Source: Bacteroidota bacterium
GTDB taxonomy: Bacteria > Bacteroidota > Bacteroidia > AKYH767-A > OLB10
Assembly: GCA_016717325.1 (NCBI GenBank)
Contig: JADKFV010000017.1
Span: forward strand, 1,533 to 65,532
Direction: 5' to 3'
Length of the DNA: 64,000 bases
Shown: positions 1 to 64,000 of the stretch, piece after piece
How the letters are laid out: the number at the start of each line of letters is the position of its first letter
Position numbering within the stretch: position 1 is the first letter of the stretch
Translations under genes and position numbers: made by a program
The notes under the pieces: generated by a model
What the model was told of the DNA's origin: nothing
Seen by the model: the letters and a program-made list of their open reading frames with translations, nothing else
The model's database searches: none

Positions 1-55
1 TTTCTCATAATTCTCTATTTTTTAGTGCGCCAAAATTAATAATTTTTATTACTTA

Positions 56-752
56 CTATTCTTTGGCTGTAATTTTTTTGTTCACCACTTCAGTTTTCTC
101 CAAATGCTGCACAAATCCAAATCGCCTGCTGCTGTCAATATTGCTTATACTGCGGTTGTTAAGCGCCTCAAGTGTGGTTTCGGCCATGGTGGCAAATGGA
201 GGAATAAACAAATCGGCCTCCGCGCAAAAAGATAAATTAGCCTCCACCATCGAATCGATTGCCGCATCCGTAATGATATCCGTATCAAGTTTATTGTAAA
301 TAATGCCCAATTGTTTTTTGCCCTCCATAAAAAAGTGATTATCGCAATTCACAAATATACGCGACACCATCATTCCGGCATCTTCTACCCTATTAAACTT
401 AAACGAGTCGGCCATAAAATTGTAAACGCAAATCATACCGCAAAAGGCACGCATAGGATTTTCCTTTATGTACGAATTTTTATGTATCATATTGGCATCA
501 TCAATTTGAAAACACTTGCATGCATCAAAAAACAAGCACATCGTTACCCGCTTTAAAGTGCACCTCCAACCTGCCCTTATCAATATACTCAATTGCAATG
601 CGCGGGTCAGATTCAGTGGCGGCACTCTTCAACTCCTGTTCCTTTTGTTGCAATACCAATTTTATTTTTTCGAAAACATCCTTTGTAACATTAAACACAT
701 CAATATGTGTTTTACTTTTTTCCAATATCGTTTTCACTAATGCCTCTGTCAT
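56..752 (-). CDS. Hypothetical protein. ORFs 56..625 and 525..752 overlap by 100 nt and may be one gene split by a frameshift.
   Basis: The 525..752 frame reads as a natural N-terminus. The first ~45 aa of the 56..625 ORF are Cys/Trp-rich junk, then the sequence turns protein-like. No family recognised. Confidence 0.3.
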
Positions 753-1179
753 CTCAAATTTTATTAATGCCTAAAGAAAACACATTGCCCACAACACCAA
801 CAAAAATATTTTTTTTGAAGCTCAACGGTTTATCCTTTTTACAAACGGCTTGGTCCTGCTTTACGCTGCAATCTTTTTTTTCACCACGCACAAACCCGCA
901 TACAAAAAAAGGATTTCCGCTGCAATCAGGGCTAGTAAAAATAGCTTTGGCTTTGTAAAAACGTTTTAACATAAGCACACAATTGATTTAATGATAGAAG
1001 ATTGATTTCGTTTTACGATATAGATTTGCACAAACATTCTTTTCTTATAAAATATCAAATTGATTTTGTAGCTGAAAATAATTTTTAATCTATTTATGAG
1101 TTTCTGAATTGTAAATTTATGGATTATTAGAATAAATTTGTCAAAGTTGAATGCGAAATACATCGAACAAATTAAATAC

Positions 1180-2189
1180 ATGCCAAACGTTTATAATTAT
1201 TTAATATCAAAAGCATTTATCATCATTGTGCTTTTATTCGCCAATTCAAGTCTGAATGGGCAAAGCGCATGCACAATGAGCGATGGAAGAATATTTCTAG
1301 AGCGGCTTCCAATTTGGAATTTCCCAATATTTTTGGTAAAGGTTTTAGAAACAGAAATTGAACCGACAAGAAATATTTCTAAAGTGCAAATTTTAGAAAC
1401 CTTTTTCGGAGACATTGATACTAATATAATTTCATTTATTTCGGGCGGCCCATCGCGTTATAAATATGAACCTACTTCTTCTTTGCCACCAAATATTATT
1501 TTGCTTTTACGGACCAATTGCAATCCTAATAAAAATACCAAAGTTGAAGATATTCAATACGGCATGGACTATTTTGATAGCAGCGCAAATAAAATGTTTG
1601 AACTTAATGCTATCAGGAAATTTAGCACAGCTCGAAAATTAAAAAGGAAACGCCCATTTGAAATATTTTACACTAATGGAAACTTAGGAGCAAAAGGTGC
1701 TTTTAAAAATGGAAAGCCAATAGGCATGTGGCAATTCTTTTTTGATAACGGAAAAATTAAAACAGTAAATATCTATGATAAAAAGGCAAGGTTAACTTCT
1801 AAAAATACTTCATACGAGTATGGATACCAAGATACCGTACCATCAAAATTAATTATATCGAATATAAAAAAGGGAAATATGATGGAAGCACACAATTTGA
1901 AAGAGACACCACGAATTACTTTCTCAAAAATGAGTTTAAGGAATATAAAAAAGGAACCACATCTTACGGTACATCAACATCGTATTTTCCGAATGGATTC
2001 TTGGAATCAAAACAGATCCAAATTGTGCAAAATAGTGATAGGCCAGTCAACATTACCCTGGTCATTACCGAAAATTATTATCCCGATGGAAAAATAAAAA
2101 TGAAAAAAGCGGTTCTAGATAATGTAGAAATGTATATTGAAAACTATGATGATTTTGGAAAGAAAATAGTGCCTGAACCCCAAGAATAA
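1180..2189 (+). pseudogene. Secreted MORN/YwqK-like repeat protein, frameshifted near the A6 run at about 1865
   Basis: Signal-peptide-like start MPNVYNYLISKAFIIIVLLFANSSLNGQS. YwqK/MORN motifs GKPIGMWQFFFDNGKIKTVNIYDKK in frame 1 and EYKKGKYDGSTQFE..ENYYPDGKIKMKK in frame 0. The frames switch at a homopolymer. Confidence 0.45.
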
Positions 2190-2243
2190 AACTAACTTAA
2201 GTTATTTTACCCTACATTTGGATTCCAAAAAAAAACAAAAATA

Positions 2244-2936
2244 ATGATTGAGCAAATTTTAGATTTAGTAAAACGCTTTGGTGCCGATACGGTTGTAAAT
2301 AATCCACAAGTGCCAAACGAAAAAAACAACGAAGTACTTGCCGATGCAACACAAACAATTACCGGTGGGTTGCAAAATATTTTGTCGGGCGGAGGCTTGC
2401 AAAATATTCTTTCGCTATTCAGCAATGGTGCCACCAACCAAAGCAGTATAATGCAAAACCCCATTGTAAATATGATGGTAGGCCACTTTATGAATAAACT
2501 TATGGCCAAGTATGGCTTGCAAGGCAGCGCAGCAAGTAGCATTGCTTCAAGTTTAATTCCATCGGTTTTAAGTGGATTGATTTCGAAAACTGCCGACCCC
2601 AACGACAATTCTATCGATATGAACAACATCATTAGTTCGCTCACGGGTGGCAAAGCTCCTGTGGCACAACAAAACGGTGGCGGTAATGGCTTCGATTTTC
2701 AGGCATTACTCGAACAATTTATTGGCAACAATCAAACCCAACAAAATACACAACCCCAAAACGGATTACAAGATATTATATCGGCTTTTACCGGTGGAGC
2801 AAATCAAAACACACAACAACAAGGTGGTTTGCAGGATATTATTTCTGCAATAACAGGTGGCGCACAACAACAACAAGAAACACAAGCCCAATCGGGCGGA
2901 GGAATTATGGACATTATTAAAATGTTTGCACGTTGA
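2244..2936 (+). CDS. Gly/Gln-rich repetitive protein, DUF937-like
   Basis: Repeated GGLQNILSGGGLQNILS and GGLQDIISA(F/I)TGG units. Overall resemblance to DUF937 family proteins. Family assignment by eye only. Confidence 0.4.
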   Translation: MIEQILDLVKRFGADTVVNNPQVPNEKNNEVLADATQTITGGLQNILSGGGLQNILSLFSNGATNQSSIMQNPIVNMMVGHFMNKLMAKYGLQGSAASSIASSLIPSVLSGLISKTADPNDNSIDMNNIISSLTGGKAPVAQQNGGGNGFDFQALLEQFIGNNQTQQNTQPQNGLQDIISAFTGGANQNTQQQGGLQDIISAITGGAQQQQETQAQSGGGIMDIIKMFAR

Positions 2937-3104
2937 TTTTTTTGCAGATTTATTTGAGAATAATATTTTTTGCTGTTACTCGAAACTCATTCGTCAATTA
3001 CCAATTTAGCGGGGCAAGTTGCAACAAAATAAATATTATAATTTCTTTATGTGATCACAAGTCATTGCGACTGCACCATGCAATCTCTTCTACGTATAAC
3101 CATG

Positions 3105-3620
3105 TCACTGGAGAGATTGCTTCAGTCGTGCCTCCTTCGCGATGACGGGAGTGCATAAAATAATATCTGTATTCCTCCGTGTTCTCCGCGCCTCCGTGCG
3201 AAATGCATTTGAATTCCTCCGTGTTCTCTTTACCTCCGTGCGAAATGTATTTGCATTCTCAGTGCCACCATGCGAAAAATTTGACGCAAAGATTGCTTCA
3301 GTCGTACCTGCTTCTCGATGACGTAAGTGCCCAAAAAAACATTTGCATTCCTCCGTGTTCTCCACTCCTCTGTGCGAAACTTTTGCTTGCAGAGATTGCT
3401 TCAGTCGTACCTCCTTCGCAATGACGGGAGTGCATAAAATAATATCTGTATTCCTCCGTGTTCTCCGCGCCTCCGTGCGAAATGCATTTGAATTCCTCCG
3501 TGTTCTCTTTACCTCCGTGCGAAATGTATTTGCATTCTCAGTGCCACCATGCGAAAAATTTGATGCAGAGATTGCTTCAGTCGTTCCTCCTTCGCAATGA
3601 CGGAAGAAAAGAAATTTCAA
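3105..3620. repeat. Noncoding tandem repeat: about 285 bp duplicated twice, each copy holding 2.5 copies of a 42-bp subunit (TTCCTCCGTGTTCTC..CCTCCGTGCGAAATGCATTTG)
   Basis: Direct comparison of 3105-3392 with 3393-3600. Copies of the subunit also occur near 3800-3840 and 5758-5790. The 171-aa minus-strand ORF here shows the same duplication at protein level, so it is an artefact. Confidence 0.8.
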
Positions 3621-3800
3621 GCCAGCACTGGGGCTAAAAAAATATTTCGGCTAAAGCCAATACAAATTATTAAAACCGTCCGATAAATCGGACGGCAATG
3701 ATTTGCTTGCGCGAAAAACTTTGTGCTTTAGTGTCTTTGTGGCAAAAAAGTATTTGGCATCCGTTCTGGCATGGGTTGCTAAAAAGCATCTGTTCCAAAT
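3574..3800. repeat. Dispersed about 220-bp repeat, copy A. It starts with GAGATTGCTTCAGTCGTNCCTCCTTCGCAATGACG and contains the hairpin CCGTCCGATAAATCGGACGG.
   Basis: Near-identical to 6478-6700. The 35-mer head also occurs at 3113, 3287 and 3393. Confidence 0.8.
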
Positions 3801-3942
3801 TCCTCCGTGTTCTCAGTGCCTCCGTGCGAAATGCATTTATATTCTCACAAAAAAAATATTTCCCTCTCCCGTATGGAATAAACTTTTGCATTTCATCCTC
3901 ATACTGAAAATCAATTATAAAATTTACTAAAATAAAAATCGT

Positions 3943-5641
3943 ATGAGAAAATTATTTTGCTCCGTAGTGATGGTATTCACTTTTATTTATGCTGCAACAG
4001 CACAACAGATTCTAACATGTAAAGCCACGGTTGACAAAGCCACTGTATACCTTACAGGCGCTACACTCACAAGCACTGCCGACTTCAATTTGAAACAAGG
4101 CATAAACGAACTTGTATTCGAAAATATTTCTTCGGCACTCAACACACAATCGTTGCAGGCATCGGGCAAAGGAAACTTTGTAATAATGGATGTGAGGTAC
4201 AATGTAAAAATGAATGAGCAACCAACCGTAAAGCCCGATACAAAATTTGATAAAATAATAAATCAGCTCAACGATTCTATTACCGAAATGGAATTTGTAA
4301 TAGAAGAATTAACTGAACGCAACACCGCATTGCAAAGCGAAAAAAATATTTTGCTCACCAACAGATTAATGAAAGGCGAAACAAAACAAGACACGCTTGC
4401 ACTATTCACCGAAGCTATTGCGTTTTTACGTGCTCGATTAGAAAACATTACTGCAGAAACTTTTAAAGTAAAACGTGCATTGCAAAAAAACAATGTTGCG
4501 CTTGCAAATTTGCAACAGCGTTATCAGGAATTGATTGACGCTAAAAACAAAACCACTATTCCAAAAATATCAACTGCATCGGTATGCCAGGCAATAGTAA
4601 CTGTAATGGCCGAAACAGAATCTGCCGCAAAAGTATCGGTAAGTTATTATGTAAATGGTGCAGGCTGGAAACCAACTTATGATATACGTGCATCGGGAAC
4701 AAGCAATACTATTGGCATAACACACAAAGCACAATTGTACCAAAACACTGGTCTCGACTGGAACAATACTGCCATTACACTCGCTACTGCAACACCTAAT
4801 CAAGGCATTAACAAGCCACAACTTAATCCACAACTTATAGGTTACTTCATGGCAGTGATGCGCGAAAAAAGAAAAGCCTTAAATAATGAAACACTTGACG
4901 AAGCTACAATTACTGGCACTACAGCAATGGATGCTAAAAAGCCATCAATAAAGGACGATGCCGAAGACATGGCTTTATACACCGATATGGTTGAAAACCT
5001 TGTGCAAACTGAATATAACATAAAACTAAAATACAACATACCTGCCGATGGCAAAGAACACATGGTAGTTATACAAAACACAGAAGTGAAGGCCGATTAT
5101 AATTTCTCTGCAGTACCTAAACTTGATGCCAATGCATATTTACAAGCACGCATAACCGACTGGAGCGATTTGAATTTATTGCCCGGCATATCGCGTATAT
5201 TTTTCGACAATTCTTTTGTAGGCCAATCGGTAATTGATCCATACATCACAAACGACACCATGTTGCTAAGTTTGGGTAAAGACAAATCGATAATAATGCA
5301 ACGCAAAAAATTGAAAGATAAAACAAGACAAAAATTTTTTGGGCGAAGACAAAACAATTTCCTACTCGTTCGAAATAAGTTTAAAAAATACAAAATCGTT
5401 GCCGGTAAATATTACTGTCGAAGATCAGATTCCAATTTCCAATACAAAAGAAATAGAAGTGAAATTGATAGCTGGCAACAAAGCTAACTACAATGTAGAA
5501 ACCGGAAAACTTGAATGGGATTTACAATTGAAACCAGGCGAATCGAAAAAATTATTGGTTACCTACGAAGTAAAATTACCCAAGAATAAAGCCTGGCGGG
5601 GATGTAGTTTGAGGGAGCGTTGGGGAAGTTTTGAAAGTTGA
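3943..5641 (+). pseudogene. DUF4139 (mucoidy inhibitor MuiA-like, DUF4140 N-terminal) protein, frameshifted near 5335 at CAAAAATTTTTTGGG
   Basis: Signal peptide, then KATVDKATVYLTGATLTSTADFNLKQGINELVFENISSALNTQSLQASGKG typical of the DUF4140/DUF4139 family. The family C-terminus (ISYSFEISLKNTKSLPVNITVEDQIPIS..KLEWDLQLKPGESKKLLVTYEVKLPKNK) is in ORF 5339..5641, in another frame. Confidence 0.7.
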
Positions 5642-5868
5642 GAAGGCTGGGAAAGTTGAGAAGGTTTAAAAGTTCGATGGTTCAAAAGTTGTTTCATGCA
5701 TTCTGAATTTATTCGGAATTCACTCATCCTATACTTGACAAAAAGCATTTGTATTTCTAAGTGTTCTCTTTTCCTCCGTGCGAAATGTATTCCTTTAAAG
5801 AAAATAAAAACCTAATTGCATATTTATTTGATGACAGAAAAAGATTTCATTTGTGATGCAAATAAAAT

Positions 5869-6384
5869 TTGGCGATGCAGAAATTCGAAACTACCATTTT
5901 AAAATTTGGAAGCATGGGTGAAAAAACCGGATGGACGTATATCATCATTCCGGCCGATGTAGCCCAACTTGTAAAACCCGGCAACAAAGTTTCGTTTAAA
6001 ATAAAAGGTAAACTCGACAATTATAAGTTCAGTGGGCTAAGTGTATTGCCAATGGGTAAAGGCGATTTTATTTTAGCGTTGAATGCCGAAATAAGAAAAG
6101 GAATTGGTAAGCGCCACGGTGCTATGTTGATGGTACAATTAGAAGAAGATAAAAGTCCGTTCATAATGAATGCTGATTTTATGGAATGCTTAAATGATGC
6201 ACCCGATGCTGTTGAATTTTTCGAAACTTTAAGCGGTTCACATCAGCGTTATTTTTCGAAATGGGTTGACAGTGCAAAAACAATAGAAACAAAAACCAAA
6301 CGAATTGCGCTTGCAATAAATGCGCTGTCAAAAAAACTTGGCTATCCCGAAATGTTGCGATCACAAAAGCAAAACAAATTGTGA
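5869..6384 (+). CDS. DUF1905 / YdeI-OmpD-associated family protein
   Basis: 171 aa. ILKFGSMGEKTGWTYIIIPADVA is DUF1905-like. The C-terminus RYFSKWVDSAKTIETKTKRIALAINALS is YdeI/bacteriocin-protection-like. Confidence 0.65.
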   Translation: MAMQKFETTILKFGSMGEKTGWTYIIIPADVAQLVKPGNKVSFKIKGKLDNYKFSGLSVLPMGKGDFILALNAEIRKGIGKRHGAMLMVQLEEDKSPFIMNADFMECLNDAPDAVEFFETLSGSHQRYFSKWVDSAKTIETKTKRIALAINALSKKLGYPEMLRSQKQNKL

Positions 6385-6477
6385 TTATGCTTTTTCTTCT
6401 CCAGTAATTGTGTGTTCTTCTCCCTTCATTGTAGGCAAGGCGAAGCAATCTCTGCTGCGCCAAATCATATTGATGCT

Positions 6478-6700
6478 GAGATTGCTTCAGTCGTACCTCC
6501 TTCGCAATGACGAAGGAAAGAGTATTCGTTCTTGCATTCGTGGTAAAAAAATATTTCGGCTAAAGCCAATACAAATTATAAATACCGTCCGATAAATCGG
6601 ACGGCAATGAATTGCTTTCGCAAAAGCTTTGTGCTTTGGTCTCTTTGTAGCAAAAAATTATTCGGCATTCATTCATGCATTCGTGGCTAAAAAGTATTGG
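6478..6700. repeat. Dispersed about 220-bp repeat, copy B (partner of 3574-3800)
   Basis: Same 35-mer head, same CCGTCCGATAAATCGGACGG hairpin and same trailing sequence as copy A. The two copies sit in direct orientation and bracket 3943-6384. Confidence 0.8.
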
Positions 6701-6703
6701 CAT

Positions 6704-6745
6704 AAAAAAACCTGCAACTTTCATTGCAGGTTCTCTTTTTTATTT
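6704..6745. terminator. Bidirectional rho-independent terminator
   Basis: Hairpin CCTGCAA-CTTTCAT-TTGCAGG flanked by A7 on the left and a T-rich run on the right. Lies just downstream of the adaptor gene stop. Confidence 0.6.
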
Positions 6746-6756
6746 CTGATTCAAAA

Positions 6757-8148
6757 TTATTTTTTCTCCAAATCGGGTTCGAACAATTCGTCTTTACTCA
6801 CAACTTTTATTTTATCGCTTTCATTAATCAATTTCGAAATGGTAAGGTATGGTCCGGTAATAATTTTTTCGCCTCCCTTTAATCCGGTTTTTATTTCTAT
6901 AAAATTATTGTCCTGTATACCGGTAGATACCAATATGCGTTTGGCTTTTCCATCTTCAATTACAAATACACATTCTTTTATATTGGCTTCATCATCTTTC
7001 GAAGGCGCCTTATCATCCTTTTTTTCTTCCTCTTTATTTTCACCACCTATGGCTATTTTTATTTTTTTGGCATCAGCCTTTTTACTTGTATCGCGTGTAG
7101 TTACACATTGTATTGGCACAGCCACAACATTTGAAGCCTCCTTGGTACGTATTTCTACCGATGCCGACATGCCAGGGCGAAAAGGACTTTGGTTTGCATT
7201 CGATTCATTCATGAGGTCTTTATACGAGTCGCGAAGTATCCGCACTTTCACTGTATAGTTTGTTACCTGATCTGTGCTTTGTTGCATCAACGATGTTTTT
7301 GCAGCGTTTGCAATTTCAGTAACCACACCTTTAAATTTTCTATCGTCATACGCATCAATTTCTATATCGGCAGTATCGGCCATGCTTACACGTATAATAT
7401 CGGTTTCACTCACATCCACTATTACTTCCATTTCGTTGAGATTTGCAAGGCGCATAATTTCGGTACCATCCATCATATTTGTACCAACAACACGTTCCCC
7501 TTTCTCTTTGCTAAGCGATGAAATTGTTCCATCAACAGGAGCATATAAAATTGTTTTGTTGAGATTTTCCTGCGCTTGTTTGAGTGATGCATTTGCACCC
7601 TGTATGCCAAACTCCGATGCCTTTATATTTTGCAAAGCAGCATCCACTTCGGCTTTTGCAATGTCGTATGCCGATTTAGCATTCTCAAAATCCTGCTGCG
7701 AAATTACTTTATCATCATACAATTGTTTGGCACGTTTAAATGCAAAATCGGCTTTTTCGGATTGCGATTTTGCTTGCTCCATTCTCGATTTGCTTCCTGC
7801 CAATCCACTTTTACTTGTATTTACCGATGCCTTTACTCTATCCAAATCCGACAAATAAATATCGGGACGAATTTTTACTAGCAAGTCACCTTTCTTTACC
7901 ACTTGCCCTTCTTTTACAAAGAGGTCAACTATTTCGCCACTTACATCGCTGGTTATTTTTAGTTCTGCTTCGGGTTGTACTTTGCCGCTTGCTGTTACTA
8001 TCTCTACAATATTATGGCGCGAAACCAATTCCATGCTTACTTTCTTATCGCCACTTTCGCCAATGAGGCCATTCTTTTTTGCAACAACAAGCGCTATCAA
8101 AAGTATAACAGCTATAAGGCCTATGATAAACCATTTATTACGTAACAT
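6757..8148 (-). CDS. Efflux transporter periplasmic adaptor subunit (HlyD/MacA-type, membrane-anchored)
   Basis: 463 aa. N-terminal TM helix, long coiled-coil region, and beta-barrel/MP domain motifs (ILYAPVDGTIS, RPGMSASVEI). Immediately downstream of TolC on the same strand. Confidence 0.85.
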   Translation of the reverse strand: MLRNKWFIIGLIAVILLIALVVAKKNGLIGESGDKKVSMELVSRHNIVEIVTASGKVQPEAELKITSDVSGEIVDLFVKEGQVVKKGDLLVKIRPDIYLSDLDRVKASVNTSKSGLAGSKSRMEQAKSQSEKADFAFKRAKQLYDDKVISQQDFENAKSAYDIAKAEVDAALQNIKASEFGIQGANASLKQAQENLNKTILYAPVDGTISSLSKEKGERVVGTNMMDGTEIMRLANLNEMEVIVDVSETDIIRVSMADTADIEIDAYDDRKFKGVVTEIANAAKTSLMQQSTDQVTNYTVKVRILRDSYKDLMNESNANQSPFRPGMSASVEIRTKEASNVVAVPIQCVTTRDTSKKADAKKIKIAIGGENKEEEKKDDKAPSKDDEANIKECVFVIEDGKAKRILVSTGIQDNNFIEIKTGLKGGEKIITGPYLTISKLINESDKIKVVSKDELFEPDLEKK

Positions 8149-8179
8149 ATTTTTTGGTGGTTTGAGTTTTATTAAAGAT

Positions 8180-9601
8180 TTACAAAGTTAGTTTTTGGCC
8201 GTTGTAAAATTCCAATACTTTGATTCGAAAAATCAAATCGAATTTTGCCTGCAACAAATCGGACTGTGCACGGGTAGCATTATTTTTGGCTGTGAGATAT
8301 TCGAGCGATGTGCCCATACCGGCATTAAATTTCTTTTCGGAATAGCCCGATGATAAAAGTGCAGCGCTGTATGCTTTTTGTGCTGCGGCATATTTCAATT
8401 GTGCCGACTTTGCATCGAGGTGTGCTTGTTGTATGGTTTTAAAAATTTGCTGTTTCGTATTTTGCAAATCGACTTTGGTACGTGCCATATTTATTTTAGC
8501 ACGACTGATATTGCTGTGTGTACTCCATGCATTGAATATTGGAATTTGCAAACTAAGTCCAATGCCTTTATTCAAATTTTCGTTTACTTGTGTGTTGAAT
8601 GGAGTTTCTTCAAATACGGTTTTAAAACTTGGAGACAAAACAGTATCGAATGCAGATGTAATTTGCCCATTGGGCGCAAAGCCTGTAAATTGAGGTGTTC
8701 CGGCCAATCGCTTTGCACCACTCGAATAACCCGAACTTACACTACCAAACGCAGTGAGGCGTGGTGAGTAACCTCCGCGTGCAATTGACAATGCCGTACC
8801 GGCACTTTGGGAGCGGATTTCTGCAGCTTTCACTTCGGGCATAGCTCTTAATGCATTTTCATATATTTGATAAGCAGTAAATCCAACAATGCTTTGGTCG
8901 GCAAGTTCAAGATTAGGGTCTTCTATATCGAAATTATCGGCACTATCGAGATTCATTATTTGCACCAATGTAAGTAGCGATTGCTTCACAGAGTTTGAAG
9001 CATTTATTTGTTGCAATTCTTCTGATGCAACTTGCGCTTCCAAATCCATGAGACTTCCTTCGGCCAACACGCCCGCCAGCACTTGTTTCTTTATCACATC
9101 GCGTTGTTTTTCTATCGACTCAATACGCAATTTGGCGGCCTTCAGTTGTTCTTTACTAAACAATACCTGCAAGTATGACGATGCCACACTCAACGAAATA
9201 TCGTTAACCACTTTTTCTAAATCGTGCTTGCCGGCCTGGTAATCGAGCTTGCTTTGCTTTACAGTATTCATTAGTTGAAACCCATCGAACAATACCACAT
9301 TCCCACTCAGCGAAAGTTGTGTATTCGAAATTTGCTGATTGGTAAATTGATACGTGTATGGGTCAACAGAGCGGCCAAAATTTATATTCTGACTTGCGCT
9401 CCCATTTACAGATGGCAGCAATGCTGCTTTATTTTGAATAAGCGTAACACGAACGCCTTGCCCGGCAAGAGCCGATTGCTGCACCAGCAAATTATTATTC
9501 ATAGCATATTCAACGCATTCTTTTAGTGACCAACGTTGTTGTGCCTCCATATTGAAATGAAGTAGAAGGCATAGTGCGAAAACAGAAAATGTTCTAAGCA
9601 T
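8180..9601 (-). CDS. TolC-family outer membrane efflux protein
   Basis: 473 aa. Signal peptide, SLKECVEYAMNNN start and two-repeat TolC architecture. Adjacent to the adaptor. Confidence 0.85.
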   Translation of the reverse strand: MLRTFSVFALCLLLHFNMEAQQRWSLKECVEYAMNNNLLVQQSALAGQGVRVTLIQNKAALLPSVNGSASQNINFGRSVDPYTYQFTNQQISNTQLSLSGNVVLFDGFQLMNTVKQSKLDYQAGKHDLEKVVNDISLSVASSYLQVLFSKEQLKAAKLRIESIEKQRDVIKKQVLAGVLAEGSLMDLEAQVASEELQQINASNSVKQSLLTLVQIMNLDSADNFDIEDPNLELADQSIVGFTAYQIYENALRAMPEVKAAEIRSQSAGTALSIARGGYSPRLTAFGSVSSGYSSGAKRLAGTPQFTGFAPNGQITSAFDTVLSPSFKTVFEETPFNTQVNENLNKGIGLSLQIPIFNAWSTHSNISRAKINMARTKVDLQNTKQQIFKTIQQAHLDAKSAQLKYAAAQKAYSAALLSSGYSEKKFNAGMGTSLEYLTAKNNATRAQSDLLQAKFDLIFRIKVLEFYNGQKLTL

Positions 9602-9713
9602 AGTGGTTTTATTTCGAGGTAAAAGTATATATTGCCCTTTAATATTTTTACTTTATAAAAAGTTAATTTTAAGACACTTATAAAATGATATTGTTACAAA
9701 AAAGTAGTTATTA

Positions 9714-10670
9714 TTGTGTATGAGTAAATGGATAGAAACATTAGCGGCTAAATGGAAGCTTGACCCGGGCGAAAAGAGTAACATTGAAACCTACGAAAGC
9801 AAAAAACTTTTTTCCATTTATTATGAGTTACAAACGCTCATAACGGTTGGGGTTTTATTACTTGCTACTTCGGCAGGGATTTTTTTATATAAAAACATCG
9901 ACACTATAGGTCATTCCATTTTGGTATTGTTGACTGGCATTGCTGCTGTATCGTGTTTCGCATTTTGCATATTCAAAAAAGAAAAACAAGCAAACATTAC
10001 TTATTACGATAATGTTCTTTACCTCGGCTGCATGTTGCTTGTAAGTTGCGTTGGTTACTGGCAATATCAGTATGGTATTTTTGGCAATCATCATGCGTTT
10101 GCGATTTTAGTTCCGGCAATAATAATCACAGCATTTGCGTATTATTTTAACGACCGCGCCATTTTAAGTTTGGCTATTACACTTTGGGCCGGTTATTTAG
10201 GATTTACAATTTCGATACCGGCAATTTTGTATGGGCAAAATTTCAGATCGCTTCAACTTATCTTTACAGCAATTATATTTGCATGTGTGCTTATGGCATT
10301 GGCATATGCGCATTACCATTACAAAAAAAATCTTCCTTTTGGTTTTACTATTGCAAGCTTTGCTTTCCATATTATGTGTCTGGCATTGCTTGCAGGTATT
10401 TTTAATCAGCCTTATAGTTGGATTTGGGCAGCAACCCTCGTTGTTATTTGTTTTGCTGCTGTGCTATTTTCGTTGGTCGAGCAATCATATGCAACTTTTG
10501 TTTCGGCAGTGTTGTATACGTACATTGCTGTTTCTTATTTGTGTATCAATTTTTTGATGCATCATCACATTCTCGAGTCCACTTATTTTCTATTGATATA
10601 TTTTATTGCAACTTCCATTATGCTGATAAAATATATTCGTGAGGGAAAACAAAAATTATTTAAAGCCTGA
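9714..10670 (+). CDS. Polytopic integral membrane protein (possibly DUF2157-like)
   Basis: 318 aa. Soluble N-terminal about 40 aa followed by at least 8 hydrophobic helices. Translationally coupled to the next gene through a TGATG overlap at 10668-10672. Confidence 0.5.
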   Translation: MCMSKWIETLAAKWKLDPGEKSNIETYESKKLFSIYYELQTLITVGVLLLATSAGIFLYKNIDTIGHSILVLLTGIAAVSCFAFCIFKKEKQANITYYDNVLYLGCMLLVSCVGYWQYQYGIFGNHHAFAILVPAIIITAFAYYFNDRAILSLAITLWAGYLGFTISIPAILYGQNFRSLQLIFTAIIFACVLMALAYAHYHYKKNLPFGFTIASFAFHIMCLALLAGIFNQPYSWIWAATLVVICFAAVLFSLVEQSYATFVSAVLYTYIAVSYLCINFLMHHHILESTYFLLIYFIATSIMLIKYIREGKQKLFKA

Positions 10671-11845
10671 TGATTTATAATATAGAAAAACTGCGCAACA
10701 AATTATTGTTACCCATTGCTACAGAATGGATGGCAGAAAATGTAATGGATAAAAAGAATATTCCTTTACTAACACAAATGCAAAACGATGCATACAAACC
10801 ATCGCAAATAGCATTTCAGGTTGGGTTATTTTTGCTCACTTTTATTTTGGCTTTTTGCAGTGCCGGCCTGATTGCTATGTTTTTTGGATTTACAAATAGC
10901 AGCATGGCTTTCGGAATGATATGCTGTTTTTTTTCAATACTCAGTTTTGTTGCGGCCAATTATTTTATCAATACAAAATTGCATTTTAAAACCGGGGTCG
11001 ATACAGCCCTGTACTATTTTAGCATTATTAGCTTGATGCTTGGCATAGGTTTAATGCTCGATAATTTGTGGAACAATACCAGCACCCTCGTTGCTTTTTG
11101 TATGCTGTGCAGTGGGTTGCTTTTGCTTTACGCATTTCTGTTTTTCGATTTTGTGCTGGCCATGATTGCCATTATGGTATTTGCAACGGGATATGCAAAT
11201 GCCTTTTACGAAACAACAGCAATTATAAAACTTTGTGCCAGTTTACTTTTTCCATTTGTGTGTTTTGCTTTTTATAAAACCATACTCTATTTCGAATACA
11301 AAATGGATGTGGTATACCAAAACATTTTTCCTTATTGTAAATTCATGCTGGCAGTAGTTGCTTACATTGCTATCAACCGGTCGTTTATAAACGAAGTTTT
11401 TTTTGAGTATACTTTAAAATACCTCAATAAAAATGTGTTTGCTGCATTTTCTATTTTCTCTGTTGCATGGAGTTGGCTGCTTCCGTTAGTTTATATTTTT
11501 TACGGTTTATACAAAAACGAACGCTCGTTTCTTCTTGCGGGCATAACATGTATGGCATTGTTCATTTGTTCGATTCCGTATTTTCATCCTTCAGCTATTC
11601 CCGAAGTAATGATGCTGATAGGAAGTGTATCATGTTTTATTTTTGTTGGCCTGGCAAATTATTTTTTCAAAAACAATGCATGGAAAATAACACTACAAAA
11701 ATCGAAATACGATAGCGCAATCTTATCGAAAGAAATGCAAGGCATCATCCTGTCGCAAGCCATAGCAACCAAAACTATTTCGCAAGAAAGAACAGAATTT
11801 GGTGGTGGCAAGTTTGGTGGCGGGGGTGGTAGTGGGGAGTATTGA
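10670..11845 (+). CDS. Polytopic integral membrane protein (possibly DUF4401-like) with a Gly-rich C-terminal tail
   Basis: 391 aa, many TM helices. The C-terminus EFGGGKFGGGGGSGEY is encoded by G/T-rich DNA that runs straight into the GTATTGAG repeat arm. Confidence 0.5.
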   Translation: MIYNIEKLRNKLLLPIATEWMAENVMDKKNIPLLTQMQNDAYKPSQIAFQVGLFLLTFILAFCSAGLIAMFFGFTNSSMAFGMICCFFSILSFVAANYFINTKLHFKTGVDTALYYFSIISLMLGIGLMLDNLWNNTSTLVAFCMLCSGLLLLYAFLFFDFVLAMIAIMVFATGYANAFYETTAIIKLCASLLFPFVCFAFYKTILYFEYKMDVVYQNIFPYCKFMLAVVAYIAINRSFINEVFFEYTLKYLNKNVFAAFSIFSVAWSWLLPLVYIFYGLYKNERSFLLAGITCMALFICSIPYFHPSAIPEVMMLIGSVSCFIFVGLANYFFKNNAWKITLQKSKYDSAILSKEMQGIILSQAIATKTISQERTEFGGGKFGGGGGSGEY

Positions 11846-12030
11846 GATGTTTAGTATTGGGTATTGAGATGTTTAGTATTGAGACTTTGGGATTTTAGTA
11901 TTGAGACTGGTTGTATTGAGTATTGAGATTTTAGTGTTGAGACTTTGGAATTTTTGGAATTGAGATTTTTAGACTTTTGGTATTGGGATTATTGGATTTT
12001 TAGTTTTTGAATTTTTAATCTTTTAAGAAG
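11846..12030. repeat. Left arm of an IVS-like element: degenerate tandem (GTATTGAGA/TTTTAGTATTGGG)n low-complexity repeats
   Basis: Seen directly. It is the reverse complement of the 12540-12740 arm, sharing GACTTTTGGTATTGGG and GATTTTTAGTTTTTGA blocks. Confidence 0.75.
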
Positions 12031-12039
12031 AAATAGACG

Positions 12040-12415
12040 ATGCATAATTTTAAAAAACTACATGCTTGGAATGCTTCTATCGAAATGGTAACTGACGTAT
12101 ATAAATTCACAGAAACATTTCCCAAAACAGAAATCTATGGCTTAACAAATCAAATGCGGAGGTGTGCGGTTTCAATTTCATCAAATATTGCAGAAGGAGC
12201 TGGGAGGCCATCAAATCTAAAATTCAGAGTTTTTTTGGGGTACGCTTATGGGTCGAGTTGCGAATTAGAAACGTAAATGATTATCGCTAACAAATTAAAT
12301 TTCCTAAACTCCGAAACCCTCGAACGATTATCAGCAAGCCTAAGCGAAATACAAAAATGATTTTCAAACTATCGCAATCTTTAAAAGACGAAACCAAAAA
12401 ACAACCAAATTAAAT
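12040..12415 (+). pseudogene. Four-helix-bundle protein (23S rRNA intervening-sequence protein family) with an in-frame TAA at 12274-12276
   Basis: My translation gives ..FLGYAYGSSCELET*MIIANKLNFLNSETLERLSASLSEIQKMIFKLSQSLKDETKKQPN*. The family consensus has CELETQLII, so Q (CAA) has become TAA. The downstream frame is still intact. Confidence 0.75.
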
Positions 12416-12539
12416 GGCCTTCTAAATTTAAACTAAATCCAAAATCGAAAACTACCATTCTCTAAAAAATTCTACATAAAAAATACTCAATCCTAAATAT
12501 GTAAAAAACAATAGTTCCAATTCTTAAAATTTAAAAAAG

Positions 12540-12740
12540 TTCTGATACTGAAAAACTAAAAATCTCCACATAAAAAGTCTCAATACCCATTACTGTCAAT
12601 CTCAATACTCATAAACCAAAAGTCTCAATACCCAATAAAATCAATCTCAATACTCACAGTCTCAATACCCAATACTATCAATCTCAATACCCAATACCAA
12701 AAGTCTAAATACCCAATACTATCAATCTCAATACTAAAAA
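12540..12740. repeat. Right arm of the IVS-like element: (TCTCAATAC/CCCAATAC)n, reverse complement of the left arm
   Basis: Seen directly. Confidence 0.75.
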
Positions 12741-12746
12741 AAAATA

Positions 12747-13730
12747 CTACTTCCCCGCCAAGGCGTTCTTTAATTTTGTAATTACGTTTACTTCTACAGC
12801 ATCTATTCCTTTCATATCGGCAAGGTAGCAACTTATCCAGTCGCCAATATGCACAAGGTAAAGGGTGCGTGCCAGTTTTGATTCACCTTTCGACCATACT
12901 TCAATAATTGTTGATGTTACATTCGAAGCTACTTCTTTGGTATAGTCAAGTCGTGTTTGGGTGCGTATATAGTCATCGTTGTTGCGCATAAAAATTACGG
13001 CAAGGTTTTCATTTTTTTCAACCCACCCTACCAATTCATTGTGATTCATTTCGGGCAATGCATGATGCCAGCAAAGCATTTTGGAATTCTCGTTTATCTG
13101 TTGACGGAACCGAACACATACTCCTTCGTAACCGGCATCGCTATATAGAACAGCAATTTTGCCCATTACTTTTTTTGCTACTTCCATAGCTTCGGCTTGA
13201 GTTGCTTCTTCATTGGCCTGGAGCATTTTTATGGCATCGTTTATTTCGCCTAAAAACTTATCGCTGCACAACCCTTTTTTATTCAGCACAAAAAACAATT
13301 GCGTGAATGAATAACCAAACATTGCGCGTGGTGGCATTCCTCCGGGAATAATAATATTTTCGATACCGTTGGTGCGTGCCAGGTCAATTATTTTTCCTCC
13401 CGAAGCCACACAAACTATTTGCGCACCTTTTTTTAATGCCACTTCAAAAGCCTGCACAGTTTCTTCGGTATTGCCCGAGTAGGAACAAACTATAACAAGT
13501 GTATGTTGATTGATAAATGCTGGCGGAAAATAATCTTTACATACTACAACCGGCACTGCAAGTTCCTGGTCTAAGCATTGCGCGGCTATAGTGCCACCTA
13601 TGCCCGACCCGCCAAGGCCTGTAATAAGCACATTACGAATTTCGATTTCCCGTTTTGCAATCGCAGCATTTTGTCCTATTTCGATTGCGGCACTAAGGTG
13701 GGCCGAAAAATCGGCAACTAAATTTTTCAT
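12747..13730 (-). CDS. Bifunctional phosphoglucose/phosphomannose isomerase (SIS domain)
   Basis: 327 aa. Motifs ITGLGGSGIGG and VCSYSGNTEET, and the overall PGI/PMI family layout. Confidence 0.75.
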   Translation of the reverse strand: MKNLVADFSAHLSAAIEIGQNAAIAKREIEIRNVLITGLGGSGIGGTIAAQCLDQELAVPVVVCKDYFPPAFINQHTLVIVCSYSGNTEETVQAFEVALKKGAQIVCVASGGKIIDLARTNGIENIIIPGGMPPRAMFGYSFTQLFFVLNKKGLCSDKFLGEINDAIKMLQANEEATQAEAMEVAKKVMGKIAVLYSDAGYEGVCVRFRQQINENSKMLCWHHALPEMNHNELVGWVEKNENLAVIFMRNNDDYIRTQTRLDYTKEVASNVTSTIIEVWSKGESKLARTLYLVHIGDWISCYLADMKGIDAVEVNVITKLKNALAGK

Positions 13731-13896
13731 AACTTAATTATTAGAATTATTCCGGTGCGAAAGTAACAATGCCTTTGATTGTAAAAAATGATTGTTGTTT
13801 TAAATTGTCATCATGCCAAAAAACAGAAGCTATAGAAAACAAAAAAGCGTCCTGTGTTTTTAATACAGAACGCTCGATTATGTTTTGTGCAAATAT

Positions 13897-14721
13897 TTAT
13901 GCCTCTATGGTTTCTTCTTCGGCTATAAGTTCGTAAAACTCATTGTAGGCTTTTATATAATTTTCTTCGGGATGCTTTAAGCATGGCTTGCCCGATTTTT
14001 TAATATGTGCAGCATACTCTTTTGGCATATCTTCTCCCATTTGAATAAATGCGTCCGACTTCGACATGGCATTAAGCACAATGTTTGAATAGGTAGGGTC
14101 TTTCAATTCTTTCACATCCGAAGCGGCAATACCTTCCATCATCAATTTTTTCGAATACTCAGGATTAAAGGTATCCTCAAACGAATCATTATAAAGAGAA
14201 TAAACAACTTTGGCATTTTTAAAATGTGGGTCTTCTTTATAACTGGTTTTAATGAACAATGGAATCAAACTCGTCATCCAGCCGTGGCAATGAATAACAT
14301 CGGGCTGCCATCCAAGCTTCTTTACAGTTTCTAATACTCCGCGGCAATAAAAAATGGTACGGTCGTCATTGTCTTTAAAATGTTTGCCCTTGGCATCGGT
14401 CACAGTTGCTTTGCGTTGAAAGTATTCTTCGTTATCAATAAAATAAACCTGCATGCGTGCCGATTGAATACTTGCTACCTTAATAATGAGTGGATGGTCG
14501 GTGTCGTCAATAATGAGGTTCATTCCAGAGAGGCGTATTACTTCGTGTAATTGATTGCGTCTGTCGTTGATGGTTCCGTACTTGGGCATAAACACCCTGA
14601 TTTCTTTTCCTGATTCCTGAGTTCCCTGGGGTAAGTAGCGACAAATTTTCGATAATTCTGTTTCGTCTAGGTAAGGGGAAATTTCTTGTGTCACAAAGAG
14701 CACTTTCGTTTTTTTCATCAT
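13897..14721 (-). CDS. Glycogen synthase, short Bacteroidetes type
   Basis: 274 aa. KVLFVTQEISPY start and HCHGWMTSLIPLF motif typical of the about 270-aa Bacteroidetes glycogen synthase. Confidence 0.7.
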   Translation of the reverse strand: MMKKTKVLFVTQEISPYLDETELSKICRYLPQGTQESGKEIRVFMPKYGTINDRRNQLHEVIRLSGMNLIIDDTDHPLIIKVASIQSARMQVYFIDNEEYFQRKATVTDAKGKHFKDNDDRTIFYCRGVLETVKKLGWQPDVIHCHGWMTSLIPLFIKTSYKEDPHFKNAKVVYSLYNDSFEDTFNPEYSKKLMMEGIAASDVKELKDPTYSNIVLNAMSKSDAFIQMGEDMPKEYAAHIKKSGKPCLKHPEENYIKAYNEFYELIAEEETIEA

Positions 14722-14922
14722 ATCTTTCTATTTTATCTTAATTGAGGCGCAAAAGTAATAATAAATTAATCGTTAAACAACAAAGACAACGAGTAATAAA
14801 CAAGTATGGTAATTAAGCATATGGGCTAATGGCTTAAATAAAGTGGCGAATAGCTACAAATAGCCAACTAATGGTTTTAATGTGTATAAAAATGCCTGTT
14901 AAATATTGCTTAGCCCGTTCAT

Positions 14923-15339
14923 TTAGTCGATGGTGGCTATCACTTTAAGTTCAATACCTATGGGAGTGGGCAAACAATTTATCTCTAAAGTGGTGCGGCA
15001 AGGAGGATTCACCTTAAAGTACTCGGCCCATAATCGATTGTAAACAGGAAAGTCGTTTTTCATATTGGTGAGATAAACCGTTACATCAACAATGTTTTCC
15101 CACCGGCTGCCACTGTCTTCCAATATAGCTTTCACATTTTTGAACACCGAATGGCACTGTGCCTCAATGTCGTAAGAAAGCACATGACCATTTTCGTCCT
15201 GTTTTACTCCGGGAATAATTTTAGTACCTCGTTCACGCGGACCCACTCCCGACAAAAATAATAGTTGCCCCACTCTTCGTGCATGTGGATAATGTCCCAC
15301 CGGTTCGGGTGCATTGGTAGAATTTATACTCGACTCCAT
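14923..15339 (-). CDS. RidA/YjgF family reactive-intermediate deaminase
   Basis: 138 aa. PEPVGHYPHARRVGQLLFLSG .. CRTTLEI typical of RidA. Confidence 0.85.
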   Translation of the reverse strand: MESSINSTNAPEPVGHYPHARRVGQLLFLSGVGPRERGTKIIPGVKQDENGHVLSYDIEAQCHSVFKNVKAILEDSGSRWENIVDVTVYLTNMKNDFPVYNRLWAEYFKVNPPCRTTLEINCLPTPIGIELKVIATID

Positions 15340-15609
15340 TGTTTTTAATTTTTTGTTGGTGGCAAAATTATCTTTTTCAATTTAGCATTTGACTCACTTT
15401 TGAAAGTATTTCCTTCTAAGCATTAAGAAAACAAATGCTAAATAAGTTTTTGCTGCAAATGGGATTAATAAATACCGAATAATCATGTTGAATCTTTTTA
15501 TTCGAACTATTCAAGTTGCCATTGAAACTTTATTGAAGATGAAATACTTTTTTTTGCATATGTAAACCTTGTTATGCTTTGTGTTGTTATCTATTCAATC
15601 AAAAAAAAT

Positions 15610-15966
15610 ATGCAAAAAATATATCATCTGGCATCGTGCTCTACAAATCAGCGCATACTTGGCGAAGTAAAACCCGGAAAAAAAGTAGTGATGCAGGAAA
15701 TAAAAACCGAACCCATTACTGCCGCACAAATCGATGAGATGAAAAAACTTGCCGGCAGTTATGAGGCATTATTTAGCAAAATTGCCTTGAAGTACCGCAG
15801 CATGGGCCTCAACCAAATGCAACTCACCGAAAAAGATTACCGCAAATATATTCTTGAAGAGTATACTTTTTTGAAACGCCCGGTGATAATAAATGACAAT
15901 GAAATATTTATTGGCAACGCACCCAAAGTGGTGGAGGCTGCGAGAATTTCTTTACAAAAAAAATGA
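15610..15966 (+). CDS. ArsC/Spx/YffB family protein
   Basis: KIYHLASCSTNQRIL N-terminus (CxxT/S redox motif) and YffB-like length. The start was chosen at the internal Met. Confidence 0.65.
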   Translation: MQKIYHLASCSTNQRILGEVKPGKKVVMQEIKTEPITAAQIDEMKKLAGSYEALFSKIALKYRSMGLNQMQLTEKDYRKYILEEYTFLKRPVIINDNEIFIGNAPKVVEAARISLQKK

Positions 15967-15998
15967 TATTGTAATAATTCTTATTCCTTTGTGGCTTT

Positions 15999-16898
15999 GT
16001 GAAACTAAAGCCTAATCATAATCTTCTTGCACATTTGGCCGTACTATCTGCCAATATAATTTATGGAATAAATTATTCGGTGGCTAAAGAAGTAATGCCG
16101 CTCTACATTCAACCATTTGCCTTTATTTTTTTACGTGTTGTAAGTGCAGCTATTTTATTCAGCCTGGCACATGCATTATTCGTTCGCGAAAAAGTAGAAA
16201 AGCAAGATTATATTCCCCTGGCCATGTGTGGATTGTTTGGCGTGGCTATAAATCAGTTATTATTCTTTAAAGGCTTGTCGCTTACGCAGCCCATCAATGC
16301 AGCATTGATGATGACTACCAACCCCGTTCAGGTGATGTTACTGGCATATATTTTTTTGAAGGAGCGCATTACCAATGTCAAAATTTTTGGAATTACGCTT
16401 GGCCTTATTGGTGCGGCTTCTATCATTATCACCGGCAAACAAATTTCGATGAATGGCAGCACCATGCTGGGCGATACTTTCATTTTTCTTAACTCCCTTT
16501 CGTATGCTTACTTTATAATAATTGCCAAACCTCTTTTAAAAAAATACCATCCTGTTACAGTAATGAAGTTTGCTTTTTTATTCGGCAGCATCGTGGTTAT
16601 TCCTTTTGGGTTAAATGAACTTAGTGAGGTGCAGTGGCATGTAATTCCGGTTGAGGCCTGGTATAAAATCACCTTCATCATTCTTGCCACAACGTTTATT
16701 GCCTACTTGCTCAATACTTTTGCTCTGCGAAGATTGCCTTCGGGCACGGTGAGTATGTACATATACACACAACCGGTTTTTGCCACACTCATGAGTATTT
16801 ACTTAGGATTGGGACATCCTCAACCAATACACTTTATTGCAGCCACATTTATTTTTGTGGGAGTCTTTCTGGTGAGCAGGCCACAAGTGGCGAAGTGA
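15999..16898 (+). CDS. DMT-superfamily (EamA) transporter
   Basis: 299 aa, 10 TM helices, duplicated EamA pattern. Confidence 0.8.
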   Translation: MKLKPNHNLLAHLAVLSANIIYGINYSVAKEVMPLYIQPFAFIFLRVVSAAILFSLAHALFVREKVEKQDYIPLAMCGLFGVAINQLLFFKGLSLTQPINAALMMTTNPVQVMLLAYIFLKERITNVKIFGITLGLIGAASIIITGKQISMNGSTMLGDTFIFLNSLSYAYFIIIAKPLLKKYHPVTVMKFAFLFGSIVVIPFGLNELSEVQWHVIPVEAWYKITFIILATTFIAYLLNTFALRRLPSGTVSMYIYTQPVFATLMSIYLGLGHPQPIHFIAATFIFVGVFLVSRPQVAK

Positions 16899-17051
16899 GG
16901 AAAAGGTTTGGGATTTACAATTTGCAAAACAATTATAAAAAACCAGGGTAACTTTTGTTGTGTGCTAAACTGGAAAAATATCTTTATCGTATATGGTTAT
17001 AGTTGTACGTTACTGAGTGCAAATTAATTTCATTTCGCAGTTTTTATTCCA

Positions 17052-18092
17052 TCAAAAGTAAGTGTTCACAGCAAATTCAAATTGATTAATAAAGATGTTT
17101 TTGAAACTTGAAATATTATTTTGTTCATAAAAAACAAGCATCGCTTTTTTGTACATTATTGAGTCCACCGTGCGGAACGAAATTGGGCAATAATTGTAAT
17201 TTATTAAAATTGCATTGCTTACAATTCTTGCGGTACGTTTATTACCATCAACAAATGGCTGAATGTATGATAATAAAACCAGGGAGAGCAACGCCTTTTC
17301 AAATACACTCGATTTACTATTAACCAACTCGCACATCATAGATAACGCTTCCGATATTTGAAATTCATTTTCCAATGGCTTGTAATTAGTGCCCGATATA
17401 CCAACCCGGCTTTTTCTCAAGTTACGGTCAATTGCCAAATCTTTCACCAACAAACTATGTATATCTTCAATCTTCGAAACAGAAAGCGGATTCAAATAAT
17501 CGGGGTGTTTAATAATAAAGTCAATGGCTTCTTTATGATTCAGCAACATGATTGCTTCTTCTTTTGTTTTTCCCGAAGCGGTTTCTTTATCCTTAAGTAA
17601 TCTTTCTGTTTCGAGTATTGAATATGTGTTGCCTTCTATTTGGGATGACTTCCAACTTAAATCAATTGCTAATCGCTCAAGTTCCTTTAGGTACTCGGTT
17701 CTTGAAAGTTGTGAAATATTGCTTTCATAAATTTTTTGTAATGTATCGAGTTTGTCTATCTCGGCTTTGGTGAAAAGGCTATGTTTATTTAAAACTTCTG
17801 CAATTATTTCAATATTAAATGAATGCTTTATTTGTCGTTCGTCTATTTCCTTTTCAAAATACTTTTCAATGTCTAAAACTTTCAACAACTCAAATGCAGG
17901 AGAAACAGCATATCGAGTTCCTTTACCTTTTCCATCAATAGTCAATAAATTTTGTAGAACCAGCTTATTTAAAATCCTTTTAGTTGTGGAATAGCTTATT
18001 GAATCTGAAAGCAATTCATAGATTTCTTTTGAAGTGCAGCCTCTTTGAGCACTAAGAAATTCTAAAATTATTGATTCGTTATTGGTGGCCAT
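17052..18092 (-). CDS. Fic family protein with N-terminal winged-helix domain and a non-canonical Fic motif
   Basis: 346 aa. N-terminal wHTH (TSKEIYELL..TTKRILNKL). Inhibitory-helix motif SSQIEGN. Fic motif reads QPFVDGNKRTAR, where the canonical form is HPFxDGNGRxxR. Confidence 0.8.
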   Translation of the reverse strand: MATNNESIILEFLSAQRGCTSKEIYELLSDSISYSTTKRILNKLVLQNLLTIDGKGKGTRYAVSPAFELLKVLDIEKYFEKEIDERQIKHSFNIEIIAEVLNKHSLFTKAEIDKLDTLQKIYESNISQLSRTEYLKELERLAIDLSWKSSQIEGNTYSILETERLLKDKETASGKTKEEAIMLLNHKEAIDFIIKHPDYLNPLSVSKIEDIHSLLVKDLAIDRNLRKSRVGISGTNYKPLENEFQISEALSMMCELVNSKSSVFEKALLSLVLLSYIQPFVDGNKRTARIVSNAILINYNYCPISFRTVDSIMYKKAMLVFYEQNNISSFKNIFINQFEFAVNTYF

Positions 18093-18135
18093 TTGAAAAT
18101 ATTAAGCTCACAAATATATGATTTGTAGCTCAACA
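18083..18135 (-). promoter_or_regulatory. Putative Bacteroidetes promoter/leader of the Fic gene (-7 TATATTTG). Duplicated at 19118-19165.
   Basis: About 50 bp (TTGAAAATATTAAG-N2-CACAAAT-N3-ATTTGT-GCTCA plus the ATGGCCACC start) is shared between the two gene starts. The -7 element matches TAnnTTTG. Confidence 0.45.
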
Positions 18136-18256
18136 ACCTAAAAATTTGAGCTTCAATTGGATAAGTTGTGAGCCACAAATTGAATTTACTATTTAAAAAC
18201 TTAACGAGAACAAAACAAACATTGACCTTTTTTACATGCTGCACTGAACGTTATTC

Positions 18257-19128
18257 TCATTCTTTATTGTCCCACATTTCACACTTTTCAATTTGAAAAA
18301 ATGCTCCGTTTAAATACTTGTACTTGTTTTTGTATTTATGTTGCAACCCTTCCATTTCGTTGTCGCCACCATATATTGAGTCGTCATTTGAGGCTGCAAA
18401 ATATTCATACGAAAAAATTTTTTCCAGGCTATCGTATTCAAAAATTTTCAAATCGTCCTGGCGTCCATCAAACTCTGCAATCAAATCAACATGATATGAA
18501 GTTGTATCCAATGTAATAGCAATTGCCAGCGAAGCAAGGCATGTATTACATGTTTGCACGCTTCCAATCACAAAATATTTTTGAGCCGCACTGTCCACCA
18601 AAAACACTTTATCGTAAATAGAAGTGGCCATGGCTTCGTAATCTTCGCTACCAAAAAGCTCAGCATGCACCGTACCATCTGCAAGGCGATAATGTATTAT
18701 TGTAATGTTTGTTCGATATGAGCCACCGGTTTTTTCATCAATCGAAAAGAAAAATATTTTATTGTCATTCGATTTTGAAATATAAATTCCCTCTTCAAAA
18801 GAAGCTTCTCAATGGGATAATTAATTATTCGTTTATCATTCAGTAAAGCTAAAAGTTGTGCAGTAATGCTATTGCCGATGGAGTCAATAAATTCAAATCT
18901 ATCTTTGTTGTCGGAAAATGGCGAAAGTGTGTCGTAAGATTTAAGCAACAAATTTATCTCCTCAATTTTTTGTATGATTTCGTTACCATTTTTTTTGTGT
19001 GATTTATTTTTCTGCTGACCAAACATCTGAGTTGGCAAAACGAATAAAAAAAACAATGGCAACATTTTCATCGTTGATTTAGCAAAAAAACATTTGAATA
19101 TTTTTGTAAGATAAATAATGGTGGCCAT
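18257..19128 (-). pseudogene. Hypothetical secreted protein, apparently split by a frameshift near 18700-18800
   Basis: Signal peptide MKMLPLFFLFVLPTQMFGQQ in ORF 18697..19128. The frame of 18257..18670 stays open upstream to about 18806 and overlaps the first ORF. Confidence 0.35.
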
Positions 19129-19165
19129 TTGAAAATATTAAGATTACAAATGTATTATTTGTTGC
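19118..19165 (-). promoter_or_regulatory. Duplicate of the Fic promoter/leader (-7 TACATTTG) driving the 19128 gene
   Basis: Sequence identity to 18083-18135 including the ATGGCCACC start codon context. Confidence 0.45.
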
Positions 19166-19235
19166 TCATCAGACTTAAGTTTTGAGATACATTTGGATTT
19201 GGAATGAGGCACTAAGTGAAAATAATAATTGTAAA

Positions 19236-19690
19236 TCTGTCCTCGGTTGGCGTCCCCGCCACCCGCCTTGCTGCATACATTATTTACATATAAACCAAAA
19301 TCATATGCTGCATTTGAGACAATCGATTTATTATCAAATCGCATTCTAGTGTATTGCTAAAAATCCGAAATAAATCATAGCAAAATATAAAAATTGCTGT
19401 GAAATATTTTTCGAAATAAGCGGGTGGCGGGGACGCCAACCGAGGACAAAGAAATCATTCAAAGCAGAATATAAAAATTGCTGTTATATTTTTTTGCAAA
19501 ATATGCGGGTGGCGGGGACGCCAACCGAGGACAAAATCGGAAATCATTCATAGTAGAGTTTAAAAATTGTTTTGAAATATTTTTGAGATGTAAGCGATTG
19601 GCAGGGACGCCAACCGAGGACAAGGAATTGCTTTGTAATGTTTTGAGAAATAAACGGGTGGCTGCGAAGACAACCGAAGACAAGCAAAAA
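19236..19690. repeat. GC-rich tandem array: 4 direct copies of an about 85-bp unit containing GCGGGTGGCGGGGACGCCAACCGAGGACAA, plus one inverted copy at 19236-19268
   Basis: Core copies at about 19420, 19504, 19591 and 19655 (degenerate). The AT-rich parts between cores are also similar to each other, so this is not CRISPR. The cores are GC-rich inside an AT-rich genome. Confidence 0.8.
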
Positions 19691-19806
19691 CCAACAGCCA
19701 AATACCTCAACACCCTCCCCTCCTCATTCACCATCAATTAACGTTTGGCAGTAGAATAATTTCCTTTACCTTCGCCCACTTAGCATTATCTATATTATAC
19801 ATAATT

Positions 19807-22800
19807 ATGAGTTATAAGAAAATAAACAACATTGTTGGTTGGGTTGTATTTGCAATTGCCTCGTACGTATATCTAACTACTATGGAGCCTACGGGCAGCT
19901 TTTGGGATTGTGGCGAATTTATTGCCTGTTGCAATGGCTTACAGGTGGGTCATCCTCCCGGTGCGCCTATGTTTATGTTGATGGGCCGTATGTTTATTTT
20001 ATTTGCTGGCGAAAATGTAAAACAAATACCACTAGCTATAAATGCTTTGTCGGCAATATGTAGTGCGCTGTGTATATTATTTTTGTTTTGGAGCATTACA
20101 CACCTTGCACGCAAAATGGTAGTGAAGGGTAAAAACGAACCTAACATGGGCGATATAATTGCCATAATGGGAAGTGGTTTTGTAGGCGCTATTGCTTATA
20201 CTTTTACCGATTCGTTTTGGTTTTCGGCCGTGGAGGGCGAGGTGTATGCAACCTCTGCAATGTTTACCGCAGTAGTGTTTTGGGCCATGTTGAAATGGGA
20301 GGAAGTGGCCGATGAAAAGCACAATGCACGATGGATAATTTTTATCGCCTTTATGATGGGCCTTTCTATTGGTGTCCATTTACTCAACTTGCTTGCCATA
20401 CCAGCATTGGCGCTCATTTATTATTTTAAGCGTTACAAATTTACATGGGTAGGCTTTGTAGCTGCACTGGGAGTTTCTATTGCCATTTTAGGTTTTGTAC
20501 AAAAAGGCATCATATCCTATTTTATAAAAATTGGTGCACAGTTCGATTTAATTTTTGTAAATAGTTTTGGCTTACCATTTTGGTCGGGCTTTATGTTTTA
20601 CCTGCTTGTTACCCTTGGAATAATTGCTTATGCACTGTGGTACACTACGCGCAAAGGTAAAGTGGTATTGAATACTGCCTTGCTCGCTGTTACATTTATT
20701 CTTATAGGATACTCATCCTATTCTGTGATAGTTATACGCAGCACGGCCAATCCTCCATTGGATGAAAACGATCCGGAAAATGTATTTTCACTTTTAAATT
20801 ATTTGGGTCGCGAGCAATATGGCGACTTTCCGTTAGCATACGGGCAATATTATAATGCAAAAACGATAGACTCGGATTTTAAAGATATGCAGTATGTAAA
20901 AAAAGACGGTAAATATGTAGAAGTAGGTCGCAAGGAATCGCCTGTTTACGATCCGGCTTTTTGTGGTATCTTTCCACGTATGTGGAGCCCACAAGATAAT
21001 CATGCAAGTTTTTACAAAAACTATCATAAAGGCAATGCTGAAGAACGACCTACAAGTGGCGAAAATATTTCTTTCTTTATCGACTATCAGGTAATGCACA
21101 TGTACTTCCGTTATTTTATGTGGAATTTTGTTGGCCGCCAAAACGATATACAAAGCTATAGCGACAACATTACCAAAGGCAATTGGATTAGCGGTATTAC
21201 TCCAATAGATAATATGCGCCTTGGCCCGCAAGAAAAATTGCCGCAAAGCATGACTAATAATAAAGGGCGCAACAAATTTTATTTCTTGCCTTTAATTTTA
21301 GGATTGGTGGGCTTTGCATACCAGGTACAAAAAAACCGTAAAGATTTTGTCATTGTAGGCATGTTGTTTTTTATGACAGGAATGGCCATTGTACTGTATG
21401 TAAATCAACCACCCTATCAACCGCGCGAGCGTGATTATGCTTATGCAGGATCGTTCTATGCTTTTTCGATGTGGATAGGATTGGGTGTGTTGGCCATTTT
21501 CGATTTGTTGCGTAATAAGTTAAGCCTTCCTACTGCTGGTGCGGCCATTGCAGCAACGGTAGTTTCGTGTTCGGTACCATATGTATTGTGTGCTGATGGA
21601 TGGAACGATCACAACCGTGCATTACGTTATACATCGCGCGATTTTGCCACTAATTATCTTAACTCGTGTGCACCCAATGCCATCATATTTACCAATGGCG
21701 ATAACGATACTTTCCCATTGTGGTATGCACAACAGGTAGAAGGGGTAAGGCGCGATATACGGATTGTAAACCTTAGTTTATTAAATACAGACTGGTATGT
21801 AAACCAAATGAAACGTCAGGAATACAATTCGCCACCGGTGCCATTTACACTTACATACGATAAGTACATGCAAGGCACACGCGATTATGTTCCATTTGTA
21901 GAACAAAAAAGTTTGTCGGCAAATTACACCGAGTTGAAACAGGTGTTTAATTTTATGACAAGCGAAAATCCCGAAACCAAAGTGCAGGTGCGCGATGGAA
22001 AATACATCAACTATTTGCCCACAAAAAAATTGCGCATCACTGTTGACAAAGCTGCAGTAATAAAAAGCGGAACGGTAGATATAAAAGACACAGCAAAAAT
22101 TGTTGATTATATAGATTGGGATATAAATAAAAGTTATGTGATGAAGGCCGACCTTATGATGCTGGACTTACTTGCACACAACGATTGGAAACGCCCCGTG
22201 TACTATGCCGTTACAGTTGGTAGCGACAATTATATTGGCCTTGACGATTATTTCCAACTCGAAGGTTTGGCTTATCGTTTTGTGCCAATAAAAACAAAAA
22301 ATGCTGACCAGCAAACCGGCCGTGTAGCTACCGATCTTATGTACAAAAACATGATGGATAAATTTGTGTGGGGCAATATGAAAAACGAAAAAGTGTACCT
22401 CGATCAAAATAATCTTAACATGACCATGAACTTCCGCAATAATTTTGCGCGCTTGTCGGAGTCGTTATTAAACGAAGGTAAGTCGACCCAATCGGTTGCT
22501 GTGCTTGATAAGTGTAACGAAGAAATGCCCGACAAAACAGTGCCTTACAATATGATGATGTTGCGCATAACCGAAATGTATTACCGCAATGCCATGCAGG
22601 CTGCAACTTCTGTTGATTCAACAGGAAGGCCAATCATCGATCCCGAAAAAATGAGCCAATCGCAAAAAGGAATTTTAGAAAAAGGCAACTCTATTTTGCG
22701 CAGACTTGCGGTGATATACGAAGACGATTTGAATTACTATTACTCTTTACGCGGCACAAAATATTTTGCTTTTATTGAAAAGGATATGAACCAATCGATG

Positions 22801-22911
22801 GCCATAATGAACGAAATGGTGCGGTTGTCGAAACTTACAAATCAGCCGGCCATTATTAAAGAAATGGAAGATGCATATGGTAATGTAATGAAAAAATATC
22901 AGGGTAATTAA
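19807..22911 (+). CDS. DUF2723-domain giant membrane protein (putative glycosyltransferase, TMEM260-like)
   Basis: 1034 aa. N-terminal polytopic region with the SFWDCGEFIA motif and a large C-terminal soluble region. Typical Bacteroidota DUF2723 architecture. Confidence 0.75.
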   Translation: MSYKKINNIVGWVVFAIASYVYLTTMEPTGSFWDCGEFIACCNGLQVGHPPGAPMFMLMGRMFILFAGENVKQIPLAINALSAICSALCILFLFWSITHLARKMVVKGKNEPNMGDIIAIMGSGFVGAIAYTFTDSFWFSAVEGEVYATSAMFTAVVFWAMLKWEEVADEKHNARWIIFIAFMMGLSIGVHLLNLLAIPALALIYYFKRYKFTWVGFVAALGVSIAILGFVQKGIISYFIKIGAQFDLIFVNSFGLPFWSGFMFYLLVTLGIIAYALWYTTRKGKVVLNTALLAVTFILIGYSSYSVIVIRSTANPPLDENDPENVFSLLNYLGREQYGDFPLAYGQYYNAKTIDSDFKDMQYVKKDGKYVEVGRKESPVYDPAFCGIFPRMWSPQDNHASFYKNYHKGNAEERPTSGENISFFIDYQVMHMYFRYFMWNFVGRQNDIQSYSDNITKGNWISGITPIDNMRLGPQEKLPQSMTNNKGRNKFYFLPLILGLVGFAYQVQKNRKDFVIVGMLFFMTGMAIVLYVNQPPYQPRERDYAYAGSFYAFSMWIGLGVLAIFDLLRNKLSLPTAGAAIAATVVSCSVPYVLCADGWNDHNRALRYTSRDFATNYLNSCAPNAIIFTNGDNDTFPLWYAQQVEGVRRDIRIVNLSLLNTDWYVNQMKRQEYNSPPVPFTLTYDKYMQGTRDYVPFVEQKSLSANYTELKQVFNFMTSENPETKVQVRDGKYINYLPTKKLRITVDKAAVIKSGTVDIKDTAKIVDYIDWDINKSYVMKADLMMLDLLAHNDWKRPVYYAVTVGSDNYIGLDDYFQLEGLAYRFVPIKTKNADQQTGRVATDLMYKNMMDKFVWGNMKNEKVYLDQNNLNMTMNFRNNFARLSESLLNEGKSTQSVAVLDKCNEEMPDKTVPYNMMMLRITEMYYRNAMQAATSVDSTGRPIIDPEKMSQSQKGILEKGNSILRRLAVIYEDDLNYYYSLRGTKYFAFIEKDMNQSMAIMNEMVRLSKLTNQPAIIKEMEDAYGNVMKKYQGN

Positions 22912-23082
22912 TTCACTTGATTTTTTTGAAACGCATTTTTATAAAAACATTTTTACAAAATGTGGAAACAACATATACCATATACGCTTGCTATTGTAAT
23001 AACATAGCTGATTTTTTGTGGTACAGCATTATATAATTTATGATGTAAAAAAACGTTTGTTCAATTACGTAAGTATTAAACA

Positions 23083-23478
23083 ATGAAAAATTTTAATTCG
23101 AAAATATCATTCATTCTGATTATTGCCTGTATGCTTTTTGCCTGCAACAAAGATACATTCACTCCGGTAGAAGTTACATATCTGGTATTGGTAAAGCCCG
23201 GCAATACTGTTACCATTAACTGCTACAACGATTATTATTTCGATACAGAAAAGCTGAAGCCCATTATGCATACCGGTGAGGGTTTATACTTTCGTTCATC
23301 GCACATTGCATACAAAGAAGAAGATTATTATATCAATGTGGCATATACCGACTCTACAAAAAGCGCAGAAGACAATTACTTAGTGTGGGTAAAGTTTAAT
23401 GATTCCACGGTTACAAAACTATCGTACAAATATGCCAAACCCAACATCGAAATAAAAGGCCGCGTTACGGAGTTGTAA
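23083..23478 (+). CDS. Small lipoprotein, hypothetical
   Basis: Lipobox-like LFAC after a hydrophobic signal. 131 aa. Confidence 0.45.
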   Translation: MKNFNSKISFILIIACMLFACNKDTFTPVEVTYLVLVKPGNTVTINCYNDYYFDTEKLKPIMHTGEGLYFRSSHIAYKEEDYYINVAYTDSTKSAEDNYLVWVKFNDSTVTKLSYKYAKPNIEIKGRVTEL

Positions 23479-23515
23479 ATTGAAAATATAATAATCACAA
23501 AATAAAACTGTACAC

Positions 23516-24280
23516 ATGTCGCAAGGATCGGTAAATATTTCTATCGAAAATAACATAGCCACCATCACGTTTGAGCACCCACAAAGCAACAGCCTGCCGG
23601 GCGCAATTTTGCAGCAACTTGCCGATGCAATAACAAGTGCCGGTAACAATGCCGATGCAAAAGTTATTGTACTGCAAAGTGCAGGGGAAAAAACATTTTG
23701 TGCCGGTGCATCGTTCGATGAGTTGATAGCAATAAACGATTTCGAAACAGGAAAAAAATTCTTTTCGGGATTTGCCAATGTTATAAATGCTATGCGGCAA
23801 GCGCCAAAATTTGTGATTGCACGTGTACAAGGTAAAGCAGTAGGTGGTGGTGTAGGTTTGGCATGTGCTGCCGATTACACTTTAGCAACAACATCATCGC
23901 AAGTAAAACTTAGCGAGTTGGCTGTAGGTATTGGCCCGTTTGTAGTAGGCCCTGCCGTAGAGCGAAAAATAGGAACTGCAGCATTTTGTGAACTTGCAAT
24001 AAATGCAACCGAATGGCGCGATGCAGCATGGGCGCAACAAAAAGGAATGTATACACATGTATTCGAAACCATAGCACAAATGGATACAGAATTACAGGCA
24101 TTGTCAAAAAGATTATCGCAATCGAACCCCGAAGCCATGATGATGCTGAAAAAAATATTCTGGCAAAATACCGATCACTGGAATACACTTTTAATTGAAC
24201 GGGCTGCTATGAGTGGTCAGCTTGTGCTTTCCGATTTTACGCGCAATGCCATTGGAAAATTTAAAGGCGGAGCACGATAG
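23516..24280 (+). CDS. Enoyl-CoA hydratase/isomerase (crotonase) family protein
   Basis: 254 aa. IATITFEHPQSNSL .. FCAGASFDEL crotonase-fold signature. Confidence 0.8.
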   Translation: MSQGSVNISIENNIATITFEHPQSNSLPGAILQQLADAITSAGNNADAKVIVLQSAGEKTFCAGASFDELIAINDFETGKKFFSGFANVINAMRQAPKFVIARVQGKAVGGGVGLACAADYTLATTSSQVKLSELAVGIGPFVVGPAVERKIGTAAFCELAINATEWRDAAWAQQKGMYTHVFETIAQMDTELQALSKRLSQSNPEAMMMLKKIFWQNTDHWNTLLIERAAMSGQLVLSDFTRNAIGKFKGGAR

Positions 24281-24434
24281 TTTTACAAAATTATTTTTCA
24301 TAAAATTTTTTGTGCTTGTAATGTGAGCCATCTATTCAAACAATTTTAATAAAGCGCTGATAGTTGATAAAATATTTTTGCACCATCAGTTCATCGACAA
24401 TGCCCTTCTATATTTGCAGCTTATACATTTCACA

Positions 24435-24995
24435 TTGATAAAAGATCAGGTTATACTCGGCATCGATCCCGGCACTGTTGTAATGGGTTACGGCCTTATT
24501 GCTGTAAACGGAAAAACTACACGTATGATAACTGCCGGTGTAATGCAACTTGAAAAATACAGCGACCATGCTGTACGGTTAAAAAAAATATTCGAAAAAG
24601 TATCGGCACTCATTATCGAATATCATCCCGATGAGCTTGCAATAGAAGCACCCTTTTTTGGCAAGAACGTACAAAGCATGCTAAAGCTTGGCCGTGCACA
24701 GGGAGTGGCAATTGCTGCTGCACTGCATCATCAGTTACCGGTGATAGAATATTCGCCACGCAAAATAAAAATGGCTGTAACCGGCAAGGGTGGCGCATCG
24801 AAAGAACAAGTTGCTGCCATGCTGAAACAAACAATGGACATTAATCTTACTCCCAAATTTTTAGATGCTACCGATGCACTTGCTGTTGCTGTTTGCCATT
24901 CGTTACAAAACAAAAAACTACAATCAACTTCAAAATCATACACCGGTTGGAAAGCATTCATTACCGATAATCCTGATAAGATGGCGGGCAAATAA
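24435..24995 (+). CDS. ruvC: Crossover junction endodeoxyribonuclease RuvC
   Basis: ILGIDPGTVVMGYGLI and the rest of the RuvC fold. The probable start is TTG at 24435 (MIKDQVILGIDPG). The ORF-track N-terminus from 24378 is not RuvC-like. Confidence 0.8.
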   Translation: MIKDQVILGIDPGTVVMGYGLIAVNGKTTRMITAGVMQLEKYSDHAVRLKKIFEKVSALIIEYHPDELAIEAPFFGKNVQSMLKLGRAQGVAIAAALHHQLPVIEYSPRKIKMAVTGKGGASKEQVAAMLKQTMDINLTPKFLDATDALAVAVCHSLQNKKLQSTSKSYTGWKAFITDNPDKMAGK

Positions 24996-25149
24996 TTTTT
25001 TTGTTTGAATAGTCATTTGTGAATTGATAATAAATTACTGAGCAAACCAAAATGTGTAGAATATTTTCGCAAATATTTTCAATGCAAAAACACATTCGAA
25101 TTAATTTGGGATTTAAAAAAATAATAATCAACAACCCATCAACCAAATT

Positions 25150-26502
25150 TTATTTCACTTTATAATGCAATGGTATTTTTTTTGAAAGTGCATCTACAGG
25201 CTCGGGCACCCAATGATGCAAACCACCGGCAAGTTCATCGTTAAATGTTTCTGGTATGTCACCTGCAAGTGTGCGTTCTTTCCATGTGATATTTTCTTTG
25301 CCGTCATCTTTGCGTTGCATGGTTATACAATCTTCAACAGGGCAAACTACAGAACACAAATTACATCCAACACAATTTTCTTCTATGATGTGTGGCTTAC
25401 GGTTTAGCAAATCATCACTCAAGCCAATTGCCTGATGTGCACCATCTTCGCATGCGGTGTAACACAATTGACAACCAATGCATTTGTCTTCGTTAATATC
25501 TGCCACCACTTTATACTTCATATTGAGGTCTTCCCAATGCACAATATTTGGCAGTGCTTTACCACGAAAATCGTCAAGGGTTTTAAAACCTTTTTCATCC
25601 ATGTACTGCTCTAATCCTAAAATCATTTCGCGAATAATTCCAAAACCATAATGCATTACCGCAGTACACACTTGCACCGATGATGCACCGAGTAAAATAA
25701 ATTCTACTGCATCGCGCCAATTTTCTACACCACCAATTCCGCTGATAGGAATTTTTACTTGTGGATGTTGAGCACAATTCTTCAGCATGTTCATTGCAAT
25801 TGGTTTTACAGCAGGACCGCAGTAACCACCGTTTGTACTTTTGCCATCAACAATAGGATAAGGCACAAAATTATCGATATCAACTCCTATGATACTTTGA
25901 ATGGTATTGATCAATGAAATTGCATCGCCACCACCTTCTACCGCTGCAACTGCCAGGCGGGTGATGTCCGAAATATTAGGCGTAAGTTTTACTATCACCG
26001 GAATGGTAGCAACTTCTTTTACCCACTCAACAATCATTTTCAAAATCTTTGGTTCCTGCCCTACTGCACTTCCCATTCCGCGTTCGCACATACCATGTGG
26101 GCAACCAAAATTTAACTCCACACCATCGGCACCGGCATTGGTAACATCTCGCATAATGGCATGCCACTCTTCTTTTGTTTCTACCATCAACGATGCTATC
26201 ACCGCATGATTGGGAAACCGCTTTTTTACTTCTTCTATCTCACGCAAATTATCTTTAAGTGGCCTATCAGTTATCAATTCAATATTGTTGAAGCCCATCA
26301 TTCGCGTGTCGCGATAATTGAGTGAACCATAACGTGACGATACGTTTACAACCGGCACGCCCAGTGTTTTCCATACAGCACCACCCCACCCGGCATCGAA
26401 TGCTTTCATGATCTGATAACCGCTATTTGTTGGTGGTGCACTGGCCAACCAAAAAGGATTTGGCGATTTTATTCCCGCGAAATTTGTTTGAAGATTTGCC
26501 AT
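25150..26502 (-). CDS. preA: NAD-dependent dihydropyrimidine dehydrogenase subunit PreA (DHOD-like domain plus two 4Fe-4S clusters)
   Basis: 450 aa. DHOD-family TIM barrel and C-terminal CIGCQLCYTACEDG and CVGCNLCSVVCPVEDC ferredoxin motifs. Confidence 0.85.
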   Translation of the reverse strand: MANLQTNFAGIKSPNPFWLASAPPTNSGYQIMKAFDAGWGGAVWKTLGVPVVNVSSRYGSLNYRDTRMMGFNNIELITDRPLKDNLREIEEVKKRFPNHAVIASLMVETKEEWHAIMRDVTNAGADGVELNFGCPHGMCERGMGSAVGQEPKILKMIVEWVKEVATIPVIVKLTPNISDITRLAVAAVEGGGDAISLINTIQSIIGVDIDNFVPYPIVDGKSTNGGYCGPAVKPIAMNMLKNCAQHPQVKIPISGIGGVENWRDAVEFILLGASSVQVCTAVMHYGFGIIREMILGLEQYMDEKGFKTLDDFRGKALPNIVHWEDLNMKYKVVADINEDKCIGCQLCYTACEDGAHQAIGLSDDLLNRKPHIIEENCVGCNLCSVVCPVEDCITMQRKDDGKENITWKERTLAGDIPETFNDELAGGLHHWVPEPVDALSKKIPLHYKVK

Positions 26503-27524
26503 GATAATCTATTGCATTATTATTAAAATTGTAACACCTCCGAAAAGTACAATATTTTTAACAACGATATACTTTTACCAAAATTTATTTGGTTACCATT
26601 ATAAAAACCTTGCACCTATTTCAACTAACAAGTTGTGCCTTTAAATATTATCAAATCGCTTCTTATAAAAAAGAAATAACCATTATAAGTGGAAATATAT
26701 TGTGCGCATTATTTACCATTAACTTTGCAATATGACCAACAAAATATTTTTTTACATTACTATTAAAGTGATATATCACAAAAGAAGGTTTCTTACTTTT
26801 ATTTTACTTGAGGCATCTAAACTGATATGGTTTTGAACCACGAAAAAATTTGTAAATAAATCATCATCACTTTATTTACTTACCTCTCATATCATTTATT
26901 TATTGGATTGTAAATATATTTAAGCACGGTGCCGATTCAAGCAAAGAAAATATTTTCAAGATAAACCTGCGTGGATTTTTTGGGCTTCAATTCGGCCACC
27001 GCTTGCAATCTACTTTTGCCGGATAAGCCTTAGTAAATTTTATTTGATTCAATTAACTCTTCCTGCCATTTCAATAATTTTATAGCATATACTTTTTTAC
27101 TTACGTTTTCTATTATGTAACATAAGCATTATAAAATGAAAACTACCCTTCGTTAAAATCTATTGTAAATCCATGAACGACAGGGTTTTTGTGAATACAA
27201 CATATTAAGGTTAAAAGATAGTCAGCAATATAAGCGCGCTTTTCAATAATATTTTCAAGAAACAAACTCCCGTTGTGAACCACAACTTTATTAAATGTAT
27301 TTGTTTACGAATTCAAAGAAATGGCGCCAGAAATTGTTTCAAGGTGATTTTTGTAAATGATGCAGGAGGGTTTCTTTTAACTGATTTTGCCATTACGATT
27401 TATTGGAGGTGATATTCATGTTTATTTTCTTCTTCTGTTTCTATATATCACAAAACAATCCCGATTGGGATTAAAACAGGAATCATCTCAATGAGTGACG
27501 TGGCATTTATTTTTCTGAGAGAAT

Positions 27525-28469
27525 TTATTTAAGATGATATTCCTCTCTCAGTACTTTCAGCAACTCAGCATTCACATCAATATACTTTTGAAAATGCATT
27601 GTGCGGGTAGAATTTAATGCACTGTTGCAAACAAAACCTAATGCATTAATGGTTTCAACTTTGTCGAACTTCTTAATAGAATTAAAATGAAAAGGAATAA
27701 ATTCATTATTTTTTTCATAATCAAATGTTGCTTTAATAAGAGAAACCGTTCCGTTCTTACTTAATCGTTCATTAAATTCATAATCATGATGGCGTATATC
27801 AATTGGGTTTATGTATTCAATCCTTATTGAAGATTCAAGTTTCTGTCTGTCGTTTACATTATGAATGGCTATTGACAAATCACCAATCAGTTTTTGTAAT
27901 TCATTATTTTTAAAATAACGCAACGAACCCGAATTTTTTAACTGGTCCAACACTACAGTTCGTGGTTCAAAAAGCGAAGGGCTGCGAAAGTTTATTCCAT
28001 ACATATAATTAATTTCAAATGCTTTTGAGATATTGGTAAGACTGCTGTCTTTAAAATATTTCATTAGAAATTTGAGTGCATTCTCTTGCTTAATTCTAAA
28101 TTCAACTTTAGTTTGAACAATTATTGAATCGTTTTTTAATTCTTCGTAAAAATTTTTTGCAAGTTGGTTAGCCTGGTTCTCTTCCACTTTATCTCCCCTG
28201 TAATTCTCTGCCAGAAATCCGCAGAACACGGCAAGAAACAACATAAAGAAATCAAACAAATAATTTTTCCAGTTTTTATTTTCGCGTGATTCATAATAGT
28301 GATGGTGTTCTTCAATATTTTTTGTTTCAGGTTTACCCGATTGCATCGCGACAGATGAGTTTGATATTTTGGGTTGCGAGATAGAAATATTCTTCGGTTC
28401 GGTTTCCGTATTTATTTCAGGAGAAATTTTTCGCTTTCTTCTTCTGTCTTTATTTTTTTCTTCCATCAT
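27525..28469 (-). CDS. Hypothetical single-pass membrane protein embedded in the pyrimidine catabolism cluster
   Basis: 314 aa. Basic N-terminus (RRRKRK), one TM helix (LFDFFMLFLAVFCGFLA) and an about 220-aa C-terminal domain of unknown family. Confidence 0.5.
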   Translation of the reverse strand: MMEEKNKDRRRKRKISPEINTETEPKNISISQPKISNSSVAMQSGKPETKNIEEHHHYYESRENKNWKNYLFDFFMLFLAVFCGFLAENYRGDKVEENQANQLAKNFYEELKNDSIIVQTKVEFRIKQENALKFLMKYFKDSSLTNISKAFEINYMYGINFRSPSLFEPRTVVLDQLKNSGSLRYFKNNELQKLIGDLSIAIHNVNDRQKLESSIRIEYINPIDIRHHDYEFNERLSKNGTVSLIKATFDYEKNNEFIPFHFNSIKKFDKVETINALGFVCNSALNSTRTMHFQKYIDVNAELLKVLREEYHLK

Positions 28470-28491
28470 TTGTAATAAGAAAAATATTTTT

Positions 28492-29778
28492 TTATTTTAG
28501 TAAATCAACAATAGCTATCGCTGCTTTCTTTCCATTAGCCACTGCATTCACTACTTCTTGTCCGCCACTAACTGCATCGCCTGCAGCAAAATATTTTTTA
28601 TTGGTGGTTTGAAAAATTTCGTTCACAATGATTTTTCCCTTTTCGTCAGTTTTTAATTCACCAATTAAATTTAATAAATCCAACTGTTTTGTTTGGCCCG
28701 TTCCTTTAACAACCCAATCGCAGTTAAGAGTATGTTCGGTGCCATCTGCTGATTTTAGTTTTATGCCGCTCACTTTTCCATTTCCCAAAATTTCGACAGG
28801 AGTAAAATTAAACATTCCTGCAACACCAACAGTTTTAGCCAACTCGTATTCAAAATTATATGCAGGCATTTCTTCTTTGCTTCTGCGATAAGCAAGTATT
28901 ACTTCGGCACCCATGCGTGCACATTCGCTTGCTGCATCCATAGCAGTGTTTCCGCCACCCAATACAACTACTTTTTTGGGAACAGTAATTTTATGATGAT
29001 TCATTCTTAACTGTTCAACAAATTCAACAGCACCAAAAACATTTTCTAATTCTTCGCCTTTTATTTTTAAGTCTGAAGTTTTTCCTAAACCTATTGCAAT
29101 AAAAATGGTGTCATAATTTTTTTCGAGTAATGCTATATCTTCTTTGGTTGTAATAGTTTTGTTGTAATGAACTTTATATCCGAATTGCTTTTGCAAATAT
29201 TCCATTTCATTCAAAGCTTCGTCATTAGTAATTTTATATGGTGCAACTCCATGTACTGTTAGTCCTGATGGTTTTTCTTTGGCTTCAAAAACATCTACTT
29301 CAAATCCATGCAGTCGCAATTCGCAGGCACAACTTATACCTGCAGGGCCGGCACCAATTATTGCAACTTTCTTTCCGTTTGAATTGGCGAGGGTATAAAA
29401 CTTTTTATCATTACTAATTGCTTTGCCCGTTGCAAAACTTTGCAGTCTTCCAATAGCAATTGGCATTACATCACTGTGATTGTATACGCAGGCGCCTTCG
29501 CACAGCACTTCGGTAGGGCAAACTTTACCGCATGCATAACCAAAATAATTGGAGTCGTAAATGGTTTTTGCTGCACCCATTTCATTTTTTGCATTTATCT
29601 GTCTTATAAAAAGCGGAATGTCGATACCCGTTGGACAAGCATTCACACATGGTGCATCGTAACAAAACAAACAGCGCGAACTTTCATAGTAGGCTTCTGT
29701 TTGACTCATCAATGGTTTTATCTGCGAAAAATTCTTTTCGAACTCTTCTTCTGTTTGTGGTGTTTTGTATTCTGACAT
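28492..29778 (-). CDS. preT: NAD-dependent dihydropyrimidine dehydrogenase subunit PreT (glutamate-synthase small-subunit-like)
   Basis: 428 aa. N-terminal 4Fe-4S CLFCYDAPCVNACPTG and dinucleotide fold VAIIGAGPAGISCA. Confidence 0.85.
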   Translation of the reverse strand: MSEYKTPQTEEEFEKNFSQIKPLMSQTEAYYESSRCLFCYDAPCVNACPTGIDIPLFIRQINAKNEMGAAKTIYDSNYFGYACGKVCPTEVLCEGACVYNHSDVMPIAIGRLQSFATGKAISNDKKFYTLANSNGKKVAIIGAGPAGISCACELRLHGFEVDVFEAKEKPSGLTVHGVAPYKITNDEALNEMEYLQKQFGYKVHYNKTITTKEDIALLEKNYDTIFIAIGLGKTSDLKIKGEELENVFGAVEFVEQLRMNHHKITVPKKVVVLGGGNTAMDAASECARMGAEVILAYRRSKEEMPAYNFEYELAKTVGVAGMFNFTPVEILGNGKVSGIKLKSADGTEHTLNCDWVVKGTGQTKQLDLLNLIGELKTDEKGKIIVNEIFQTTNKKYFAAGDAVSGGQEVVNAVANGKKAAIAIVDLLK

Positions 29779-29785
29779 TTTCTTA

Positions 29786-29860
29786 GTATTGAGTAATTAG
29801 TAGTTAGTACTTAGTATTGAGTATTTTGTAGTTTGTTGTTTGTATTGAGTAGTTATTATT
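29786..29860. repeat. Low-complexity (GTATTGAGTA/GTAGTTAGTA)n arm; partner arm at 30360-30455
   Basis: Seen directly. Together the two arms form inverted arms around the 4HB ORF at 29921-30274. Confidence 0.7.
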
Positions 29861-29920
29861 TAGCTTTATGACCATGCAGTTGGTATTGAACGATATTTTT
29901 GGTGTACTTAACAAATGTAT

Positions 29921-30274
29921 TTAAGATTTTAAAGATTGCATCAATTTATAAATCATTTTTTCAATCTCATTTAAATTATAGGTTAACTTTGTTTGATCTT
30001 CTGAACTCATAAAATTTAAATTACAGGCAATGATTAATTGAGTTTCTAATTCACAACAAGAGCCATAAGCCTATCCTAAAAATAATTTGAATTCTCCAAT
30101 TCCCTTTCTGCCTGCCCCTTCAGCTATATTTGATGGAATAGAAACAGCACACCTGCGCATTTGATTTGTTAATCCATATGTTTCTGTTTTCGGAAACGAT
30201 TCCGTAGTCTTATAAATTTCAGTTACCAGGTTAATAGCTGAAATCCAAACATTCAATTTTTTAAAATCATGCAT
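29921..30274 (-). pseudogene. Four-helix-bundle protein (IVS protein family) with an in-frame TAG after codon 67
   Basis: Translation ..EFKLFLG*AYGSCCELETQLIIACNLNFMSSEDQTKLTYNLNEIEKMIYKLMQSLKS*. The paralog at 12040 has FLGYAYGSSCELET at this point, so Tyr (TAY) has become TAG. The downstream frame is conserved. Confidence 0.7.
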
Positions 30275-30359
30275 TTCTAACTATTTTTTTCAATATTGAA
30301 GAATAACTACTCATAACCATTTTACTCAATTTTAAATACTGCATCCTCACCACAAACAT

Positions 30360-30455
30360 TATTTTCTCAATACCATTTACTCTATAATAAGTACTAAATA
30401 CTAATTACCAATTACCCAATACTAAGCACCCAATACCAATTACCCAATACCAATT
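30360..30455. repeat. Low-complexity (CCCAATACCAATTA)n arm, reverse-complement type
   Basis: Seen directly. Confidence 0.7.
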
Positions 30456-31320
30456 ACAACTCCGTCAACCTACCATAAGTCTCTGGTCTTCTATCTCTAA
30501 AGAATTGCCATACCGAACGTACTTCATCTATCATATCTAAATCAAAATCCGCAACTAAAAGTTCATCATTGTCTTCGGATGCTTGTGCAAAAATTTGTCC
30601 GCGAGGATCAACGAAATAACTGCTACCATAAAACTTGCCTACGCTCCATGGCTTTTCAATTCCTACACGATTAATGCATCCCATAAAATATCCATTGGCT
30701 GCAGCATGTGCAGGTTGTTCCAACTTCCATAAATATTGCGAAAGGCCTGCAACCGTAGCCGATGGATTGTAAACAATTTCGGCACCATTCAAACCAAATG
30801 CACGTGCACCTTCGGGAAAATGACGATCGTAACAAATGTAAACGCCCACTTTTGCATAGCGCGTTTGAAAAACCGGATAACCTAAATTACCGGGCTTGAA
30901 GAAAAATTTTTCCCAAAAACCTGAAGTGTGCGGAATATGATTTTTGCGATACTTACCAAGGTAAGTTCCATCAGCATCAATCACTGCGGCAGTGTTATAC
31001 AATACTCCGGCTTGCTCCTTTTCGTAAATAGGAACAATGATTACCATGCTATATTTTTTCGCATAGGTCTGCATCAGTTCAGTTGTAGGGCCGGGAACAG
31101 TTTCGGCACTTGCATACCATTTTGCATCTTGCCCTGGGCAAAAATATGGCGTGTTAAAAATTTCCTGCAGACACAAAATCTGCACGCCTTTTTTCCCTGC
31201 TTCTTCAATCAAGGGAATATGCTTTGCAACCATTGCATCTACAATTTCCTTAATGGTGCCTTCGCCCTCTGTTTTGGGCAACGACATTTGGATTAATCCT
31301 GATTTTATTATTCGTGACAT
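30454..31320 (-). CDS. Beta-ureidopropionase / N-carbamoyl-beta-alanine amidohydrolase (nitrilase superfamily)
   Basis: 288 aa. Carbon-nitrogen hydrolase fold with catalytic Glu-Lys-Cys context (VGVYICYDRHFPE). Sits between dihydropyrimidinase and preT. Confidence 0.8.
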   Translation of the reverse strand: MSRIIKSGLIQMSLPKTEGEGTIKEIVDAMVAKHIPLIEEAGKKGVQILCLQEIFNTPYFCPGQDAKWYASAETVPGPTTELMQTYAKKYSMVIIVPIYEKEQAGVLYNTAAVIDADGTYLGKYRKNHIPHTSGFWEKFFFKPGNLGYPVFQTRYAKVGVYICYDRHFPEGARAFGLNGAEIVYNPSATVAGLSQYLWKLEQPAHAAANGYFMGCINRVGIEKPWSVGKFYGSSYFVDPRGQIFAQASEDNDELLVADFDLDMIDEVRSVWQFFRDRRPETYGRLTEL

Positions 31321-31341
31321 AGTTATTATGTTGTTAAGTTA

Positions 31342-31732
31342 TTATGTTGTTTGGTTCTTTTGAATAATCAAATCCTTTTCGATTTTTGCTTTTTTAAGAT
31401 ATGCGATATAGCCATTCAATATTTTTAAACATGTCGCAAATATTTCTTTTTGTTCATTAAATACTTTTTCGCAGATATATTTTTCGTCCATAGCACAAAT
31501 CAAATGTTCCATATAAAGAGCCTCTTGCCATTCGGCAAAAACGAATATTATCTTGATGATTAAATCTTCCAAATCCTTCCGCGATATTTGCTGATATAGA
31601 TCTCGAAGAACGAATGATCTGATCTGTTAATCTATATTTTTCTTCTGCCGGAAACGACTTTGCAATTATTGAGAATGAAATTCTTAACTCTCGAGCACTT
31701 TGCCATACAGCCAACTCCTCAAAACTATTCAT
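31342..31732 (-). pseudogene. Four-helix-bundle protein (IVS protein family) split by a frameshift
   Basis: N-terminal 31457..31732 reads MNSFEELAVWQSARELRISF..ISANIAEGFGRF. The family C-terminus (EHLICAMDEKYICEKVFNEQKEIFATCLKILNGYIAYLKKAK) is in the overlapping ORF 31342..31572, in another frame. Flanked by TTATTATGTTG and CCCAATAAC arms. Confidence 0.65.
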
Positions 31733-31801
31733 TTTTTTTATTTTTATAATTCAGCACAATACAGAACAAACAAAAGCTCAACAGCCCAATAACCCAATAA
31801 C

Positions 31802-33184
31802 TTAAATTATTCCACTTACCTTTTTCCTTTTCACGAACACTCCGTATCCTTTTTTAATTTTCACATCGCCATTATCTATTGCAAGTTGTCCGCGCAAAAT
31901 TGTTTTCTCTACTTTGCCTTTCAACTTCCATCCTTCGTATGCAGAATAGTCGACATTCATGTGATGTGTTTTTGCAGAAATGGTATGTTCTTTATTGGGA
32001 TCGAAAATAATAATATCGGCATCGCTGCCAACTGCTATACATCCTTTCTTTGGAAACATACCAAATATTTTTGCTGCATTTGTTGATGTAACCTCTACAT
32101 ATTTATTGAGCGATATTCTACCTGTGTTTACTCCTTCATTAAAAAGTAATTCCATACGATTTTCTATTGCAGGATGTCCGTTTGGAATTTTCGAAAAATC
32201 TTTTTCTCCCAATAATTTTTTCTCCCATGTAAATGGGCAATGGTCAGTAGCTACCACTTGTACTGTTCCTTGATTGATACCTGCCCATAAAGTTTCCTGA
32301 TCTTTTTTCTGCCGAAGTGGAGGACTCATCACCCACTTGGCACCATCAAAATCTTTTTCGTACAACGATGCATCGAGAATTAAATATTGAATACATGTTT
32401 CAGCAAAAACTTTTTGATTTCTTTTTTCCACATCGCGAATATGATTGAGTGCACCCTCACAAGTCATGTGCACTACATATGCAGGGACACCCGTATAATT
32501 TGCCATGTCGGCAAAACGTCCTGTAGCTTCGGCCTCGGTAATTTCGGGTTGCGATAAATAATGATACAATGGTGATAGCTTTCCTTCGGAACGATGTTTT
32601 GCAATTAAAAAATCGATCATATCGCCATTGGTTGCATGAACGGTAACAATACCACCTTGCAATTTTACTTCATTCATAAGACCAACCATCTGCCTGTCAT
32701 CTATCATTAATGCACCTTTGTAAGCCATAAAAGTTTTGAAAGATACGATGCCCTCTTCCTCCACCATCTCTTTGATTTCTTTTTTAGTATCGTCATTAAA
32801 ATCCGTAACAGCCATATGAAAAGAATAATCGCCATAGCAATTTCCATTGCTGCGGCCTTGCCATTCGCGCAAAGCATTGTGTAACGATTTACCTTGCGTT
32901 TGCAAAATAAAATCAATCACCATGGTTGTGCCGCCATGCAATGCAGCAAGTGTTCCTGTTTCATAATTATCGCTCGAGAATGTTCCCATAAAAGGCATAT
33001 CGAGATGAACGTGTGGATCTATTCCTCCGGGAAAAACAAATTTTCCAGCAGCATCAATTATTGTATCGGCATCGTTCGAAATATTTTTTCCGATTGCAGA
33101 AATTGTTTCGCCCTCCACAAAAATATCAGCAACGTAATCATCCGATGCTGTTATCACTCTTCCGTTTTTAATTAATATTGACAT
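31802..33184 (-). CDS. Dihydropyrimidinase (D-hydantoinase family cyclic amidohydrolase)
   Basis: 460 aa. MSILIKNGRVIT..GGIDPHVHLDMPF metal-binding HxH motif and the overall hydantoinase fold. Confidence 0.85.
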   Translation of the reverse strand: MSILIKNGRVITASDDYVADIFVEGETISAIGKNISNDADTIIDAAGKFVFPGGIDPHVHLDMPFMGTFSSDNYETGTLAALHGGTTMVIDFILQTQGKSLHNALREWQGRSNGNCYGDYSFHMAVTDFNDDTKKEIKEMVEEEGIVSFKTFMAYKGALMIDDRQMVGLMNEVKLQGGIVTVHATNGDMIDFLIAKHRSEGKLSPLYHYLSQPEITEAEATGRFADMANYTGVPAYVVHMTCEGALNHIRDVEKRNQKVFAETCIQYLILDASLYEKDFDGAKWVMSPPLRQKKDQETLWAGINQGTVQVVATDHCPFTWEKKLLGEKDFSKIPNGHPAIENRMELLFNEGVNTGRISLNKYVEVTSTNAAKIFGMFPKKGCIAVGSDADIIIFDPNKEHTISAKTHHMNVDYSAYEGWKLKGKVEKTILRGQLAIDNGDVKIKKGYGVFVKRKKVSGII

Positions 33185-33260
33185 CTGTTATTTGTTATTT
33201 AGTTATTGGTTAATGTGTTATTTGGTTAATGTGTTATTGGTTATTCTGTTATTTGGTTAT
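33185..33260. repeat. Low-complexity (GTTATTTGGTTAATGT)n arm. Partner arm 33395-33440 and a similar tract 33872-33925.
   Basis: Seen directly. The loop between the arms (33260-33395) carries no ORF. Confidence 0.55.
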
Positions 33261-33439
33261 TGTGTTACTAAGTTGCTGCCATTTTCTTCGAGTGTTATTC
33301 CATATGGATGATATTTAGAAATTCAATTTTTTTGAAGTGTTATTAAATTTTAGTAGCATTGATCATCTTTTTCTGCAAAGGAATTACTCTTTTTAAATCC
33401 CGACAACCCAACAACCTAACAAATAAAACAACTCAACAA

Positions 33440-33871
33440 CTACACCCCAATATCCTCATTCCACAACTCTGGCTTTTCGGCAATAAAATTACGCATCATT
33501 TGCTTGCATTCTTCACTGTTATAATTTATAACTTCCACACCATGCGAAAGCATAAATTCCTTTGCGCCTTCAAATGTTTCATCCTCCCCGGCATATACTT
33601 TTTTAATTCCAAATTGAACAACGGCACCGGCACATAAATAGCAGGGCATAAGTGTAGAATATAAAACAGCGCCCTTGTAATTTCCCACCCGGCCGGCATT
33701 GCGCAAGCAATCTATTTCGGCATGTGTTACAGGGTCGCCATCTTGCACACGTTTGTTATGACCTCGTCCTATTATTATTCCATCACGCACCAATACCGAA
33801 CCTATAGGTATACCTCCCTCACTTATTCCTTGTCTTGCTTCGGCTATTGCCGCATTCATAAACTCATCCAT
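33440..33871 (-). CDS. Yeast-type (Fcy1-like) cytosine deaminase, CDA-fold nucleoside deaminase
   Basis: 143 aa. GGIPIGSVL, RGHN, HAEIDCL, LYSTLMPCYLCAGAV and the C-terminal PELWNEDIGV closely parallel the S. cerevisiae Fcy1 layout (..PQDWFEDIGE). Confidence 0.7.
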   Translation of the reverse strand: MDEFMNAAIAEARQGISEGGIPIGSVLVRDGIIIGRGHNKRVQDGDPVTHAEIDCLRNAGRVGNYKGAVLYSTLMPCYLCAGAVVQFGIKKVYAGEDETFEGAKEFMLSHGVEVINYNSEECKQMMRNFIAEKPELWNEDIGV

Positions 33872-34184
33872 GTTGTGTGGTTAGTGGTTACTTGTTATTT
33901 TGTTATCGGCTACTTGTTATTCGTTACTATGTATAATGATAGTTTTATTTTTAGGAATAAATGCATTCTGTTTCTATTTGTGAATTTCGATTTAATTCAA
34001 TCAGGAAAATATCATTACAAAAATATTTAGATCGCAATAAGTTCCTTATCATTATTCTTAAAATAAAATTAATAAAAAACGGAACTACAACAATTAAAAT
34101 ATTGATTCAAAGGTATGTAATAAAAGTAATGCAAAACATAATTGTAAAAGAAAAAAAACTATTTTTGTTCAAAATTATAAAACT

Positions 34185-36014
34185 ATGAAAAACATCTTTA
34201 CATTTCTGTTCATACTTTTTACTATAAATGTTGCAGGACAAAACTTAGTAGTAAATCCAAGTTTTGAATTGTATAATCCATGCCCTACAGGTACAAGTCA
34301 AATTAATAATGCTACCGGGTGGACAGCCACAAATTATTCTCCCGAGTTTTATCATGCATGCGCTACACAGGCATCGCAAGTAAGTATACCAACTAATGTA
34401 TGTGGATATCAATATCCTGCAACCGGCAATGGATGCATGGCCGCATTATGTTATGGTTCATTTGCCAGTAATTTGATTGCAAACTTGCGCGAGTATTCTA
34501 CCGGAACATTAACACAACCTTTGGTGGTTGGCAATAATTACCACGTTAGTTTAAAAGTGGTGCTTATGAATGCCGCTTCTCATTCGTGCGATCATATAGG
34601 TGCTCTGTTTACCGTGGGCTATAAAGCAACACAGTCTATTACCAACTTTGCTCATGTTTATGGAACCACTCAAATAAGTGATACACTAAACTGGACCGAA
34701 ATATCGGGAACCTTTGTTGCCGACTCTGCGTATACACATATAGTTATAGGAAATTTATTTGATGATAACAACACCAACGTAACTTCACTACAACCGGTAA
34801 CATTTGGGTGGAATGGTTATTATTTTATTGATGATATTGAAGTACGTCTTGCAAGCGCACAATTTGCAAATACATGCTATGGCGATTCGACCGTGTTTAC
34901 AAATATTGTGGGGCCTAATGTTATTGCCACCTCATGGAATTTTGGTGACCCCAACTCAGGATTAAACAATGATGTGTATACCACAAATGCTACTCATCTT
35001 TTTACCGATACCGGCACATATTTAGTAACTACTGTCAACTATAACAATTTAGGTTTTTCCGATACGCTTTATACTACAGTTACTATTTCAAACCCTCCTG
35101 TTTTTAATTTAGGAAACGATACAACATTGTGTAATGGAACTATTTTGAATTTAGGTATTGCAGCTACCAATGCAACAGTACTATGGAGTACAGGCGATAC
35201 TATAGCAAATATTGCTGTATCGACTGCCGGCACTTATTGGTTAAATGCAAGCGACAATGGTTGCAACAACAGCGATACTATAGTTGTAAACTATACAACA
35301 TGTGCGGTGCCGCAAGTAATTATTTCGTCAAGCGATACTGTTTTTTGCGAAAAGCAAGCCATCGATTTTTTCGATTTAAGTGCAAATAATCCTACATCAT
35401 GGCAATGGTATTTTACAGGTGCCCAACCGGCTACTTCTACTGTTCAAAACCCGGCAGGAATATATTACCCAAGTTATGGTTCTTTTGATGTCAAGCTTGT
35501 TGCCTGTAATGCTGCAGGTTGCGATTCGATTACATACTCACAATTTGTTACGGAATTACAAAACCCTCCAGCACCTGTTGTAACCGTAACCGGAAGTTTA
35601 TTGTGTTCGAGTCCAGCAGCAAATTATGCATGGTACGAAACATCAAATCTTACACAAGTGTTAGCCACTACACAATGTTATCAACCCTTGGTTACAGGTT
35701 CGTACTTTGTAATTGTATTCGATAGCAGTGGATGCAATACGCCATCGCAATCGGTGGTGGTGACAGGAGTGAATGAGTATTTATCAAACGATTGTGTTCT
35801 TTATAGTGCTAACCAAACCATTCAGTTCAACAATGATTGTTTAAAGGATTGGGATTCGCAACTTCGTATTTTCGATTCGCAAGGCCGGATAGTTTTTTCA
35901 ACAGAAATAAATCGAAATGAAATAAGATTGCCACATCTTTCAAAAGGAATTTACTATTATGATATTACATCGAGCAAAAAAGTTATGCATGGTAAATTAA
36001 TGATTCAGCAATAA
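34185..36014 (+). CDS. T9SS C-terminal-sorting-domain secreted protein with PKD-like domains
   Basis: 609 aa. Signal peptide, PKD-like segment (NFGDPNSG..TGTYLVT) and a type-A CTD-like end (..GIYYYDITSSKKVMHGKLMIQQ). Confidence 0.65.
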   Translation: MKNIFTFLFILFTINVAGQNLVVNPSFELYNPCPTGTSQINNATGWTATNYSPEFYHACATQASQVSIPTNVCGYQYPATGNGCMAALCYGSFASNLIANLREYSTGTLTQPLVVGNNYHVSLKVVLMNAASHSCDHIGALFTVGYKATQSITNFAHVYGTTQISDTLNWTEISGTFVADSAYTHIVIGNLFDDNNTNVTSLQPVTFGWNGYYFIDDIEVRLASAQFANTCYGDSTVFTNIVGPNVIATSWNFGDPNSGLNNDVYTTNATHLFTDTGTYLVTTVNYNNLGFSDTLYTTVTISNPPVFNLGNDTTLCNGTILNLGIAATNATVLWSTGDTIANIAVSTAGTYWLNASDNGCNNSDTIVVNYTTCAVPQVIISSSDTVFCEKQAIDFFDLSANNPTSWQWYFTGAQPATSTVQNPAGIYYPSYGSFDVKLVACNAAGCDSITYSQFVTELQNPPAPVVTVTGSLLCSSPAANYAWYETSNLTQVLATTQCYQPLVTGSYFVIVFDSSGCNTPSQSVVVTGVNEYLSNDCVLYSANQTIQFNNDCLKDWDSQLRIFDSQGRIVFSTEINRNEIRLPHLSKGIYYYDITSSKKVMHGKLMIQQ

Positions 36015-36041
36015 ATATTTGTGTGAGCTTTTATTTTGAAA

Positions 36042-36674
36042 TCAGACTTCAAATATTTCTACAATCAATTCCTCCACTGATTTATTATGAGGCAGATGGT
36101 ATGAATTTATTCCTGCTAAACGTGCGCCTTCAACATGATGCAATGAGTCATCAATGAAAATAGTTTCACCGGCTACAAGATTATTTTGCTGTAAAACAAA
36201 ATCGAATATTTCTTTATCAGGTTTGCGCATTCCTATGCGACATGAGTAATAAATTTTTTGAAAAAGTTTCGTCAACAAATCTTTTTCGTAAGCCTGTTCA
36301 ATGTAATTTTCGAATGAGGCAATATGAATTTCGTTTGTATTACTTAACAAAAAAATATTGAACTCGTTTTTTAATTCGAGAAGCATATCCACATGATTTT
36401 GTGGTAGCGGCCCCAGCATTGCATTCCATGCATCTTCAATCATTTTAGCAGGTATGTAGCTGCCAATAAAACCACGTATACCATTTCGAAAATCATCGGG
36501 AGTAATCTGGCCTTTATCAAACTGATTAAATAATTCAACTTGTTTTTTTTGTGAGTAAACATCATCAACATCGGCAAAACCTATCCGCTTAAAAGCCTCG
36601 GCTGTGGCTTGCATATTGAGTTGAAGCAATACGCCACCAAGGTCGAAAATAATATTTTTTATTCCCTTATGCAT
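36042..36674 (-). CDS. HAD-superfamily hydrolase (subfamily IA)
   Basis: Start at MHKGIKNIIFDLGGVLL (DxG motif I). The ORF-track N-terminal 63 aa are Cys/Phe-rich and were not accepted. Confidence 0.7.
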   Translation of the reverse strand: MHKGIKNIIFDLGGVLLQLNMQATAEAFKRIGFADVDDVYSQKKQVELFNQFDKGQITPDDFRNGIRGFIGSYIPAKMIEDAWNAMLGPLPQNHVDMLLELKNEFNIFLLSNTNEIHIASFENYIEQAYEKDLLTKLFQKIYYSCRIGMRKPDKEIFDFVLQQNNLVAGETIFIDDSLHHVEGARLAGINSYHLPHNKSVEELIVEIFEV

Positions 36675-36768
36675 GCGGTAAATAAAAGCAACGCCATTTG
36701 TTTGTGCAAATATTTCAGCTAAAAAAGTATAAATTCGCCACTTCGTTTTTTTTAGTTTCAAAGATATA

Positions 36769-39537
36769 ATGGAATACAATTTTAAAGAAATAGAACAAAA
36801 GTGGCAGCAATACTGGAAGCAAAATGCAACCAACAAAACCTCTGACGATACAAGTAAGCCCAAATATTATGTGCTCGATATGTTTCCATATCCATCGGGC
36901 GCAGGTTTGCATGTTGGGCATCCGTTGGGCTATATAGCCAGCGATATTTTTGCCCGCCATAAAAAGCTGCAAGGGTATAATGTATTGCACCCCATGGGCT
37001 ACGATTCGTTTGGATTACCTGCTGAGCAATATGCTATTCAAACAGGTCAACACCCTGCCATTACTACTGAAGAAAATATTGCCCGCTATCGTGAACAACT
37101 CGACCGTTTAGGATTTAATTACGACTGGGATTGCGAAGTACGCACCAGCGACCCAGCTTATTATAAGTGGACACAATGGATTTTTATTCAACTGTTTCAT
37201 TCGTGGTATAATTGCAAAGAAGATAAAGCTGAAAACATAGAAACGTTGGTTGAAGAATTTACCAAAAATGGCAACAAATATGTGAGTGCTTCCACTGTGT
37301 ATGAAAACATTTTTTCGGCCGATGAATGGAATGCACTGGATGAACCACAGCAACAAAAAATATTGATGGATTACCGGCTGGCATACCTGAGCGAAACTTT
37401 TGTAAACTGGTGCCCGCAGTTAGGAACAGTGTTGGCCAACGATGAAATAAAAGACGGTTTGAGCGAACGCGGTGGCTATCCGGTTGAGCGTAAATTAATG
37501 ATGCAATGGAGCATGCGAATAACTGCATATGCGCAACATTTGCTCGATGGGCTTGACACCATCGATTGGCCCGATAGCATTAAAGAAGCGCAACGAAATT
37601 GGATTGGCCGTAGCGAAGGGTGTTCGTTGATTTTCAAATTACAAAATCAAATTGATAAAAATATTGAAGTTTTTACCACACGTATCGATACTGTTTTTGG
37701 TGCAAGTTTTATTACACTGGCTCCTGAACACGAACTTGTAAATTTGATTACGACAGAAGAAAATAAAAGTGCTGTTAATGAGTATGTGGCTTTTGCAAAA
37801 AACAGATCGGAGCGTGAGCGCCAGGCGGAAGTAAAAAATATAACCGGTGTATTTACAGGCGCATACGCCATTCATCCGTTCACATCGAATTTAATTCCCG
37901 TTTGGATTGGCGATTATGTTCTTGCCGGATATGGAACAGGTGCAGTGATGGCAGTGCCCGCTCACGATTCGCGCGATTATGCTTTTGCAAAACATTTTAA
38001 TCTGCCAATACTTGAAGTGGTTTCCGGTGGCGATATAACAAATGAGGCCTTTGAGGCAAAAGAAGGCACGTGTATCAACAGCGATTTTTTGAATGGCCTT
38101 CAAGTAAAAGACGCAATAAAAAAAGGATTGGATGAAGTTGAAAAACGTGGCATAGGTTTGCGAAAAATAAATTACCGTTTGCGCGATGCAATATTTGGCC
38201 GCCAGCGTTATTGGGGCGAACCAATACCGGTATATTATAAAAATGGTACTGCGTATACAGTAAGCGTTAACAAACTGCCATTGGTACTGCCTGAGGTAGA
38301 TAAATATTTACCTACCGAATCGGGTGAGCCCCCGCTGGCCCGTGCAAAAAACTGGAACCATACTCCTGAAGGCGACAACAATGCATACCCACTCGAAACC
38401 ACCACTATGCCGGGTTGGGCAGGTAGCAGCTGGTATTTCTTGCGGTATATGGATGCAAAAAATGATGAGCAATTTGTATCGAAAGAAAAAGCTGATTACT
38501 GGAAGAACGTAGATTTATATATGGGAGGTGCGGAACATGCCACGGGTCATTTACTATATGTGCGCTTTTGGACAAAGTTTTTAAACGACCGTGGATATAT
38601 CGCATTCTCAGAGCCGGCAAAAAAACTCATAAATCAGGGAATGATTCAGGGAACATCGGCATTGGTTTATAGAGTAAATGGTACCAATAAATTTGTATCA
38701 TTTAATTTACGAAACAATTACGAAACTTCAGCTTTACATGTTGATGTAAATATTGTAGATAATTCCGTGCTCGATACAGAAAAATTTAAAGCCTGGCGCG
38801 AGGATTTTGCCAATGCCGAATTCATACTCGAAGATGGCAAATACTTTTGCGGACATGAAGTAGAAAAAATGAGTAAGCGCTGGTATAATGTTGTAAACCC
38901 TGATGATATGTGCAATAAATTTGGCACCGATTGTTTACGCATGTACGAAATGTTTTTGGGGCCGGTAGAACAAAGCAAACCATGGAATACAAATGGCATT
39001 ACCGGAGTATCGAATTTTTTGCGCAAGATGTGGCGCTTGTATACTGCCACTCCATTGAGCGATGAAAACCCATCTTTGCAAGAATTAAAAATTCTGCATC
39101 GTACTATTAAAAAGGTAACAGAAGATATTGAACGATTTTCGTTTAATACAAGTGTGAGTACATTTATGATTGCTACCAATGAATTGCTTGAACTAAAGTG
39201 TAACAAAAAGCAAATACTGGAACCCTTATCTATTATTTTATCACCATATGCACCTCACATTGCCGAAGAGTTCTGGAGCATATTGGGGAACAAACCAAGT
39301 ATTACAAATGTAACATGGCCTGTATACGATGAGCAATATTTAAAAGAAAGCGATTTTGATTATCCTGTATCGGTAAATGGCAAAGTGAAGTTTAAAATTA
39401 ATATTGCACTATCGCTCACCGCAGCAGAAATAGAACAACACTTAATAACCACTGAAAAATTTGCAGAGTTGACACAAGGGAACAAACCAAAAAAAATAAT
39501 TGTGGTACATGGCCGCATCATTAATTTAGTTTTGTAA
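36769..39537 (+). CDS. leuS: Leucine--tRNA ligase
   Basis: 922 aa. HVGHPLGY (HIGH) motif, class I LeuS editing-domain layout, and KMSKR-like motif (KMSKRWYNVV). Confidence 0.95.
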   Translation: MEYNFKEIEQKWQQYWKQNATNKTSDDTSKPKYYVLDMFPYPSGAGLHVGHPLGYIASDIFARHKKLQGYNVLHPMGYDSFGLPAEQYAIQTGQHPAITTEENIARYREQLDRLGFNYDWDCEVRTSDPAYYKWTQWIFIQLFHSWYNCKEDKAENIETLVEEFTKNGNKYVSASTVYENIFSADEWNALDEPQQQKILMDYRLAYLSETFVNWCPQLGTVLANDEIKDGLSERGGYPVERKLMMQWSMRITAYAQHLLDGLDTIDWPDSIKEAQRNWIGRSEGCSLIFKLQNQIDKNIEVFTTRIDTVFGASFITLAPEHELVNLITTEENKSAVNEYVAFAKNRSERERQAEVKNITGVFTGAYAIHPFTSNLIPVWIGDYVLAGYGTGAVMAVPAHDSRDYAFAKHFNLPILEVVSGGDITNEAFEAKEGTCINSDFLNGLQVKDAIKKGLDEVEKRGIGLRKINYRLRDAIFGRQRYWGEPIPVYYKNGTAYTVSVNKLPLVLPEVDKYLPTESGEPPLARAKNWNHTPEGDNNAYPLETTTMPGWAGSSWYFLRYMDAKNDEQFVSKEKADYWKNVDLYMGGAEHATGHLLYVRFWTKFLNDRGYIAFSEPAKKLINQGMIQGTSALVYRVNGTNKFVSFNLRNNYETSALHVDVNIVDNSVLDTEKFKAWREDFANAEFILEDGKYFCGHEVEKMSKRWYNVVNPDDMCNKFGTDCLRMYEMFLGPVEQSKPWNTNGITGVSNFLRKMWRLYTATPLSDENPSLQELKILHRTIKKVTEDIERFSFNTSVSTFMIATNELLELKCNKKQILEPLSIILSPYAPHIAEEFWSILGNKPSITNVTWPVYDEQYLKESDFDYPVSVNGKVKFKINIALSLTAAEIEQHLITTEKFAELTQGNKPKKIIVVHGRIINLVL

Positions 39538-39539
39538 AA

Positions 39540-40376
39540 ATGCCAACACAAAAAACAAATCAATCATTAAAGACTGAGCAACCTATCGGAATTTTCGATT
39601 CCGGAATAGGCGGACTAACTGTAGCACATGCCATTCATCAATTGATGCCTGCCGAAACACTCGTATACTTTGGTGACACAGCCCATTTGCCTTATGGCGA
39701 AAAATCGACAGCAGCTATAAAAAGTTATTCGCTACACATTGCCGATTTCTTACTCAAGCATAAATGCAAAATAATAGTAATAGCATGTAACACCGCATCG
39801 GCCATAGCCTGGAAGGTAGTACACGATCATGTTGGCAGTAAAATTGATGTTATAAATGTTATAGACCCGGTTGTGAATGCTGTCGTAAAAAGCAAAGCAA
39901 AGCATGTAGGGGTTATTGGTACAAATAATACTGTTAAGACAAACGTTTATGCCGATAAAATTCTTGAGGCAAATAATATGTTACAAGTATCATCACTGGC
40001 AACACCATTGCTGGCACCTATGATTGAAGAAGGGTTTTTCAATAATAAGATCAGCAAAACCATTATCAATGATTATCTATCGCGCCCAAAATTGAAAAAC
40101 ATTGATTCTTTGATTTTAGCCTGTACGCATTATCCACTTATTAAGTCAGAGATTGAATCTTATTACAAAGGCAAGGCAACAATTATAGACTCTGCCGAAA
40201 TAGTGGCACAACATGTAAAACAGGTATTACAAAACAAAAAGCTCTTAAACAAAGGTGAGGCACGTAAACACCACTTTTTTGTTTCAGACTATACGCAATC
40301 ATTTGAAAAGAGTACCCGCTTTTTTTTCAAAGGAAAAATCAAACTCGAATTACAAAACATTTGGAAAGCATTTTAA
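39540..40376 (+). CDS. murI: Glutamate racemase
   Basis: 278 aa. IGIFDSGIGGLTV and IVIACNTAS catalytic Cys motif. Confidence 0.9.
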   Translation: MPTQKTNQSLKTEQPIGIFDSGIGGLTVAHAIHQLMPAETLVYFGDTAHLPYGEKSTAAIKSYSLHIADFLLKHKCKIIVIACNTASAIAWKVVHDHVGSKIDVINVIDPVVNAVVKSKAKHVGVIGTNNTVKTNVYADKILEANNMLQVSSLATPLLAPMIEEGFFNNKISKTIINDYLSRPKLKNIDSLILACTHYPLIKSEIESYYKGKATIIDSAEIVAQHVKQVLQNKKLLNKGEARKHHFFVSDYTQSFEKSTRFFFKGKIKLELQNIWKAF

Positions 40377-40773
40377 CCTTTTAAGCGCTCTCTTTTTGTT
40401 GTCCTTTATATACTATTTGCAATTTCTGGTAACGCGAAATTCTAACGAAAAAAGATCGCTAAATGTAGGGTGTGCCAATTTTTTTTTGCGATAAAATAAT
40501 ACAATAAAATGCTTAGGTGAAATTTGCAATTCCATAGGCAGAGTAGACTATATCGAAGGTGAAATAGAATATGACAAATGTCATAATGATTTTTTTTCGT
40601 TGATAATCAATTAGTTACAAACCATTTGGGTAAAACTATTGTACAGGAAAATGCAAAATCTACTTTTGGCAAACTTTTCCCCTCCACACGTCAATTTAGG
40701 TATTAAGTAGGTGAGCTTTTATTTTTCATGGGTGCTATCGGTATGTAATTTAATTAAAACAAAAATAAAGAAG

Positions 40774-43700
40774 ATGAAAAAAAGTTTATCAAGTTGGTTT
40801 GTAAAGTGCACAATTGCTCTTTGCTTAATTTTATGTGGTTTGTCGTTTGCACAGTTATCTGCGCAAAACACAAATCCAAATAACTACTACACATTTGATC
40901 AGTCTAATCCTTTGCAGGATCAGATGAACAATGGCAATTTAGACCCATCCTATTATGGTGGCTCTTATCAAATAGGCACTACTGGAGGAGCAGTATCCAA
41001 GTACTTTAGTCTTGGTAAAACTACCAACTATATTTTGGCTTCACAGTTACCACTCACAACTGAATTTACTTACGAATTCGTTTTTCGTGCCGGAGCTGAG
41101 TTTCAGGGCTGTCAGCTTTTTAGCCGTTGGGACGGTGCAGTTTCTGCCCGTATAGGCTATCCTTACATTTCGTTTAATACAAAAACTGTTAGCGGAAATA
41201 CAACAACTGACGATCAGTTTATGATTGACCTTGATGGCATTGGTCAAAGCAATATGGATATTATGTTGACAATAAATGGCATCACCTGGTTTTCAAAGCC
41301 AACCTTGCAACCGGGGTAAAAGAAATATGGGTTGATGGCCAACTACCGGCTGGATTTTCGAAGACAGTTACAAAAACCGGAACTTTCCCACAGCCGAACA
41401 GCACAGGTACCATCATGTTTTTAAATTCTAATGCATCCTATTTAAAAATACTTGCCGATTTTGATGAAATGGCTTTTTACAACAAGGCTCTTTCTGGAAA
41501 TATGATTTACAAACATTATCAGGAATACAAAGCTGGAAGTCATTATACTTTCACACCGTCTACTGTAACTCCCCCAGCTCCATCGGCAGTTACAGCAAAT
41601 ATAGACCTTACCGAATATCCTGCCGGACATCCTAATGTTACCGTTTCTGCTCTCGACCAATTGAAGAATTACCCTGCTCCGCGATACAAGAAAAATCATA
41701 CACTTCTCCCAAATACTTCGTTGATTGATAACATATATCTTGGAGGCCGTTGGCAGCCTGGAGTTAGCGACCCGCAAGCAATTGCTAACAGCGTTGAAAT
41801 TCAAAGAGAACTTGCTACAAATTATAACAATACTGTTATTGTGGCCGGCAACACAGGTGCGTTCAACGATTTTGGCAATGTAAATACATTCAATGGTGCA
41901 TGGGTAAAATTAGCAAATGACAATCCGAATTTCAAGGCTGCAGCATTGAGTTTTTGGCCACATCTAAATCCTACAAATGCAGGTTTCAGCCAAGGCTCAG
42001 CATATGTAAACTGTGTATGCCTTGCCGATAATAACTATATGCGCAATGCCAATAACCAATACCTTGATTTATGGGGAAATGTAACTTCAACAAAATATTT
42101 GTCGCCTATAGCACCTGATTTAAATACTTTGAAAAATGATGGTTTAACACAGAAATTTTATTTGCAACAATTGACAAATAAAATGACCCGCCCTTTGAAT
42201 CATATTTTTGAAAATGGTGAGCAAGTTCCATACTACCTTCCACAATACCAAGGCCCATCAAAAGACCCTAATGTTACAGCAGCAAAAAATGCTTCCGGGC
42301 TGGATTGGTATACATTTTTGAGCAGAAAATATTCTGTGTTTGCAAAAAATTATCGCGACCAGTTTATGAATATTCCGGCTTTAGCTAACACTCGATTTAC
42401 TTATTATCAAATAGATGGCCATGATACATATCGTCAAAAATATAGCGAAGTGCGTACAGTAAGCACACAAATAAATGGCACCAATTACGCATCGGGCGAT
42501 TTATACGTTCGCTTCCCTTGGAACTGGCGTTACAATACAAGTGCATGGAACGGATTGCAATTCTTAATTGAATCTCGCAAAGAAGAATTAAAAAATGGCG
42601 ACAAATATTTTTCTCCTGCGGTTTCGGCCGGTTGGGATGAAAACGAAGAAAACAATCTTCGTCCCGGACAATGGCTTGGATTGCTGAAAGTTTTTGGAAT
42701 GATGGGTGCAGAATTTTATTATCCAGCTTATTTTGTATTGCAAGCACCATGGCCTAATCCCGCAAATTATGCTTGGCACAATGCAATGCCTTCTTATGCA
42801 CAATCAACCACATCGTTTTACGAAGATTTATTCCGCAATGGTGATTTGATGGATGGCGATATGTTATCGAACGTTGCTGACCCTCAAAGTGGTGCGGCTT
42901 ATATGTTTAATACCGGTGATTACCGCAAAATAGTTGTTGCACGTAAGCATAAAACTCTTAATAAATATGCAATTACAGGTACAATCCAAAACAACTCGAA
43001 TATGAAAGGCAATGCCGAATTGGATGGACCTGCTACATTTACTTTGGGAGGTAAGCAATTAACTGTCACCATTCGCAGACAAGGCAGCACATATATTTAT
43101 GACAACACAAATCAGTCGAATCCAGTATTTTATCAGTTAGATGGATATCAGGAAGCAAAGCATCCTTCGAACTGGAGTAAAGATATTGCTATTGAAGGCG
43201 AATTGTATGAGAACACAACAAGCACAGTATCAATAAAAACTGAGCGCCCTGTTGTAGCAACATCAGGTGATTTTACAAACTATACAAGTTATACTTCATT
43301 TAATTCTGCAAATGCTAAAACAGAGTATAACTTTACAACAAGAGGCACCGCTGCTCAAACTTATTATTTTTGGGTAAGAGCACGCAGTAATTCAGGCACA
43401 TCAACAGGCCTTGCGATAAAAGTAGATGGCACCACAAAAAACATGGATTGCATTGTTAAGAAGTCATGGGAGTGGTATCGTGTTGGCACAGCACTTTCAA
43501 ATATTTCGTTTACAAATTTAGCTGTTGGTGCTCACTTATTAACTTTAACAGCAAACAATACAAGCCTCGAAATCGACAGAGTATTACTTACTACAAGCAG
43601 TGCATCTATATACGGAGTTGGTGCTACAAATTGTAATCAAAGTGCTGTTGTAGCAAATATTTCTACAAGTGGTTCAACCGATATTTGTGATGGTTCTACT

Positions 43701-44675
43701 GTAACACTTACTGCAAGTACCGGAAGTTCTTACCTTTGGTCAACAGGGGCAATCACGCAGTCTATTACTGTTGGTCAGGCGGGTTCATATGCTGTTACCG
43801 TTTTTGATAATGGCGGTTCGGCTACTTCATCACCTGTTATTGTCACTACCAAAGCTTCGCCTAATGCTACCGTTACCACAAATGGTCCAACTACATTCTG
43901 CAAAGGGCTAAGTGTAAAACTTTATATAGACGATGAATCAACGGTTTGGTATCCTGGAGCCAAAGTTGGTAAATCTTACACTGTGACTGATCAAAATGGC
44001 TACTATGGTATTGTAACAGGCACCAATGGCTGTACAAAAAAATCGGTTACTACAAATGTGGTAGTAACAAATTGTAACGCAAATTGTGTTACGCCTTACA
44101 ATTTAGTGTTGGTAACAAAAACAAATAACTATGCCCGTATACGTTGGGACTTTTCTCTTACCTCTGCCAATTACAATATTGAAGTAAAAGACATGACTAC
44201 CAATGCGATAAACACTTTTTATATAGGACCTTACCACAATTTGAAATTGTATAATTTAATTGGAGGAAGAACTTACCAATATAGAGTGCAAAGCGTTTGC
44301 GGAAATACTACATCGGCTTACAGTGCAGTTGCATATTTCACAACAAATACGCAAAAAGGTGGTATTGATAATACCAACGATGATTTTGAATCAGTTGCAT
44401 TTGATTATGCAAATGCCGATGATATGTACAAATTAGTAGCGTATCCAAATCCTGCTCACGATATTATCAATTTTGCCTTTGTAAGCAACTCTGAAACTAA
44501 CCGCACATTAGAAATATTTGATACACAGGGAAAGGTAGTTTACTCAAAACAATATTTTGTAACAGAAGGGTTTAATACCATCAATTTTGATTGTAGTGTT
44601 TTAAAACAAGGAATGTATCTGGCTCGCATTTTCAATGATAGCGAATCTCACGCTGCGCGAATTACCATTAAGTAA
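40774..44675 (+). pseudogene. Large T9SS-secreted LamG/FN3/Ig-repeat protein, paralog of 45108..49601, frameshifted near 41240-41250
   Basis: ORFs 40711..41319 and 41415..44675 align along their whole length with the 45108 protein. Frame 3 reads YGYYVDNKWHHLVFKANLATGVKEIWVDGQLPAG, matching the paralog's YYTDGNWHHIVFKFNASQGKKEIWVDGLLANG. The shift lies between DGIGQS and KQYGYY. T9SS CTD at the C-terminus. Confidence 0.6.
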
Positions 44676-44698
44676 ATAGAATATTTTATCTTTTAAAA

Positions 44699-44737
44699 GA
44701 AAGACTGCTTATTAAAGAGCAGTCTTTTTTTTTGACT
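44699..44737 (+). terminator. Rho-independent terminator
   Basis: AAGACTGCT-TATTAAA-GAGCAGTCTT hairpin followed by T9. Confidence 0.7.
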
Positions 44738-45107
44738 AATTCCGGGTGGTGCTTTCCTTTCGATTCTTGTTTGGGTTGATATTCTTGCTTGAATTTAGAT
44801 AGCCATTACTATAAAATATGCTATAAGAACACGCATAAATTTCTACAAATTTTTAAAGCTGTACAATGTTCGAATTATTAATCAAAACATACGTACTAAT
44901 TTTATCAGATTCAACAAGACAACGCAACTACTTTGCAATTTCACGCTGGAGCATCAAAAATGAAAAAAACACAATATTGGGTGAACGTATTTATTATTGT
45001 GGTTAATATCCCACATTTGCATCTGTAAGATTTTTCTAATCAATAAAATGATTTTGATTTTAGTATAGTAAACTTTTTAACGGCTATACTTTTTTTTTAC
45101 TTTTTAT

Positions 45108-48100
45108 GTGCTAGGTTGCTTTTTAAACGTAATTTTTTTACTCTTTTTAATGACAAAATTTATACACACAAATGGTGTGCTTTTAAGATTATTGAGTTGC
45201 TGGTTTTTTGTTTCAGCAACAATTTCAATTTCAAAATCACAAAATATTGTAACGCCTTTAATGTATTGGACGTTTAATCAGCCCGACCGAACTGCCGATT
45301 CGATGCAATATGCCAAAATGGATTTTGCTTATTACAATTGCCAGTATGGAGTAATTGATGGTATAGGTGGCAAAGCTATTGACCTTAGTACTGCAAGTAA
45401 TGCCACTATAGGTGGTTCGCTGGTAGCTGACAGTAATATTGTAATTGAATTTCTTTTTAAACCCGGGCAAGCATTTAATCAATCACAATTTTTTGAAAGA
45501 TATGATGGTGCTATTTCAGTAGCAATGAGTTATCCTGAAATAAACTTTAATACAAAGCATACAAAATTTGCCGGGGGCACAGAAAATGATCAATTTAAAA
45601 TTTATCTTGATGGTGTTAGCCGAAAGGCATTCACTTACTATACCGATGGTAACTGGCATCATATTGTATTTAAATTTAATGCATCGCAAGGCAAAAAAGA
45701 AATTTGGGTAGATGGACTGCTTGCAAATGGATTCTCTAAAACAATCCCACCCGGTGTTGTGTCAAATTCAGGCAATAAGGACATTTACATGTCATCACTT
45801 ACATCCTATTATCGATACTACGGGGGCATAGATGAAATAGCAATATACAATAAAGATTTACCAAACAAGTTAATTTACAAGCATTATCTTCAATTTCAAC
45901 AAGGGCTACCTTATAGTTTTTTAAACGATTATACTCAAACAATTCCGACTGCACCTCCGGTAACAGGCAGTATAGATTTAGCAGAGTTTGCACCGGGCCA
46001 TCCAAATGTAACAGTTGATTTTTTAAACCAACTAAAATCATTTCCTGCGCCAAGATATAAACGTGGGCATACATTAAAAGAAAATTTCCAGTGGATGAAT
46101 CCTGAATATGTTGCAGGGCGTTTTCAAACTGGAATAGATTATGACTCGGCCGTTGCAAATAGTTTGATATTGCAGGATGAATTGGTTAAAAACTTCAATT
46201 ACAGTATTCTGGTTTCAGAAAATACAGGATTCCATACAGCTTATAACGATGTAAAATCTTTTCCGGGCGCATGGGTTAACTATGCCAACCAAAATCCGCA
46301 ATACAAAACCTCAGCCATTTGCTTTTGGCCTCAGGTAAACCCACAGGCGGGGGGATTTTCAAGTACTTCGCCATATGCTAATTGCCAAACCAATCCAAAT
46401 AATTATTATTTAAAAAATTCTGCGGGTCAATTTTTAAATAATGTGGGTAATGTATCTACCGTAAAATATTGGAGCCCGGTAGCACCGCGCGACTCGGTAA
46501 AGAATGATGGCAAGACACAAAAGTTTCTGATCGAGAAATTATTGACTAGCCTTACACGTCCACTGAATAACTTAAATGAAAATGGTGAGCTTTTGCCCTA
46601 CTACACCGAAAGCGTTATGACTAAAGACCCTGCTGTTGTGAATGATTACAATAACAGTGGATACACAGACCATTTTTCATACTTCGGCAATCGGGCATAT
46701 CAATTTACGAATGCGTACAAATCGGAATTCAATTCGGTGCTTCAACAAGAAGGTACATACTTTAGCCACTATGCAGTTGATGGATATAATAACTACCGTG
46801 CGAAGTATGCTGATATGCGCAATATTCAAACTACTCAAAACGGGCAAAAATATCCAACACCAGATTTTTATCCACGCTATCCAAGCTATTGGAAAGAAGT
46901 ACCCGGTGCATGGCATGGTTTGCAATGGATATTGGATTGCAGAATAAATGAACTTGCCTTTGGCGATAATTTGTATTCACCATTTGTTGCTGCCGGTTGG
47001 GATGTAAATGAGGAAATAAATATTCGCCCTGCACAATGGCTTGGGCTTTTGAAAATACTTGGTGCAACCGGTGCCGAATATTTCTATACTGGATTTTTTA
47101 ATGAGCAGGGCAGCTATAATTATCCGAACCCTCCACCGGCACATCCTAAAAATTATATATGGCAGGAAGTAATGCCCCCTTTGGCACAAGGTATAACAAG
47201 CCGCTATGAAGACTTTTTGCGTAATGGCGATTTAATGGTTGGCGATGAACCAAACAAGAGCACAAATAATTTACCCGGTTACAGATTTAAGACCGGTGAT
47301 CAGAGTAAAATAGTTTCGGGGCGGAAACTTAAAAACGCAAACAAATATGTTTTTGCCGGTGCCATTGAACAACTGGACAACAACAAAGGGAGTGCCCCTG
47401 ACGAAAGTCCTGTGACAATTACCCTCAACAATCAGCCTTTGAAGTTTATAGTTCGCAGGCAAGGCAGTGTTTATTTTTATGACAATACGAATGTAGCGAG
47501 CCCCATTTTTTATCAATTAGATAAGTGGCACGAGAACACACATCCTTATAACTGGAGTAAAGATTTTAACATTGAAGCAGAGTTGTACGACAATGTGAGT
47601 GCCAATGCACAAATAAAAACTACATTGCCTGTAGGTGCTGCTGTTGGCGACTTTACAAATTATAGTACCACAGTACAATACTCAAACGGAAGTACACCAA
47701 CTGCTTTAGAATATGATATTAATGTACGCGAAACGCAGGCCACATATTATGTATGGGTGCGAATGCGCAGCCGCACAGGTATAAACACTGGTGCTACAAT
47801 TTGGCTCGATAATGCCAACTCTAAAAATATAAGCTGCATTACCTCTACCGATTTTCATTGGTATAGAATCGATTCTACTACTAAAGCACCAATTTCGATG
47901 GCGAATGTAGTGCGTGGTAATCATACCATAAAAATAATGCCTTATAACAATGCCTTCGAAATAGATAATATTGTTTTACTAAAAAGCAGCACCACGGTCC
48001 TCGATAATTTTACAACAACATGCAGCGGTGTTGTTACTCCGGCAAGCATTACTCCTTCGGGGCCTACCACATTTTGTACTGGAAACAATGTCGTACTAAC

Positions 48101-49601
48101 TGCCAACAGCGGCATGGCATATTTATGGTCGAATGGGCAAAACACACAATCGATTACAGTTACAGTTGCAGGAACGTATACAGTTACAGTTACCGATTTT
48201 AATGGGCTACAAAGTAATGCATCGCAAAGTGTAATTGTAAATCCACGCCCTGCAACGCCTGTAACCAACAGCGATTATATTATTGGAACCGGATACAACC
48301 TTAAAGCAGAACAACCAAATGCAACTTCATTTTTATGGTCAACAGGCAATACAACAAACTTAATAGCTGTAAATAGTACAGGCATTTATACAGTGGCCGC
48401 AAGCGATGGTAAATGTTTGTCGCTACCTGCCACTATTAATGTTGCAAGCTTAAGCCCTAAATCATGTGTTGCACCCGACATGCTTACAGCTCACGACATT
48501 ACAACAAATTCAGCCATTGTAAGCTGGAACGGTGCAATAGCTGCCGATTCATTTGTTGTGTTGTATTATGCTGATTTTACCAATCAATTATTTTATAAAA
48601 CCGTCAGTGGTATTTCGAATGAGTTGCGAATCAACAATCTTACTGCGACTAAAGGGTATAAGGTAACCGTTATTGCTAAATGTGGCGCATCGAGTTATTA
48701 TTCTGCACGAATTAGTTTTACCACCCTAAGTACCAGCTTGCCTTGCGTGGCAATTCCGCATGATTTAACAGTAAGTAATTTAACTTATAATTCTGTAAAT
48801 CTTTCGTGGTTCAGTACCGTGGCCGATTCATTTGAAGTACGCTACAAAACCAGTTTAAGTACAAATTATGTTATTAAAAAAGTGGCAGGTGGGCTAAACA
48901 GCAGCCTAATTATATCGCCATTGTTAAGCAACAAAGATTATGTGTGGAGTGTGCGATCTTTTTGCAATGGTGTGGCCAGCATGTACTCGTTCGATAAGTT
49001 TTTTAAAACACCATCGGCAAGTGGCTTGTGCGATTCTCCCATAGGAGTTTTTGTTAACGCAGTTACAGGAAGCACTGCCGAATTGATGTGGGACAACAGT
49101 AGTAATCCTGACTCGGTTGTTATTAAATACCGCATACCGGCAGTTACTCCTTATAAATATATTAAACTAAGTGGCAATCCAAATCCGGGCGATGCCTGGA
49201 TAGAAAATCTATCGCTTAACACCACTTACAAAGTTGAAGTTAAATATGTGTGCTCGGGTATTTCGTCCGACTACACTACGCCACTTTATTTTACTACTGC
49301 CAATTCAAACGGCCGTATGTTGAACGAAGAGCAATCGTCATCAGGAATTCTTTCACCTATCAATATTTATCCAAACCCTGCTAACAGCATAGTGCATTAC
49401 GATATCAACAGCAATGCTGAATCAAATGTTCAAGTGCGCATTTCTGACGCTTTGGGTCATCGCATGTTCAGCCATGAACACACATGTACTCAAGGTATAA
49501 ATTCATTCGAAGTCTTTATTGAGGGATGGCCTTCAGGAATTTATGTGTTCGAAATGATTAATGCAGGAGTTGTGTATAAATACAAACTAAATGTGTATTG
49601 A
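45108..49601 (+). CDS. Large T9SS-secreted protein: LamG-like N-domain, unknown central domain, Ig-like/SprB-like and FN3 repeats, type-A CTD
   Basis: 1497 aa. LamG-like block (WHHIVFKF..GGIDEIAIYNKDL). Repeats of the form TFCTGNNVVLTANSGMAYLWSNGQNTQSITV. FN3-like modules (PDMLTAHDITTNSAIVSWNG). CTD end ..GIYVFEMINAGVVYKYKLNVY. The start may be Met15 (MTKFIHT..). Confidence 0.75.
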   Translation: MLGCFLNVIFLLFLMTKFIHTNGVLLRLLSCWFFVSATISISKSQNIVTPLMYWTFNQPDRTADSMQYAKMDFAYYNCQYGVIDGIGGKAIDLSTASNATIGGSLVADSNIVIEFLFKPGQAFNQSQFFERYDGAISVAMSYPEINFNTKHTKFAGGTENDQFKIYLDGVSRKAFTYYTDGNWHHIVFKFNASQGKKEIWVDGLLANGFSKTIPPGVVSNSGNKDIYMSSLTSYYRYYGGIDEIAIYNKDLPNKLIYKHYLQFQQGLPYSFLNDYTQTIPTAPPVTGSIDLAEFAPGHPNVTVDFLNQLKSFPAPRYKRGHTLKENFQWMNPEYVAGRFQTGIDYDSAVANSLILQDELVKNFNYSILVSENTGFHTAYNDVKSFPGAWVNYANQNPQYKTSAICFWPQVNPQAGGFSSTSPYANCQTNPNNYYLKNSAGQFLNNVGNVSTVKYWSPVAPRDSVKNDGKTQKFLIEKLLTSLTRPLNNLNENGELLPYYTESVMTKDPAVVNDYNNSGYTDHFSYFGNRAYQFTNAYKSEFNSVLQQEGTYFSHYAVDGYNNYRAKYADMRNIQTTQNGQKYPTPDFYPRYPSYWKEVPGAWHGLQWILDCRINELAFGDNLYSPFVAAGWDVNEEINIRPAQWLGLLKILGATGAEYFYTGFFNEQGSYNYPNPPPAHPKNYIWQEVMPPLAQGITSRYEDFLRNGDLMVGDEPNKSTNNLPGYRFKTGDQSKIVSGRKLKNANKYVFAGAIEQLDNNKGSAPDESPVTITLNNQPLKFIVRRQGSVYFYDNTNVASPIFYQLDKWHENTHPYNWSKDFNIEAELYDNVSANAQIKTTLPVGAAVGDFTNYSTTVQYSNGSTPTALEYDINVRETQATYYVWVRMRSRTGINTGATIWLDNANSKNISCITSTDFHWYRIDSTTKAPISMANVVRGNHTIKIMPYNNAFEIDNIVLLKSSTTVLDNFTTTCSGVVTPASITPSGPTTFCTGNNVVLTANSGMAYLWSNGQNTQSITVTVAGTYTVTVTDFNGLQSNASQSVIVNPRPATPVTNSDYIIGTGYNLKAEQPNATSFLWSTGNTTNLIAVNSTGIYTVAASDGKCLSLPATINVASLSPKSCVAPDMLTAHDITTNSAIVSWNGAIAADSFVVLYYADFTNQLFYKTVSGISNELRINNLTATKGYKVTVIAKCGASSYYSARISFTTLSTSLPCVAIPHDLTVSNLTYNSVNLSWFSTVADSFEVRYKTSLSTNYVIKKVAGGLNSSLIISPLLSNKDYVWSVRSFCNGVASMYSFDKFFKTPSASGLCDSPIGVFVNAVTGSTAELMWDNSSNPDSVVIKYRIPAVTPYKYIKLSGNPNPGDAWIENLSLNTTYKVEVKYVCSGISSDYTTPLYFTTANSNGRMLNEEQSSSGILSPINIYPNPANSIVHYDINSNAESNVQVRISDALGHRMFSHEHTCTQGINSFEVFIEGWPSGIYVFEMINAGVVYKYKLNVY

Positions 49602-49645
49602 GGTAATATAAAATTTTTTAGATAGGTTAGAATAGCTTTTCGACA

Positions 49646-49682
49646 GCACCCCCGACTTTTCTTCGGGGGCCTTTTTTTTTCT
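49646..49682 (+). terminator. Rho-independent terminator, CCCCC..GGGGG type
   Basis: GCACCCCCGACTTTTCTTCGGGGGCC followed by T10. Confidence 0.75.
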
Positions 49683-49689
49683 TATAGTC

Positions 49690-50914
49690 TTACCTAAAAT
49701 CCTCGTACAGTAAATATTTCTTCCTTATACTTTTATACTGATTGAGTGGTTCTTGCCAACTCTTCTTTATGCTTTCTATACTATCATTATTTATAATTGC
49801 CAGTCGCAATTTATCGGTGCCCGCAAGTGTATCGAAAAAGCCTGTAAAGAATTTTATTTTATTTGGATGCAATTCATAAAACATTTTCAACCACTTCAAT
49901 TCTATTTCTTTTTTTGTTTTAATAGATTGAGCTTCAGCTTTCAAATTCAAACCATAACAAAGTGTATCGTTAAATGGTGGATTGTAATTTTTAATTCCTG
50001 TATGTGGTGTAAACGAAAAATCGTGTTTCGGATTTTCGGGAAAGCCAATTACAGTAAATGGCATTTGTAGTACCACGCCCCAAACTCACATTCGTTCCTT
50101 CGAACAAACAAACCGATGGATAAAGTAAAATAGATTCATCGCTATTTAAGTTTGGCGATGGCGGCACTTTTGGAAACCAATGTGTACTGTGCGTATAGTT
50201 TTTACATTTTACAATTTTTAAATCGAGCGGTTTTTTTGTGTCCAGCCATTTTTCGCCAACAAGCATTGTAGCATATTCGCCAATGGTAAGGCCATACACA
50301 ATGGGAATGCTTTGCATGCCAACAAATGATGCAAATGGTTTTTCCAATATGGGTCCATCAACATAAAAGCCATTTGGATTGGGCCTGTCGAGCACAATAA
50401 GTTTTTTACCATTATCGGCACATGCTTCCATTACATACTGCAACGTTGATATGTAAGTGTAAAAACGCACACCTACATCTTGTATATCGAACACTACAAT
50501 ATCTATATCTTTCAAATCATCAGCAGTAGGTTTCAAATGTTTGCCATACAACGATACTATTGGAATTCCGGTGATATCATCCTGATCGCTATGAACTTTT
50601 TCGCCTGCTTGTGCAAGCCCGCGGAATCCATGTTCGGGGGCAAATATTTTTTTTATACGAATGTTGTACGATAAAAGTGTATCAACCAAATGTGTAGTAT
50701 TGATAAGAGAAGTATGATTGCCCACCACTGCCACATTTTTTGTGCGCAAGTCATTCAGGTAAGCCTGCATATCGTAACTACCCGGCTGTACAGGCATGTT
50801 AAAAGTAACAACAGCCAATCCCACATTATCTTTCGTACTTGCATTTTGCGATTTGCAAGAACCGTGAAATAAAAGAATGCAACCAAAAATTACTATCGAT
50901 TTCAATTTTCTCAT
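49690..50914 (-). pseudogene. DUF1343 (NamZ-like exo-beta-N-acetylmuramidase) family protein, frameshifted near 50065
   Basis: 49991..50914 carries the family N-terminal and central parts and ends ..LFEGTNVSLGRGTT. The expected continuation MPFTVIGFPE.. is in ORF 49690..50076, in another frame. A single-base indel at ACAAATG explains the split. Confidence 0.6.
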
Positions 50915-51130
50915 TGTGTAAAAATATGCTTTCGATGATTGTACTTTTCAATACTGCATCGAATCTTTTTAACGCACTTATCAATACATTTATTAAATTC
51001 TTAAAATAGGACCATCATCTCAATAACATACAAAATAGCGGCCGAAAACAATTTCAAAAATAACCACTCTATAAATTCATTTTTTTCTGTGTAATATTGT
51101 GCTGCGTAAAATGCAAACACAAAAACTGTT

Positions 51131-51730
51131 TTGATAAATACTGCTGACGATATCTCCTTAATAAAACAATATGCTGCCTCAGGTAACAAAGACTTGATTG
51201 GCGAATTGTTTCAGCGACACCGTATGTTTGCTTTTGCCGTTGCCCGCAAGTATATGGATGACGATGATGATGCCAAAGATGCTGCTATGACTGTTTTTTC
51301 CGGCTTATTCGACTCACTCAAAAATTTTGTACCAAATGATTTTAAGCCCTGGCTGCACCATGTAATTAAGAATCATTGCCTTATGAAATACAGGGCTGCA
51401 TCGGCACAAATGCGGAGCGATGATGCCATTAAGATTAATTTTTATGCCGATGTGGAAACAGGACAAAGCATGCATCTTGATACTGATAAAGAACATGTAC
51501 TTAACGCAATGGAAGAAGCGGTAATGCAACTAAACGATGAACAGCAAATATGCGTGAGGATGTTTTATCTCGAAAATAGATCGTACGATGATATTCAAAA
51601 AGAAACAGGTTACGATTTCAAAAAAGTGAAAAGTTGCATTCAAAACGGAAAAAGGAATTTAAAAATAATGCTTACCGATAAATTTAAAGACATTACTCTT
51701 GTTTTATTAATGCTATCATTACTGAACTAA
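51131..51730 (+). CDS. ECF-type sigma-70 family RNA polymerase sigma factor
   Basis: 199 aa. Region-2-like LIGELFQRHRMFAFAVARKY and region-4 HTH (ICVRMFYLENRSYDDIQKETGY). Confidence 0.85.
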   Translation: MINTADDISLIKQYAASGNKDLIGELFQRHRMFAFAVARKYMDDDDDAKDAAMTVFSGLFDSLKNFVPNDFKPWLHHVIKNHCLMKYRAASAQMRSDDAIKINFYADVETGQSMHLDTDKEHVLNAMEEAVMQLNDEQQICVRMFYLENRSYDDIQKETGYDFKKVKSCIQNGKRNLKIMLTDKFKDITLVLLMLSLLN

Positions 51731-52976
51731 TGAACAACGCAAATAAAAATAACATATTCGCAGCTACGGCTCATCCGCCTACCGAAGAGTTGGTGAAATA
51801 TGTGAACAAACAACTTGAAGCTGATGCAACACGCTCAGTTGAAAATCACATTGCCGATTGCGAGCCATGTAGCGATGCAGTGGATGGATTGTTACTTTCG
51901 AAACAAAACATTGCAGATATAGATAAGAACCTTGAGCAACGTATACAAGCACAGTTAATCAATACCAAAAAAGTAATTCCATTATATAAGCGATGGTACA
52001 TGGCCACGGCAGCTATGCTGGCATTGGTTTTTGTTTCGGGTTATCTGATATTAAATTATGTGGGTAAAAATAATTCTGTGGCCGATGTAATTAAGAAACT
52101 GCAACAACTCCAGCCAATGAAACAGCAGTTGAGCAAACAGAAACGGTTGAAGACAAAAAAGCAATAGCAAATAAAGCAGTAACCATTGAAACTCTAAAAG
52201 ATGACGTCCCTGCCGACATGCCTGTGCCTGAAAGTTCAAAAGAAAAGGCGTTGGCGAATGTAAATACTGACGAAAAATTTAAGCAACCTACCATAGAAAA
52301 AAGAGAAGATTTAGCGAGTGGTAAACAATCGGAACAAACTGTGGTTACCAACGAAAGTAGACGTGACGTAGAGGAGCAACCGGCTGTGGCAGAAAAGACA
52401 GCAGTGTATACGCAAACTAAAGATGTGCAGGCAACAACAGAAATGGATGATGAAAAAGTGCCTGCTGAAAATGCCAAAAACGTTGAAGCACTGAGTAAAA
52501 AAAGTAACAAACCTGCTGCTGCCACTACAAGTGGTGGTGCAGTAAACAACCTCGACAACGTTGTTGTTTTAGAAACAAAGGCAAAAAGAAAAAAGGTAAG
52601 GCTGGAAAGCAATGATGCAACTTTCGATTATAGTGCTTTTGAACAAGCCCGCACTTTATATAACAATAAAGAATACGCAAAAGCACTACCCATGTTCGAA
52701 GCATTGATGGTGCATAATACCGACAACAAATTTTCTTTTTACTATGCTGGTATGTGCGCCTATTATCAAAACAATCACAAATTGGCCGATACCTATCTAT
52801 CACAATCATCGGGCGATAAGCGTTTCGAAATGTATGAGTTGTCCATGTGGTATCAGGCATTATCGCTTATTCAACTCAACAAACCTGCCGAAGCAAAAAA
52901 ATTACTTGTAAAAGTTGTTAACCTTAAGAAAAGCAAAAAAGACGAAGCTGCCAATTTGCTCAAAGAATTGAAATAG
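51730..52976 (+). pseudogene. Anti-sigma factor (zinc-finger N-terminus, one TM helix, acidic linker, C-terminal TPR-like domain), split by a frameshift within 52095-52165
   Basis: Start overlaps the sigma stop (TAATG). HIADCEPCSD zinc motif and a TM helix. The frame of ORF 52218..52976 is open back to 52095 (ETATTPANETAVEQTETVEDKK..) and overlaps the first ORF across an A6 run. Confidence 0.55.
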
Positions 52977-53241
52977 TACCACTTCCAAAATTCTGTAAAT
53001 CTTTTCTCGATTTTCACTTTGAGCAACATTTTATGTTTCGCAAAAAAACCACGTTATACCAAAACAACTAAGGTTTTGCAAAAACAAGCTATTGAAGTTG
53101 TTCGGCATTACCAAGCGTTCGATATATTTTGGTTCGAAAATCTAACTTCTCTTAGTATATTTGACGGCATGAAAAGTATTTCAATCTGGTAACCAAAAAA
53201 TTGTTTTGGAAACTTTTTCTCACAAAATCTAAAATAGTTGT

Positions 53242-53802
53242 ATGAAGTTAATAGTGTTTTGCGGACCATCGGGGAGTGGGAAAACGAGTATAAAAAATTA
53301 CTTGATGCAACGCATAGAAGTTTTGAGCTTTTCGGTATCGGCAACTACCCGTGCTATGCGAACCAACGAACACGATGGTGTAGACTATTACTTTCTAACG
53401 GTTGAGGAATTTAAAAACAAAATAAACAACCACGAATTTGTAGAGTGGGAAGAGGTTTATGCCAATGGATTTTATGGCACATTAAAATCGGAAGTTGAAC
53501 GGCTTGCGGCATTAAACAAAGTAGTGATTTTTGATGTAGATGTGGAAGGCGGATTGAATATAAAAAAAGCCTATGGCCATCAATGTCTGGCATTATTTGT
53601 TTGCCCACCTTCGATTGAAGAACTGCGTAAGCGATTAACCAAACGTGGTACCGAAACTGATGAGAGCCTGCAAAAGCGAATAACTAAAGCCGAATTGGAA
53701 TTAACGTACAAAAACAAATTTGATGGCGTGATAGTGAACGAAAATTTTGAAACCGCCTGTGACGATTCCGAAAAGTTAGTTTTGCAATTTATACATAATT
53801 AA
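53242..53802 (+). CDS. gmk: Guanylate kinase
   Basis: 186 aa. P-loop GPSGSGKTS and GMP-binding SATTRAMR. Confidence 0.9.
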   Translation: MKLIVFCGPSGSGKTSIKNYLMQRIEVLSFSVSATTRAMRTNEHDGVDYYFLTVEEFKNKINNHEFVEWEEVYANGFYGTLKSEVERLAALNKVVIFDVDVEGGLNIKKAYGHQCLALFVCPPSIEELRKRLTKRGTETDESLQKRITKAELELTYKNKFDGVIVNENFETACDDSEKLVLQFIHN

Positions 53803-53821
53803 CCATAACAGTATACGTACA

Positions 53822-54397
53822 ATGCTAATAGGTTTATTTTTTGGCTCGTTTAACCCCGTACATAACGGACATATGATTATTGCACAACACATGTGTGAAA
53901 ATACCGATATGGCCGAAGTGTGGATGGTAGTAAGTCCGCACAATCCACTAAAGCCGCTTGGCTCACTATTGCAAGATTACCACCGCCTGCAACTTGTGCG
54001 CATTGCCATAGGCGATTACAAAAAAATAAAAGCCTCCAATATCGAATTCACATTACCAAAACCATCTTATACTATTCACACCCTGGCATATTTAAAAGAC
54101 AGGCACCCCGAACATGAGTTTGCGCTTATAATGGGAATGGACAACCTGTGCACCTTAAACAAATGGAAAAACTATGAGCAAATACTGGAGCAATACAGCA
54201 TATATGTTTATCCTCGTTTAGGCTCTGACGATTGCGAATTTGCAAACCATCCCAAAGTAAGAATTACTACTGCACCCATTATGGAACTTTCGTCAACAGT
54301 GATACGTAATTCTATAAAAGCCAAAAAAGATGTGCGGTACATGATGCCCGAAAGCGTGTATAATTATATTGATGAAATGAACTTTTACAGGAAGTAG
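53822..54397 (+). CDS. nadD: Nicotinate-nucleotide adenylyltransferase
   Basis: 191 aa. GLFFGSFNPVHNGHM (HxGH) motif and the C-terminal SSTVIRN motif. Confidence 0.9.
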   Translation: MLIGLFFGSFNPVHNGHMIIAQHMCENTDMAEVWMVVSPHNPLKPLGSLLQDYHRLQLVRIAIGDYKKIKASNIEFTLPKPSYTIHTLAYLKDRHPEHEFALIMGMDNLCTLNKWKNYEQILEQYSIYVYPRLGSDDCEFANHPKVRITTAPIMELSSTVIRNSIKAKKDVRYMMPESVYNYIDEMNFYRK

Positions 54398-54437
54398 AAA
54401 TGGTTGAGCTTTCCATCCCGAAAAAAACTCCAAAAAA

Positions 54438-54467
54438 AAAGCGCACCAACCGATGCGCTTTTTTTAT
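54438..54467 (+). terminator. Rho-independent terminator
   Basis: AGCGCA-CCAACCGA-TGCGCT hairpin followed by T8. Confidence 0.7.
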
Positions 54468-54982
54468 ATTATCGATTCAGAAAAATTATTTCAATCCGAG
54501 TTTTGCTTTTACTAATGGAAGAATAACAAAGCAAAATTTAATATCCGCTTTACCATTTAATAAACACAACTGTCATAATAAAATTGATGGCTAAAATTAG
54601 TAGTGAAAAATTCAGAGCGCAAAAGTATTTTAAAATTATACTCCTTTTTGTTTTGTGCAGAAATAAAAAATATGGTTCATAACTATCATGAAATTTGGTT
54701 TGCTTTAACAAAATCTAATTTTAATATTTGACGTATCGAAAGCAGATAGTGCAACATGCCCCCTTCGAAAAAGTTTTTTTTGAAGACCATTATTTTCTTA
54801 TAAAAGTGTAACGCCCGTTACCCATGTTATTTGGCTTTGTTTGTTTGCGTTACCAATTTTGTTCTACAATGTTTTACTAAACAAATTAAAAACAACGATT
54901 ATGCAAAATTCAAAAACACACTCCGAAAAAAAATTCTGTCAAACAGAAAAAATCTCAAACCTTGTTGATTGTGGCGCGATTA

Positions 54983-57900
54983 ATGATTATAACGCGAGCT
55001 CCCCCCCCCCCCCCCGAAAGGAAAGATAAACTCAAAATAATAAACAAAATTCTGCTGGCATTTATTTTGTTTCTCACTTCTAATCTATCTTATTCAAATA
55101 CATGCTTTAATTCAATTGTAAAAATTGTTACCCCAGCTTGTACTTATGATACTTTAACTACAAATGATTCTATAGTATGGTTTAGTTTTATCGCAACAAC
55201 ACCCAATACTGCCATTGCCTTTTATAAAAACGCCAATTCAGGCACTCCAATTTTTGAACAGGTTGAAATTTACGATGGCACATGTAATACGCTCAATTTA
55301 ATTGATACAGCAGAAATATTAAGTGATACTTTTTGCTTTAGTAATCGAAATAACTATGTGATTGGAAGTACATATTACATTAAATTGAAACAGAAATGTA
55401 TTCAAAATCAAACATGTTTCATCAACGCTAGTTCTGTTTTTGTAAGCATATACCAAACAATACTATATAATCAAAGCGTGGATCCATGTAACTATGTCAT
55501 AAATCCTCAATTTGAAATGGGGCCAATACCGCTGCTATTAGACCGCATAGTAACTGCCTCTGGTTGGTTCCGTAATTTAATTGGCAGCACATTGCCTTGT
55601 AATGGTTACAGCCCAAACACTCCAGATTTACTTGATGTAAATTCACCAAATCCAATTGTTCGACCTAACACAAATCAATATGGGAATGGCATACCATTTA
55701 CGCCTCATAGTGGAAATAGAGTTGCAAATTATGGAACTGCTGAATCTTTTGTGGGCACTGTATTTCCAAACTTGCCTGTTGGCACATATACATTCAGCTT
55801 TTATGCAATTATACAAGGGCAATTTTGTAATAATCCATACCTCAATAATTCATGTGTTGTCAATATAATGAGTAACTGTGGCACTAAGCAAAATATTTTT
55901 AACCAAACTATTAATATGAGCAATGCTAACTGCAATACGTGGACTTTGTTTCAATCCAGTTTTCAAATTACAAATACGAGTTTGAATAGGTTGGAATTCA
56001 CTTGGGATAACTCTAATACAAATTTACCGCACAATGGGCTTTATATTGATGACGTCTCAATTGCTAGAAGCTGCAAAACAACTATTACCACGACACTGCC
56101 TTGCATTGGACAAGCTAACGGAACTGCTACTGCCACTTCCGATTGCCCTGTTATTGATTATTTATGGAGCAATGGACAAACAACTTCAACAGCTACTGGA
56201 CTCTCAGCTGGTACGTATACTGTAACAGTTACTGACGACAAAGGCTGCTCGAGAACATCATCAATTATTTTAACTGAAATTAATGGGTTCACATTGTCAA
56301 TTTTTAGTACGCCTAATTGCATTGGCGACAATACTCATACAGGCACTGCTATAGTAACTCCTAGTGTAATAGGTCAATATACTTATTTATGGAATAATGG
56401 GCAAGTAACCTCAGTCGCTACTGGTTTAATTGCTGGCACTTACACTGTGACAGTTACAAACGTTAATGGATGTACGAAAACAGCTACTGTTATTGTGGAT
56501 AACTCATACTCTTTTACTGTAACCACCACCACCACAGGTGACTGCACAGGCGAAGCAACAGGCACGGCAACAGCAATCGCAAACCAACCGGGGCCACTCA
56601 CTTATTTATGGAGCAACGGCCAAACCACTCAAACAGCCACAGGCCTGTTTGCAGGTACGTATACTGCAACAGTTACCGATGCGAATGGCTGCACAAATAG
56701 TGCATCGGCAACTATAGTTGATTTAAGCGAAAATGTACCAATAATAAGTGCCAGCAGTTTCACATCCTGCATAAAAGATTTAGCGCAAACTTTTAAGGAC
56801 ATTGATTTGACAATAGACAATTATGTAAACGACCCTGCATACATATACACGTGGAGCTTTGTGCCAACGGGCGCGCCTGCCGCTACCTTGGTTGGCAATG
56901 GTAGCACAGCCGTGCTGACTACGTATGGTATGGGTGGTACCGTAACCGTTCACCTCAGCGTTAATGGCTGTGATTTTTATACTAACTATTATATACAAGA
57001 TTGCTGCGAAGGTGTGCCATCGCAACCAAACAGCACTACATTGGTTGATATAGATGCCTCTGACCTTATTGCTATGTATGGCGGTAATCCTACTGTAACC
57101 ACAAATGATAATTTATATTTTAATGGCACACTTACAGTTAACGTTCCGTTTTTTGCATTTAGCAATTGCCAATTTTTAAATTTTGGCCCTGCCGCAAAAA
57201 TTGTTTGCTCACCAAACACCACTTTACAAATAGATGGTAGTCACCTGCAAGCATGTAATACTATGTGGTATGGCATAGAAATGGGGCATAGCTCAAGTAT
57301 CATATTGGAAAATAATATTATACAAGATGCGCAGTATGCAGTGAAGGCAACAGATAATTGCCAAACAACTTTGGTAAACAACGATATGAATGATAACTTT
57401 GTATCGTATTATGTAGCGCCAAACATAACTTCGCAAATGATAAACGGAGCCATACAAGAAAATCGTTTTTATACTGTAAACCAATTGGTGCAGCCTTACC
57501 TTGGCCAAACACCCGTAATACACACGCACAGCTTTGCAGGTATATGGATAAACGATGTTACAGCACTTACCATTGGCTCATACAATGCGGCTGCGTCAAA
57601 AAATATTTTCCGCAACCTCAACAATGGCATTATAAGCAACCGCACCAACCTTACTTCGCTGTATAATATTTTTGACGATATAAGTAGCAAAGGTGGCTAT
57701 AGTGGTCTCACAAATACTACACTATTTAACCACACCGGTACAGGCATTACCGCTTATGGTGGTATAGGTTACATAGCAGATATAGCGGGCGATGCCGGGC
57801 CGGGCAATGCTGTGGAGTATATCAATTGCTTTCGTGGTATATATGTAGATGGCTTGCAAGCAAAAGTGTACGACCACGAATTTACCACTACCAACACTAC

Positions 57901-59764
57901 AGGTATAAACCGTATAGGCATAGCAGTAACTAATATGAACCATACGCCAACACATATATTTAGAAATACCATACATGCAACGCAGGCAGGTATACGAGCC
58001 ACCGAAAATTATGCAAGCGTTTATATTTACGACAATACAATTACAATAGATAACCCTGCATATAATCAATTTTTTAGAACAGGAATTTCTATTGATAATT
58101 TTACCAATGCACTTGGTGCTGATATAGATGTGCACCACAACCACGTATACATGACCGATGCCCGCAGAGGGATATGGCTGCGCAATATAAAAGGGGCATG
58201 GGTGCATGAGAATGATGTATGGATGCAATATGCAAACACATACCACACAGGCGGTGTTTACGACTATGGCATACTTGCCGAAAATAGCCCAAGTGGCACA
58301 ATAGACTGCAACAGCGTAACCGGCAATGCCTTCCAAGGCGACCCGGGTGCGGCCCCACAAACATTTGCATTTGGCTTTAACCTAAGCACCGACAACATAG
58401 TAAGCTGCAACCACAGCGACAATACCGATGTAGGTTTTAACTTTACAGGTGCCTGCCAAAATACAGATTTTAAAGGGAACCAAATTGATAGGCATTGGGC
58501 GGGGTTGAGGTTGGCAAGTAGTGTGTTTGGTGTCCAGAATGATGCAGGGAATTTGTGGCATCTTAGGCATACATATCCGGCACTTGGAGCTAGGTTGGAT
58601 TTTAGTGCTCCACTCCCAAATGAAATACGTACTCCAGCAGTATTGCCCTACACACCGATTAATAATGGGGGATTTAATACTTGGTTCAAAGCTCCCAATG
58701 CTGCACCATATAGTTGTTCATCTTTATATTGCTCTGCACCATTCCGCATAGGTGGGGATAGCAGCGTTATAAATGAAGATGAATTGCGAGCAATTGAAGG
58801 TGATAGTGTTGTTACAGAATTTAATCCTCAAGTTAGTGACGATACGAAAAAACGATTGTACGAGAAACTACTTAGTAATCCAACTTTACAAAATACAAGC
58901 AGTGATATAACGCAGTACTTTGCTGAAGCACAAAATAATGACATTGGTACTGTAAATGCTGTAAAAAATAAAACTAGTGAAGTGGGTGAATTAATAAAGA
59001 GTAATGCCACTTTAATCAATCCATTAGCCAATGCTCAAAATGCGCTTTTGTTGCAGTTAAGAACAAATGATAGCATAATTAATACTACTACAGATAGCTT
59101 GCTGAAATTAATTTTAATTGAACAAAATAACATTCTTTCAAATGGACTTGACAGTTTAAAAGAGCAAATAGAAACTATATCCATTGGGGAACAAATAGTA
59201 GAAAATCAAAAGTATGACGAAGCAAAAACAATAAACAACAATATGATGGCACAAGAAGTTTTTGACTATAATACGAGTGTTATAACTGATATTTATTTAT
59301 CGAAAATTGCAAAAAATAATTTTCAATTAAGCACAGCACAGATTAATGAAGTAGTTAGCATTGCAAACATGTGTCCACTAATAGGTGGTCCTGCCGTGTA
59401 TTTGGCAAGGCCGATTGTAGAGCTATATGATGAAAACATTGTTTACAATGACCAAGCTGTATGCTTGAGCCAGGGCGTAAGTATGAAATTAGCAAATGGA
59501 AATGCTCCAACACAAGCAAATGAAAACACAGTGGTGCAAGTTTTTCCAATACCAAGTAAGGATGTTGTAAATTTTAATTTTGGCAACCTCCAATTTAATG
59601 GTCTGTTGATATTTGATAGCTATGGAAAACAAATTGAAGAAGTAAAATTAAATGTAAAGCACCAATACACTTTGCAAACAAATGTATTTGCAAACGGTAT
59701 ATATCGTTATAAATTAATGAACGATACGATTGAATTAACGGGTAAAATTGTAATTGTAAAATAA
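54983..59764 (+). CDS. Giant T9SS-secreted adhesin-like protein: SprB-type repeats, right-handed parallel beta-helix region, type-A CTD
   Basis: About 1594 aa from ATG 54983. Four repeats of the form C.G.ANGTATA..YLWSNGQTT..TGL.AGTYTVTVTD. Beta-helix-like NN.I..N blocks. CTD ..NGIYRYKLMNDTIELTGKIVIVK. The signal region contains PPPPP, encoded by C15. Confidence 0.75.
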   Translation: MIITRAPPPPPERKDKLKIINKILLAFILFLTSNLSYSNTCFNSIVKIVTPACTYDTLTTNDSIVWFSFIATTPNTAIAFYKNANSGTPIFEQVEIYDGTCNTLNLIDTAEILSDTFCFSNRNNYVIGSTYYIKLKQKCIQNQTCFINASSVFVSIYQTILYNQSVDPCNYVINPQFEMGPIPLLLDRIVTASGWFRNLIGSTLPCNGYSPNTPDLLDVNSPNPIVRPNTNQYGNGIPFTPHSGNRVANYGTAESFVGTVFPNLPVGTYTFSFYAIIQGQFCNNPYLNNSCVVNIMSNCGTKQNIFNQTINMSNANCNTWTLFQSSFQITNTSLNRLEFTWDNSNTNLPHNGLYIDDVSIARSCKTTITTTLPCIGQANGTATATSDCPVIDYLWSNGQTTSTATGLSAGTYTVTVTDDKGCSRTSSIILTEINGFTLSIFSTPNCIGDNTHTGTAIVTPSVIGQYTYLWNNGQVTSVATGLIAGTYTVTVTNVNGCTKTATVIVDNSYSFTVTTTTTGDCTGEATGTATAIANQPGPLTYLWSNGQTTQTATGLFAGTYTATVTDANGCTNSASATIVDLSENVPIISASSFTSCIKDLAQTFKDIDLTIDNYVNDPAYIYTWSFVPTGAPAATLVGNGSTAVLTTYGMGGTVTVHLSVNGCDFYTNYYIQDCCEGVPSQPNSTTLVDIDASDLIAMYGGNPTVTTNDNLYFNGTLTVNVPFFAFSNCQFLNFGPAAKIVCSPNTTLQIDGSHLQACNTMWYGIEMGHSSSIILENNIIQDAQYAVKATDNCQTTLVNNDMNDNFVSYYVAPNITSQMINGAIQENRFYTVNQLVQPYLGQTPVIHTHSFAGIWINDVTALTIGSYNAAASKNIFRNLNNGIISNRTNLTSLYNIFDDISSKGGYSGLTNTTLFNHTGTGITAYGGIGYIADIAGDAGPGNAVEYINCFRGIYVDGLQAKVYDHEFTTTNTTGINRIGIAVTNMNHTPTHIFRNTIHATQAGIRATENYASVYIYDNTITIDNPAYNQFFRTGISIDNFTNALGADIDVHHNHVYMTDARRGIWLRNIKGAWVHENDVWMQYANTYHTGGVYDYGILAENSPSGTIDCNSVTGNAFQGDPGAAPQTFAFGFNLSTDNIVSCNHSDNTDVGFNFTGACQNTDFKGNQIDRHWAGLRLASSVFGVQNDAGNLWHLRHTYPALGARLDFSAPLPNEIRTPAVLPYTPINNGGFNTWFKAPNAAPYSCSSLYCSAPFRIGGDSSVINEDELRAIEGDSVVTEFNPQVSDDTKKRLYEKLLSNPTLQNTSSDITQYFAEAQNNDIGTVNAVKNKTSEVGELIKSNATLINPLANAQNALLLQLRTNDSIINTTTDSLLKLILIEQNNILSNGLDSLKEQIETISIGEQIVENQKYDEAKTINNNMMAQEVFDYNTSVITDIYLSKIAKNNFQLSTAQINEVVSIANMCPLIGGPAVYLARPIVELYDENIVYNDQAVCLSQGVSMKLANGNAPTQANENTVVQVFPIPSKDVVNFNFGNLQFNGLLIFDSYGKQIEEVKLNVKHQYTLQTNVFANGIYRYKLMNDTIELTGKIVIVK
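55001..55015 (+). repeat. C15 homopolymeric tract inside the 5-prime coding region (signal-peptide n-region) of the giant T9SS gene
   Basis: Seen directly: GAGCT C15 GAAAGG. It encodes PPPPP in the current frame. Confidence 0.9.
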
Positions 59765-59771
59765 TTATTAG

Positions 59772-59808
59772 AAAGGGAAACAGGTAATTCTGTTTCCCTT
59801 TTATTTTT
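59772..59808 (+). terminator. Rho-independent terminator
   Basis: AGGGAAACAG-GTAATT-CTGTTTCCCT hairpin followed by a T-rich run. Confidence 0.7.
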
Positions 59809-59817
59809 AAAATAACG

Positions 59818-61314
59818 ATGAAAAAAAATATTTTGATTTTATTGTTTTGTACTTGTTATACAACAATGTTTGCGCAAAAATACATGAATAATCTTGCTTT
59901 TAATGGAGAATATTTTTTATCTAATGACTCTTTTAATTTTATTTTAAGCAACTATAAGTTGAATACTCCTGTATATCAATATCTTGATTCTTCCGATTTG
60001 TGGATGGGTAACCATTCTGCATTAATAGCTGACAGCACTGGGCAGTTAATTTTCTATACAAATGGATGCTCAGTAGGGAATAAAAATTTTGAAATGATAC
60101 CAGGTACTGATACCTTGGAATATACAAGCATAGTTATCACTTGCCCCTATGGCCAACCAAACTTGAATGGGGCATTTTTTCTACCCTCACTCACAAATCC
60201 AAATGAAATTCTTTTGTTTCATAAAGACGATCAGTTTACTACCAATTGGAATTGGATTTTTGCCACAAGTTACAATGCTTGGTTTACGGTGCTTGACAAA
60301 ACTATGAATAATGGCTTAGGCGGCTTGGTATCGCGTAATAATATTTTGTATAATACTGAAACATGCAGAGATGGATTTCAAGCAGTGAAACATGCTAATG
60401 GCAGGGATTATTGGATTGTGATGCAAGATTTTGATACCAGTACTTTTGTTACTTTTCTCTACACGCCTACCGGTTTTTCTGTGCCCTTTTTTCAAAATAT
60501 GAATATCCCTCTTTATCGTGGGGGTACGCCTAATGCTATATTTAATAGACAAGGCACAAAATATGCAACCACCGCTTGGAATAATAATTTAATGCTATTT
60601 GACTTTGACAGATGTACCGGGCAGTTCAAATATAATAATCAGGTTGATACTACTTGGCAATATTTAGGTTTTTTCTTTTGCTTTTCGGCAAAAGGCAACA
60701 AAATATATCGAATGGATAACAGCGATAAAATTTACCAATACGATACTGCCGATGTTGATTTTAATATTTCGCGCGATACGGTTGCTATATACGATGGATT
60801 CTTTGATGGTGATTCCACAAAATTCGTTACAATGTTTTTAGCTGCCGATGATAAAATATACATAAATTCAGCTATTGGCTATCAACATGTGATTAACAAA
60901 CCTGATTTGACTGGCATTTCATGTAATATTTTGCAGCACAGCATTAAACACCCGGCATCGGTTGGTAATGCCTTCCCCAACTACATCAACTACGATTTAG
61001 GGCCGCTTCTGGGTAGCCCATGTGATACGCTTTCTATCCTCACCCCGGCCCTCTCCAAAGGAGAGCGTGTAATGCAATGCTTTCCTAATCCGGCAACAAA
61101 TGAAGTAAACATAAAAATAAACAATGTGCCGCTTGGTAATTATACACTTAGTATATACACACCGTTAGCCAATGAGGTAATGCACATAGAAGGCAAAAGC
61201 ACGGTAAAAGATTTTACAAAAACATTACGTGTTCAGAGCCTTGCAAGTGGTTTTTATTTTGTAAAGTTGCAGGTGGAGGAAATGGAGTGGTATGGGAGGT
61301 TTGTGAGGGAGTAG
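59818..61314 (+). CDS. T9SS type-A CTD secreted protein, paralog P1
   Basis: 498 aa. Signal peptide. CTD CFPNPATNEVNIKINNVPLGNYTLSIY..FYFVKL. Paralogous along its whole length to 62336..63838. Confidence 0.7.
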   Translation: MKKNILILLFCTCYTTMFAQKYMNNLAFNGEYFLSNDSFNFILSNYKLNTPVYQYLDSSDLWMGNHSALIADSTGQLIFYTNGCSVGNKNFEMIPGTDTLEYTSIVITCPYGQPNLNGAFFLPSLTNPNEILLFHKDDQFTTNWNWIFATSYNAWFTVLDKTMNNGLGGLVSRNNILYNTETCRDGFQAVKHANGRDYWIVMQDFDTSTFVTFLYTPTGFSVPFFQNMNIPLYRGGTPNAIFNRQGTKYATTAWNNNLMLFDFDRCTGQFKYNNQVDTTWQYLGFFFCFSAKGNKIYRMDNSDKIYQYDTADVDFNISRDTVAIYDGFFDGDSTKFVTMFLAADDKIYINSAIGYQHVINKPDLTGISCNILQHSIKHPASVGNAFPNYINYDLGPLLGSPCDTLSILTPALSKGERVMQCFPNPATNEVNIKINNVPLGNYTLSIYTPLANEVMHIEGKSTVKDFTKTLRVQSLASGFYFVKLQVEEMEWYGRFVRE

Positions 61315-61349
61315 CCCCTAAATCCCCCGCTGGGGGACTTGAACACCCC

Positions 61350-61880
61350 CAACCCCCGCTGGGGGCTTACCAAAGCTCGGATGGCATATTGTGTGTTTAT
61401 CTTATTTAGTTGCAAAAAAAATGGTATCTCATGGATAAATTGTATTTTGAAAGTTTGTATAAAGGCGCAAAGCCAATTCAATTTGAATTTGCACAACAGA
61501 TGCGCAAAGAGCCTACACAGGCAGAATCAATTTTATGGACATATTTATCCGGCAAGCAAATGCAAGGTTTGAAATTTAGAAGGCAACATCCATTAGACAA
61601 TTTTATTTTAGATTTTTATTGTCATGAAATAAAATTGAGTATCGAATTGGATGGGAAAATACATCAGAATGAATTGCAAGCAACTTATGATAAAGAACGA
61701 ACCAAGTGCTTACAAGATAAGGGCATTAACGAACTCCGATTTAAAAATGAAACAATCATTAATCGAATTACTGATGCACTCAATGAAATTGAAAAAACAA
61801 TAAGACAAATAAAACGAAAGCAATATGATACCAAAAATCCAGCATAGCAAAGACAAGCCCCCAGCGGGGGTTGGGGGTGT
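61350..61880. mobile_element. Mini-element: DUF559 endonuclease-like gene flanked by perfect 20-bp GC-rich terminal inverted repeats (CCCCCAACCCCCGCTGGGGG on the left, CCCCCAGCGGGGGTTGGGGG on the right)
   Basis: The left repeat at about 61350-61375 and the right repeat at about 61856-61880 are exact reverse complements. An extra CCCCCGCTGGGGG hairpin lies at 61333. Inserted between two paralogous genes. Confidence 0.6.
61410..61847 (+). CDS. DUF559 domain protein (Vsr/restriction-endonuclease-like fold)
   Basis: 145 aa. ESILW..LKFRRQHPLDNFILDFYCHEIKLSIELDGKIH..YDKERTKCLQDKGINELRFKN matches the DUF559 signature (FRRQ, DFYC, IELDG.H, D.ER, LRF.N). Confidence 0.75.
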   Translation: MQKKWYLMDKLYFESLYKGAKPIQFEFAQQMRKEPTQAESILWTYLSGKQMQGLKFRRQHPLDNFILDFYCHEIKLSIELDGKIHQNELQATYDKERTKCLQDKGINELRFKNETIINRITDALNEIEKTIRQIKRKQYDTKNPA

Positions 61881-61888
61881 ATTATTAC

Positions 61889-62280
61889 CGCAATGCCCCC
61901 TGATAGGTGGCTCAGCTGTGTATTTGGCAAGACCAATTGTAGAAATGTTTGATGACAATATCATGTACAATGATGCGGCAATTTGTTTAAGTCAAGGGGT
62001 TATTATGAAAATGTCAAATCAAGTAACAGCGGATGAAACTATTGCCACCGTAAAAGTATATCCAAACCCGGCTAAAGATGAAATCAATTTTGAATTTGGG
62101 AACGGCACATATTTCAAACTAATTATTTATGATAGTTTTGGTAAAGAAATACGTTTGGAATTAATGCAAAGCAAAATTGAATACAAATTATCAACCACAG
62201 ATATTGCAAATGGCATTTATCGTTATAAGTTAATTGGTGTGCCACATGAAATATCCGGAAAAATTGTAATATTAAAGTAA
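61889..62280 (+). pseudogene. Orphan C-terminal fragment (last about 130 aa including the T9SS CTD) homologous to the C-terminus of the giant 54983..59764 protein
   Basis: CPLIGGSAVYLARPIVEMFDDNIMYNDAAICLSQGV..NGIYRYKLIGVPHEISGKIVILK aligns with the giant's ..NMCPLIGGPAVYLARPIVELYDENIVYNDQAVCLSQGV..NGIYRYKLMNDTIELTGKIVIVK. Homology begins right after the DUF559 element's right repeat. Confidence 0.6.
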
Positions 62281-62289
62281 ATAAAAATA

Positions 62290-62321
62290 AAGAGAAGTTG
62301 TTAAGGCAACTTCTCTTTTTA
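62290..62321 (+). terminator. Rho-independent terminator
   Basis: AGAGAAGTTG-TTAAGG-CAACTTCTCT hairpin followed by T5. Confidence 0.6.
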
Positions 62322-62335
62322 CATTCTACTAAACA

Positions 62336-63838
62336 ATGAAAAGTTTAATAATTTTAATTTTCACTTTTTGTACCCATGCATGTTTTTCGCAGAAGTATTT
62401 AAACAACTTAGCCTTCTTTGGGTATAACTATGGTGGAAATGACTCTAACTTTGTTCTTATTGATTATAAAAATGGCATTCCAATTAATCAATACATTGAT
62501 TCATCCGCTTTGAAAATGAATGCTACTCTTGCATTAATTGCCGATAGTATCGGGAATTTACTTTTTTACACAAACGGAACAAGAATAGGAAATAAAAATT
62601 TAGAAGTGATACCAAATGGAGATACTTTGGATGCGAGTCCTTGCGGATTAAATTGGGGGCAACAAGGCTTTGGGTTAAATATGCCAAATGGTGCTTTCTT
62701 CTTGCCCTCCTTATCAAATCCAAATGAAGTTTTGCTTTTTCATTTAGATTGTGATTACATTATTTTGTTTAATATGGCACTTGGCTTAAGTCATAATTTT
62801 TGGTACACAGTACTTGATACTACAATGAACAATGGACTTGGGGGTGTGGTAACAAGAAACAATGTATTATACAATGGTGAGCTGGGTTGGGGCGGTTTGC
62901 AAGCCGTAAAACATTCAAATGGTAAAGATTATTGGTTAGTGGCACAAGATTTAGACACCTCTTATTTTATTACTTGGTTATATTCTGATGCAGGATTTGC
63001 TGGTCCTTTTTTTCAAAATTTGAATATACCACTTTGGCGAATAACAACAGTTAATTCAATGTTTAATCGCCAGGGAAATAAATATGCATCTGTTGCTTGG
63101 AATCAGAATTTAATGTTGTTTGATTTTGATAGATGTACCGGGCAATTTAAATTTAACAATCAAGAGGATACAGCTTGGTTGTATTTAGGCAATTTGTTCT
63201 GCTTTTCATCAAATGGAAATAAAATTTATCGAACAGATGGCACAAATATTTTTCAATACGACACAGCCGATGTTGACTTTAATATTTCGCGCGATACGGT
63301 TGCTATATATGACGGATATTTTGATGTTGACTCGACAAAATTTGGCACCATGTTTTTAGCTGGGGATGATAAAATTTATATTAATGCATCGGGAACAAAA
63401 TATCAACATGTAATAAATAAGCCTGATTTGTCAGGTATTGCATGTAATTTAACGCAACATTCCATTAAGCATCCGCTTTATATTGGTGCTTCCTTCCCCA
63501 ACTACATCAACTACGATTTAGGGCCGCTTGTGGGGAGTCCGTGTGATACTTTATCTGTCCTCACCAATACCCCCAACCCCCTACAAGGGGGCTTAATGCA
63601 ATGCTTTCCAAACCCGGCAACAAATGAAGTAAACATAAAAATAAACAATGTGCCGCTTGGTAATTATGTACTTAGTATATACTCACCGTTAGCCTATGAG
63701 GTAATGCACATAGAAAGCAAAAACACTGCGAAAGATTTTACAAAAACATTACGCGTTCAGAGCCTTGCAAGTGGTTTTTATTTTGTAAAGTTGCAGGTGG
63801 AGGGGATGGAGTGGTATGGGCGGTTTGTGAGGGATTAG
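62336..63838 (+). CDS. T9SS type-A CTD secreted protein, paralog P2
   Basis: 500 aa. Collinear with P1. Identical CTD core. Differs by a short GC-rich palindromic segment at the domain junction. Confidence 0.7.
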   Translation: MKSLIILIFTFCTHACFSQKYLNNLAFFGYNYGGNDSNFVLIDYKNGIPINQYIDSSALKMNATLALIADSIGNLLFYTNGTRIGNKNLEVIPNGDTLDASPCGLNWGQQGFGLNMPNGAFFLPSLSNPNEVLLFHLDCDYIILFNMALGLSHNFWYTVLDTTMNNGLGGVVTRNNVLYNGELGWGGLQAVKHSNGKDYWLVAQDLDTSYFITWLYSDAGFAGPFFQNLNIPLWRITTVNSMFNRQGNKYASVAWNQNLMLFDFDRCTGQFKFNNQEDTAWLYLGNLFCFSSNGNKIYRTDGTNIFQYDTADVDFNISRDTVAIYDGYFDVDSTKFGTMFLAGDDKIYINASGTKYQHVINKPDLSGIACNLTQHSIKHPLYIGASFPNYINYDLGPLVGSPCDTLSVLTNTPNPLQGGLMQCFPNPATNEVNIKINNVPLGNYVLSIYSPLAYEVMHIESKNTAKDFTKTLRVQSLASGFYFVKLQVEGMEWYGRFVRD

Positions 63839-64000
63839 TTTATAAGGCTCGGGGCACTATGGTCGTGATGCCGACCAAAGTGTCGGTATTTAAAAGTTCA
63901 ACGTTGGGGGGTTTTGCAAGTTGAGCATTGGGAATGGTTAACAAATTTAGCATCCATTCGGCAAAGCGCACCCGTGGCCCTAAAGGGCGCAGCCGCAATA

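What the first reader, a model, noticed from the sequence alone, without database searches (positions are those of the whole stretch)
11846..12740. IVS-like elements: four-helix-bundle ORFs sitting between long inverted low-complexity arms, dispersed in intergenic DNA
Each of three four-helix-bundle genes lies in the loop between a (GTATTGAGA)n-type arm and its reverse complement. The family was first described inside 23S rRNA intervening sequences. The elements are 11846-12030 / 12040-12415 / 12540-12740, then 29786-29860 / 29921-30274 / 30360-30455, then 31322-31345 / 31342-31732 / 31740-31800. The arms are 75-200 bp and share recognisable blocks such as GACTTTTGGTATTGGG. This is the architecture of rRNA intervening sequences, where an RNase III-cleavable stem flanks the ORF, but here it is scattered between protein-coding genes. 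Empty copies with arms but no ORF also exist, for example 33185-33440. This suggests a mobile or at least proliferating IVS-derived element family.
Basis: partly seen in the sequence, partly recalled or inferred. Interest (0 to 1): 0.7.

Follow-up and report, generated by a model that had tools for sequence, protein, structure and literature searches.

The report
IVS-like four-helix-bundle cassettes between genes
Small gene cassettes of the kind first seen splitting ribosomal RNA (a four-helix-bundle gene closed off by a long stem of 7-8-base repeats) sit here between ordinary protein genes. The same design surrounds this gene family in many bacterial phyla, which makes an old puzzle about these "intervening sequences" open to experiment.

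Summary

- **Gene content.** The window holds three PF05635/TIGR02436 four-helix-bundle (4HB) genes.
- **Arms.** Each gene lies between a G-rich and a complementary C-rich array of 7-8-nt tandem repeats. The arms pair far better than chance for el1 (z -7.9) and el2 (z -4.9). They do not for el3 or for the ORF-less site at 33185-33439.
- **Insertions.** Relatives with the same gene order have empty sites. At the el1 site the two flanking stop codons overlap, and the operon junctions are only 15-60 nt long.
- **Generality.** In 145 further loci from many phyla, about two thirds of 4HB genes carry abutting inverted arms (49/77 and 48/65 above a 5% control level). Repeat periods are almost only 7, 8 and their multiples. 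None of the 80 genome loci lies in rRNA. Near-identical copies, arms plus ORF, occur in unrelated contexts with abrupt homology ends. The protein is under purifying selection elsewhere (dN/dS 0.03-0.21).
- **Known relatives.** The Coxiella 23S IVS also carries heptamer repeats. Cyanobacterial STRR hairpins resemble the ORF-less form.
- **Likely mechanism (inferred).** The stem insulates or excises the cassette from host transcripts, probably through RNase III. How the cassette moves is unknown.

I rate this a new variant of a known kind.

The parts
11839..12030 (+). el1 5' arm: G-rich, C-poor array of GTATTGAGA-type 7-nt units. The first unit contains the TGA stop (11843-11845) of the upstream gene.
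   Evidence: TRF rows. Inverted repeats. The stem is in both the MFE and the centroid structure.
12040..12415 (+). el1 four-helix-bundle pseudogene (PF05635/TIGR02436), with an in-frame TAA at 12274 and a frameshift near 12354.
12416..12736 (+). el1 3' arm: an A/C-rich stretch pairing with the inner part of the 5' arm (12416-12572), then a TCTCAATAC/CCCAATAC array (12573-12736).
   Evidence: A 205-nt alignment of the arms at 70% identity.
10670..11845 (+). Upstream host gene (391-aa membrane protein). Its native Gly-rich tail and its stop codon abut the arm.
12747..13730 (-). Convergent host gene (bifunctional phosphoglucose/phosphomannose isomerase). In relatives L170/L171 its stop codon overlaps the stop codon of the membrane-protein gene, so that site is empty.
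30275..30457 (-). el2 5' arm and spacer on the coding (-) strand. The array is at 30384-30457 (GGTATTGGGTAATTGG type) and starts right after the beta-ureidopropionase stop (30454).
29924..30274 (-). el2 four-helix-bundle pseudogene with an in-frame TAG.
29779..29923 (-). el2 3' arm. The array at 29782-29863 (CTCAATAC/TACTAA type on the - strand) ends at the PreT start codon (29778).
31733..31805 (-). el3 5' side: a short array (GTTATTGG x2 on the - strand) after the dihydropyrimidinase stop.
   Evidence: Not above background.
31345..31732 (-). el3 four-helix-bundle pseudogene with a frameshift near 31520. It is 53% identical to the intact copy in L001.
31321..31359 (-). el3 3' side: a 16-nt unit x2 that overlaps the ORF end and abuts the beta-ureidopropionase start (31320).
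33185..33439 (-). ORF-less copy between the deaminase and dihydropyrimidinase genes. It has arrays at 33399-33441 (GTTGTTGGG type on the - strand) and 33183-33267 (CAATAACA type), and no trace of a 4HB ORF.
   Evidence: Complementarity is not above background. The same junction is 45 nt long in L003.

Best explanation
**What it is.** These are copies of an IVS-type insertion cassette. Each is a PF05635/TIGR02436 four-helix-bundle gene enclosed by two mutually complementary arrays of 7-8-nt tandem repeats. The G-rich array lies on the 5' side and the C-rich array on the 3' side. The cassette fills the spacer between two host genes, from the upstream stop codon to the next start codon (or to the next stop codon where the genes converge).

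**Shown here.**
- The cassettes are insertions relative to syntenic relatives.
- Arms and ORF travel together as one unit of about 0.5 kb.
- The same design surrounds this gene family in many phyla, outside rRNA.
- The window's own copies are decaying: three pseudogenes and one ORF-less relic.

**Inferred.**
- The cassette has no detectable promoter of its own, so it is transcribed as part of the host transcript.
- The arms then pair into a long double-stranded stem whose base brings the upstream stop and the downstream start together.
- As shown experimentally for rRNA intervening sequences, RNase III probably cuts such a stem. That would excise or insulate the cassette, so that insertion into a transcribed spacer (an operon junction or an rRNA helix) does little harm.
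- Melting of the stem base by a terminating ribosome could also keep the downstream gene translationally coupled.

**Not known.** How the cassette moves. It encodes no transposase.
For: **Family membership.**

**Stems in the window.** el1 z -7.9 and el2 z -4.9. Inverted-repeat scores are 77 and 37, against 12.3 +/- 3.0 for other genes of the window.

**Empty sites in relatives.**
- L170/L171 keep the order GT5-PGI >< membrane protein-DUF2157, with the two convergent stop codons overlapping.
- L167, 92% identical in DNA, loses homology exactly at the stop codon, window 11845.
- L003 and L005 have 15-60-nt operon junctions.
- L001 has an intact 137-aa 4HB gene with (GATTGGT)n/(ACCAATC)n arms of roughly 200-300 nt at the el2 junction.

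**Generality.**
- 49/77 genome loci and 48/65 metagenome loci exceed the 95th percentile of a cross-locus control.
- The arms abut the ORF.
- Repeat periods near the ORF are 7 (193 rows), 14 (60), 8 (49), 21 (23) and 16 (10). Array density is 6.7/kb near the ORF against 0.42/kb further away.
- 0/80 genome loci lie in rRNA.

**Movement as a unit.**
- Alignment A2 shows abrupt homology ends just outside the arms.
- Arm 8-mer sharing rises with protein identity even where no flanking gene is shared: 6.9 against about 1.0-1.4.
- L001 holds three copies with shared arm sequence.

**Stem base.** The 5' arm starts a median of 1 nt after the upstream stop. The 3' arm ends a median of 6 nt before the next ATG.

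**Transcription.**
- The upstream neighbour is co-directional in 69/81 loci.
- There is no terminator-like site in el1 or el2. The scan's only terminator-like hit inside an element is a weak hairpin within the el3 ORF, not above the shuffle expectation.
- The Bacteroidota promoter motif is not enriched.

**Protein.** It is functional elsewhere, with dN/dS 0.03-0.21.

**Precedent.** The Coxiella 23S IVS has a terminal stem, heptamer repeats and an S23p ORF that is decaying, and RNase III excision was shown (PMC4990558).
Against: - RNase III cleavage, and any RNA-level role at all, is untested here.
- Arm mismatches show no bias toward G:U on the sense strand (70 G:U against 98 A:C).
- Sense and antisense folds are equally stable (75 against 74 loci). 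Complementarity could therefore be kept at the DNA level.
- el3 and the ORF-less site do not pair above background.
- About a third of 4HB loci lack detectable arms, and one Nostoc plasmid copy has non-complementary arrays.
- No transposase, target-site duplication or other mobility machinery was found.
- Long retention at the same junction across genera fits a host-useful element as well as a selfish one.
Confidence: 0.75

Rival explanations
1. The repeat hairpins are host intercistronic elements, like the STRR hairpins of cyanobacteria, that serve mRNA stability or translational coupling. On this view they are primary residents of operon junctions, and the 4HB genes are secondary passengers that land in, or recombine into, their loops.
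For: - ORF-less arm pairs are frequent. 79/272 other gaps in the same loci carry period-7/8 arrays.
- STRR 7-bp hairpins between co-transcribed genes (hupS-hupL) are documented, with those proposed roles (PMC2670836).
- The same junction is occupied by unrelated 4HB lineages: W2-type against the L001 c3-type, 36% identical.
- Junction occupancy is conserved across genera, with clusters of 13, 8, 7 and 5 loci.
Against: - Empty sites in relatives have no hairpin at all.
- Arm sequence tracks the protein lineage across unrelated junctions.
- Copies in different contexts share arms plus ORF with abrupt ends.
- One ORF-less copy in L001 still holds a 4HB remnant, so at least some empty copies are decayed cassettes.
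Confidence: 0.15
2. The arms act as DNA rather than RNA. They would be long quasi-palindromes, kept complementary by template switching or gene conversion, that serve as recombination or inversion substrates or as recognition structures for an unidentified trans-acting enzyme.
For: - There is no sense-strand G:U bias.
- Sense and antisense fold energies are equal.
- A 4HB remnant lies in inverted orientation between arms in L001.
- Synteny breaks exactly at the arm in a 92%-identical relative.
Against: - Orientation is strongly biased toward co-transcription with the neighbours.
- The stem base is positioned at the stop and start codons.
- Proven RNA-level processing of the homologous rRNA IVS argues for an RNA role.
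- Arm sequences differ widely between lineages, which does not fit a sequence-specific enzyme.
Confidence: 0.08
3. The pattern is a chance or compositional artefact: ordinary low-complexity spacers of an AT-rich genome that happen to lie next to three small ORFs.
For: el3 and the ORF-less site are not distinguishable from background by fold z-score or inverted-repeat score.
Against: - el1 and el2 lie 8-21 SD above the other genes of the window.
- Period-7/8 arrays occur only at these sites in 64 kb.
- The pattern was replicated in two independent collections.
Confidence: 0.02

Closest known systems
23S rRNA intervening sequences (IVS) with an S23p/four-helix-bundle ORF (Coxiella burnetii, Leptospira, Xanthomonas; PMC4990558)
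   Same: - The same protein family (PF05635).
- An ORF enclosed by terminal inverted repeats that form a stem.
- Tandem heptamer repeats next to the stem, with variable copy number.
- A size of about 0.4-0.9 kb.
- An ORF prone to decay.
- No transposase.
- A sporadic distribution.
   Different: - These copies lie between protein-coding genes (operon junctions, convergent gene ends), not in helix 25/45 of 23S rRNA.
- The arms are longer and are built almost wholly of 7-8-nt repeats.
- RNase III excision is shown for the rRNA IVS and is only inferred here.
STRR (short tandemly repeated repetitive) heptamer hairpins of filamentous cyanobacteria, e.g. between hupS and hupL (PMC2670836)
   Same: - 7-bp tandem repeats that can form a hairpin.
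- A position between co-transcribed genes.
- Unknown function, with mRNA stability or translational coupling proposed.
- They match the ORF-less copies here, and a Calothrix 4HB gene is flanked by such arrays.
   Different: - STRRs are described as ORF-less and specific to cyanobacteria.
- As far as the searched literature shows, they have not been linked to 4HB genes.
- Here the host is a Bacteroidota bacterium, and the same design appears in many phyla.
Avd, the accessory protein of diversity-generating retroelements
   Same: A homologous four-helix-bundle fold and Pfam clan. There are weak hits to bAvd (PF22296) and DivGenRetAVD.
   Different: - The scores are far below the family cut-offs (21 against 40 bits, and 21 against 80 bits).
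- No reverse transcriptase or template/variable repeat lies next to any copy.
MITEs and REP/REPIN elements
   Same: - Short and non-autonomous.
- Intergenic.
- Inverted-repeat termini.
- Several copies per genome.
   Different: - The termini are not conserved between lineages.
- They are tandem-repeat arrays, not defined TIRs.
- No cognate transposase (RAYT or IS) was found.
- No target-site duplication is seen.
- The cassette carries a conserved ORF under purifying selection.

Membership tests
PF05635 / TIGR02436 four-helix-bundle protein (23S_rRNA_IVP) | Profile HMM score above the curated cut-off | tested here: met
   Pfam gives 122, 127.9 and 93.5 bits against a cut-off of 33.8. TIGR02436 gives 123 and 84.4 bits against a cut-off of 24. 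The PDB relative 2GSC (Xanthomonas XCC0516) matches at E 2.5e-24.
PF05635 / TIGR02436 four-helix-bundle protein (23S_rRNA_IVP) | Intact open reading frame | tested here: not met
   All three window copies carry in-frame stops or frameshifts. Copies in other genomes are intact, with dN/dS 0.03-0.21.
rRNA intervening sequence (IVS) | Inserted in a 23S (or 16S) rRNA gene helix | tested here: not met
   The flanks are protein-coding genes. Rfam finds no rRNA in the window or in the 80 genome loci.
rRNA intervening sequence (IVS) | Terminal inverted repeats forming a stem that encloses the insert | tested here: met
   Met for el1 and el2. Weak or not significant for el3 and the ORF-less copy.
rRNA intervening sequence (IVS) | Excision from the transcript by RNase III without re-ligation | not testable with these tools
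   This needs RNA data. It was shown for Coxiella (PMC4990558).
rRNA intervening sequence (IVS) | Tandem heptamer repeats beside the stem (Coxiella type) | tested here: met
   Period 7/8/14/16 arrays lie at all four sites.
Cyanobacterial STRR hairpins | Tandem 7-bp repeats able to form a hairpin between co-transcribed genes | tested here: met
   The definition is taken from PMC2670836.
Cyanobacterial STRR hairpins | Occurrence in filamentous cyanobacteria with the STRR consensus units | tested here: not met
   The host is a Bacteroidota bacterium (Flavo-1 RNA). The units differ from locus to locus. The STRR consensus sequences themselves were not compared.
Transposon-like element (IS/MITE) | Conserved terminal inverted repeats, a target-site duplication and a cognate transposase | tested here: not met
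   The arms differ between lineages. No duplication is evident at the A2 boundaries. No transposase is in or beside the elements.
Diversity-generating retroelement (Avd component) | Avd equivalog score, plus an adjacent reverse transcriptase and TR/VR repeats | tested here: not met
   DivGenRetAVD scores 20.6 bits against a cut-off of 80. bAvd scores 21.5 against 40. The neighbours are metabolic genes.
Intrinsic terminator | A G+C-rich hairpin followed by a U run | tested here: not met
   No terminator-like site falls in the arms of any element, and none at all in el1 or el2. The one hit inside an element is a weak hairpin within the el3 ORF, and the region's count (4) is close to the shuffle expectation (2.1 +/- 1.3). 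The 3' arms are followed by A- or C-rich sequence.

The most novel reading that the evidence does not exclude
Four-helix-bundle cassettes with heptamer-repeat stems may form one pan-bacterial class of transcript-embedded selfish elements. The classic rRNA intervening sequences and the cyanobacterial STRR hairpins would then be special cases: one in a different host transcript, the other a decayed form.

On this reading they spread through an RNA intermediate. The stem-bounded RNA released by RNase III would be copied and re-inserted with the help of the Avd-like 4HB protein, which recruits a cellular reverse transcriptase. The tandem-repeat arms would be a by-product or a requirement of that cycle.
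Probability: 0.12. Interest if true: 0.9.

Novelty: new variant of a known kind. Interest (0 to 1): 0.7.

Why it matters
Intervening sequences of rRNA and their conserved ORF have gone unexplained since about 1990. The PF05635 family is very large: more than 15,000 clusters at 50% identity matched a 78-residue fragment. It includes the DGR factor Avd, yet its free-standing members have no known role.

This work shows that the usual home of these genes is an IVS-like stem at operon junctions, in many phyla. It also shows that the ORF is under purifying selection and that the unit has moved between contexts.

Three consequences follow:
- Three separate curiosities (the rRNA IVS, 'four helix bundle protein' genes and STRR hairpins) become one testable system.
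- Tractable hosts are available. Cultured species among the loci found here include Flavobacterium, Pedobacter and Sphingobacterium.
- Genome annotation should take note: stem-bounded inserts inside operons may split transcripts.

Tried and rejected
1. **Repeat unit copied from the end of the upstream gene.** The el1 stop codon sits inside a GTATTGA unit, which suggested this. The best 8-mer match is 5.54 against 5.38 in a control matched for stop codon, p 0.36. Rejected as a general rule.
2. **Sense-strand RNA selection seen as excess G:U over A:C mismatches.** Not found: 70 against 98. Sense and antisense fold energies are also equal.
3. **An internal Bacteroidota promoter (TAnnTTTG) upstream of the 4HB ATG.** Found in 5/72 loci against 4.5 expected. 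The sigma-70 and terminator scans are not enriched either.
4. **A vestigial 4HB ORF in the 'empty' site.** None was found with a family HMM at E up to 100.
5. **Period 7/8 explained by the need for stop codons in all three frames.** There is only a moderate bias: 43/66 units on the sense strand against 31/66 on the reverse, and stops in all three frames in 33/54 against 15/54. This does not explain the pattern.
6. **A defence-system link.** There are no PADLOC hits.
7. **Carriage by phages or plasmids.** No phage record matched. Only 32 plasmid records matched, mostly cyanobacterial megaplasmids.
8. **Close relatives of the window's own 4HB copies.** None above 60% identity turned up in the genome or metagenome scans. 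The exact dihydropyrimidinase is not on record.
9. **RNAduplex on 350-nt flanks.** The run timed out and was replaced by a blastn-based inverted-repeat score.
10. **Literature.** No paper in the held library describes non-rRNA 4HB genes with repeat arms. Absence from this library does not prove novelty.
Full report
**1. What is in the window**

The window is about 36% G+C. It carries a Flavo-1 RNA. One of its proteins is 100% identical to an nr entry named 'Bacteroidota bacterium'.

tblastn and a family HMM run on the six-frame translation find exactly three members of PF05635 (23S_rRNA_IVP) / TIGR02436 ('four helix bundle protein'). They lie at 12040-12415 (+), 29924-30274 (-) and 31345-31732 (-).

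All three are disrupted:
- c1 has TAA in place of the Q of the ELETQ motif, plus a frameshift near its end.
- c2 has TAG in place of a conserved Y.
- c3 has a frameshift in mid-gene.

The roughly 40 other long ORFs of the window are intact. I therefore read these lesions as real decay, not sequencing error. That cannot be proved from one sequence.

**2. The arms**

The rest of the 64 kb has only weak hits of these periods.

On the coding strand each element reads as follows:
- the upstream stop codon;
- a G-rich, C-poor array (GTATTGAGA, GGTATTGGG, GTTATTGG, GTTGTTGGG);
- a spacer;
- the 4HB ORF, or no ORF at the fourth site;
- a C-rich, G-poor array that is the reverse complement;
- the next gene.

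The whole-element RNA folds give these results:

| Site | MFE against shuffles (kcal/mol) | z | Inverted-repeat score |
|---|---|---|---|
| el1 | -223.3 against -162.2 +/- 7.8 | -7.9 | 77 |
| el2 | -160.9 against -127.0 +/- 7.0 | -4.9 | 37 |
| el3 | not different | 0.0 | 14 |
| ORF-less site | -46.5 against -40.9 +/- 4.3 | -1.3 | 13 |

The folds are. The inverted-repeat scores come from a blastn comparison of the 400 nt on either side. The same score for 43 other genes of the window is 12.3 +/- 3.0, with a maximum of 26.

It rests on repeat type and polarity alone for el3 and the 'empty' copy.

**3. They are insertions**

*el1.* Contigs L170 and L171 have a PGI 79% identical to the window's. 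They keep the gene order glycosyltransferase-PGI, then convergently the membrane protein and DUF2157. The two convergent stop codons overlap in the sequence TTAA, so there is no spacer at all. The window has 901 nt at that place. L167 is 91.8% identical in DNA to window 9435-11845. Its homology stops exactly at the stop codon at 11845.

*el2, el3 and the ORF-less copy.* All three lie inside a reductive pyrimidine-catabolism operon on the minus strand: deaminase, dihydropyrimidinase, beta-ureidopropionase, PreT, PreA. In L003/L004 and L005 the same junctions are 15-60 nt long and have no repeats.

In L001/L002 the beta-ureidopropionase|PreT junction holds an intact 137-aa 4HB gene. It is flanked by arms of roughly 200-300 nt made of (GATTGGT)n and (ACCAATC)n, which also include a non-repetitive complementary segment.

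**4. The design is general for this gene family**

I collected 80 loci from one-genome-per-species contigs and 80 from metagenomes.

*Inverted repeats.* The best inverted repeat between the two flanks exceeds the 95th percentile of a cross-locus control in 49 of 77 testable genome loci and 48 of 65 testable metagenome loci. In the metagenome set the median arm is 33 nt long, ends 27 nt before the ATG and begins 10 nt after the stop.

*Taxa.* The loci come from Bacteroidota, Acidobacteriota, Desulfobacterota, Planctomycetota, Chloroflexota, candidate-phyla-radiation groups, Firmicutes, Gammaproteobacteria and one archaeal MAG.

*Repeat periods.* Within 150 nt of the ORF the periods are 7 (193 TRF rows), 14 (60), 8 (49), 21 (23) and 16 (10). 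Every other period has six rows or fewer. Array density is 6.7 per kb near the ORF and 0.42 per kb more than 400 nt away.

*Repeat units.* The unit differs from locus to locus: GTATTGA, GAGATAT, TAGCCAG, GGGAATA, CGTGAAA, GGTTAGT and others. The two arms of one element still match each other and not the arms of other elements. This amounts to covariation at the scale of whole arms.

*Composition.* The 5' gap has G>C in 59 of 72 informative loci. The 3' gap has C>G in 52 of 59.

*rRNA.* None of the 80 genome loci lies in rRNA.

*Orientation.* The upstream neighbour is co-directional in 69 of 81 loci. Both neighbours are co-directional in 54 of the 84 loci analysed.

*Stem base.* In 30 loci with two co-directional neighbours and clear arms, the 5' arm starts a median of 1 nt after the upstream stop. 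The 3' arm ends a median of 6 nt before the next start codon.

**5. Mobility and persistence**

*Movement as a unit.* Five copies (L041, L103, L105, L113, L115) are 75-91% identical in protein and sit in unrelated flanks. Their DNA homology begins about 30 nt before the 5' arm and ends just after the 3' arm. The unit that moved is therefore arms plus ORF, about 0.5 kb.

*Arms track the protein.* Across all pairs, sharing of arm 8-mers rises with protein identity. This holds for the 131 pairs at 60% identity or more that share no flanking gene. Their mean is 6.9 shared 8-mers, against 1.0-1.4 for more distant pairs.

*Several copies in one genome.* L001 holds three copies that share arm sequence. 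One has lost its ORF. Another keeps only a truncated 4HB remnant, which lies on the opposite strand.

*Recurrent junctions.* Some junctions are occupied again and again:
- 13 loci at a FadB-like|thiolase junction;
- 8 at thiolase|acyl-CoA dehydrogenase;
- 7 at beta-ureidopropionase|PreT, including el2;
- 5 upstream of an RluD-like gene.

Within the pyrimidine junction, six occupants are of the c2 type (49-79% identical to one another). The L001 occupant is of the c3 type, 35-41% identical to them and 53% to el3. This shows both long retention and re-occupation of the same junction.

*Selection.* The 4HB ORFs of closely related copies have dN/dS of 0.03-0.21. The protein is therefore under purifying selection in general, unlike in this window.

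*ORF-less pairs.* They are common: 79 of 272 other gaps in these loci carry period-7/8 arrays, against 163 of 204 gaps next to a 4HB gene.

**6. How it probably works**

The following is shown:
- the anatomy;
- the insertion polymorphism;
- movement as a unit;
- selection on the protein elsewhere;
- decay in this window.

The rest is inferred. No terminator-like site lies in the arms of any element, and the Bacteroidota -7 promoter motif is not enriched ahead of the ORF. The elements are also co-oriented with their neighbours. They are therefore most likely transcribed within host transcripts.

The arms would then form a long duplex whose base sits at the upstream stop codon and the downstream start codon. 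For the homologous rRNA elements, RNase III cuts such a stem and releases the insert. That was shown for Coxiella, whose IVS also carries 2-3 tandem GACAGAT heptamers and a decaying S23p ORF (PMC4990558).

By analogy, the stem here would excise or insulate the cassette so that the flanking genes still work. A ribosome terminating at the stem base could also open the downstream initiation region, which would preserve translational coupling. Both roles have been proposed for cyanobacterial STRR hairpins (PMC2670836).

I put about 0.5 on RNase III processing specifically. I put about 0.85 on the broader statement that these are IVS-type 4HB cassettes that entered as insertions.

*Evidence that cuts against a purely RNA-level view.* Mismatches between arms are not biased toward G:U on the sense strand (70 against 98). 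Sense and antisense folds are equally stable. Register ambiguity in tandem repeats weakens both tests.

*What remains unknown.* The way the element moves is unknown. It has no transposase, no conserved termini across lineages and no clear target duplication. The role of the protein is also unknown. It is a homologue of DGR Avd (PMC10053308), which makes a link to reverse transcription a lead. It is no more than that.

**7. Comparison with known systems**

*rRNA IVS.* The elements share the IVS design but fail its defining location, so they are not rRNA IVS in the strict sense.

*STRR hairpins.* The ORF-less form matches the description of STRR hairpins, but in a different phylum. A Calothrix plasmid 4HB gene is flanked by (TTAGCTG)3 and (AGCTAAA)4. 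A Nostoc plasmid copy has heptamer arrays that are not complementary.

*Systems ruled out.* The elements are not DGR components, MITEs, integron cassettes or terminators (see the membership table). There are no hits to defence-system models and no matches in phage genomes.

*Literature.* Full-text searches found no paper that describes the non-rRNA copies as stem-bounded cassettes. The held library is incomplete, so this is not proof of novelty.

**8. Verdict**

The finding is real, and its interpretation is largely right. It also extends well beyond the window.

What the window adds is a decaying set: three pseudogenes and one ORF-less relic, with three of the four elements in one catabolic operon.

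I rate it a new variant of a known kind, with interest 0.7.

Noticed in passing
window 848-937 (-): A Flavo-1 RNA (RF01705) scores 74 bits. The same motif lies about 2 kb from the 4HB elements in L023 and L070.
   Followed up: no
window 26503-28469: The PreT|PreA junction of the pyrimidine operon holds an insert of about 2 kb. It consists of a 314-aa ORF (27525-28469, -) with no Pfam or NCBIfam hit, plus about 1 kb of AT-rich non-coding DNA. In relatives PreT and PreA are 40-280 nt apart.
   Followed up: partly
window 3171-3537: Tandem repeats with periods of 42 and 103 nt (unit ATTCCTCCGTGTTCTCCGCACCTCCGTGCGAAATGCATTTGA), partly under an ORF on the minus strand.
   Followed up: no
window 19360-19623: Three copies of an 89-nt unit upstream of the 1034-aa gene at 19807-22911.
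   Followed up: no
L001 405-10550: Nearly every junction of the pyrimidine operon in this metagenome contig carries 7/8/16-nt arrays. One copy (10113-10550) has a truncated 4HB remnant on the opposite strand between arms homologous to those of the intact copy. This suggests inversion between the arms.
   Followed up: partly
L001 8173-8586 compared with window 29924-30274: The same beta-ureidopropionase|PreT junction is occupied by unrelated 4HB lineages, 36% identical. The L001 gene is closer (53%) to window el3 at the neighbouring junction.
   Followed up: partly
L172 (Nostoc PCC 7120 plasmid gamma) 620-1100 and L173 (Calothrix plasmid) 550-1100: Cyanobacterial 4HB genes also have heptamer arrays. 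The arrays are complementary in Calothrix. In the Nostoc copy, which lies next to an ISL3 transposase, they are not.
   Followed up: partly
L007-L086, gaps on either side of the 4HB ORF: The G-rich arm is always on the 5' side and the C-rich arm on the 3' side. The 5' arrays are moderately enriched in stop triplets on the sense strand and the 3' arrays on the antisense strand. The reason for this polarity is unexplained.
   Followed up: partly

Follow-up and report, generated by a model that had tools for sequence, protein, structure and literature searches.

The systems that lie closest to the genes described here are the intervening sequences (IVSs) of 23S rRNA, of which the Leptospira IVS, known from work by Ralph and McClelland in 1993/1994, is said to be the founding member: an ORF flanked by inverted repeats, reportedly excised by RNase III and with evidence of interspecies horizontal transfer. 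For homing-endonuclease genes, Goddard and Burt reportedly set out, in 1999, a cycle of invasion, fixation, degeneration and loss. Avd, in turn, is a pentameric protein that binds nucleic acid and reverse transcriptase.

The Leptospira work is cited in a study of the 23S IVS of Coxiella burnetii, in which an S23p (PF05635) ORF is located between terminal inverted repeats and RNase III cuts the element out (Warrier et al. 2016, PMC4990558). Horizontal acquisition of the Coxiella IVS was followed by vertical inheritance; its ORF has been described as 'undergoing reductive evolution' and is probably not translated (PMC4990558). The family has also been linked to Avd (PMC10053308), and one of its relatives, XCC0516, is a homopentamer of four-helix bundles (PMC4990558).

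The stretch of DNA analysed here, 64 kb in its entirety and referred to as the window, contains three disrupted PF05635 genes, each enclosed by long complementary arms and located between protein-coding genes. These three copies (c1, c2 and c3) are likely to be recently inactivated selfish or accessory elements of the IVS type that occupy protein-gene spacers and, after long residence there, have ORFs in decay. Decay of a selfish element is in itself ordinary; the setting outside rRNA is less familiar.

Disrupted PF05635 copies in the window

Exactly three copies of PF05635/TIGR02436 (23S rRNA-intervening sequence protein, or 'four helix bundle protein') were found in the window, both by tblastn with repaired proteins and by a six-frame hmmsearch with a profile built from 120 homologs, and each of them is broken, as an earlier note on this DNA had maintained for all three four-helix-bundle (4HB) genes. 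The copies are located at 12040-12412 on the plus strand (c1), 30274-29924 on the minus strand (c2) and 31732-31342 on the minus strand (c3), and an intact four-helix ORF of about 110-130 aa is absent at all three. After repair, c1, c2 and c3 score 119.3, 126.6 and 93.8 bits, respectively, against Pfam PF05635 (cutoff 33.8), covering profile positions 1-105/106, while the intact alleles P0217, P0001 and P0219 score 122.7, 121.5 and 74.9 bits against TIGR02436 (cutoff 24). Pairwise identity among the three copies is 38-66 %, with c3 belonging to a different PF05635 subfamily. Judged from their sequences, c1-c3 are pseudogenes of PF05635/TIGR02436 and not functional members.

The family to which they belong is large, as more than 7,600 PF05635 relatives from many phyla are retrieved with a single query at E<=1e-10, and relatives at about 50 % identity are spread across many phyla, including archaeal and CPR MAGs. 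The median length among the 120 homologs is 116 aa. The best match to the window 4HB genes in a GTDB genome shows 63 % identity, and a scan of JGI metagenomes yielded no 4HB relative above 54 % identity and no new alleles; the JGI loci were used solely to replicate the hairpin test described below. The sole solved structure matched by sequence is that of XCC0516 of Xanthomonas campestris (PDB 2GSC; E=2.5e-24).

Two lesions are present in c1. At 12274-12276 (plus strand), a TAA replaces an invariant Gln (CELET*MIIA), which confirms the earlier report of a conserved Gln at this position: the column is Gln in 120/120 homologs, and the codon is CAA in the orthologs L085, L086 and L087. The residue directly after the stop, however, is M and not the L of the CELETQLII motif that had been given. 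The second lesion, which had been missed, consists of an A-run of five at 12353-12357 (plus strand), where L085, L086 and L087 have six; because one A is absent, the resulting -1 frameshift brings the frame to a TGA at 12358-60, 27 codons after the TAA, and the +1 frame encodes the final 19 residues (KMIFKLSQSLKDETKKQPN). In c2, the single lesion is a TAG at 30071-30073 (minus strand), which stands in place of Tyr (FLG*AYGS), as claimed; the codon is TAT in all four closest alleles (L001, L082, L083 and L084), the column being Tyr in 68/120 and Ile in 34/120 homologs, and the frame beyond the TAG is open for 49 codons to the normal stop. The statement that both stops are followed by about 45 in-frame codons is thus correct for c2 but not for c1. 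The third copy had rightly been called frameshifted: in comparison with three orthologs, 8 nt (TGAAACAT) are deleted between GSLY and (T)LEHLIC, with the junction at about 31511/31512. The view that the lesions are substitutions and not homopolymer indels, and hence hardly sequencing errors, stands for the two nonsense codons, and the 8-nt deletion in c3 is likewise hardly a sequencing error, but the view fails for the A-run of c1. In the family alignment, the protein does not normally end at either nonsense codon, since none of the 120 homologs terminates before the column of the c1 or the c2 stop.

The damage is concentrated in the three 4HB genes, with four lesions in about 1.1 kb of 4HB coding sequence, as the other ORFs that were checked look intact. 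No split gene was found among 20 other window ORFs, and the Pfam domains of the window's housekeeping enzymes are matched from end to end (PGI C-terminal domain, CN_hydrolase, guanylate kinase and LeuRS).

Orthologous alleles and decay of the ORFs

Related contigs, whose orthology was judged by common flanking genes, allow the history of the lesions to be followed. At the c1 locus, L085, L086 and L087 share the DUF2157/membrane-protein and PGI-like flanks and retain both the CAA and the run of six A, and the intact 121-aa allele P0217 is carried by L085 and L086. The c2 locus is present in L082, L083 and L084 in the same CN-hydrolase - 4HB - PreT arrangement, and L001 carries a 99 % identical element; the intact allele, P0001, is likewise 99 % identical. 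The c3 orthologs in L088, L089 and L090 are undeleted and intact, P0219 being the intact allele, and in L089, a more distant MAG, the gene order is dihydropyrimidinase - 4HB - CN-hydrolase - PreT. Because close relatives hold intact alleles at the same loci, all four lesions of the window are, on these sequence comparisons, derived, recent and lineage-specific, and the suggestion of the earlier note that the elements are decaying is upheld by the related alleles, which are intact at the c1, c2 and c3 lesion sites.

Several relatives carry lesions of their own. An AAA>TAA change is found at codon 6 in L083, a T-run frameshift in L087 (product P0218) and the loss of the stop codon in L082. In a metagenome sample of the family drawn from unrelated loci, only 4 of 84 HSPs, representing three independent copies, contain nonsense codons, at codons 10, 45 and 74. 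Since three independent metagenome copies carry stops, nonsense-disrupted members recur across the family at scattered positions, lesions in other strains and lineages having been found at codons 6, 10, 45, 65 and 74. The omega values of the 4HB genes (0.12-0.48 in pairwise Nei-Gojobori comparisons, as opposed to 0.02-0.08 for the neighbouring genes) indicate that the 4HB protein was under long-term purifying selection until recently, although selection was weaker than on the neighbours.

The observed lesions could also be read as the outcome of selection for loss or truncation, in which either the intact protein is harmful or an N-terminal three-helix fragment is useful, so that knock-outs repeatedly strike the ORFs close to the boundary between helices 3 and 4 and spare the hairpins. 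Four of the six lesions in the species group do fall within codons 65-79, independent inactivation recurs across strains (4 of 11 alleles), and the arms are still strongly complementary despite the dead ORFs. Nevertheless, the concentration of local lesions within codons 65-79 does not reach significance (p=0.077), the lesion of L083 lies at codon 6 and those of other lineages at codons 10 and 45, intact alleles are retained by sister strains, and the long-term omega is below 0.5. As neutral decay predicts the same pattern with fewer assumptions, selected loss is regarded as improbable. The related proposal that the product is tolerated only when truncated does not agree with the full-length P0217, P0001 and P0219 of sister strains, with omega values of 0.12-0.48 or with the scatter of the lesions. 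The presence of three dead copies out of three in one genome could, on the other hand, have a lineage-specific cause, such as the loss of a partner function.

That errors of sequencing or assembly produced the lesions, and that the genes are truly intact, is a distinctly improbable reading, even though the difference between A5 and A6 in c1 is one of homopolymer length, a classic type of error, and the c1 A-run frameshift, the L087 T-run frameshift and the c2 TAG were each read from single assemblies. Two of the lesions are substitutions, a third removes 8 nt from non-repetitive sequence, and a 78-aa truncated c1 product identical to that of the window was called in a separate Logan assembly (P0121). 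Moreover, with the other checked ORFs intact, errors would have had to strike just three small genes. An assembly error may accordingly account for the A-run of c1 but is unlikely to account for the other three lesions.

Anatomy and predicted folding of the elements

Each element is built from a PF05635 ORF of about 117-130 codons placed between a G/U-rich repeat arm and its A/C-rich complement. The ORF thus occupies the loop of a long imperfect stem, which reaches across the entire spacer, with the upstream stop codon at one end and the neighbouring gene at the other. Inverted repeats were detected for all three elements, with arms of about 70-330 nt that consist of low-complexity tandem arrays.

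In element 1, the 5' arm (11839-12039, plus strand) is a G/T-rich, C-poor tandem array of a 22-nt unit, GTATTGAGATGTTTAGTATTGAG, which begins on the stop codon (TGA, 11843-45) of a membrane-protein gene (10670-11845). In the predicted fold it pairs with the complementary 3' arm (12413-12746, plus strand), an A/C-rich, G-poor array of the unit TCTCAATACCCAATACTATCAA, which extends to the stop codon of a convergent PGI-like gene (12747-13730). The other two elements are located on the minus strand, within a run of four same-strand pyrimidine-catabolism genes whose orientation c2 and c3 share, in the order dihydropyrimidinase, c3, CN-hydrolase, c2, PreT. The 5' arm of element 2 (GGTATTGGGTAATT repeats, 30275-30453) directly follows the TAA of the upstream CN-hydrolase gene (beta-ureidopropionase-like, 30454-31320), and its 3' arm (CTCAATAC repeats, 29779-29923) leaves 4 nt to the start codon (ATG) of the PreT-like gene (28492-29778). 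In element 3, the 5' arm (GTTATTGGG repeats, 31733-31801) comes directly after the stop codon of the dihydropyrimidinase-like gene (31802-33184), while the 3' arm (AACATAATAAC repeats, 31321-31341) overlaps the ORF at its end and reaches up to the CN-hydrolase ATG. In elements 2 and 3 alike, a stop codon immediately precedes the first arm, and the second arm finishes 1-4 nt short of the following ATG.

The predicted fold of the whole c1 element is a single long stem (-215.8 kcal/mol, z=-14.5), and in that of the c2 spacer the first bases pair with the last (z=-5.3). In each of the three window elements, the predicted fold of the sense strand is more stable than that of the antisense strand, by 6-15 kcal/mol. 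The window contains 30 occurrences of the motif GTATTGRG where 3.2 would be expected, and elements 1 and 2 account for 25 of the 30. Conservation within the elements is lowest in the outer arms, as repeat units are gained and lost there.

No further 4HB copies and no ORF-less solo hairpins of the same arm type were found within the window. An Rfam scan of the window at gathering thresholds gave Flavo-1 as its sole match, with no family covering the arms and no rRNA; the elements are located between protein-coding genes and not in helix 25 or 45 of 23S rRNA. With regard to the criteria used for MITEs and insertion sequences, the arms are long, degenerate arrays of strain-variable length, no target-site duplication is definable and no transposase is adjacent; a possible second insertion context is provided by L001 only, a 700-nt contig. 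Neither a transposase nor a reverse transcriptase was found near the elements.

The membrane protein encoded upstream of c1 (window 11780-11845, and likewise in L085, L086 and L087) ends in a Gly-rich C-terminal tail, GGGKFGGGGGSGEY. The DNA encoding this tail is G/T-rich and C-poor and runs seamlessly into the 5' arm, the stop codon being the TGA of the first GTATTGAGA unit, and the C-terminus of the membrane protein may partly be derived from element sequence. In L089, the CN-hydrolase - PreT (bup-preT) spacer is 93 nt long (7297-7389) and contains no 4HB gene. Its halves are GT-rich and AC-rich and resemble the arms of the c3-type element of L089, with a predicted fold of z=-2.1 to -3.1; it could be the relic of an element whose ORF was lost or a pre-existing hairpin.

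Several other features of the window were recorded alongside the elements. The Flavo-1 RNA (RF01705) is located at 848-937 on the minus strand, within a 512-nt spacer, and scores 74.3 bits against a gathering score of 42; together with T9SS sorting domains and the nearest 4HB matches, it points to Bacteroidota as the origin of the window. The 330-nt spacer at 19129-19458 is strongly structured (z of about -9 to -13). In it, a GC-rich, near-perfect inverted repeat of about 33 bp (GTCCTCGGTTGGCGTCCCCGCCACCCGCTT...) surrounds approximately 150 nt without an ORF; this repeat is MITE-like and unrelated to the 4HB arms. A DUF559 gene with a Vsr-like endonuclease fold (61410-61847, in the region 61315-61900) is preceded by the GC-rich palindromic motif CCCCCGCTGGGGG and followed by CCCCCAGCGGGGG. 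It lies between two paralogous T9SS-sorted proteins of 498-500 aa and adjoins a 151-aa ORF that has a Por_Secre_tail domain only, and it may be another small selfish gene with inverted-repeat flanks and may have split a paralog. Finally, the pyrimidine-catabolism cluster includes 1 kb (26503-27524) without an ORF longer than 48 aa, flanked by a PreA-like gene and a gene for a 314-aa protein without a Pfam match. A 46-aa ORF within it (27143-27283, minus strand; ...YLLTLICCIHKNPVVHGF) bears a faint resemblance to the C-termini of IS200/RayT-type transposases and has no Pfam match.

Complementary flanks across the PF05635 family

The enclosure of the ORF by complementary sequence is not limited to the window. 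When the 150-nt flanks of 83 PF05635 genes from GTDB were joined by a loop and folded, the median z was -3.1, compared with -0.6 for control windows shifted by 1.8 kb (p=7e-16), and the result was replicated in 67 metagenome loci (p=2e-16). The partner-swap test, which was directed against a generic effect of structured intergenic regions, compared the energy gained by joining a flank to its true partner with that gained from GC-matched flanks of other loci. True partner arms were superior to non-partner arms in 127 of 147 loci (p=7e-21), with a median energy gain of -20.4 as opposed to -9.8 kcal/mol. The preference for folding of the sense strand is weak across the 83 other loci (54 vs 29, p=0.03), and the counts of G:U pairs in these loci do not differ between the sense and antisense strands. 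From these predicted folds, PF05635 members are typically enclosed by partner-specific complementary flanks, also outside rRNA.

It might be argued that there is no element at all, and that native host spacer hairpins, serving as processing sites or terminators, merely adjoin 4HB genes that are ordinary host genes. This explanation gains some credit from the bup-preT spacer of L089, in which similar GT-rich and AC-rich segments are still present without a 4HB gene; the L089 hairpin is, however, weak (z=-2.1 to -3.1) and could equally be an element relic, and the c2 site, empty in L089, is occupied in some relatives. As the window's remaining spacers are for the most part without structure, the arm motif is restricted to the elements (25/30 GTATTGRG matches) and partner-specific flank complementarity travels with PF05635 genes across phyla, native hairpins are a very improbable account.

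The idea that the stops are programmed, through readthrough, recoding, frameshifting or the use of TAA and TAG as sense codons, is scarcely credible despite the position of two stops at conserved residues with the frame still open downstream, given that the genetic code is standard (TAA and TAG end 36 of the 47 long ORFs of the window, with 26 TAA, 10 TAG and 11 TGA), that no tRNA gene is present in the window, that orthologous alleles have ordinary sense codons at both sites, that the lesions are of four kinds, so that c1 would require readthrough as well as a +1 shift and c3 the bridging of an 8-nt deletion, and that the stops of other lineages lie at unrelated positions.

Residence of the elements and possible horizontal exchange

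The age of the elements must be distinguished from that of their lesions. The site of each copy is also occupied in relatives in which synonymous divergence of the flanking genes ranges from about 0.1 to more than 2, the level of saturation. Together with the 38-66 % identity among the copies, this long occupancy of the sites identifies the elements as old residents with no recent burst, and the recent proliferation assumed in the earlier note is not supported.

In some comparisons, the ORF is nevertheless less diverged than the genes around it. Between c2 and L082, pS is 0.17 for the 4HB ORF and 0.55-0.72 for the adjacent host genes, and the corresponding values are 0.22 and 0.50 between c2 and L083 and 0.05 and 0.20 between c1 and L085/L086; this contrast is absent for c3 vs L088 and c2 vs L084. 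The signal comes from short, low-coverage metagenome contigs with about 70 synonymous sites each. The 99 % identical element of L001, moreover, stands beside an unrelated, GC-rich upstream flank, on a 700-nt contig of 1.4x coverage that could be chimeric. Low ORF pS, the L001 flank and the relatives in multiple phyla suggest horizontal exchange or re-invasion of the element core, although these sequence-based hints are thin evidence, taken as they are from short contigs of low coverage.

The host genes on the ERZ28573525 contigs (L083, L085 and L088) are themselves unevenly diverged from the window, with synonymous divergence of 0.09 at the 5' end of bup, 0.23 for PGI, 0.32 for dhp and 0.84 for preT, which points either to the coexistence of several related strains in the sample or to a gene cluster that is a mosaic formed by recombination.

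Proposed life cycle and implications

The reading of c1-c3 as recently inactivated IVS-type elements is favoured because the window elements match the Coxiella IVS in both anatomy and evolutionary behaviour. By analogy with this system, the stem would form in the host transcript and join the flanking host RNA ends, and RNase III would cut it, as it does with the rRNA IVS, so that the insertion would be nearly neutral for the host genes. The 4HB protein would then serve the spread or maintenance of the element and not the host. Once the element had become fixed at a site, the ORF would no longer be maintained and would decay, in a course of invasion, decay and loss like that of homing-endonuclease genes. 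We know of no mobility mechanism described for PF05635 proteins.

A broader generalization can be offered tentatively and is itself doubtful: PF05635 4HB genes in general may be the cargo of widespread, undescribed hairpin-embedded selfish elements, which are IVS-like but not specific to rRNA. Such elements would colonise junctions of stop and start codons, be insulated from host mRNAs by long G/U : A/C repeat stems that are probable RNase III substrates, re-invade the same sites in diverged lineages and then decay, leaving structured spacers that are possibly co-opted as processing sites. Such re-invasion would account for an element core whose synonymous divergence is 2-4 times lower than in the host genes next to it. 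In the limited library of literature consulted, PF05635 genes flanked by hairpins were described nowhere outside rRNA, which makes their novelty provisional.

In practical terms, c1-c3 should be annotated as pseudogenes, neither as short hypothetical proteins nor as candidates for recoding. The family-wide flanks tie the whole of the very large PF05635 family to the IVS phenomenon. The proposed reading predicts that cluster transcripts are processed by RNase III at the stems, that element and host genealogies are discordant, and that the elements pass through a cycle of invasion and decay. If true, it would explain the multi-copy, patchy spread of 'four helix bundle proteins' and would add a new source of structured spacers between protein-coding genes.

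Comparison with known systems

In their population behaviour, the window elements resemble the homing-endonuclease cycle, as long-term purifying selection is combined with knock-outs that are frequent, recent and independent among the resident copies, relatives differ in whether a given site is occupied, and some comparisons show an element core younger than its flanks. The likeness has its bounds, since site-specific re-invasion of the window elements is deduced solely from dS contrasts on short contigs and PF05635 proteins, unlike homing endonucleases, are not known to have nuclease activity or any other activity that would confer mobility.

At the level of the protein, bAvd (the accessory variability determinant of diversity-generating retroelements, DGRs; PF22296/NF033474) belongs to the same four-helix-bundle fold family as the window copies. 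The similarity of c1 and c2 to bAvd is weak, with about 20 bits for NF033474 (cutoff 80) and 19-22 bits for PF22296 (cutoff 40), and, in contrast to the Avd of DGRs, neither a reverse transcriptase nor a template/variable repeat is located beside any window copy, the neighbours being PGI-like, membrane, CN-hydrolase, PreT-like and dihydropyrimidinase-like genes.

The rRNA IVSs remain the closest counterparts. The Leptospira IVS differs in its rRNA location and in its ORFs, which are mostly intact, whereas the window elements occupy protein-gene spacers and their ORFs are dead. Similarly, the Coxiella IVS is inserted in helix 45 of 23S rRNA, while two of the three window elements are located within a pyrimidine-catabolism gene cluster; its terminal inverted repeat measures 28 bp, as opposed to low-complexity tandem arrays of about 70-330 nt in the window; and its excision by RNase III is experimental, whereas processing of the window elements is predicted by analogy. 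Nevertheless, the window elements, like the Coxiella IVS, contain a PF05635 ORF between complementary terminal sequences that form a long stem, which is predicted in the present case, and in both systems the element persists while its ORF decays.

Follow-up and report, generated by a model that had tools for sequence, protein, structure and literature searches.

The locus studied here raises the question of whether an unbroken run of fifteen C residues, located at the 5′ end of a gene for a large adhesin-like protein in a bacterium of the phylum Bacteroidota, can serve as a genetic switch for the production of that protein. Such a role had been suggested in an initial annotation of the DNA, and we analyzed the whole 64-kb stretch in which the gene is found, herein called the window, together with related contigs. 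As judged from these sequence comparisons, slipped-strand mispairing in the C15 run would drive a contingency switch acting at the level of translation, a reading to which we assign a probability of roughly 0.6. The design of a contingency locus, as originally proposed, agreed well with the tract, its site, its conservation and the class of gene, but the two-state logic attached to it was incomplete. To our knowledge, nearly all repeat-driven contingency genes described so far come from host-adapted pathogens such as Neisseria, Haemophilus, Campylobacter and Helicobacter. The host of the present locus belongs to an uncultured lineage of Bacteroidota, for which metagenomes and metagenome-assembled genomes are the sole sources of sequence, and should the proposed reading be true, it would extend repeat-driven switching to a new phylum and to the surface proteome of the type IX secretion system (T9SS).

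The gene was found to comprise the following parts, with all coordinates referring to the window.

54983–59764, plus strand: the whole open reading frame in its present frame, encoding 1593 aa, with the stop codon at 59762–59764.
55001–55015, plus strand: the unbroken C15 homopolymer, corresponding to G15 in the template strand and encoding PPPPP in the present frame.
55016–55096, plus strand: the signal-peptide body as read from the translation, with n-region ERKDKLKIINK, core ILLAFILFLT and c-region SNLSYS.
56158–56713, plus strand: three SprB-repeat-like units (direct-repeat family D2), also forming the 3′ boundary of a variable cassette.
59540–59755, plus strand: the T9SS type A C-terminal sorting domain (PF18962, Por_Secre_tail; 28.1 bits, E = 2.5e-6).

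The N-terminus of the product reads MIITRAPPPPPERKDKLKIINKILLAFILFLTSNLSYS, as had been stated in the initial annotation, and both sequence and translation agreed with the claim made there that the C15 run lies in frame between the ATG and the core of the signal peptide. The length of 1594 aa given at the time included the stop codon, whereas the description of the gene as T9SS adhesin-like was upheld. By inspection the protein has a Sec signal peptide, composed of a basic n-region, a hydrophobic core of 10 residues and a SYS c-region, as required of T9SS cargo, and at the other end the PF18962 match spans residues 1520–1591, its 28.1 bits against a cutoff of 27 giving a borderline assignment to T9SS type A cargo; the TIGR04183 model did not reach E 0.01 on the adhesin. 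The PF18962 sorting domain was also present in five neighbouring ORFs. The repeat units were strongly similar to proteins carrying PF13573, with the Pfam PF13573 model itself giving no match to the adhesin even at E 5. We also considered the gliding-motility adhesin SprB as an identity for the protein, and rejected it on the unmatched PF13573 and a sorting domain of type A, not of type B (PF13585). The adhesin thereby appears to share building blocks with SprB-repeat proteins, not to be an SprB orthologue. Searches of PDB and NCBIfam with the adhesin gave no match. Judging from its sorting domain, its SprB-like repeats and a hypervariable head, the adhesin-like gene encodes a surface or interaction determinant.

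The run of fifteen C residues was the only C or G run of at least 7 nt in the 64-kb window, the runners-up being two G6 runs, and the number of C/G runs of at least 15 nt expected from base composition (GC 36.9%) was about 1e-6, in full agreement with the original claim that the run is far from chance. The genome had been described as having 30–35% GC; the window was slightly above that range, the low GC as such being correct. C/G runs reached at most 8 nt in a 475-kb sample of 30 further Bacteroidota genomes. The tract starts 18 nt after the ATG at 54983 and is in frame with the ORF. CCC was the rarest Pro codon in the window (13.7%; 12.5k codons), and the probability of five consecutive CCC codons given the peptide PPPPP was about 5e-5, with the one other PPP in the 12.5k window codons being encoded by the mixed codons CCT-CCA-CCG. 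Because the run consists of five CCC, the rarest Pro codon, it points to selection at the DNA level and not on polyproline.

How the tract could govern expression depends on the start codons upstream of it and on a short sequence that overlaps the nearer of these.

54983–54985, plus strand: the proximal ATG (‘ATG-short’), in frame at C12, C15 and C18, and also in frame in contigs L037 and L056 (C15).
54901–54903, plus strand: the upstream ATG (‘ATG-long’), with an A-rich stretch before it, in frame at n = 2 mod 3 (C14, C17).
54978–54997, plus strand: the invariant 20-mer GATTAATGATTATAACGCGA, with 0/20 differences in every allele.

When the gene was rebuilt in silico with 9 to 21 C residues, a tract of n = 0 mod 3 joined ATG 54983 to the body of the gene with a short leader (MIITRA-Pn), and n = 2 mod 3 joined ATG 54901, giving about 49 residues before the hydrophobic core, or 27 more than from ATG 54983. 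With n = 1 mod 3 (C13, C16) there was no upstream start, and only a TTG within the hydrophobic core was left. The 20-mer contributes to this arithmetic, reading ATG-ATT-ATA-ACG-CGA in its first frame, containing the stops TAA, TGA and TAA in its second, and being open in its third, from ATG 54901. The two ATGs in two frames together with stops in the third frame make up a predicted three-state switch. The initial annotation had held that slips of one or two C residues would truncate the protein; that is so for n = 1 mod 3, which closes the gene, but not for C14 or C17, which join ATG 54901. In the ATG 54901 frame, substitutions between alleles showed no third-position bias. No ATG, GTG or TTG was found in the window between the tract and TTG 55067, which lies inside the hydrophobic core, and none between the tract and the hydrophobic core in contigs L031 and L035. 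With an n-region in frame and no start codon before the hydrophobic core, the tract presumably lies in the translated region; which start codon would be used we infer from this arrangement.

Upstream of the tract the following two elements were recognized.

54529–55000, plus strand: a conserved leader of about 470 bp, extending from a rearrangement breakpoint beside an ompH remnant to the tract.
54830–54861, plus strand: a candidate Bacteroidota-type promoter, with TTTG at 54830, a 20-nt spacer and cAATTTTG at 54854, found in a custom TTTG/TAnnTTTG scan.

The leader was found in eight contigs, at 94–98% identity in L035–L040 and L042 and at about 92% in L056, and across alleles it was mosaic, in blocks. 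Contigs L032 and L034 were without the leader and had an intact ompH at the same place, and no second copy of the leader was present within the 64-kb window. In the 32 nt just 5′ of the 20-mer there were 9–10 differences between alleles (31% divergent), giving a probability of about 6e-4 for the invariance of the 20-mer. A search for the invariant 20-mer in viral contigs returned nothing. The TTTG/TAnnTTTG consensus is that of Bacteroides and Flavobacterium promoters, and the candidate promoter elements lie at least 140 nt upstream of the tract and upstream of both ATGs. Downstream of the tract the same custom consensus scan, a weak test, revealed no TAnnTTTG-like element, which makes a role of the tract as a promoter spacer unlikely. 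A homopolymer switch of the promoter-spacer type was accordingly rejected, albeit on this weak, consensus-based ground, as the tract does not lie between promoter elements. Scans for sigma-70 promoters, the wrong promoter type for this phylum, and for terminators performed no better than on shuffled sequences. An Rfam scan gave nothing above the gathering score, with sub-threshold matches corresponding to the nadD terminator hairpin, and the predicted fold of the leader RNA (z = 0.14) was no more stable than that of shuffles.

Relatives of the locus were reached through nadD homologues, the members of their clusters and the contigs carrying these, plus one close adhesin homologue (P0002, on contig L031). 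A long C run at the homologous site was seen in four sequence contexts: C15 in the window; at least C7 in L031, a JGI contig that starts inside the tract, with CCCCCCC then GAAAGG; C13 in L035, a MEGAHIT contig reading GATCTCT-C13; and C15 in L037, another MEGAHIT contig, reading GAT-C15, with its allele (allele C) found again with C15 in L056, a Logan contig from another sample. L031 had the window-type head and was 88.6% identical at the nucleotide level to window positions 55009–58530. Two further contigs ended close to the tract, L038 exactly at the first C and L039 about 7 nt short of it, 6 nt before the end of the 20-mer. Contig ends and starts at the tract are what heterogeneity in length or in downstream sequence would cause; equally, they could be explained by poor Illumina reading of homopolymers or by branching into different cassettes. 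Tract length differed between alleles with different flanks (C13 versus C15) but not within the one allele found in two samples, which had C15 both times.

With regards to frame, the window, L037 and L056 join ATG 54983, while in L035 the body is joined to ATG 54901 and the frame of ATG 54983 is closed; the gene caller chose the equivalent of ATG 54901 in L035, where C13 follows TCTCT. In allele C, an ATG-TTA-TGG occurs 10 codons after the tract; the signal peptide of a protein initiated at that codon would lack the basic n-region. Given two productive frames, finding every observed tract in an ‘on’ state has a chance probability of about 20–30%. Among the species representatives of GTDB, the closest guanylate kinase had only 59% identity, which shows the lineage to be poorly sampled, and these relatives gave no usable synteny and no taxonomy beyond Bacteroidota. 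Exact look-ups of the window proteins gave no record, and the exact flank pattern with a variable gap had no match in the genome or metagenome contig sets.

Comparison of the window with L035 also defined a segment that differs between strains.

55016–56430, plus strand: the strain-variable cassette, comprising the signal peptide and an N-terminal head domain.

The two sequences were 97.6% identical over 43840–55015, that is up to the last C, unrelated over 55016–56430 and 90.6% identical from 56431, so that identity resumed within the SprB-like repeats. Altogether, the window, L035 and L037/L056 carried three unrelated cassettes after the same leader and tract, with no detectable protein similarity among the heads of the window, L035 and L056, and each cassette had a K/R-rich n-region and a hydrophobic core directly after the tract and in frame with the body. 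The same leader and tract being followed by unrelated cassettes that each open with a signal peptide, this is one locus with a swappable front end, where the tract has been retained through the replacements. Three gene arrangements were found downstream of nadD within one species-level group. The head domain gave no confirmed locus among metagenome contigs and one weak, irrelevant match in a set of 5.8 billion proteins. A search of 1.84 billion representative proteins with the long-leader peptide found a single match, the short ORF (41 aa) of allele C, so that no gene family with this leader was apparent, and none of 122 SprB-type homologues had polyproline or polyglycine near the N-terminus. 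With these searches empty elsewhere, the unit of leader and tract seems confined to one locus, which in turn weakens the idea of the tract as a crossover point in the exchange of cassettes. An invertase or shufflon model was rejected for lack of inverted repeats flanking the leader or the cassette.

In the mechanism we propose, a hypermutable homopolymer lies in the 5′ coding region of the gene, between the initiation codon and the stretch encoding the basic n-region and hydrophobic core of the Sec signal peptide, and replication slippage, or slipped-strand mispairing, would add or remove C residues, presumably in a reversible manner. In Campylobacter, Haemophilus and Neisseria, the mutation rate of G/C runs of at least 10 nt is about 1e-3 per division. 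The tracts of C15, C13 and C15 seen here all exceed the length of about 8 at which a G/C run is regarded as hypermutable, and mutability of the tract in this organism is presumed. The number of C residues would then decide which upstream start is joined to the body of 1580 codons. With n = 0 mod 3 the protein would be made with the short leader from ATG 54983; with n = 2 mod 3 it would carry the leader extended by 27 residues from ATG 54901, with export perhaps being poor or absent; and with n = 1 mod 3 the stops in the invariant 20-mer would close the frame and no exportable protein would result. A population would thereby become a mix of cells with and without the adhesin, which may represent bet-hedging against phage, grazers or changing attachment substrates.

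Several other explanations of the tract had to be weighed against this switch, the least credible being that it is a sequencing or assembly artefact, arising from homopolymer inflation or from the chimeric joining of sequences at a run of low complexity. All sequencing platforms are prone to errors in long homopolymers, and the window does contain small indels compared to three other contigs, lacking 19 bp at 52093 and carrying an additional T at 50064, which break two conserved neighbour genes; the true tract length could thus differ from 15 by one. A long C run was nevertheless present at the same site in four independent assemblies, and separate contigs backed each of the leader-to-tract and tract-to-head joins. 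As different samples and assemblers agreed, an artefact is effectively refuted with regards to the existence of the tract, with uncertainty left only in the exact number. Scarcely more plausible is a role at the protein level, in which PPPPP would stall ribosomes in an EF-P-dependent manner and so time the emergence of the signal peptide. Each in-frame reading does contain PPPP or PPPPP, but the exclusive use of the rarest Pro codon, as calculated above, speaks against that role, as do the variations in Pro number and frame among the alleles, and selection on the protein would not maintain a pure homopolymer at 37% GC.

It is also possible, while we find it improbable, that the tract lies in a 5′ untranslated leader, with translation starting downstream at TTG 55067, at a non-canonical ATA or ATT, or at the ATG of allele C. 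In that case the length of the tract would affect transcription, the stability of the mRNA or initiation, leaving the reading frame unaffected. MBK9652028.1 (P0242) at NCBI, which is identical to the ORF product from codon 29 on, is indeed annotated from TTG 55067, after the tract; allele C in L037 and L056 offers its ATG-TTA-TGG; and the stretch between ATG 54901 and ATG 54983 has no third-position substitution bias. A start at TTG 55067 would, on the other hand, lose the basic n-region and half of the core, and since it leaves only MFLTSNLSYS the T9SS cargo would be without a signal peptide. Furthermore, in 4/4 contexts the tract is followed by a K/R-rich n-region that is in frame with the body, the ATG-containing 20-mer is invariant, and the missing TAnnTTTG-like element past the tract argues against a promoter spacer. 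The initial annotation had itself named a downstream start as the possibility that would place the tract in the 5′-UTR, and that proposal agrees with the TTG annotation and the ATG of allele C but conflicts with the need of the signal peptide for a start upstream of its n-region. Slightly less probable still is that the tract mainly serves as a recombination junction, providing 13–15 nt of microhomology or a break-prone site for head exchange, with frame switching as a by-product; G15 on the other strand could form a quadruplex. The mosaic blocks of the leader and the three gene arrangements downstream of nadD in one species-level group are consistent with such a junction, as is the finding that the window, L035 and L037 cease to be homologous no more than 4 nt from the tract and become so again in the SprB repeats. 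Still, the window holds no donor copy of the leader or tract, the search of representative proteins found none except for the short ORF of allele C and that of the SprB-type homologues none at all, and a boundary at the coding start is also expected from selection on the whole secreted protein.

We thus favour the translational switch, the overall design of which resembles that of classical contingency loci, with the lic genes of Haemophilus influenzae coming closest. In lic1A and lic2A of that species, several ATGs in different frames are found upstream of the repeat. Frame switching in lic-type genes is due to CAAT repeats (PMC13192263). As in lic1A and lic2A, the present locus has a slippage-prone repeat at the 5′ end of the ORF, the repeat number of which would select between two translated states or off; unlike those genes, which have CAAT repeats and encode a cytoplasmic LOS-modifying enzyme, it has a mononucleotide C repeat and encodes a secreted surface protein of environmental Bacteroidota. 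Other adhesins and surface proteins switch through CTCTT repeats (opa of Neisseria), CT repeats (sabA, hopZ and oipA of Helicobacter pylori) or poly-G tracts (genes of Campylobacter and Neisseria). Two reports deal with repeats of this kind, located where the signal peptide of an outer-membrane adhesin is encoded (PMC2715451, PMC8355987). In common with the opa, sabA, hopZ, oipA and poly-G genes, the present gene has its repeat between the start codon and the mature protein, where frame shifts would abolish export or production, and its product is an adhesin-like, strain-variable surface protein. It differs from them in that export would proceed via Sec and the type IX system, in that the repeat precedes the entire signal peptide instead of lying inside the hydrophobic core, and in having a second ATG frame and a downstream cassette, including the signal peptide, that is swapped among strains.

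Promoter tracts of poly-C or poly-G are found in Bordetella pertussis fim2 and fim3 and in Neisseria porA and opc (PMC1891110, PMC3639595), and a C/G run of 13–15 nt upstream of a gene for a surface structure is likewise seen here; in those genes the run affects promoter spacing, whereas the present tract is located 3′ of both ATGs and of the candidate promoter. The described switches of Bacteroidota are DNA inversions, and for Bacteroides a 2025 review gives only invertase-based switching (PMC11868660). The present locus has in common with the invertible promoters and shufflons of Bacteroides the phylum and the on/off diversity of surface structures but, in contrast to site-specific inversion, has no inverted repeats around the leader or the head cassette. 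Our literature search revealed no paper linking T9SS cargo with slipped-strand switching, the one joint match being a general review. Compared to known loci, the present one is unusual in having two ATGs and in having its head cassette swapped at the tract. A more far-reaching idea, which we regard as speculative and rather unlikely in its entirety, would have the leader, 20-mer and poly-C act as a fixed ‘expression site’, being both a three-state frame switch and the 5′ junction at which unrelated cassettes of signal peptide and head are exchanged, the 3′ junction being the SprB repeats, thus combining phase and antigenic variation in environmental Bacteroidota.

The public annotation of MBK9652028.1 starts past the tract and hence lacks the signal peptide. 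An annotated start past the tract together with assembly breaks at the tract implies that such loci are systematically mis-called in metagenome-assembled genomes. MBK9652028.1 is listed as a ‘Bacteroidota bacterium’ protein, and the product of nadD, upstream of the adhesin gene, has the adjacent accession.

Comparison of the contigs shows the region 3′ of nadD to be a hot spot, with three arrangements. In the window, nadD is followed by an ompH gene reduced to a 3′ remnant of about 45 bp (54480-54528) and then by the adhesin block; at the corresponding site in four related contigs (L032, L034, L053 and L054), nadD-ompH-ompH-bamA-uppS is intact; and in a third contig group (L044-L052) the site is occupied by a 196-aa T9SS gene. 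The nadD flanks of the relatives with intact ompH are 95-98% identical to the window (95.4% for L032 and 97.7% for L034). The adhesin block represents a strain-specific replacement.

Variation was also found within the adhesin itself. Comparing window 55016-56430 with positions 11196-13092 of the related contig L035, the signal peptide and N-terminal head domain were unrelated in sequence, with this swapped cassette lying between an upstream flank of 97.6% identity and a stalk of 90.6% identity. Three head types were found, carried by the window and L031, by L035, and by L037 and L056, respectively.

In the leader upstream of the tract (the C15 run at 55001-55015), the differences between strains were distributed in blocks. 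The window differs from L035 at 54878-54945, i.e. 100-33 nt before the invariant 20-mer at 54978-54997, with no difference in the 32 nt directly preceding that 20-mer (54946-54977), whereas L035 and L037 show the opposite pattern, differing in 54946-54977 and not in 54878-54945. The leader is thus itself a mosaic, a pattern indicative of recombination inside it. A weak hairpin with many G-U pairs at 54962-54986, only partly kept in the L037/L056 version of the leader, could sequester the ATG at 54983. The entire leader folded no better than its shuffles.

The NCBI entry for the adhesin, MBK9652028.1, begins at TTG 55067, within the hydrophobic core and 3′ of the tract, so that the annotated protein lacks a signal peptide; starts are likely to be mis-called systematically at tracts of this kind.

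Several reading frames were broken. Downstream of the sigma factor, a gene of 421 aa is split by a 19-bp deletion at 52093, relative to L034, L035 and L037, leaving ORFs 51730-52167 and 52218-52976, and one T more at 50064 than in L035 and L037 gives a NamZ of 307 aa versus 407 aa (359 aa in L034, which has its own indel close by). These two window indels represent either real pseudogenes or consensus errors. The sole close homologue of the window-type adhesin, on L031, is divided into three ORFs by frameshifts at ~490 and ~3848; either the gene has decayed to a pseudogene or the contig was misassembled.

Six ORFs within 23 kb (41415-63838) encode a T9SS C-terminal sorting domain, and the five other than the adhesin have no C/G tract.

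T9SS sorting-domain ORFs and the possible mobile insertion
41415-44675, sorting-domain ORF
45108-49601, sorting-domain ORF
54983-59764, sorting-domain ORF (tract-bearing adhesin)
59818-61314, sorting-domain ORF
61343-61391 and 61832-61880, 49-nt GC-rich inverted repeats, either side of the DUF559 gene
61410-61847, DUF559 endonuclease-like gene
61825-62280, sorting-domain ORF
62336-63838, sorting-domain ORF

The C-terminal end of the adhesin and the next gene (a 498-aa T9SS protein) form the unit of a 2.5-kb tandem duplication (59372-61314 and 61894-63838; copies 72-93% identical), in which the second adhesin end remains only as the 151-aa ORF 61825-62280, with its sorting domain. The DUF559 gene and its inverted repeats (61343-61880) may constitute a small mobile insertion that truncated this duplicated copy.

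Follow-up and report, generated by a model that had tools for sequence, protein, structure and literature searches.

In-frame copies of dispersed palindromic repeats in the linker of two paralogous T9SS cargo proteins of a Bacteroidota bacterium, and their association with DUF559 genes

Results

Two open reading frames on the forward strand of the 64-kb stretch of DNA that we analysed, hereafter the window, encode paralogous T9SS-secreted proteins, P1 (59818–61314, 498 residues) and P2 (62336–63838, 500 residues), which are 69% identical. Both reading frames are as an earlier note on this DNA had described them, with a T9SS C-terminal domain (PF18962, E-values of 3e-10 and 4e-10, TIGR04183 also matching; residues 422–488 in P1), and both proteins thus have the C-terminal Por_Secre_tail domain that defines T9SS type A cargo. 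P1 is laid out as a β-rich passenger domain, a linker and the C-terminal sorting domain. Its AlphaFold model has a mean pLDDT of 75, which drops below 50 exactly at residues 405–416, the linker, and places a β-sandwich at residues 420–497. P1 has 963 homologs, and the host proteins are annotated as Bacteroidota. Hairpins also lie 3′ of the P2 stop codon, unrelated to the linker elements described below. At the window edge (63966–64000, forward strand) is a GCGCACCCGTGGCCCTAAAGGGCGCAGCCGC repeat that in relatives precedes a second DUF559 lineage.

The linkers of the two paralogs differ in a discrete block bounded by identical flanks, CCTCACC and TAATGCAATGC. The block is 25 nt long in P1 and 28 nt in P2 (63566–63593) and is wholly different between them. 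It is not the only difference, as had been thought: several other indels separate P1 and P2 outside the linker block. In P1 the three-block scan described below locates an in-frame element at 61038–61067 on the forward strand, which we call type A, with the composition CCTCACCCC-GG-CCCTCTCC-AAA-GGAGAGCG, a mirror block followed by a hairpin, and encoding LTPALSKGE. Its hairpin core, CTCTCC-AAA-GGAGAG, was confirmed at 61051–61065 (forward strand) by pattern search and fold energy; it is the sole match in the 64-kb window, where shuffles lead one to expect 0.00, and the hairpin segment encodes TPALSKGERV. In short form the P1 copy is CCTCACCCCGGCCCTCTCC-AAA-GGAGAG, and its minus strand reads as a decayed TM_ECO/BoxC-like motif. 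The stem has decayed to 6 bp (–4.2 kcal/mol, z-score –1.4), whereas relatives keep an intact stem of 8–9 bp.

P2 carries in frame, at 63570–63594 on the forward strand, a type B element, CCCCC-AA-CCCCC-TACAA-GGGGG-CTT, which encodes TPNPLQGGL within a segment reading NTPNPLQGGL. The hairpin CCCCC-TACAA-GGGGG is at 63577–63591 and the string CCCCCAACCCCCTACAAGGGGGC at 63570–63592; the hairpin and peptide are those reported earlier, while the coordinates given for the segment then, 63553–63580, were about 15 nt too low. The fold z-scores of both window copies are weak (–1.4). The source DNA has a GC content of 33–41%, and CCCCC-N3–8-GGGGG occurs four times per 64 kb, compared to 0.01 expected from shuffles. 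Short GC-rich stem-loops in frame at the same linker position of both paralogs are therefore real, with an expectation by chance of 0.01 or less.

Conservation extends beyond the hairpin to a mirror block upstream of it, giving three blocks in all (61038–61067 in P1, 63570–63591 in P2). A three-block scan of the 64 kb returned five motifs, which lie within 61038–63591; 20 simulated windows returned none. The five are the P1 linker element, an element termed B′, the two inverted repeats of a DUF559 gene and the P2 linker element. Since all five copies lie within 2.6 kb of the 64-kb window, the source genome may have few copies. A hairpin excess elsewhere, which the earlier note had made a test of its proposal, is found across public genomes but not elsewhere within the window. 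As read from the sequence, the design is a pyrimidine block, its mirror and its complement, that is, a hairpin with a potential third strand, which is the "intrastrand triplex" architecture of BoxC/PIT/TM_ECO elements. Block, mirror block and complement follow one another in the P1 segment, the P2 segment and the DUF559 flanking repeats alike.

Within this shared design P1 and P2 represent two different families, one BoxC/TM_ECO-like and the other C5-type, with the three-block design alone in common. The published TM_ECO pattern, CCCTCNCCC N3–6 GGGNGAGGG N3 GGGNGAGGG, has no match in the window or in loci L001, L002 and L123, even with two substitutions allowed per block. When trimmed to 8-nt blocks with at most one substitution per block, it matches P1, two copies in L001, the homolog P0075 and 127 of 127 metagenome copies, with no match in 100 shuffles. 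Type B, with blocks of 5 nt, does not fit the pattern. An Rfam scan of 59000–64000 with E-values up to 1 gave two chance-level matches near 59750 and none at the elements. The single CCCCC..GGGGG family proposed in the earlier note thus stands only in part. The P2 motif is indeed that of the 26-bp inverted repeats that flank the intervening DUF559 gene: the P2 block and the inverted repeat 2.2 kb upstream share identical blocks of 13 and 9 nt and differ in the loop alone. P1 belongs to another family, and the hairpin near 49650 was rejected as a member. This hairpin (49649–49669, CCCCCGA-CTTTTCT-TCGGGGG) has a 7-bp stem and a T run rather than three blocks, follows a 1497-residue ORF and is an ordinary intrinsic terminator.

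Between the paralogs lie the following features, on the forward strand unless stated otherwise. Directly 3′ of the P1 stop codon, the three-block scan finds the B′ element, CCCCTAAATCCCCC-GCT-GGGGGACTT (61315–61340), a motif that also precedes DUF559 genes in L039, L073, L076 and cyanobacterial plasmids. A 26-bp terminal inverted repeat follows (61343–61368), which contains the B element CCCCCAACCCCC-GCT-GGGGGCTT and matches perfectly, in inverted orientation, the right 26-bp repeat at 61855–61880, an inverted B element on the minus strand that the three-block scan also returned. Enclosed by them is a gene (61431–61847) for a 138-residue protein matching PF04480 (E-value 2.5e-31, 108 bits), PDB entry 3HRL, an "endonuclease-like protein" (E-value 1.8e-18), and, with a score below cut-off, the NCBIfam model PRK09767/YcjD-like. 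From these matches we regard the product as a putative endonuclease of the DUF559 (Vsr/PD-(D/E)XK-like) kind. The DUF559 repeats of the earlier note are the flanks of this single gene, and there is no second DUF559 copy in the 64-kb window. Overlapping the right end is a 151-residue ORF (61825–62280, forward strand), the remnant C-terminus, with its PF18962 domain, of a paralog of the 1600-residue protein encoded at 54962–59764, to the end of which it is 55% identical. The ORF marks the junction of a tandem duplication, which the DUF559 unit occupies. The unit is also repeated in L001 and L002. Sites without the DUF559 unit are found in relatives (L001 at about 11498–11530) and also in a Deinococcus paaD/paaZ case.

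DUF559 is the sole recurrent neighbour family of both repeat types, A and B, among the loci listed, and the repeats flank DUF559 genes in inverted orientation at no fewer than 10 independent loci. Among nine DUF559 genes chosen by protein similarity alone, six have at least two strict three-block motifs within 400 bp (0.00 in simulation), and the remaining three have imperfect three-block motifs, as judged by eye. The inverted repeats around the sampled genes reach 43 bp and 56 bp, and different DUF559 lineages have different flanking repeats. In E. coli the DUF559 gene ycjD abuts a BoxC pair, and the first BoxC to be described adjoins ycjD. The literature that we searched, with incomplete coverage, contains no link between DUF559 and these repeats.

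Comparison of paralogs and homologs reveals how the linker site varies. Between identical flanks, the nine paralogs compared, drawn from three assemblies, show three discrete kinds of segment (A, B and C). The gene bodies are about 70% identical, compared to 92–96% for the last ~300 nt, and the homogenised 3′ region begins ~100 nt upstream of the hairpin and spans it. Hairpin type is independent of flank similarity: four B segments are identical at 28 of 28 positions though their flanks have diverged, and the 28-nt block of P2 recurs unchanged in three paralogs of L001/L002. Intact type A is found at the P1-equivalent site in L001 and in P0075, a homolog from an unrelated organism, where the 30-nt sequence is identical and in the same frame even though the proteins are only 33% identical. 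Two further homologs have a reversed B′ element (P0115) and a B variant (P0008) at the site. At least four element types thus occupy the linker of this family, with the same boundaries, among paralogs and distant homologs.

Most of the best 120 homologs have an ordinary linker without a hairpin, and its length is equal to that of the element-bearing forms. An allele without an element was not found among close relatives in the same 120. Because the ordinary linkers of distant homologs are just as long, we dropped net insertion in favour of replacement of linker sequence. The homolog alignment proposed in the earlier note therefore bears out a cassette as opposed to ordinary divergence, but not an insertion. 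The linker behaves as a permissive hot spot at which elements replace each other or linker sequence. The common position of the elements in P1 and P2 stems from shared ancestry together with gene conversion of the 3′ end (the last ~300 nt), and so gives no evidence for two independent hits. A mobile cassette of the sorting domain between paired elements was considered and rejected, as the hairpins after the P2 stop codon belong to no such pair and homogenisation starts ~100 nt upstream of the linker element. Target-site duplications were looked for at three places, the P linker, the site in RecQ and the DUF559 unit; none is recognisable, the sequences being too diverged to decide.

Both families are dispersed. 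The B pattern occurs at 120 genome loci or more with unique flanks, mostly in Bacteroidota and in some Spirochaetota or Chloroflexota, and the A pattern on at least 120 metagenome contigs, again with unique flanks. Among the B copies listed, the loops TAAA and TGAA dominate, and an inverted partner lies within 150 nt downstream of 50 out of 126 copies compared to upstream of 5 out of 126. Copies are found between genes and also in frame in RecQ, a histidine kinase, a glycosidase, LeuRS, AspRS and PurL. Among RecQ orthologs, one allele of 634 residues is empty and many are filled, at a single site, with hairpin peptides that differ between them. This RecQ site is a true empty/filled polymorphism.

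Discussion

What we observe at this locus and its relatives is the identity of the repeats, their dispersal, their occurrence in frame, their replacement at one site and their association with DUF559 genes. We consider it probable that the P1 and P2 segments are in-frame copies of dispersed repeats, exchanged at a permissive linker, and that the DUF559 genes bracketed by the same repeats may drive their spread. The copies sit in a predicted disordered linker between passenger and sorting domains, which tolerates a Pro/Gly-rich peptide of 8–10 residues, and the repeats are open in most reading frames. The agent and the mode of spread we infer as follows. A repeat could be nicked or broken in a manner specific for its structure or sequence, the DUF559 nuclease being the leading candidate for this step, and could then be repaired by copying from another member of the family. 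Such copying would spread the repeats, homogenise them and swap one type for another, and copies in coding sequence would survive solely where they are in frame in tolerant loops and linkers, with an effect on the protein that is probably neutral.

A stronger form of this proposal, which we put forward tentatively and to which we give rather less than an even chance, is that DUF559 proteins are the cognate enzymes of BoxC/PIT-type repeats, as RAYTs are of REPs. The gene for a Vsr-fold endonuclease, nested between its own inverted repeats, would nick or cleave the motifs, and repair would copy them elsewhere. This would explain the conservation across phyla, the doublets, the local instability and the cassette-like turnover, and it would cover the in-frame copies in T9SS cargo linkers, RecQ and aminoacyl-tRNA synthetases. 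DUF559 genes that home into such repeats would equally give the same adjacency.

The strongest competitor, though in our view an unlikely one, holds that the elements are REP-like and mobilised in trans by a RAYT encoded elsewhere, and that DUF559 merely rides along as a selfish gene inserted in REP doublets. A size of 25–31 nt, inverted doublets and copies inside ORFs match REP/REPIN behaviour (PMC3733652), RAYT subclasses 2.4 and 2.6 are present in Bacteroidetes, where REPs insert into genes (PMC6006769), and the GGGGWSAS motif of TIRYT inverted repeats equals the GGGGTGAG block of type A. A RAYT could be encoded outside the window, and one RAYT-like ORF is found among 246 loci, in L044. It lies 5.5 kb from the element, however; no RAYT is found within 300 bp of an element in the 240 loci, no HUH/Y-motif ORF occurs in the 64-kb window, and neither REP tag, GTAG or CGTC (Di Nocera et al. 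2013), is present at the ends of the consensus of type A, B or B′. The sole recurrent neighbour is DUF559, and its lineages carry different flanking repeats, as expected of a cognate pair.

Selection for a nucleic-acid structure at this very place, a stem-loop kept upstream of the part that encodes the sorting domain for translation pausing, mRNA stability or processing, or as a breakpoint for exchange of the sorting-domain cassette, seems improbable to us. It would account for three to four different folding sequences (stems of 6–9 bp, 3-nt loops) at one site, for a hairpin segment better conserved than its flanks, for a homogenised 3′ region that spans it and for the recurrence of elements at the linker in distant homologs. 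Yet every variant is a copy of a family found at hundreds of unrelated loci, and its sequence was therefore not shaped locally. Most of the best 120 homologs do without a hairpin, the P1 copy is decaying, the homogenisation begins well before the hairpin, and PIT/BoxC elements in vivo have no promoter, terminator or polymerase effects (PMC4666352). It is scarcely credible that this is an ordinary variable linker whose hairpins arise fortuitously from the complementarity of Pro (CCN) and Gly (GGN) codons. The linker does vary in all homologs at similar length, the encoded peptides are rich in Pro and Gly, and the fold z-scores of the window copies are weak. Such hairpins would nevertheless have to arise at 33–41% GC, where shuffles yield 0.00–0.01 and simulated windows no three-block motif. 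Nor would an ordinary linker share 13- and 9-nt blocks with a repeat 2.2 kb away, have a 30-nt twin in a 33% identical homolog of an unrelated organism, or belong to a type whose metagenome copies fit the 8-nt-block pattern in 127 of 127 cases. These family matches already refute the ordinary linker, which the earlier note had named as the outcome that would overturn its proposal.

Our results imply that such repeats can be carried in frame inside Bacteroidota proteins, for which the literature searched, with incomplete coverage, holds no description, and that one linker or loop can host successive different repeat types. DUF559 genes accompany the repeats across several phyla, also in E. coli, and the bracketing of DUF559 genes suggests how long-unexplained repeats might spread. 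DUF559 is a very widespread domain, and we know of no role for it. BoxC/PIT-type repeats, for their part, have been on record since the 1990s. Many bacteria share them in conserved form, and genome instability has been linked to them; to our knowledge neither their function nor their spreading agent has been found to date. The pairing turns two open questions into one that is testable in E. coli, YcjD against BoxC. An origin in the repeats also accounts for recurrent peptides like PALSKGEG, PNPLKGA or SPLSGGWG, which in annotation should not be taken for domain signatures.

Comparison with known systems

The closest relatives in design are the BoxC/PIT/TM_ECO elements of E. coli and other Proteobacteria (Bergler 1992; Hoyne et al. 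2000; Holder et al. 2015, PMC4666352), whose inverted pairs and link to local instability have been described with no mobilising gene known. They share with the present elements the order of a C-rich block, a loop, a complementary G-rich block, a 3-nt loop and a mirror G-rich block, the occurrence as single copies or inverted pairs, a sequence highly conserved across taxa between unique flanks, and a tie to local rearrangement. Each of the type A blocks (CCCTCTCC / GGAGAGGG / GGGTGAGG) agrees with the TM_ECO consensus at 8 of 9 positions, and both types of second loop are present, CCG exactly and TTG (L001, 8698–8727) in place of TTA. The differences are that our blocks measure 8 nt in type A and 5 nt in type B, that the host is a low-GC Bacteroidota, and that TM_ECO is reported to be always intergenic in MG1655, whereas the P1 and P2 copies are in coding sequence and in frame. 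Published work links no mobile element or gene to these repeats, while here DUF559 genes are consistently nested in them. As to the third strand, a stable triplex of the isolated single strand in vitro counts among the traits of this class; Holder et al. saw none either in vivo or in DNA that was double-stranded (PMC4666352). The fold energies reported here are those of the hairpin.

In-frame behaviour recalls the Rickettsia palindromic elements (RPEs), the model invoked when the segments were first noticed. RPEs are about 100–150 bp long, encode 30–50 residues and are not known outside Rickettsia. In the account of Ogata et al. 2000 that is cited in PMC3733652, palindromic repeats lie in frame in functional-looking ORFs, at positions that the protein tolerates, and also between genes. 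Our repeats do the same, being dispersed, in frame in functional-looking genes and intergenic; the part of the analogy that fails is net insertion. They are also shorter (25–31 nt, 8–10 residues), of three-block design, hosted by Bacteroidota and spread across phyla, and no sequence relationship is expected. In-frame repeats are not tied to Rickettsia: REP-type repeats in frame are already known well outside it (PMC3733652; Quentin et al. 2018, PMC6006769), with REPs inside ORFs reported by Di Nocera et al. 2013 (PMC3733652).

REP/REPIN–RAYT systems and TIRYTs/TIRtrons are likewise built of short GC-rich palindromes in many copies and inverted doublets, and by size and by doublets across public loci our elements fall within the definition of a REP as a repeated, imperfect palindrome of 20–40 bp. 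As in REPtrons and TIRtrons, one small gene is flanked by inverted copies and the repeat type co-varies with the gene lineage; as with REPs, an occasional copy falls within an ORF, tRNA synthetase and repair genes among them, and the GGGGWSAS motif of TIRYTs matches GGGGTGAG of type A. Subclasses 2.4 and 2.6 in Bacteroidetes have atypical flanking structures (PMC6006769). The nested gene, however, is here a predicted DUF559 endonuclease of the Vsr/PD-(D/E)XK fold and not an HUH Y1 transposase. The unit also resembles homing endonuclease genes and selfish nuclease cassettes, being a small free-standing nuclease gene, bounded by repeats and cleanly inserted between host genes or at a duplication junction, with unit-free sites in relatives. 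It differs from homing endonucleases in having no intron or intein context, and its putative target would be a dispersed structured repeat instead of a unique conserved gene site.

In-frame repeats of two families in the P1 and P2 linkers

The open reading frames of P1 (59818-61314, 498 aa) and P2 (62336-63838, 500 aa), neighboring genes for T9SS-secreted proteins, are as the earlier note gave them. Their products are 69% identical and both end in a T9SS sorting domain (PF18962; TIGR04183). GC-rich segments before this C-terminal domain (CTD) are conspicuous because the window is only 33-41% GC. The P1 hairpin, CTCTCC-AAA-GGAGAG at 61051-61065, gives a single match in 64 kb (expected 0.00), and CCCCC N3-8 GGGGG gives four against 0.01 expected, namely the P2 hairpin and three others around the DUF559 gene. 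The hairpins are thus confirmed, and chance complementarity of Pro/Gly codons is excluded by these expectations and by family matches elsewhere. The P2 hairpin lies at 63577-63591; the coordinates first assigned to it fell about 15 nt short. DNA alignment of the 3' ends reveals a 25-nt block in P1 (CCGGCCCTCTCCAAAGGAGAGCGTG) and a wholly dissimilar 28-nt block in P2 (AATACCCCCAACCCCCTACAAGGGGGCT), bounded by identical flanks, CCTCACC and TAATGCAATGC. Several further indels occur elsewhere, so the two genes are not collinear save for one junction, as had been thought.

We scanned the window for a block followed by its mirror image and, after a 3-6 nt loop, by the complement of the latter. Exactly five such three-block motifs were found: in the P1 linker (61038-61067), in the short repeat B' (61315-61337), in the two inverted repeats around DUF559 (61343-61368 and 61855-61880) and in the P2 linker (63570-63591). 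Twenty simulated windows contained none. This implies a larger unit, of which the hairpins make up the 3' two-thirds. The P2 block and the DUF559 repeat have CCCCCAACCCCC and GGGGGCTTA in common and differ in the loop alone, while the CCTCACC flank is part of another element, type A. The hairpins therefore belong to two families, A in P1 and B in P2, rather than to one. The hairpin at 49649-49669, previously placed in the same family, is an ordinary terminator that follows a long ORF and consists of a 7-bp stem and then a T run; the three-block scan misses it.

The window has other repeats as well. A dense array of TTCCTCCGTGTTCTC..CCTCCGTGCGAAA at 3100-3850 includes a 279-bp direct duplication (3177/3456), and the minus-strand ORF called within it, 3105-3620, is probably spurious. 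The 20-nt hairpin CCGTCCGATAAATCGGACGG is present in identical form at 3676-3695 and, 2.9 kb away, at 6585-6604. Five intergenic copies of GCGGGTGGCGGGGACGCCAACCGAGGACAA, the first inverted relative to the others, lie at 19237-19680 upstream of a 1034-aa ORF. A C15 homopolymer at 55001-55015, shortly before the probable start (signal peptide) of the gene for a 1600-aa T9SS protein, is a candidate slipped-strand phase-variation tract.

Replacement at a fixed linker site

Of the 963 homologs of P1, eight, from related Bacteroidota assemblies, reach 71-81% identity, and two contigs, L001 and L002, carry arrays of P-type paralogs. Nine paralog copies contain three discrete linker segments bounded by the same flanks: type A, CCGGCCCTCTCC-AAA-GGAGAGGG, which relatives keep intact and P1 has in decayed form; type B, the form in P2; and type C, CCGGTCTCGCC-TCA-GGCGAGAGG. 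As DNA, all three fold into stems of 6-9 bp with 3-nt loops (-4 to -8 kcal/mol). The paralog gene bodies are ~70% identical in DNA, compared to 92-96% for the last ~300 nt; the 3' ends have therefore been homogenized among paralogs, and the P1 and P2 segments do not represent two independent insertions, as had been proposed. By this comparison, the highly identical CTD-coding ends (61000-61314 and 63520-63838) undergo concerted evolution by gene conversion. Hairpin type is independent of flank similarity: P2, of type B, has type A paralogs as its nearest matches on either side, and four B segments are identical at 28/28 positions with upstream flanks that differ at 21-26 of 120.

Beyond the close clade, ordinary linkers such as SDVPTISSSVQS prevail among the best 120 of the 963 homologs, and they are equally long, at 22-24 residues from the GSxCD to the PNP motif. 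The element therefore adds no length to the linker, and no empty allele was found among these 120. The homologs thus bear out a cassette at a fixed site, but not its insertion; the event would be better described as replacement. P0075, a homolog only 33% identical and from another assembly, has an intact type A at the same site and in the same frame (CTCACCCCGGCCCTCTCCAAAGGAGAGGG), P0115 has a reversed B' element there (AAGTCCCCTTTCGGGTGATTTAGGGG) and P0008 a B variant. The AlphaFold model of P1 has a mean pLDDT of 75, falling below 50 exactly at residues 405-416, the element-encoded stretch between the beta-rich domain and the CTD sandwich. The P1 and P2 segments are thus in-frame copies of two dispersed three-block families, in a linker predicted to be disordered that at least four element types have occupied.

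Dispersal and in-frame copies elsewhere

The exact type B pattern CCCCCAACCCCC N3-5 GGGGGCTT, searched in one genome per species, occurs at no fewer than 120 loci (138 copies). Among the matches listed, most loci are in Bacteroidota (Dyadobacter, Pedobacter, Larkinella, Paludibacter, Chitinophagaceae and others) and some in Spirochaetota or Chloroflexota, flanks are unrelated, 75/138 loops are TAAA or TGAA, and an inverted hairpin partner lies within 150 nt downstream in 50 of 126 testable copies and upstream in five. The natural unit of type B is often a doublet, arranged as around DUF559 in the window. Type A (CACCCCGGCCCTCTCC N3-4 GGAGAGGG) was found on at least 120 metagenome contigs (127 copies). 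Among the matches listed, CCT precedes all 127 copies and the median contig GC is 57%, which points to other phyla.

Type B lies deep within long open frames in 17/150 cases; inspected examples are RecQ (L028), a histidine kinase ATPase domain (L063) and a glycosidase (L096), and a primase-like protein (L113) has several different in-frame elements. Proteins with LeuRS, AspRS (peptide LTPALSQGEG), PurL, PheRS and RsmA signatures contain type A in frame. Empty and filled states can be compared cleanly at the RecQ site. Of 120 Chitinophagaceae-type orthologs, those of 634 aa are empty and read DKL-EFKTKKI-FRQSF, and most others have 9-40 additional residues at exactly that point. The hairpin peptides there are many and varied (PLTPLHKWRGEQ, PPHPPNGGPEK, QSPLSGGWG and others), and the DNA contains B-type elements in both orientations. 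Like the P linker, it is one tolerant site with successive element types. The L113 ORF (5370-6944, minus strand) encodes SPLTPEGGT twice, VPPSGAEGA, KAPFGGWGL and KTPPSGAGGL, and L063 likewise has several different GC-rich elements in a single protein; some Bacteroidota genomes appear to be heavily colonized.

Association with DUF559 genes

The DUF559 gene (61431-61847; PF04480 at 108 bits; PDB 3HRL at E 1.8e-18) lies between perfect 26-bp inverted repeats, ACACCCCCAACCCCCGCTGGGGGCTT, in a compact unit (61343-61880) resembling a very small mobile or homing cassette. L001 has the same gene end without the unit (~11498-11530). A paralog of the 1600-aa T9SS protein (54962-59764) survives as a C-terminal remnant, the 151-aa ORF at 61825-62280 (55% identity); the large-protein end and P gene are tandemly duplicated as a unit, with the cassette at the junction, and L001 and L002 have three or four such units.

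Clustering of ORFs within 300 bp of type A or B repeats at 240 loci gave DUF559 as the sole recurrent real family. At 10 or more loci the gene is enclosed by inverted copies, with type A around one lineage and B and B' around another, so that the repeats found in P1/P2-type linkers also bracket DUF559 genes. A third lineage, with its own repeat CACCCGTGGCCCTAAAGGGCGC, occurs on L001, on L124 and just past the window edge (63966-64000). A different GC-rich repeat, GCACACCCGTGGCCCTAAAGGGCGC, at 63966-64000, L001 6870-7010 and L124 2250-2350, precedes a second DUF559 lineage (42% identical), found in relatives, with an inverted copy after the gene, and the window stops just short of the expected gene start.

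To remove selection bias, nine DUF559 genes were picked by protein similarity from plasmid and chromid records of two cyanobacterial orders, Alpha-, Beta- and Gammaproteobacteria and Deinococcus. Within 400 bp of six of these genes lie 2-6 strict three-block motifs each (simulation 0.00), and in five cases they flank the gene on either side; the other three have imperfect GC-rich repeats of TM-like appearance by eye. Inverted repeats reach 43 bp in Pseudanabaena and 56 bp in Deinococcus, where the unit lies between paaD and paaZ. In the latter (D. psychrotolerans plasmid NZ_CP034185.1, 298040-299148), the gene is inserted in the phenylacetate operon, and each of the near-perfect 56-bp repeats is a three-block motif.

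E. coli K-12 ycjD, also a DUF559 gene, adjoins an inverted pair of a 45-nt element with a median of 19 copies per genome (5,426 genomes). This is BoxC, renamed PIT and then TM_ECO. At this locus (NC_000913.3, 1351200-1351425), the 154-nt spacer of the pair holds a second, degenerate ycjD 3' end, a sign that a DUF559 gene may have decayed inside the BoxC pair. Our literature search, of incomplete coverage, found no link of DUF559 to BoxC-type, A or B repeats and no description of such repeats in frame in Bacteroidota.

Possible mechanism and alternatives

We infer that the linker copies are neutral passengers and that element types replace one another via repair of breaks, or short-patch conversion, templated by other copies, with DUF559 as the enzyme that would initiate replacement. 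A locally selected RNA or DNA structure at the linker is unlikely, because each variant is a member of a dispersed family and most homologs are without any element. Alternatively, a REP-associated tyrosine transposase (RAYT) could be the mobilizer and DUF559 a passenger: RAYT subclasses are present in Bacteroidetes (Quentin et al. 2018, PMC6006769), and TIRYT transposase genes have inverted repeats with GGGGWSAS (Di Nocera et al. 2013, PMC3733652), which matches GGGGTGAG. The main value of the finding is as a lead on BoxC/PIT repeats and DUF559.

Comparison with known systems

The Rickettsia-like reading of the earlier note holds as to behavior; its family unity, terminator and independent insertions do not, nor does novelty outside Rickettsia, since REP-type repeats have been reported within ORFs of several phyla, repair and tRNA synthetase genes among them (Di Nocera et al. 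2013, PMC3733652). TM_ECO follows CCCTCNCCC N3-6 GGGNGAGGG N3 GGGNGAGGG with TTA or CCG as second loop. Its isolated strand forms a triplex, all MG1655 copies are intergenic, inverted pairs are frequent, and the element is associated with local instability but has no known function or mobile-element link (Holder et al. 2015, PMC4666352). The minus-strand reading of type A is CCCTCTCC-TTT-GGAGAGGG-CCG-GGGTGAGG. It does not fit the published TM_ECO expression because its blocks are 8 nt, but fits when the expression is trimmed to 8-nt blocks with at most one substitution per block, as do 127/127 type A metagenome copies among the matches listed compared to 0 in 100 shuffles. Type B is alike in design, with blocks of 5 nt.
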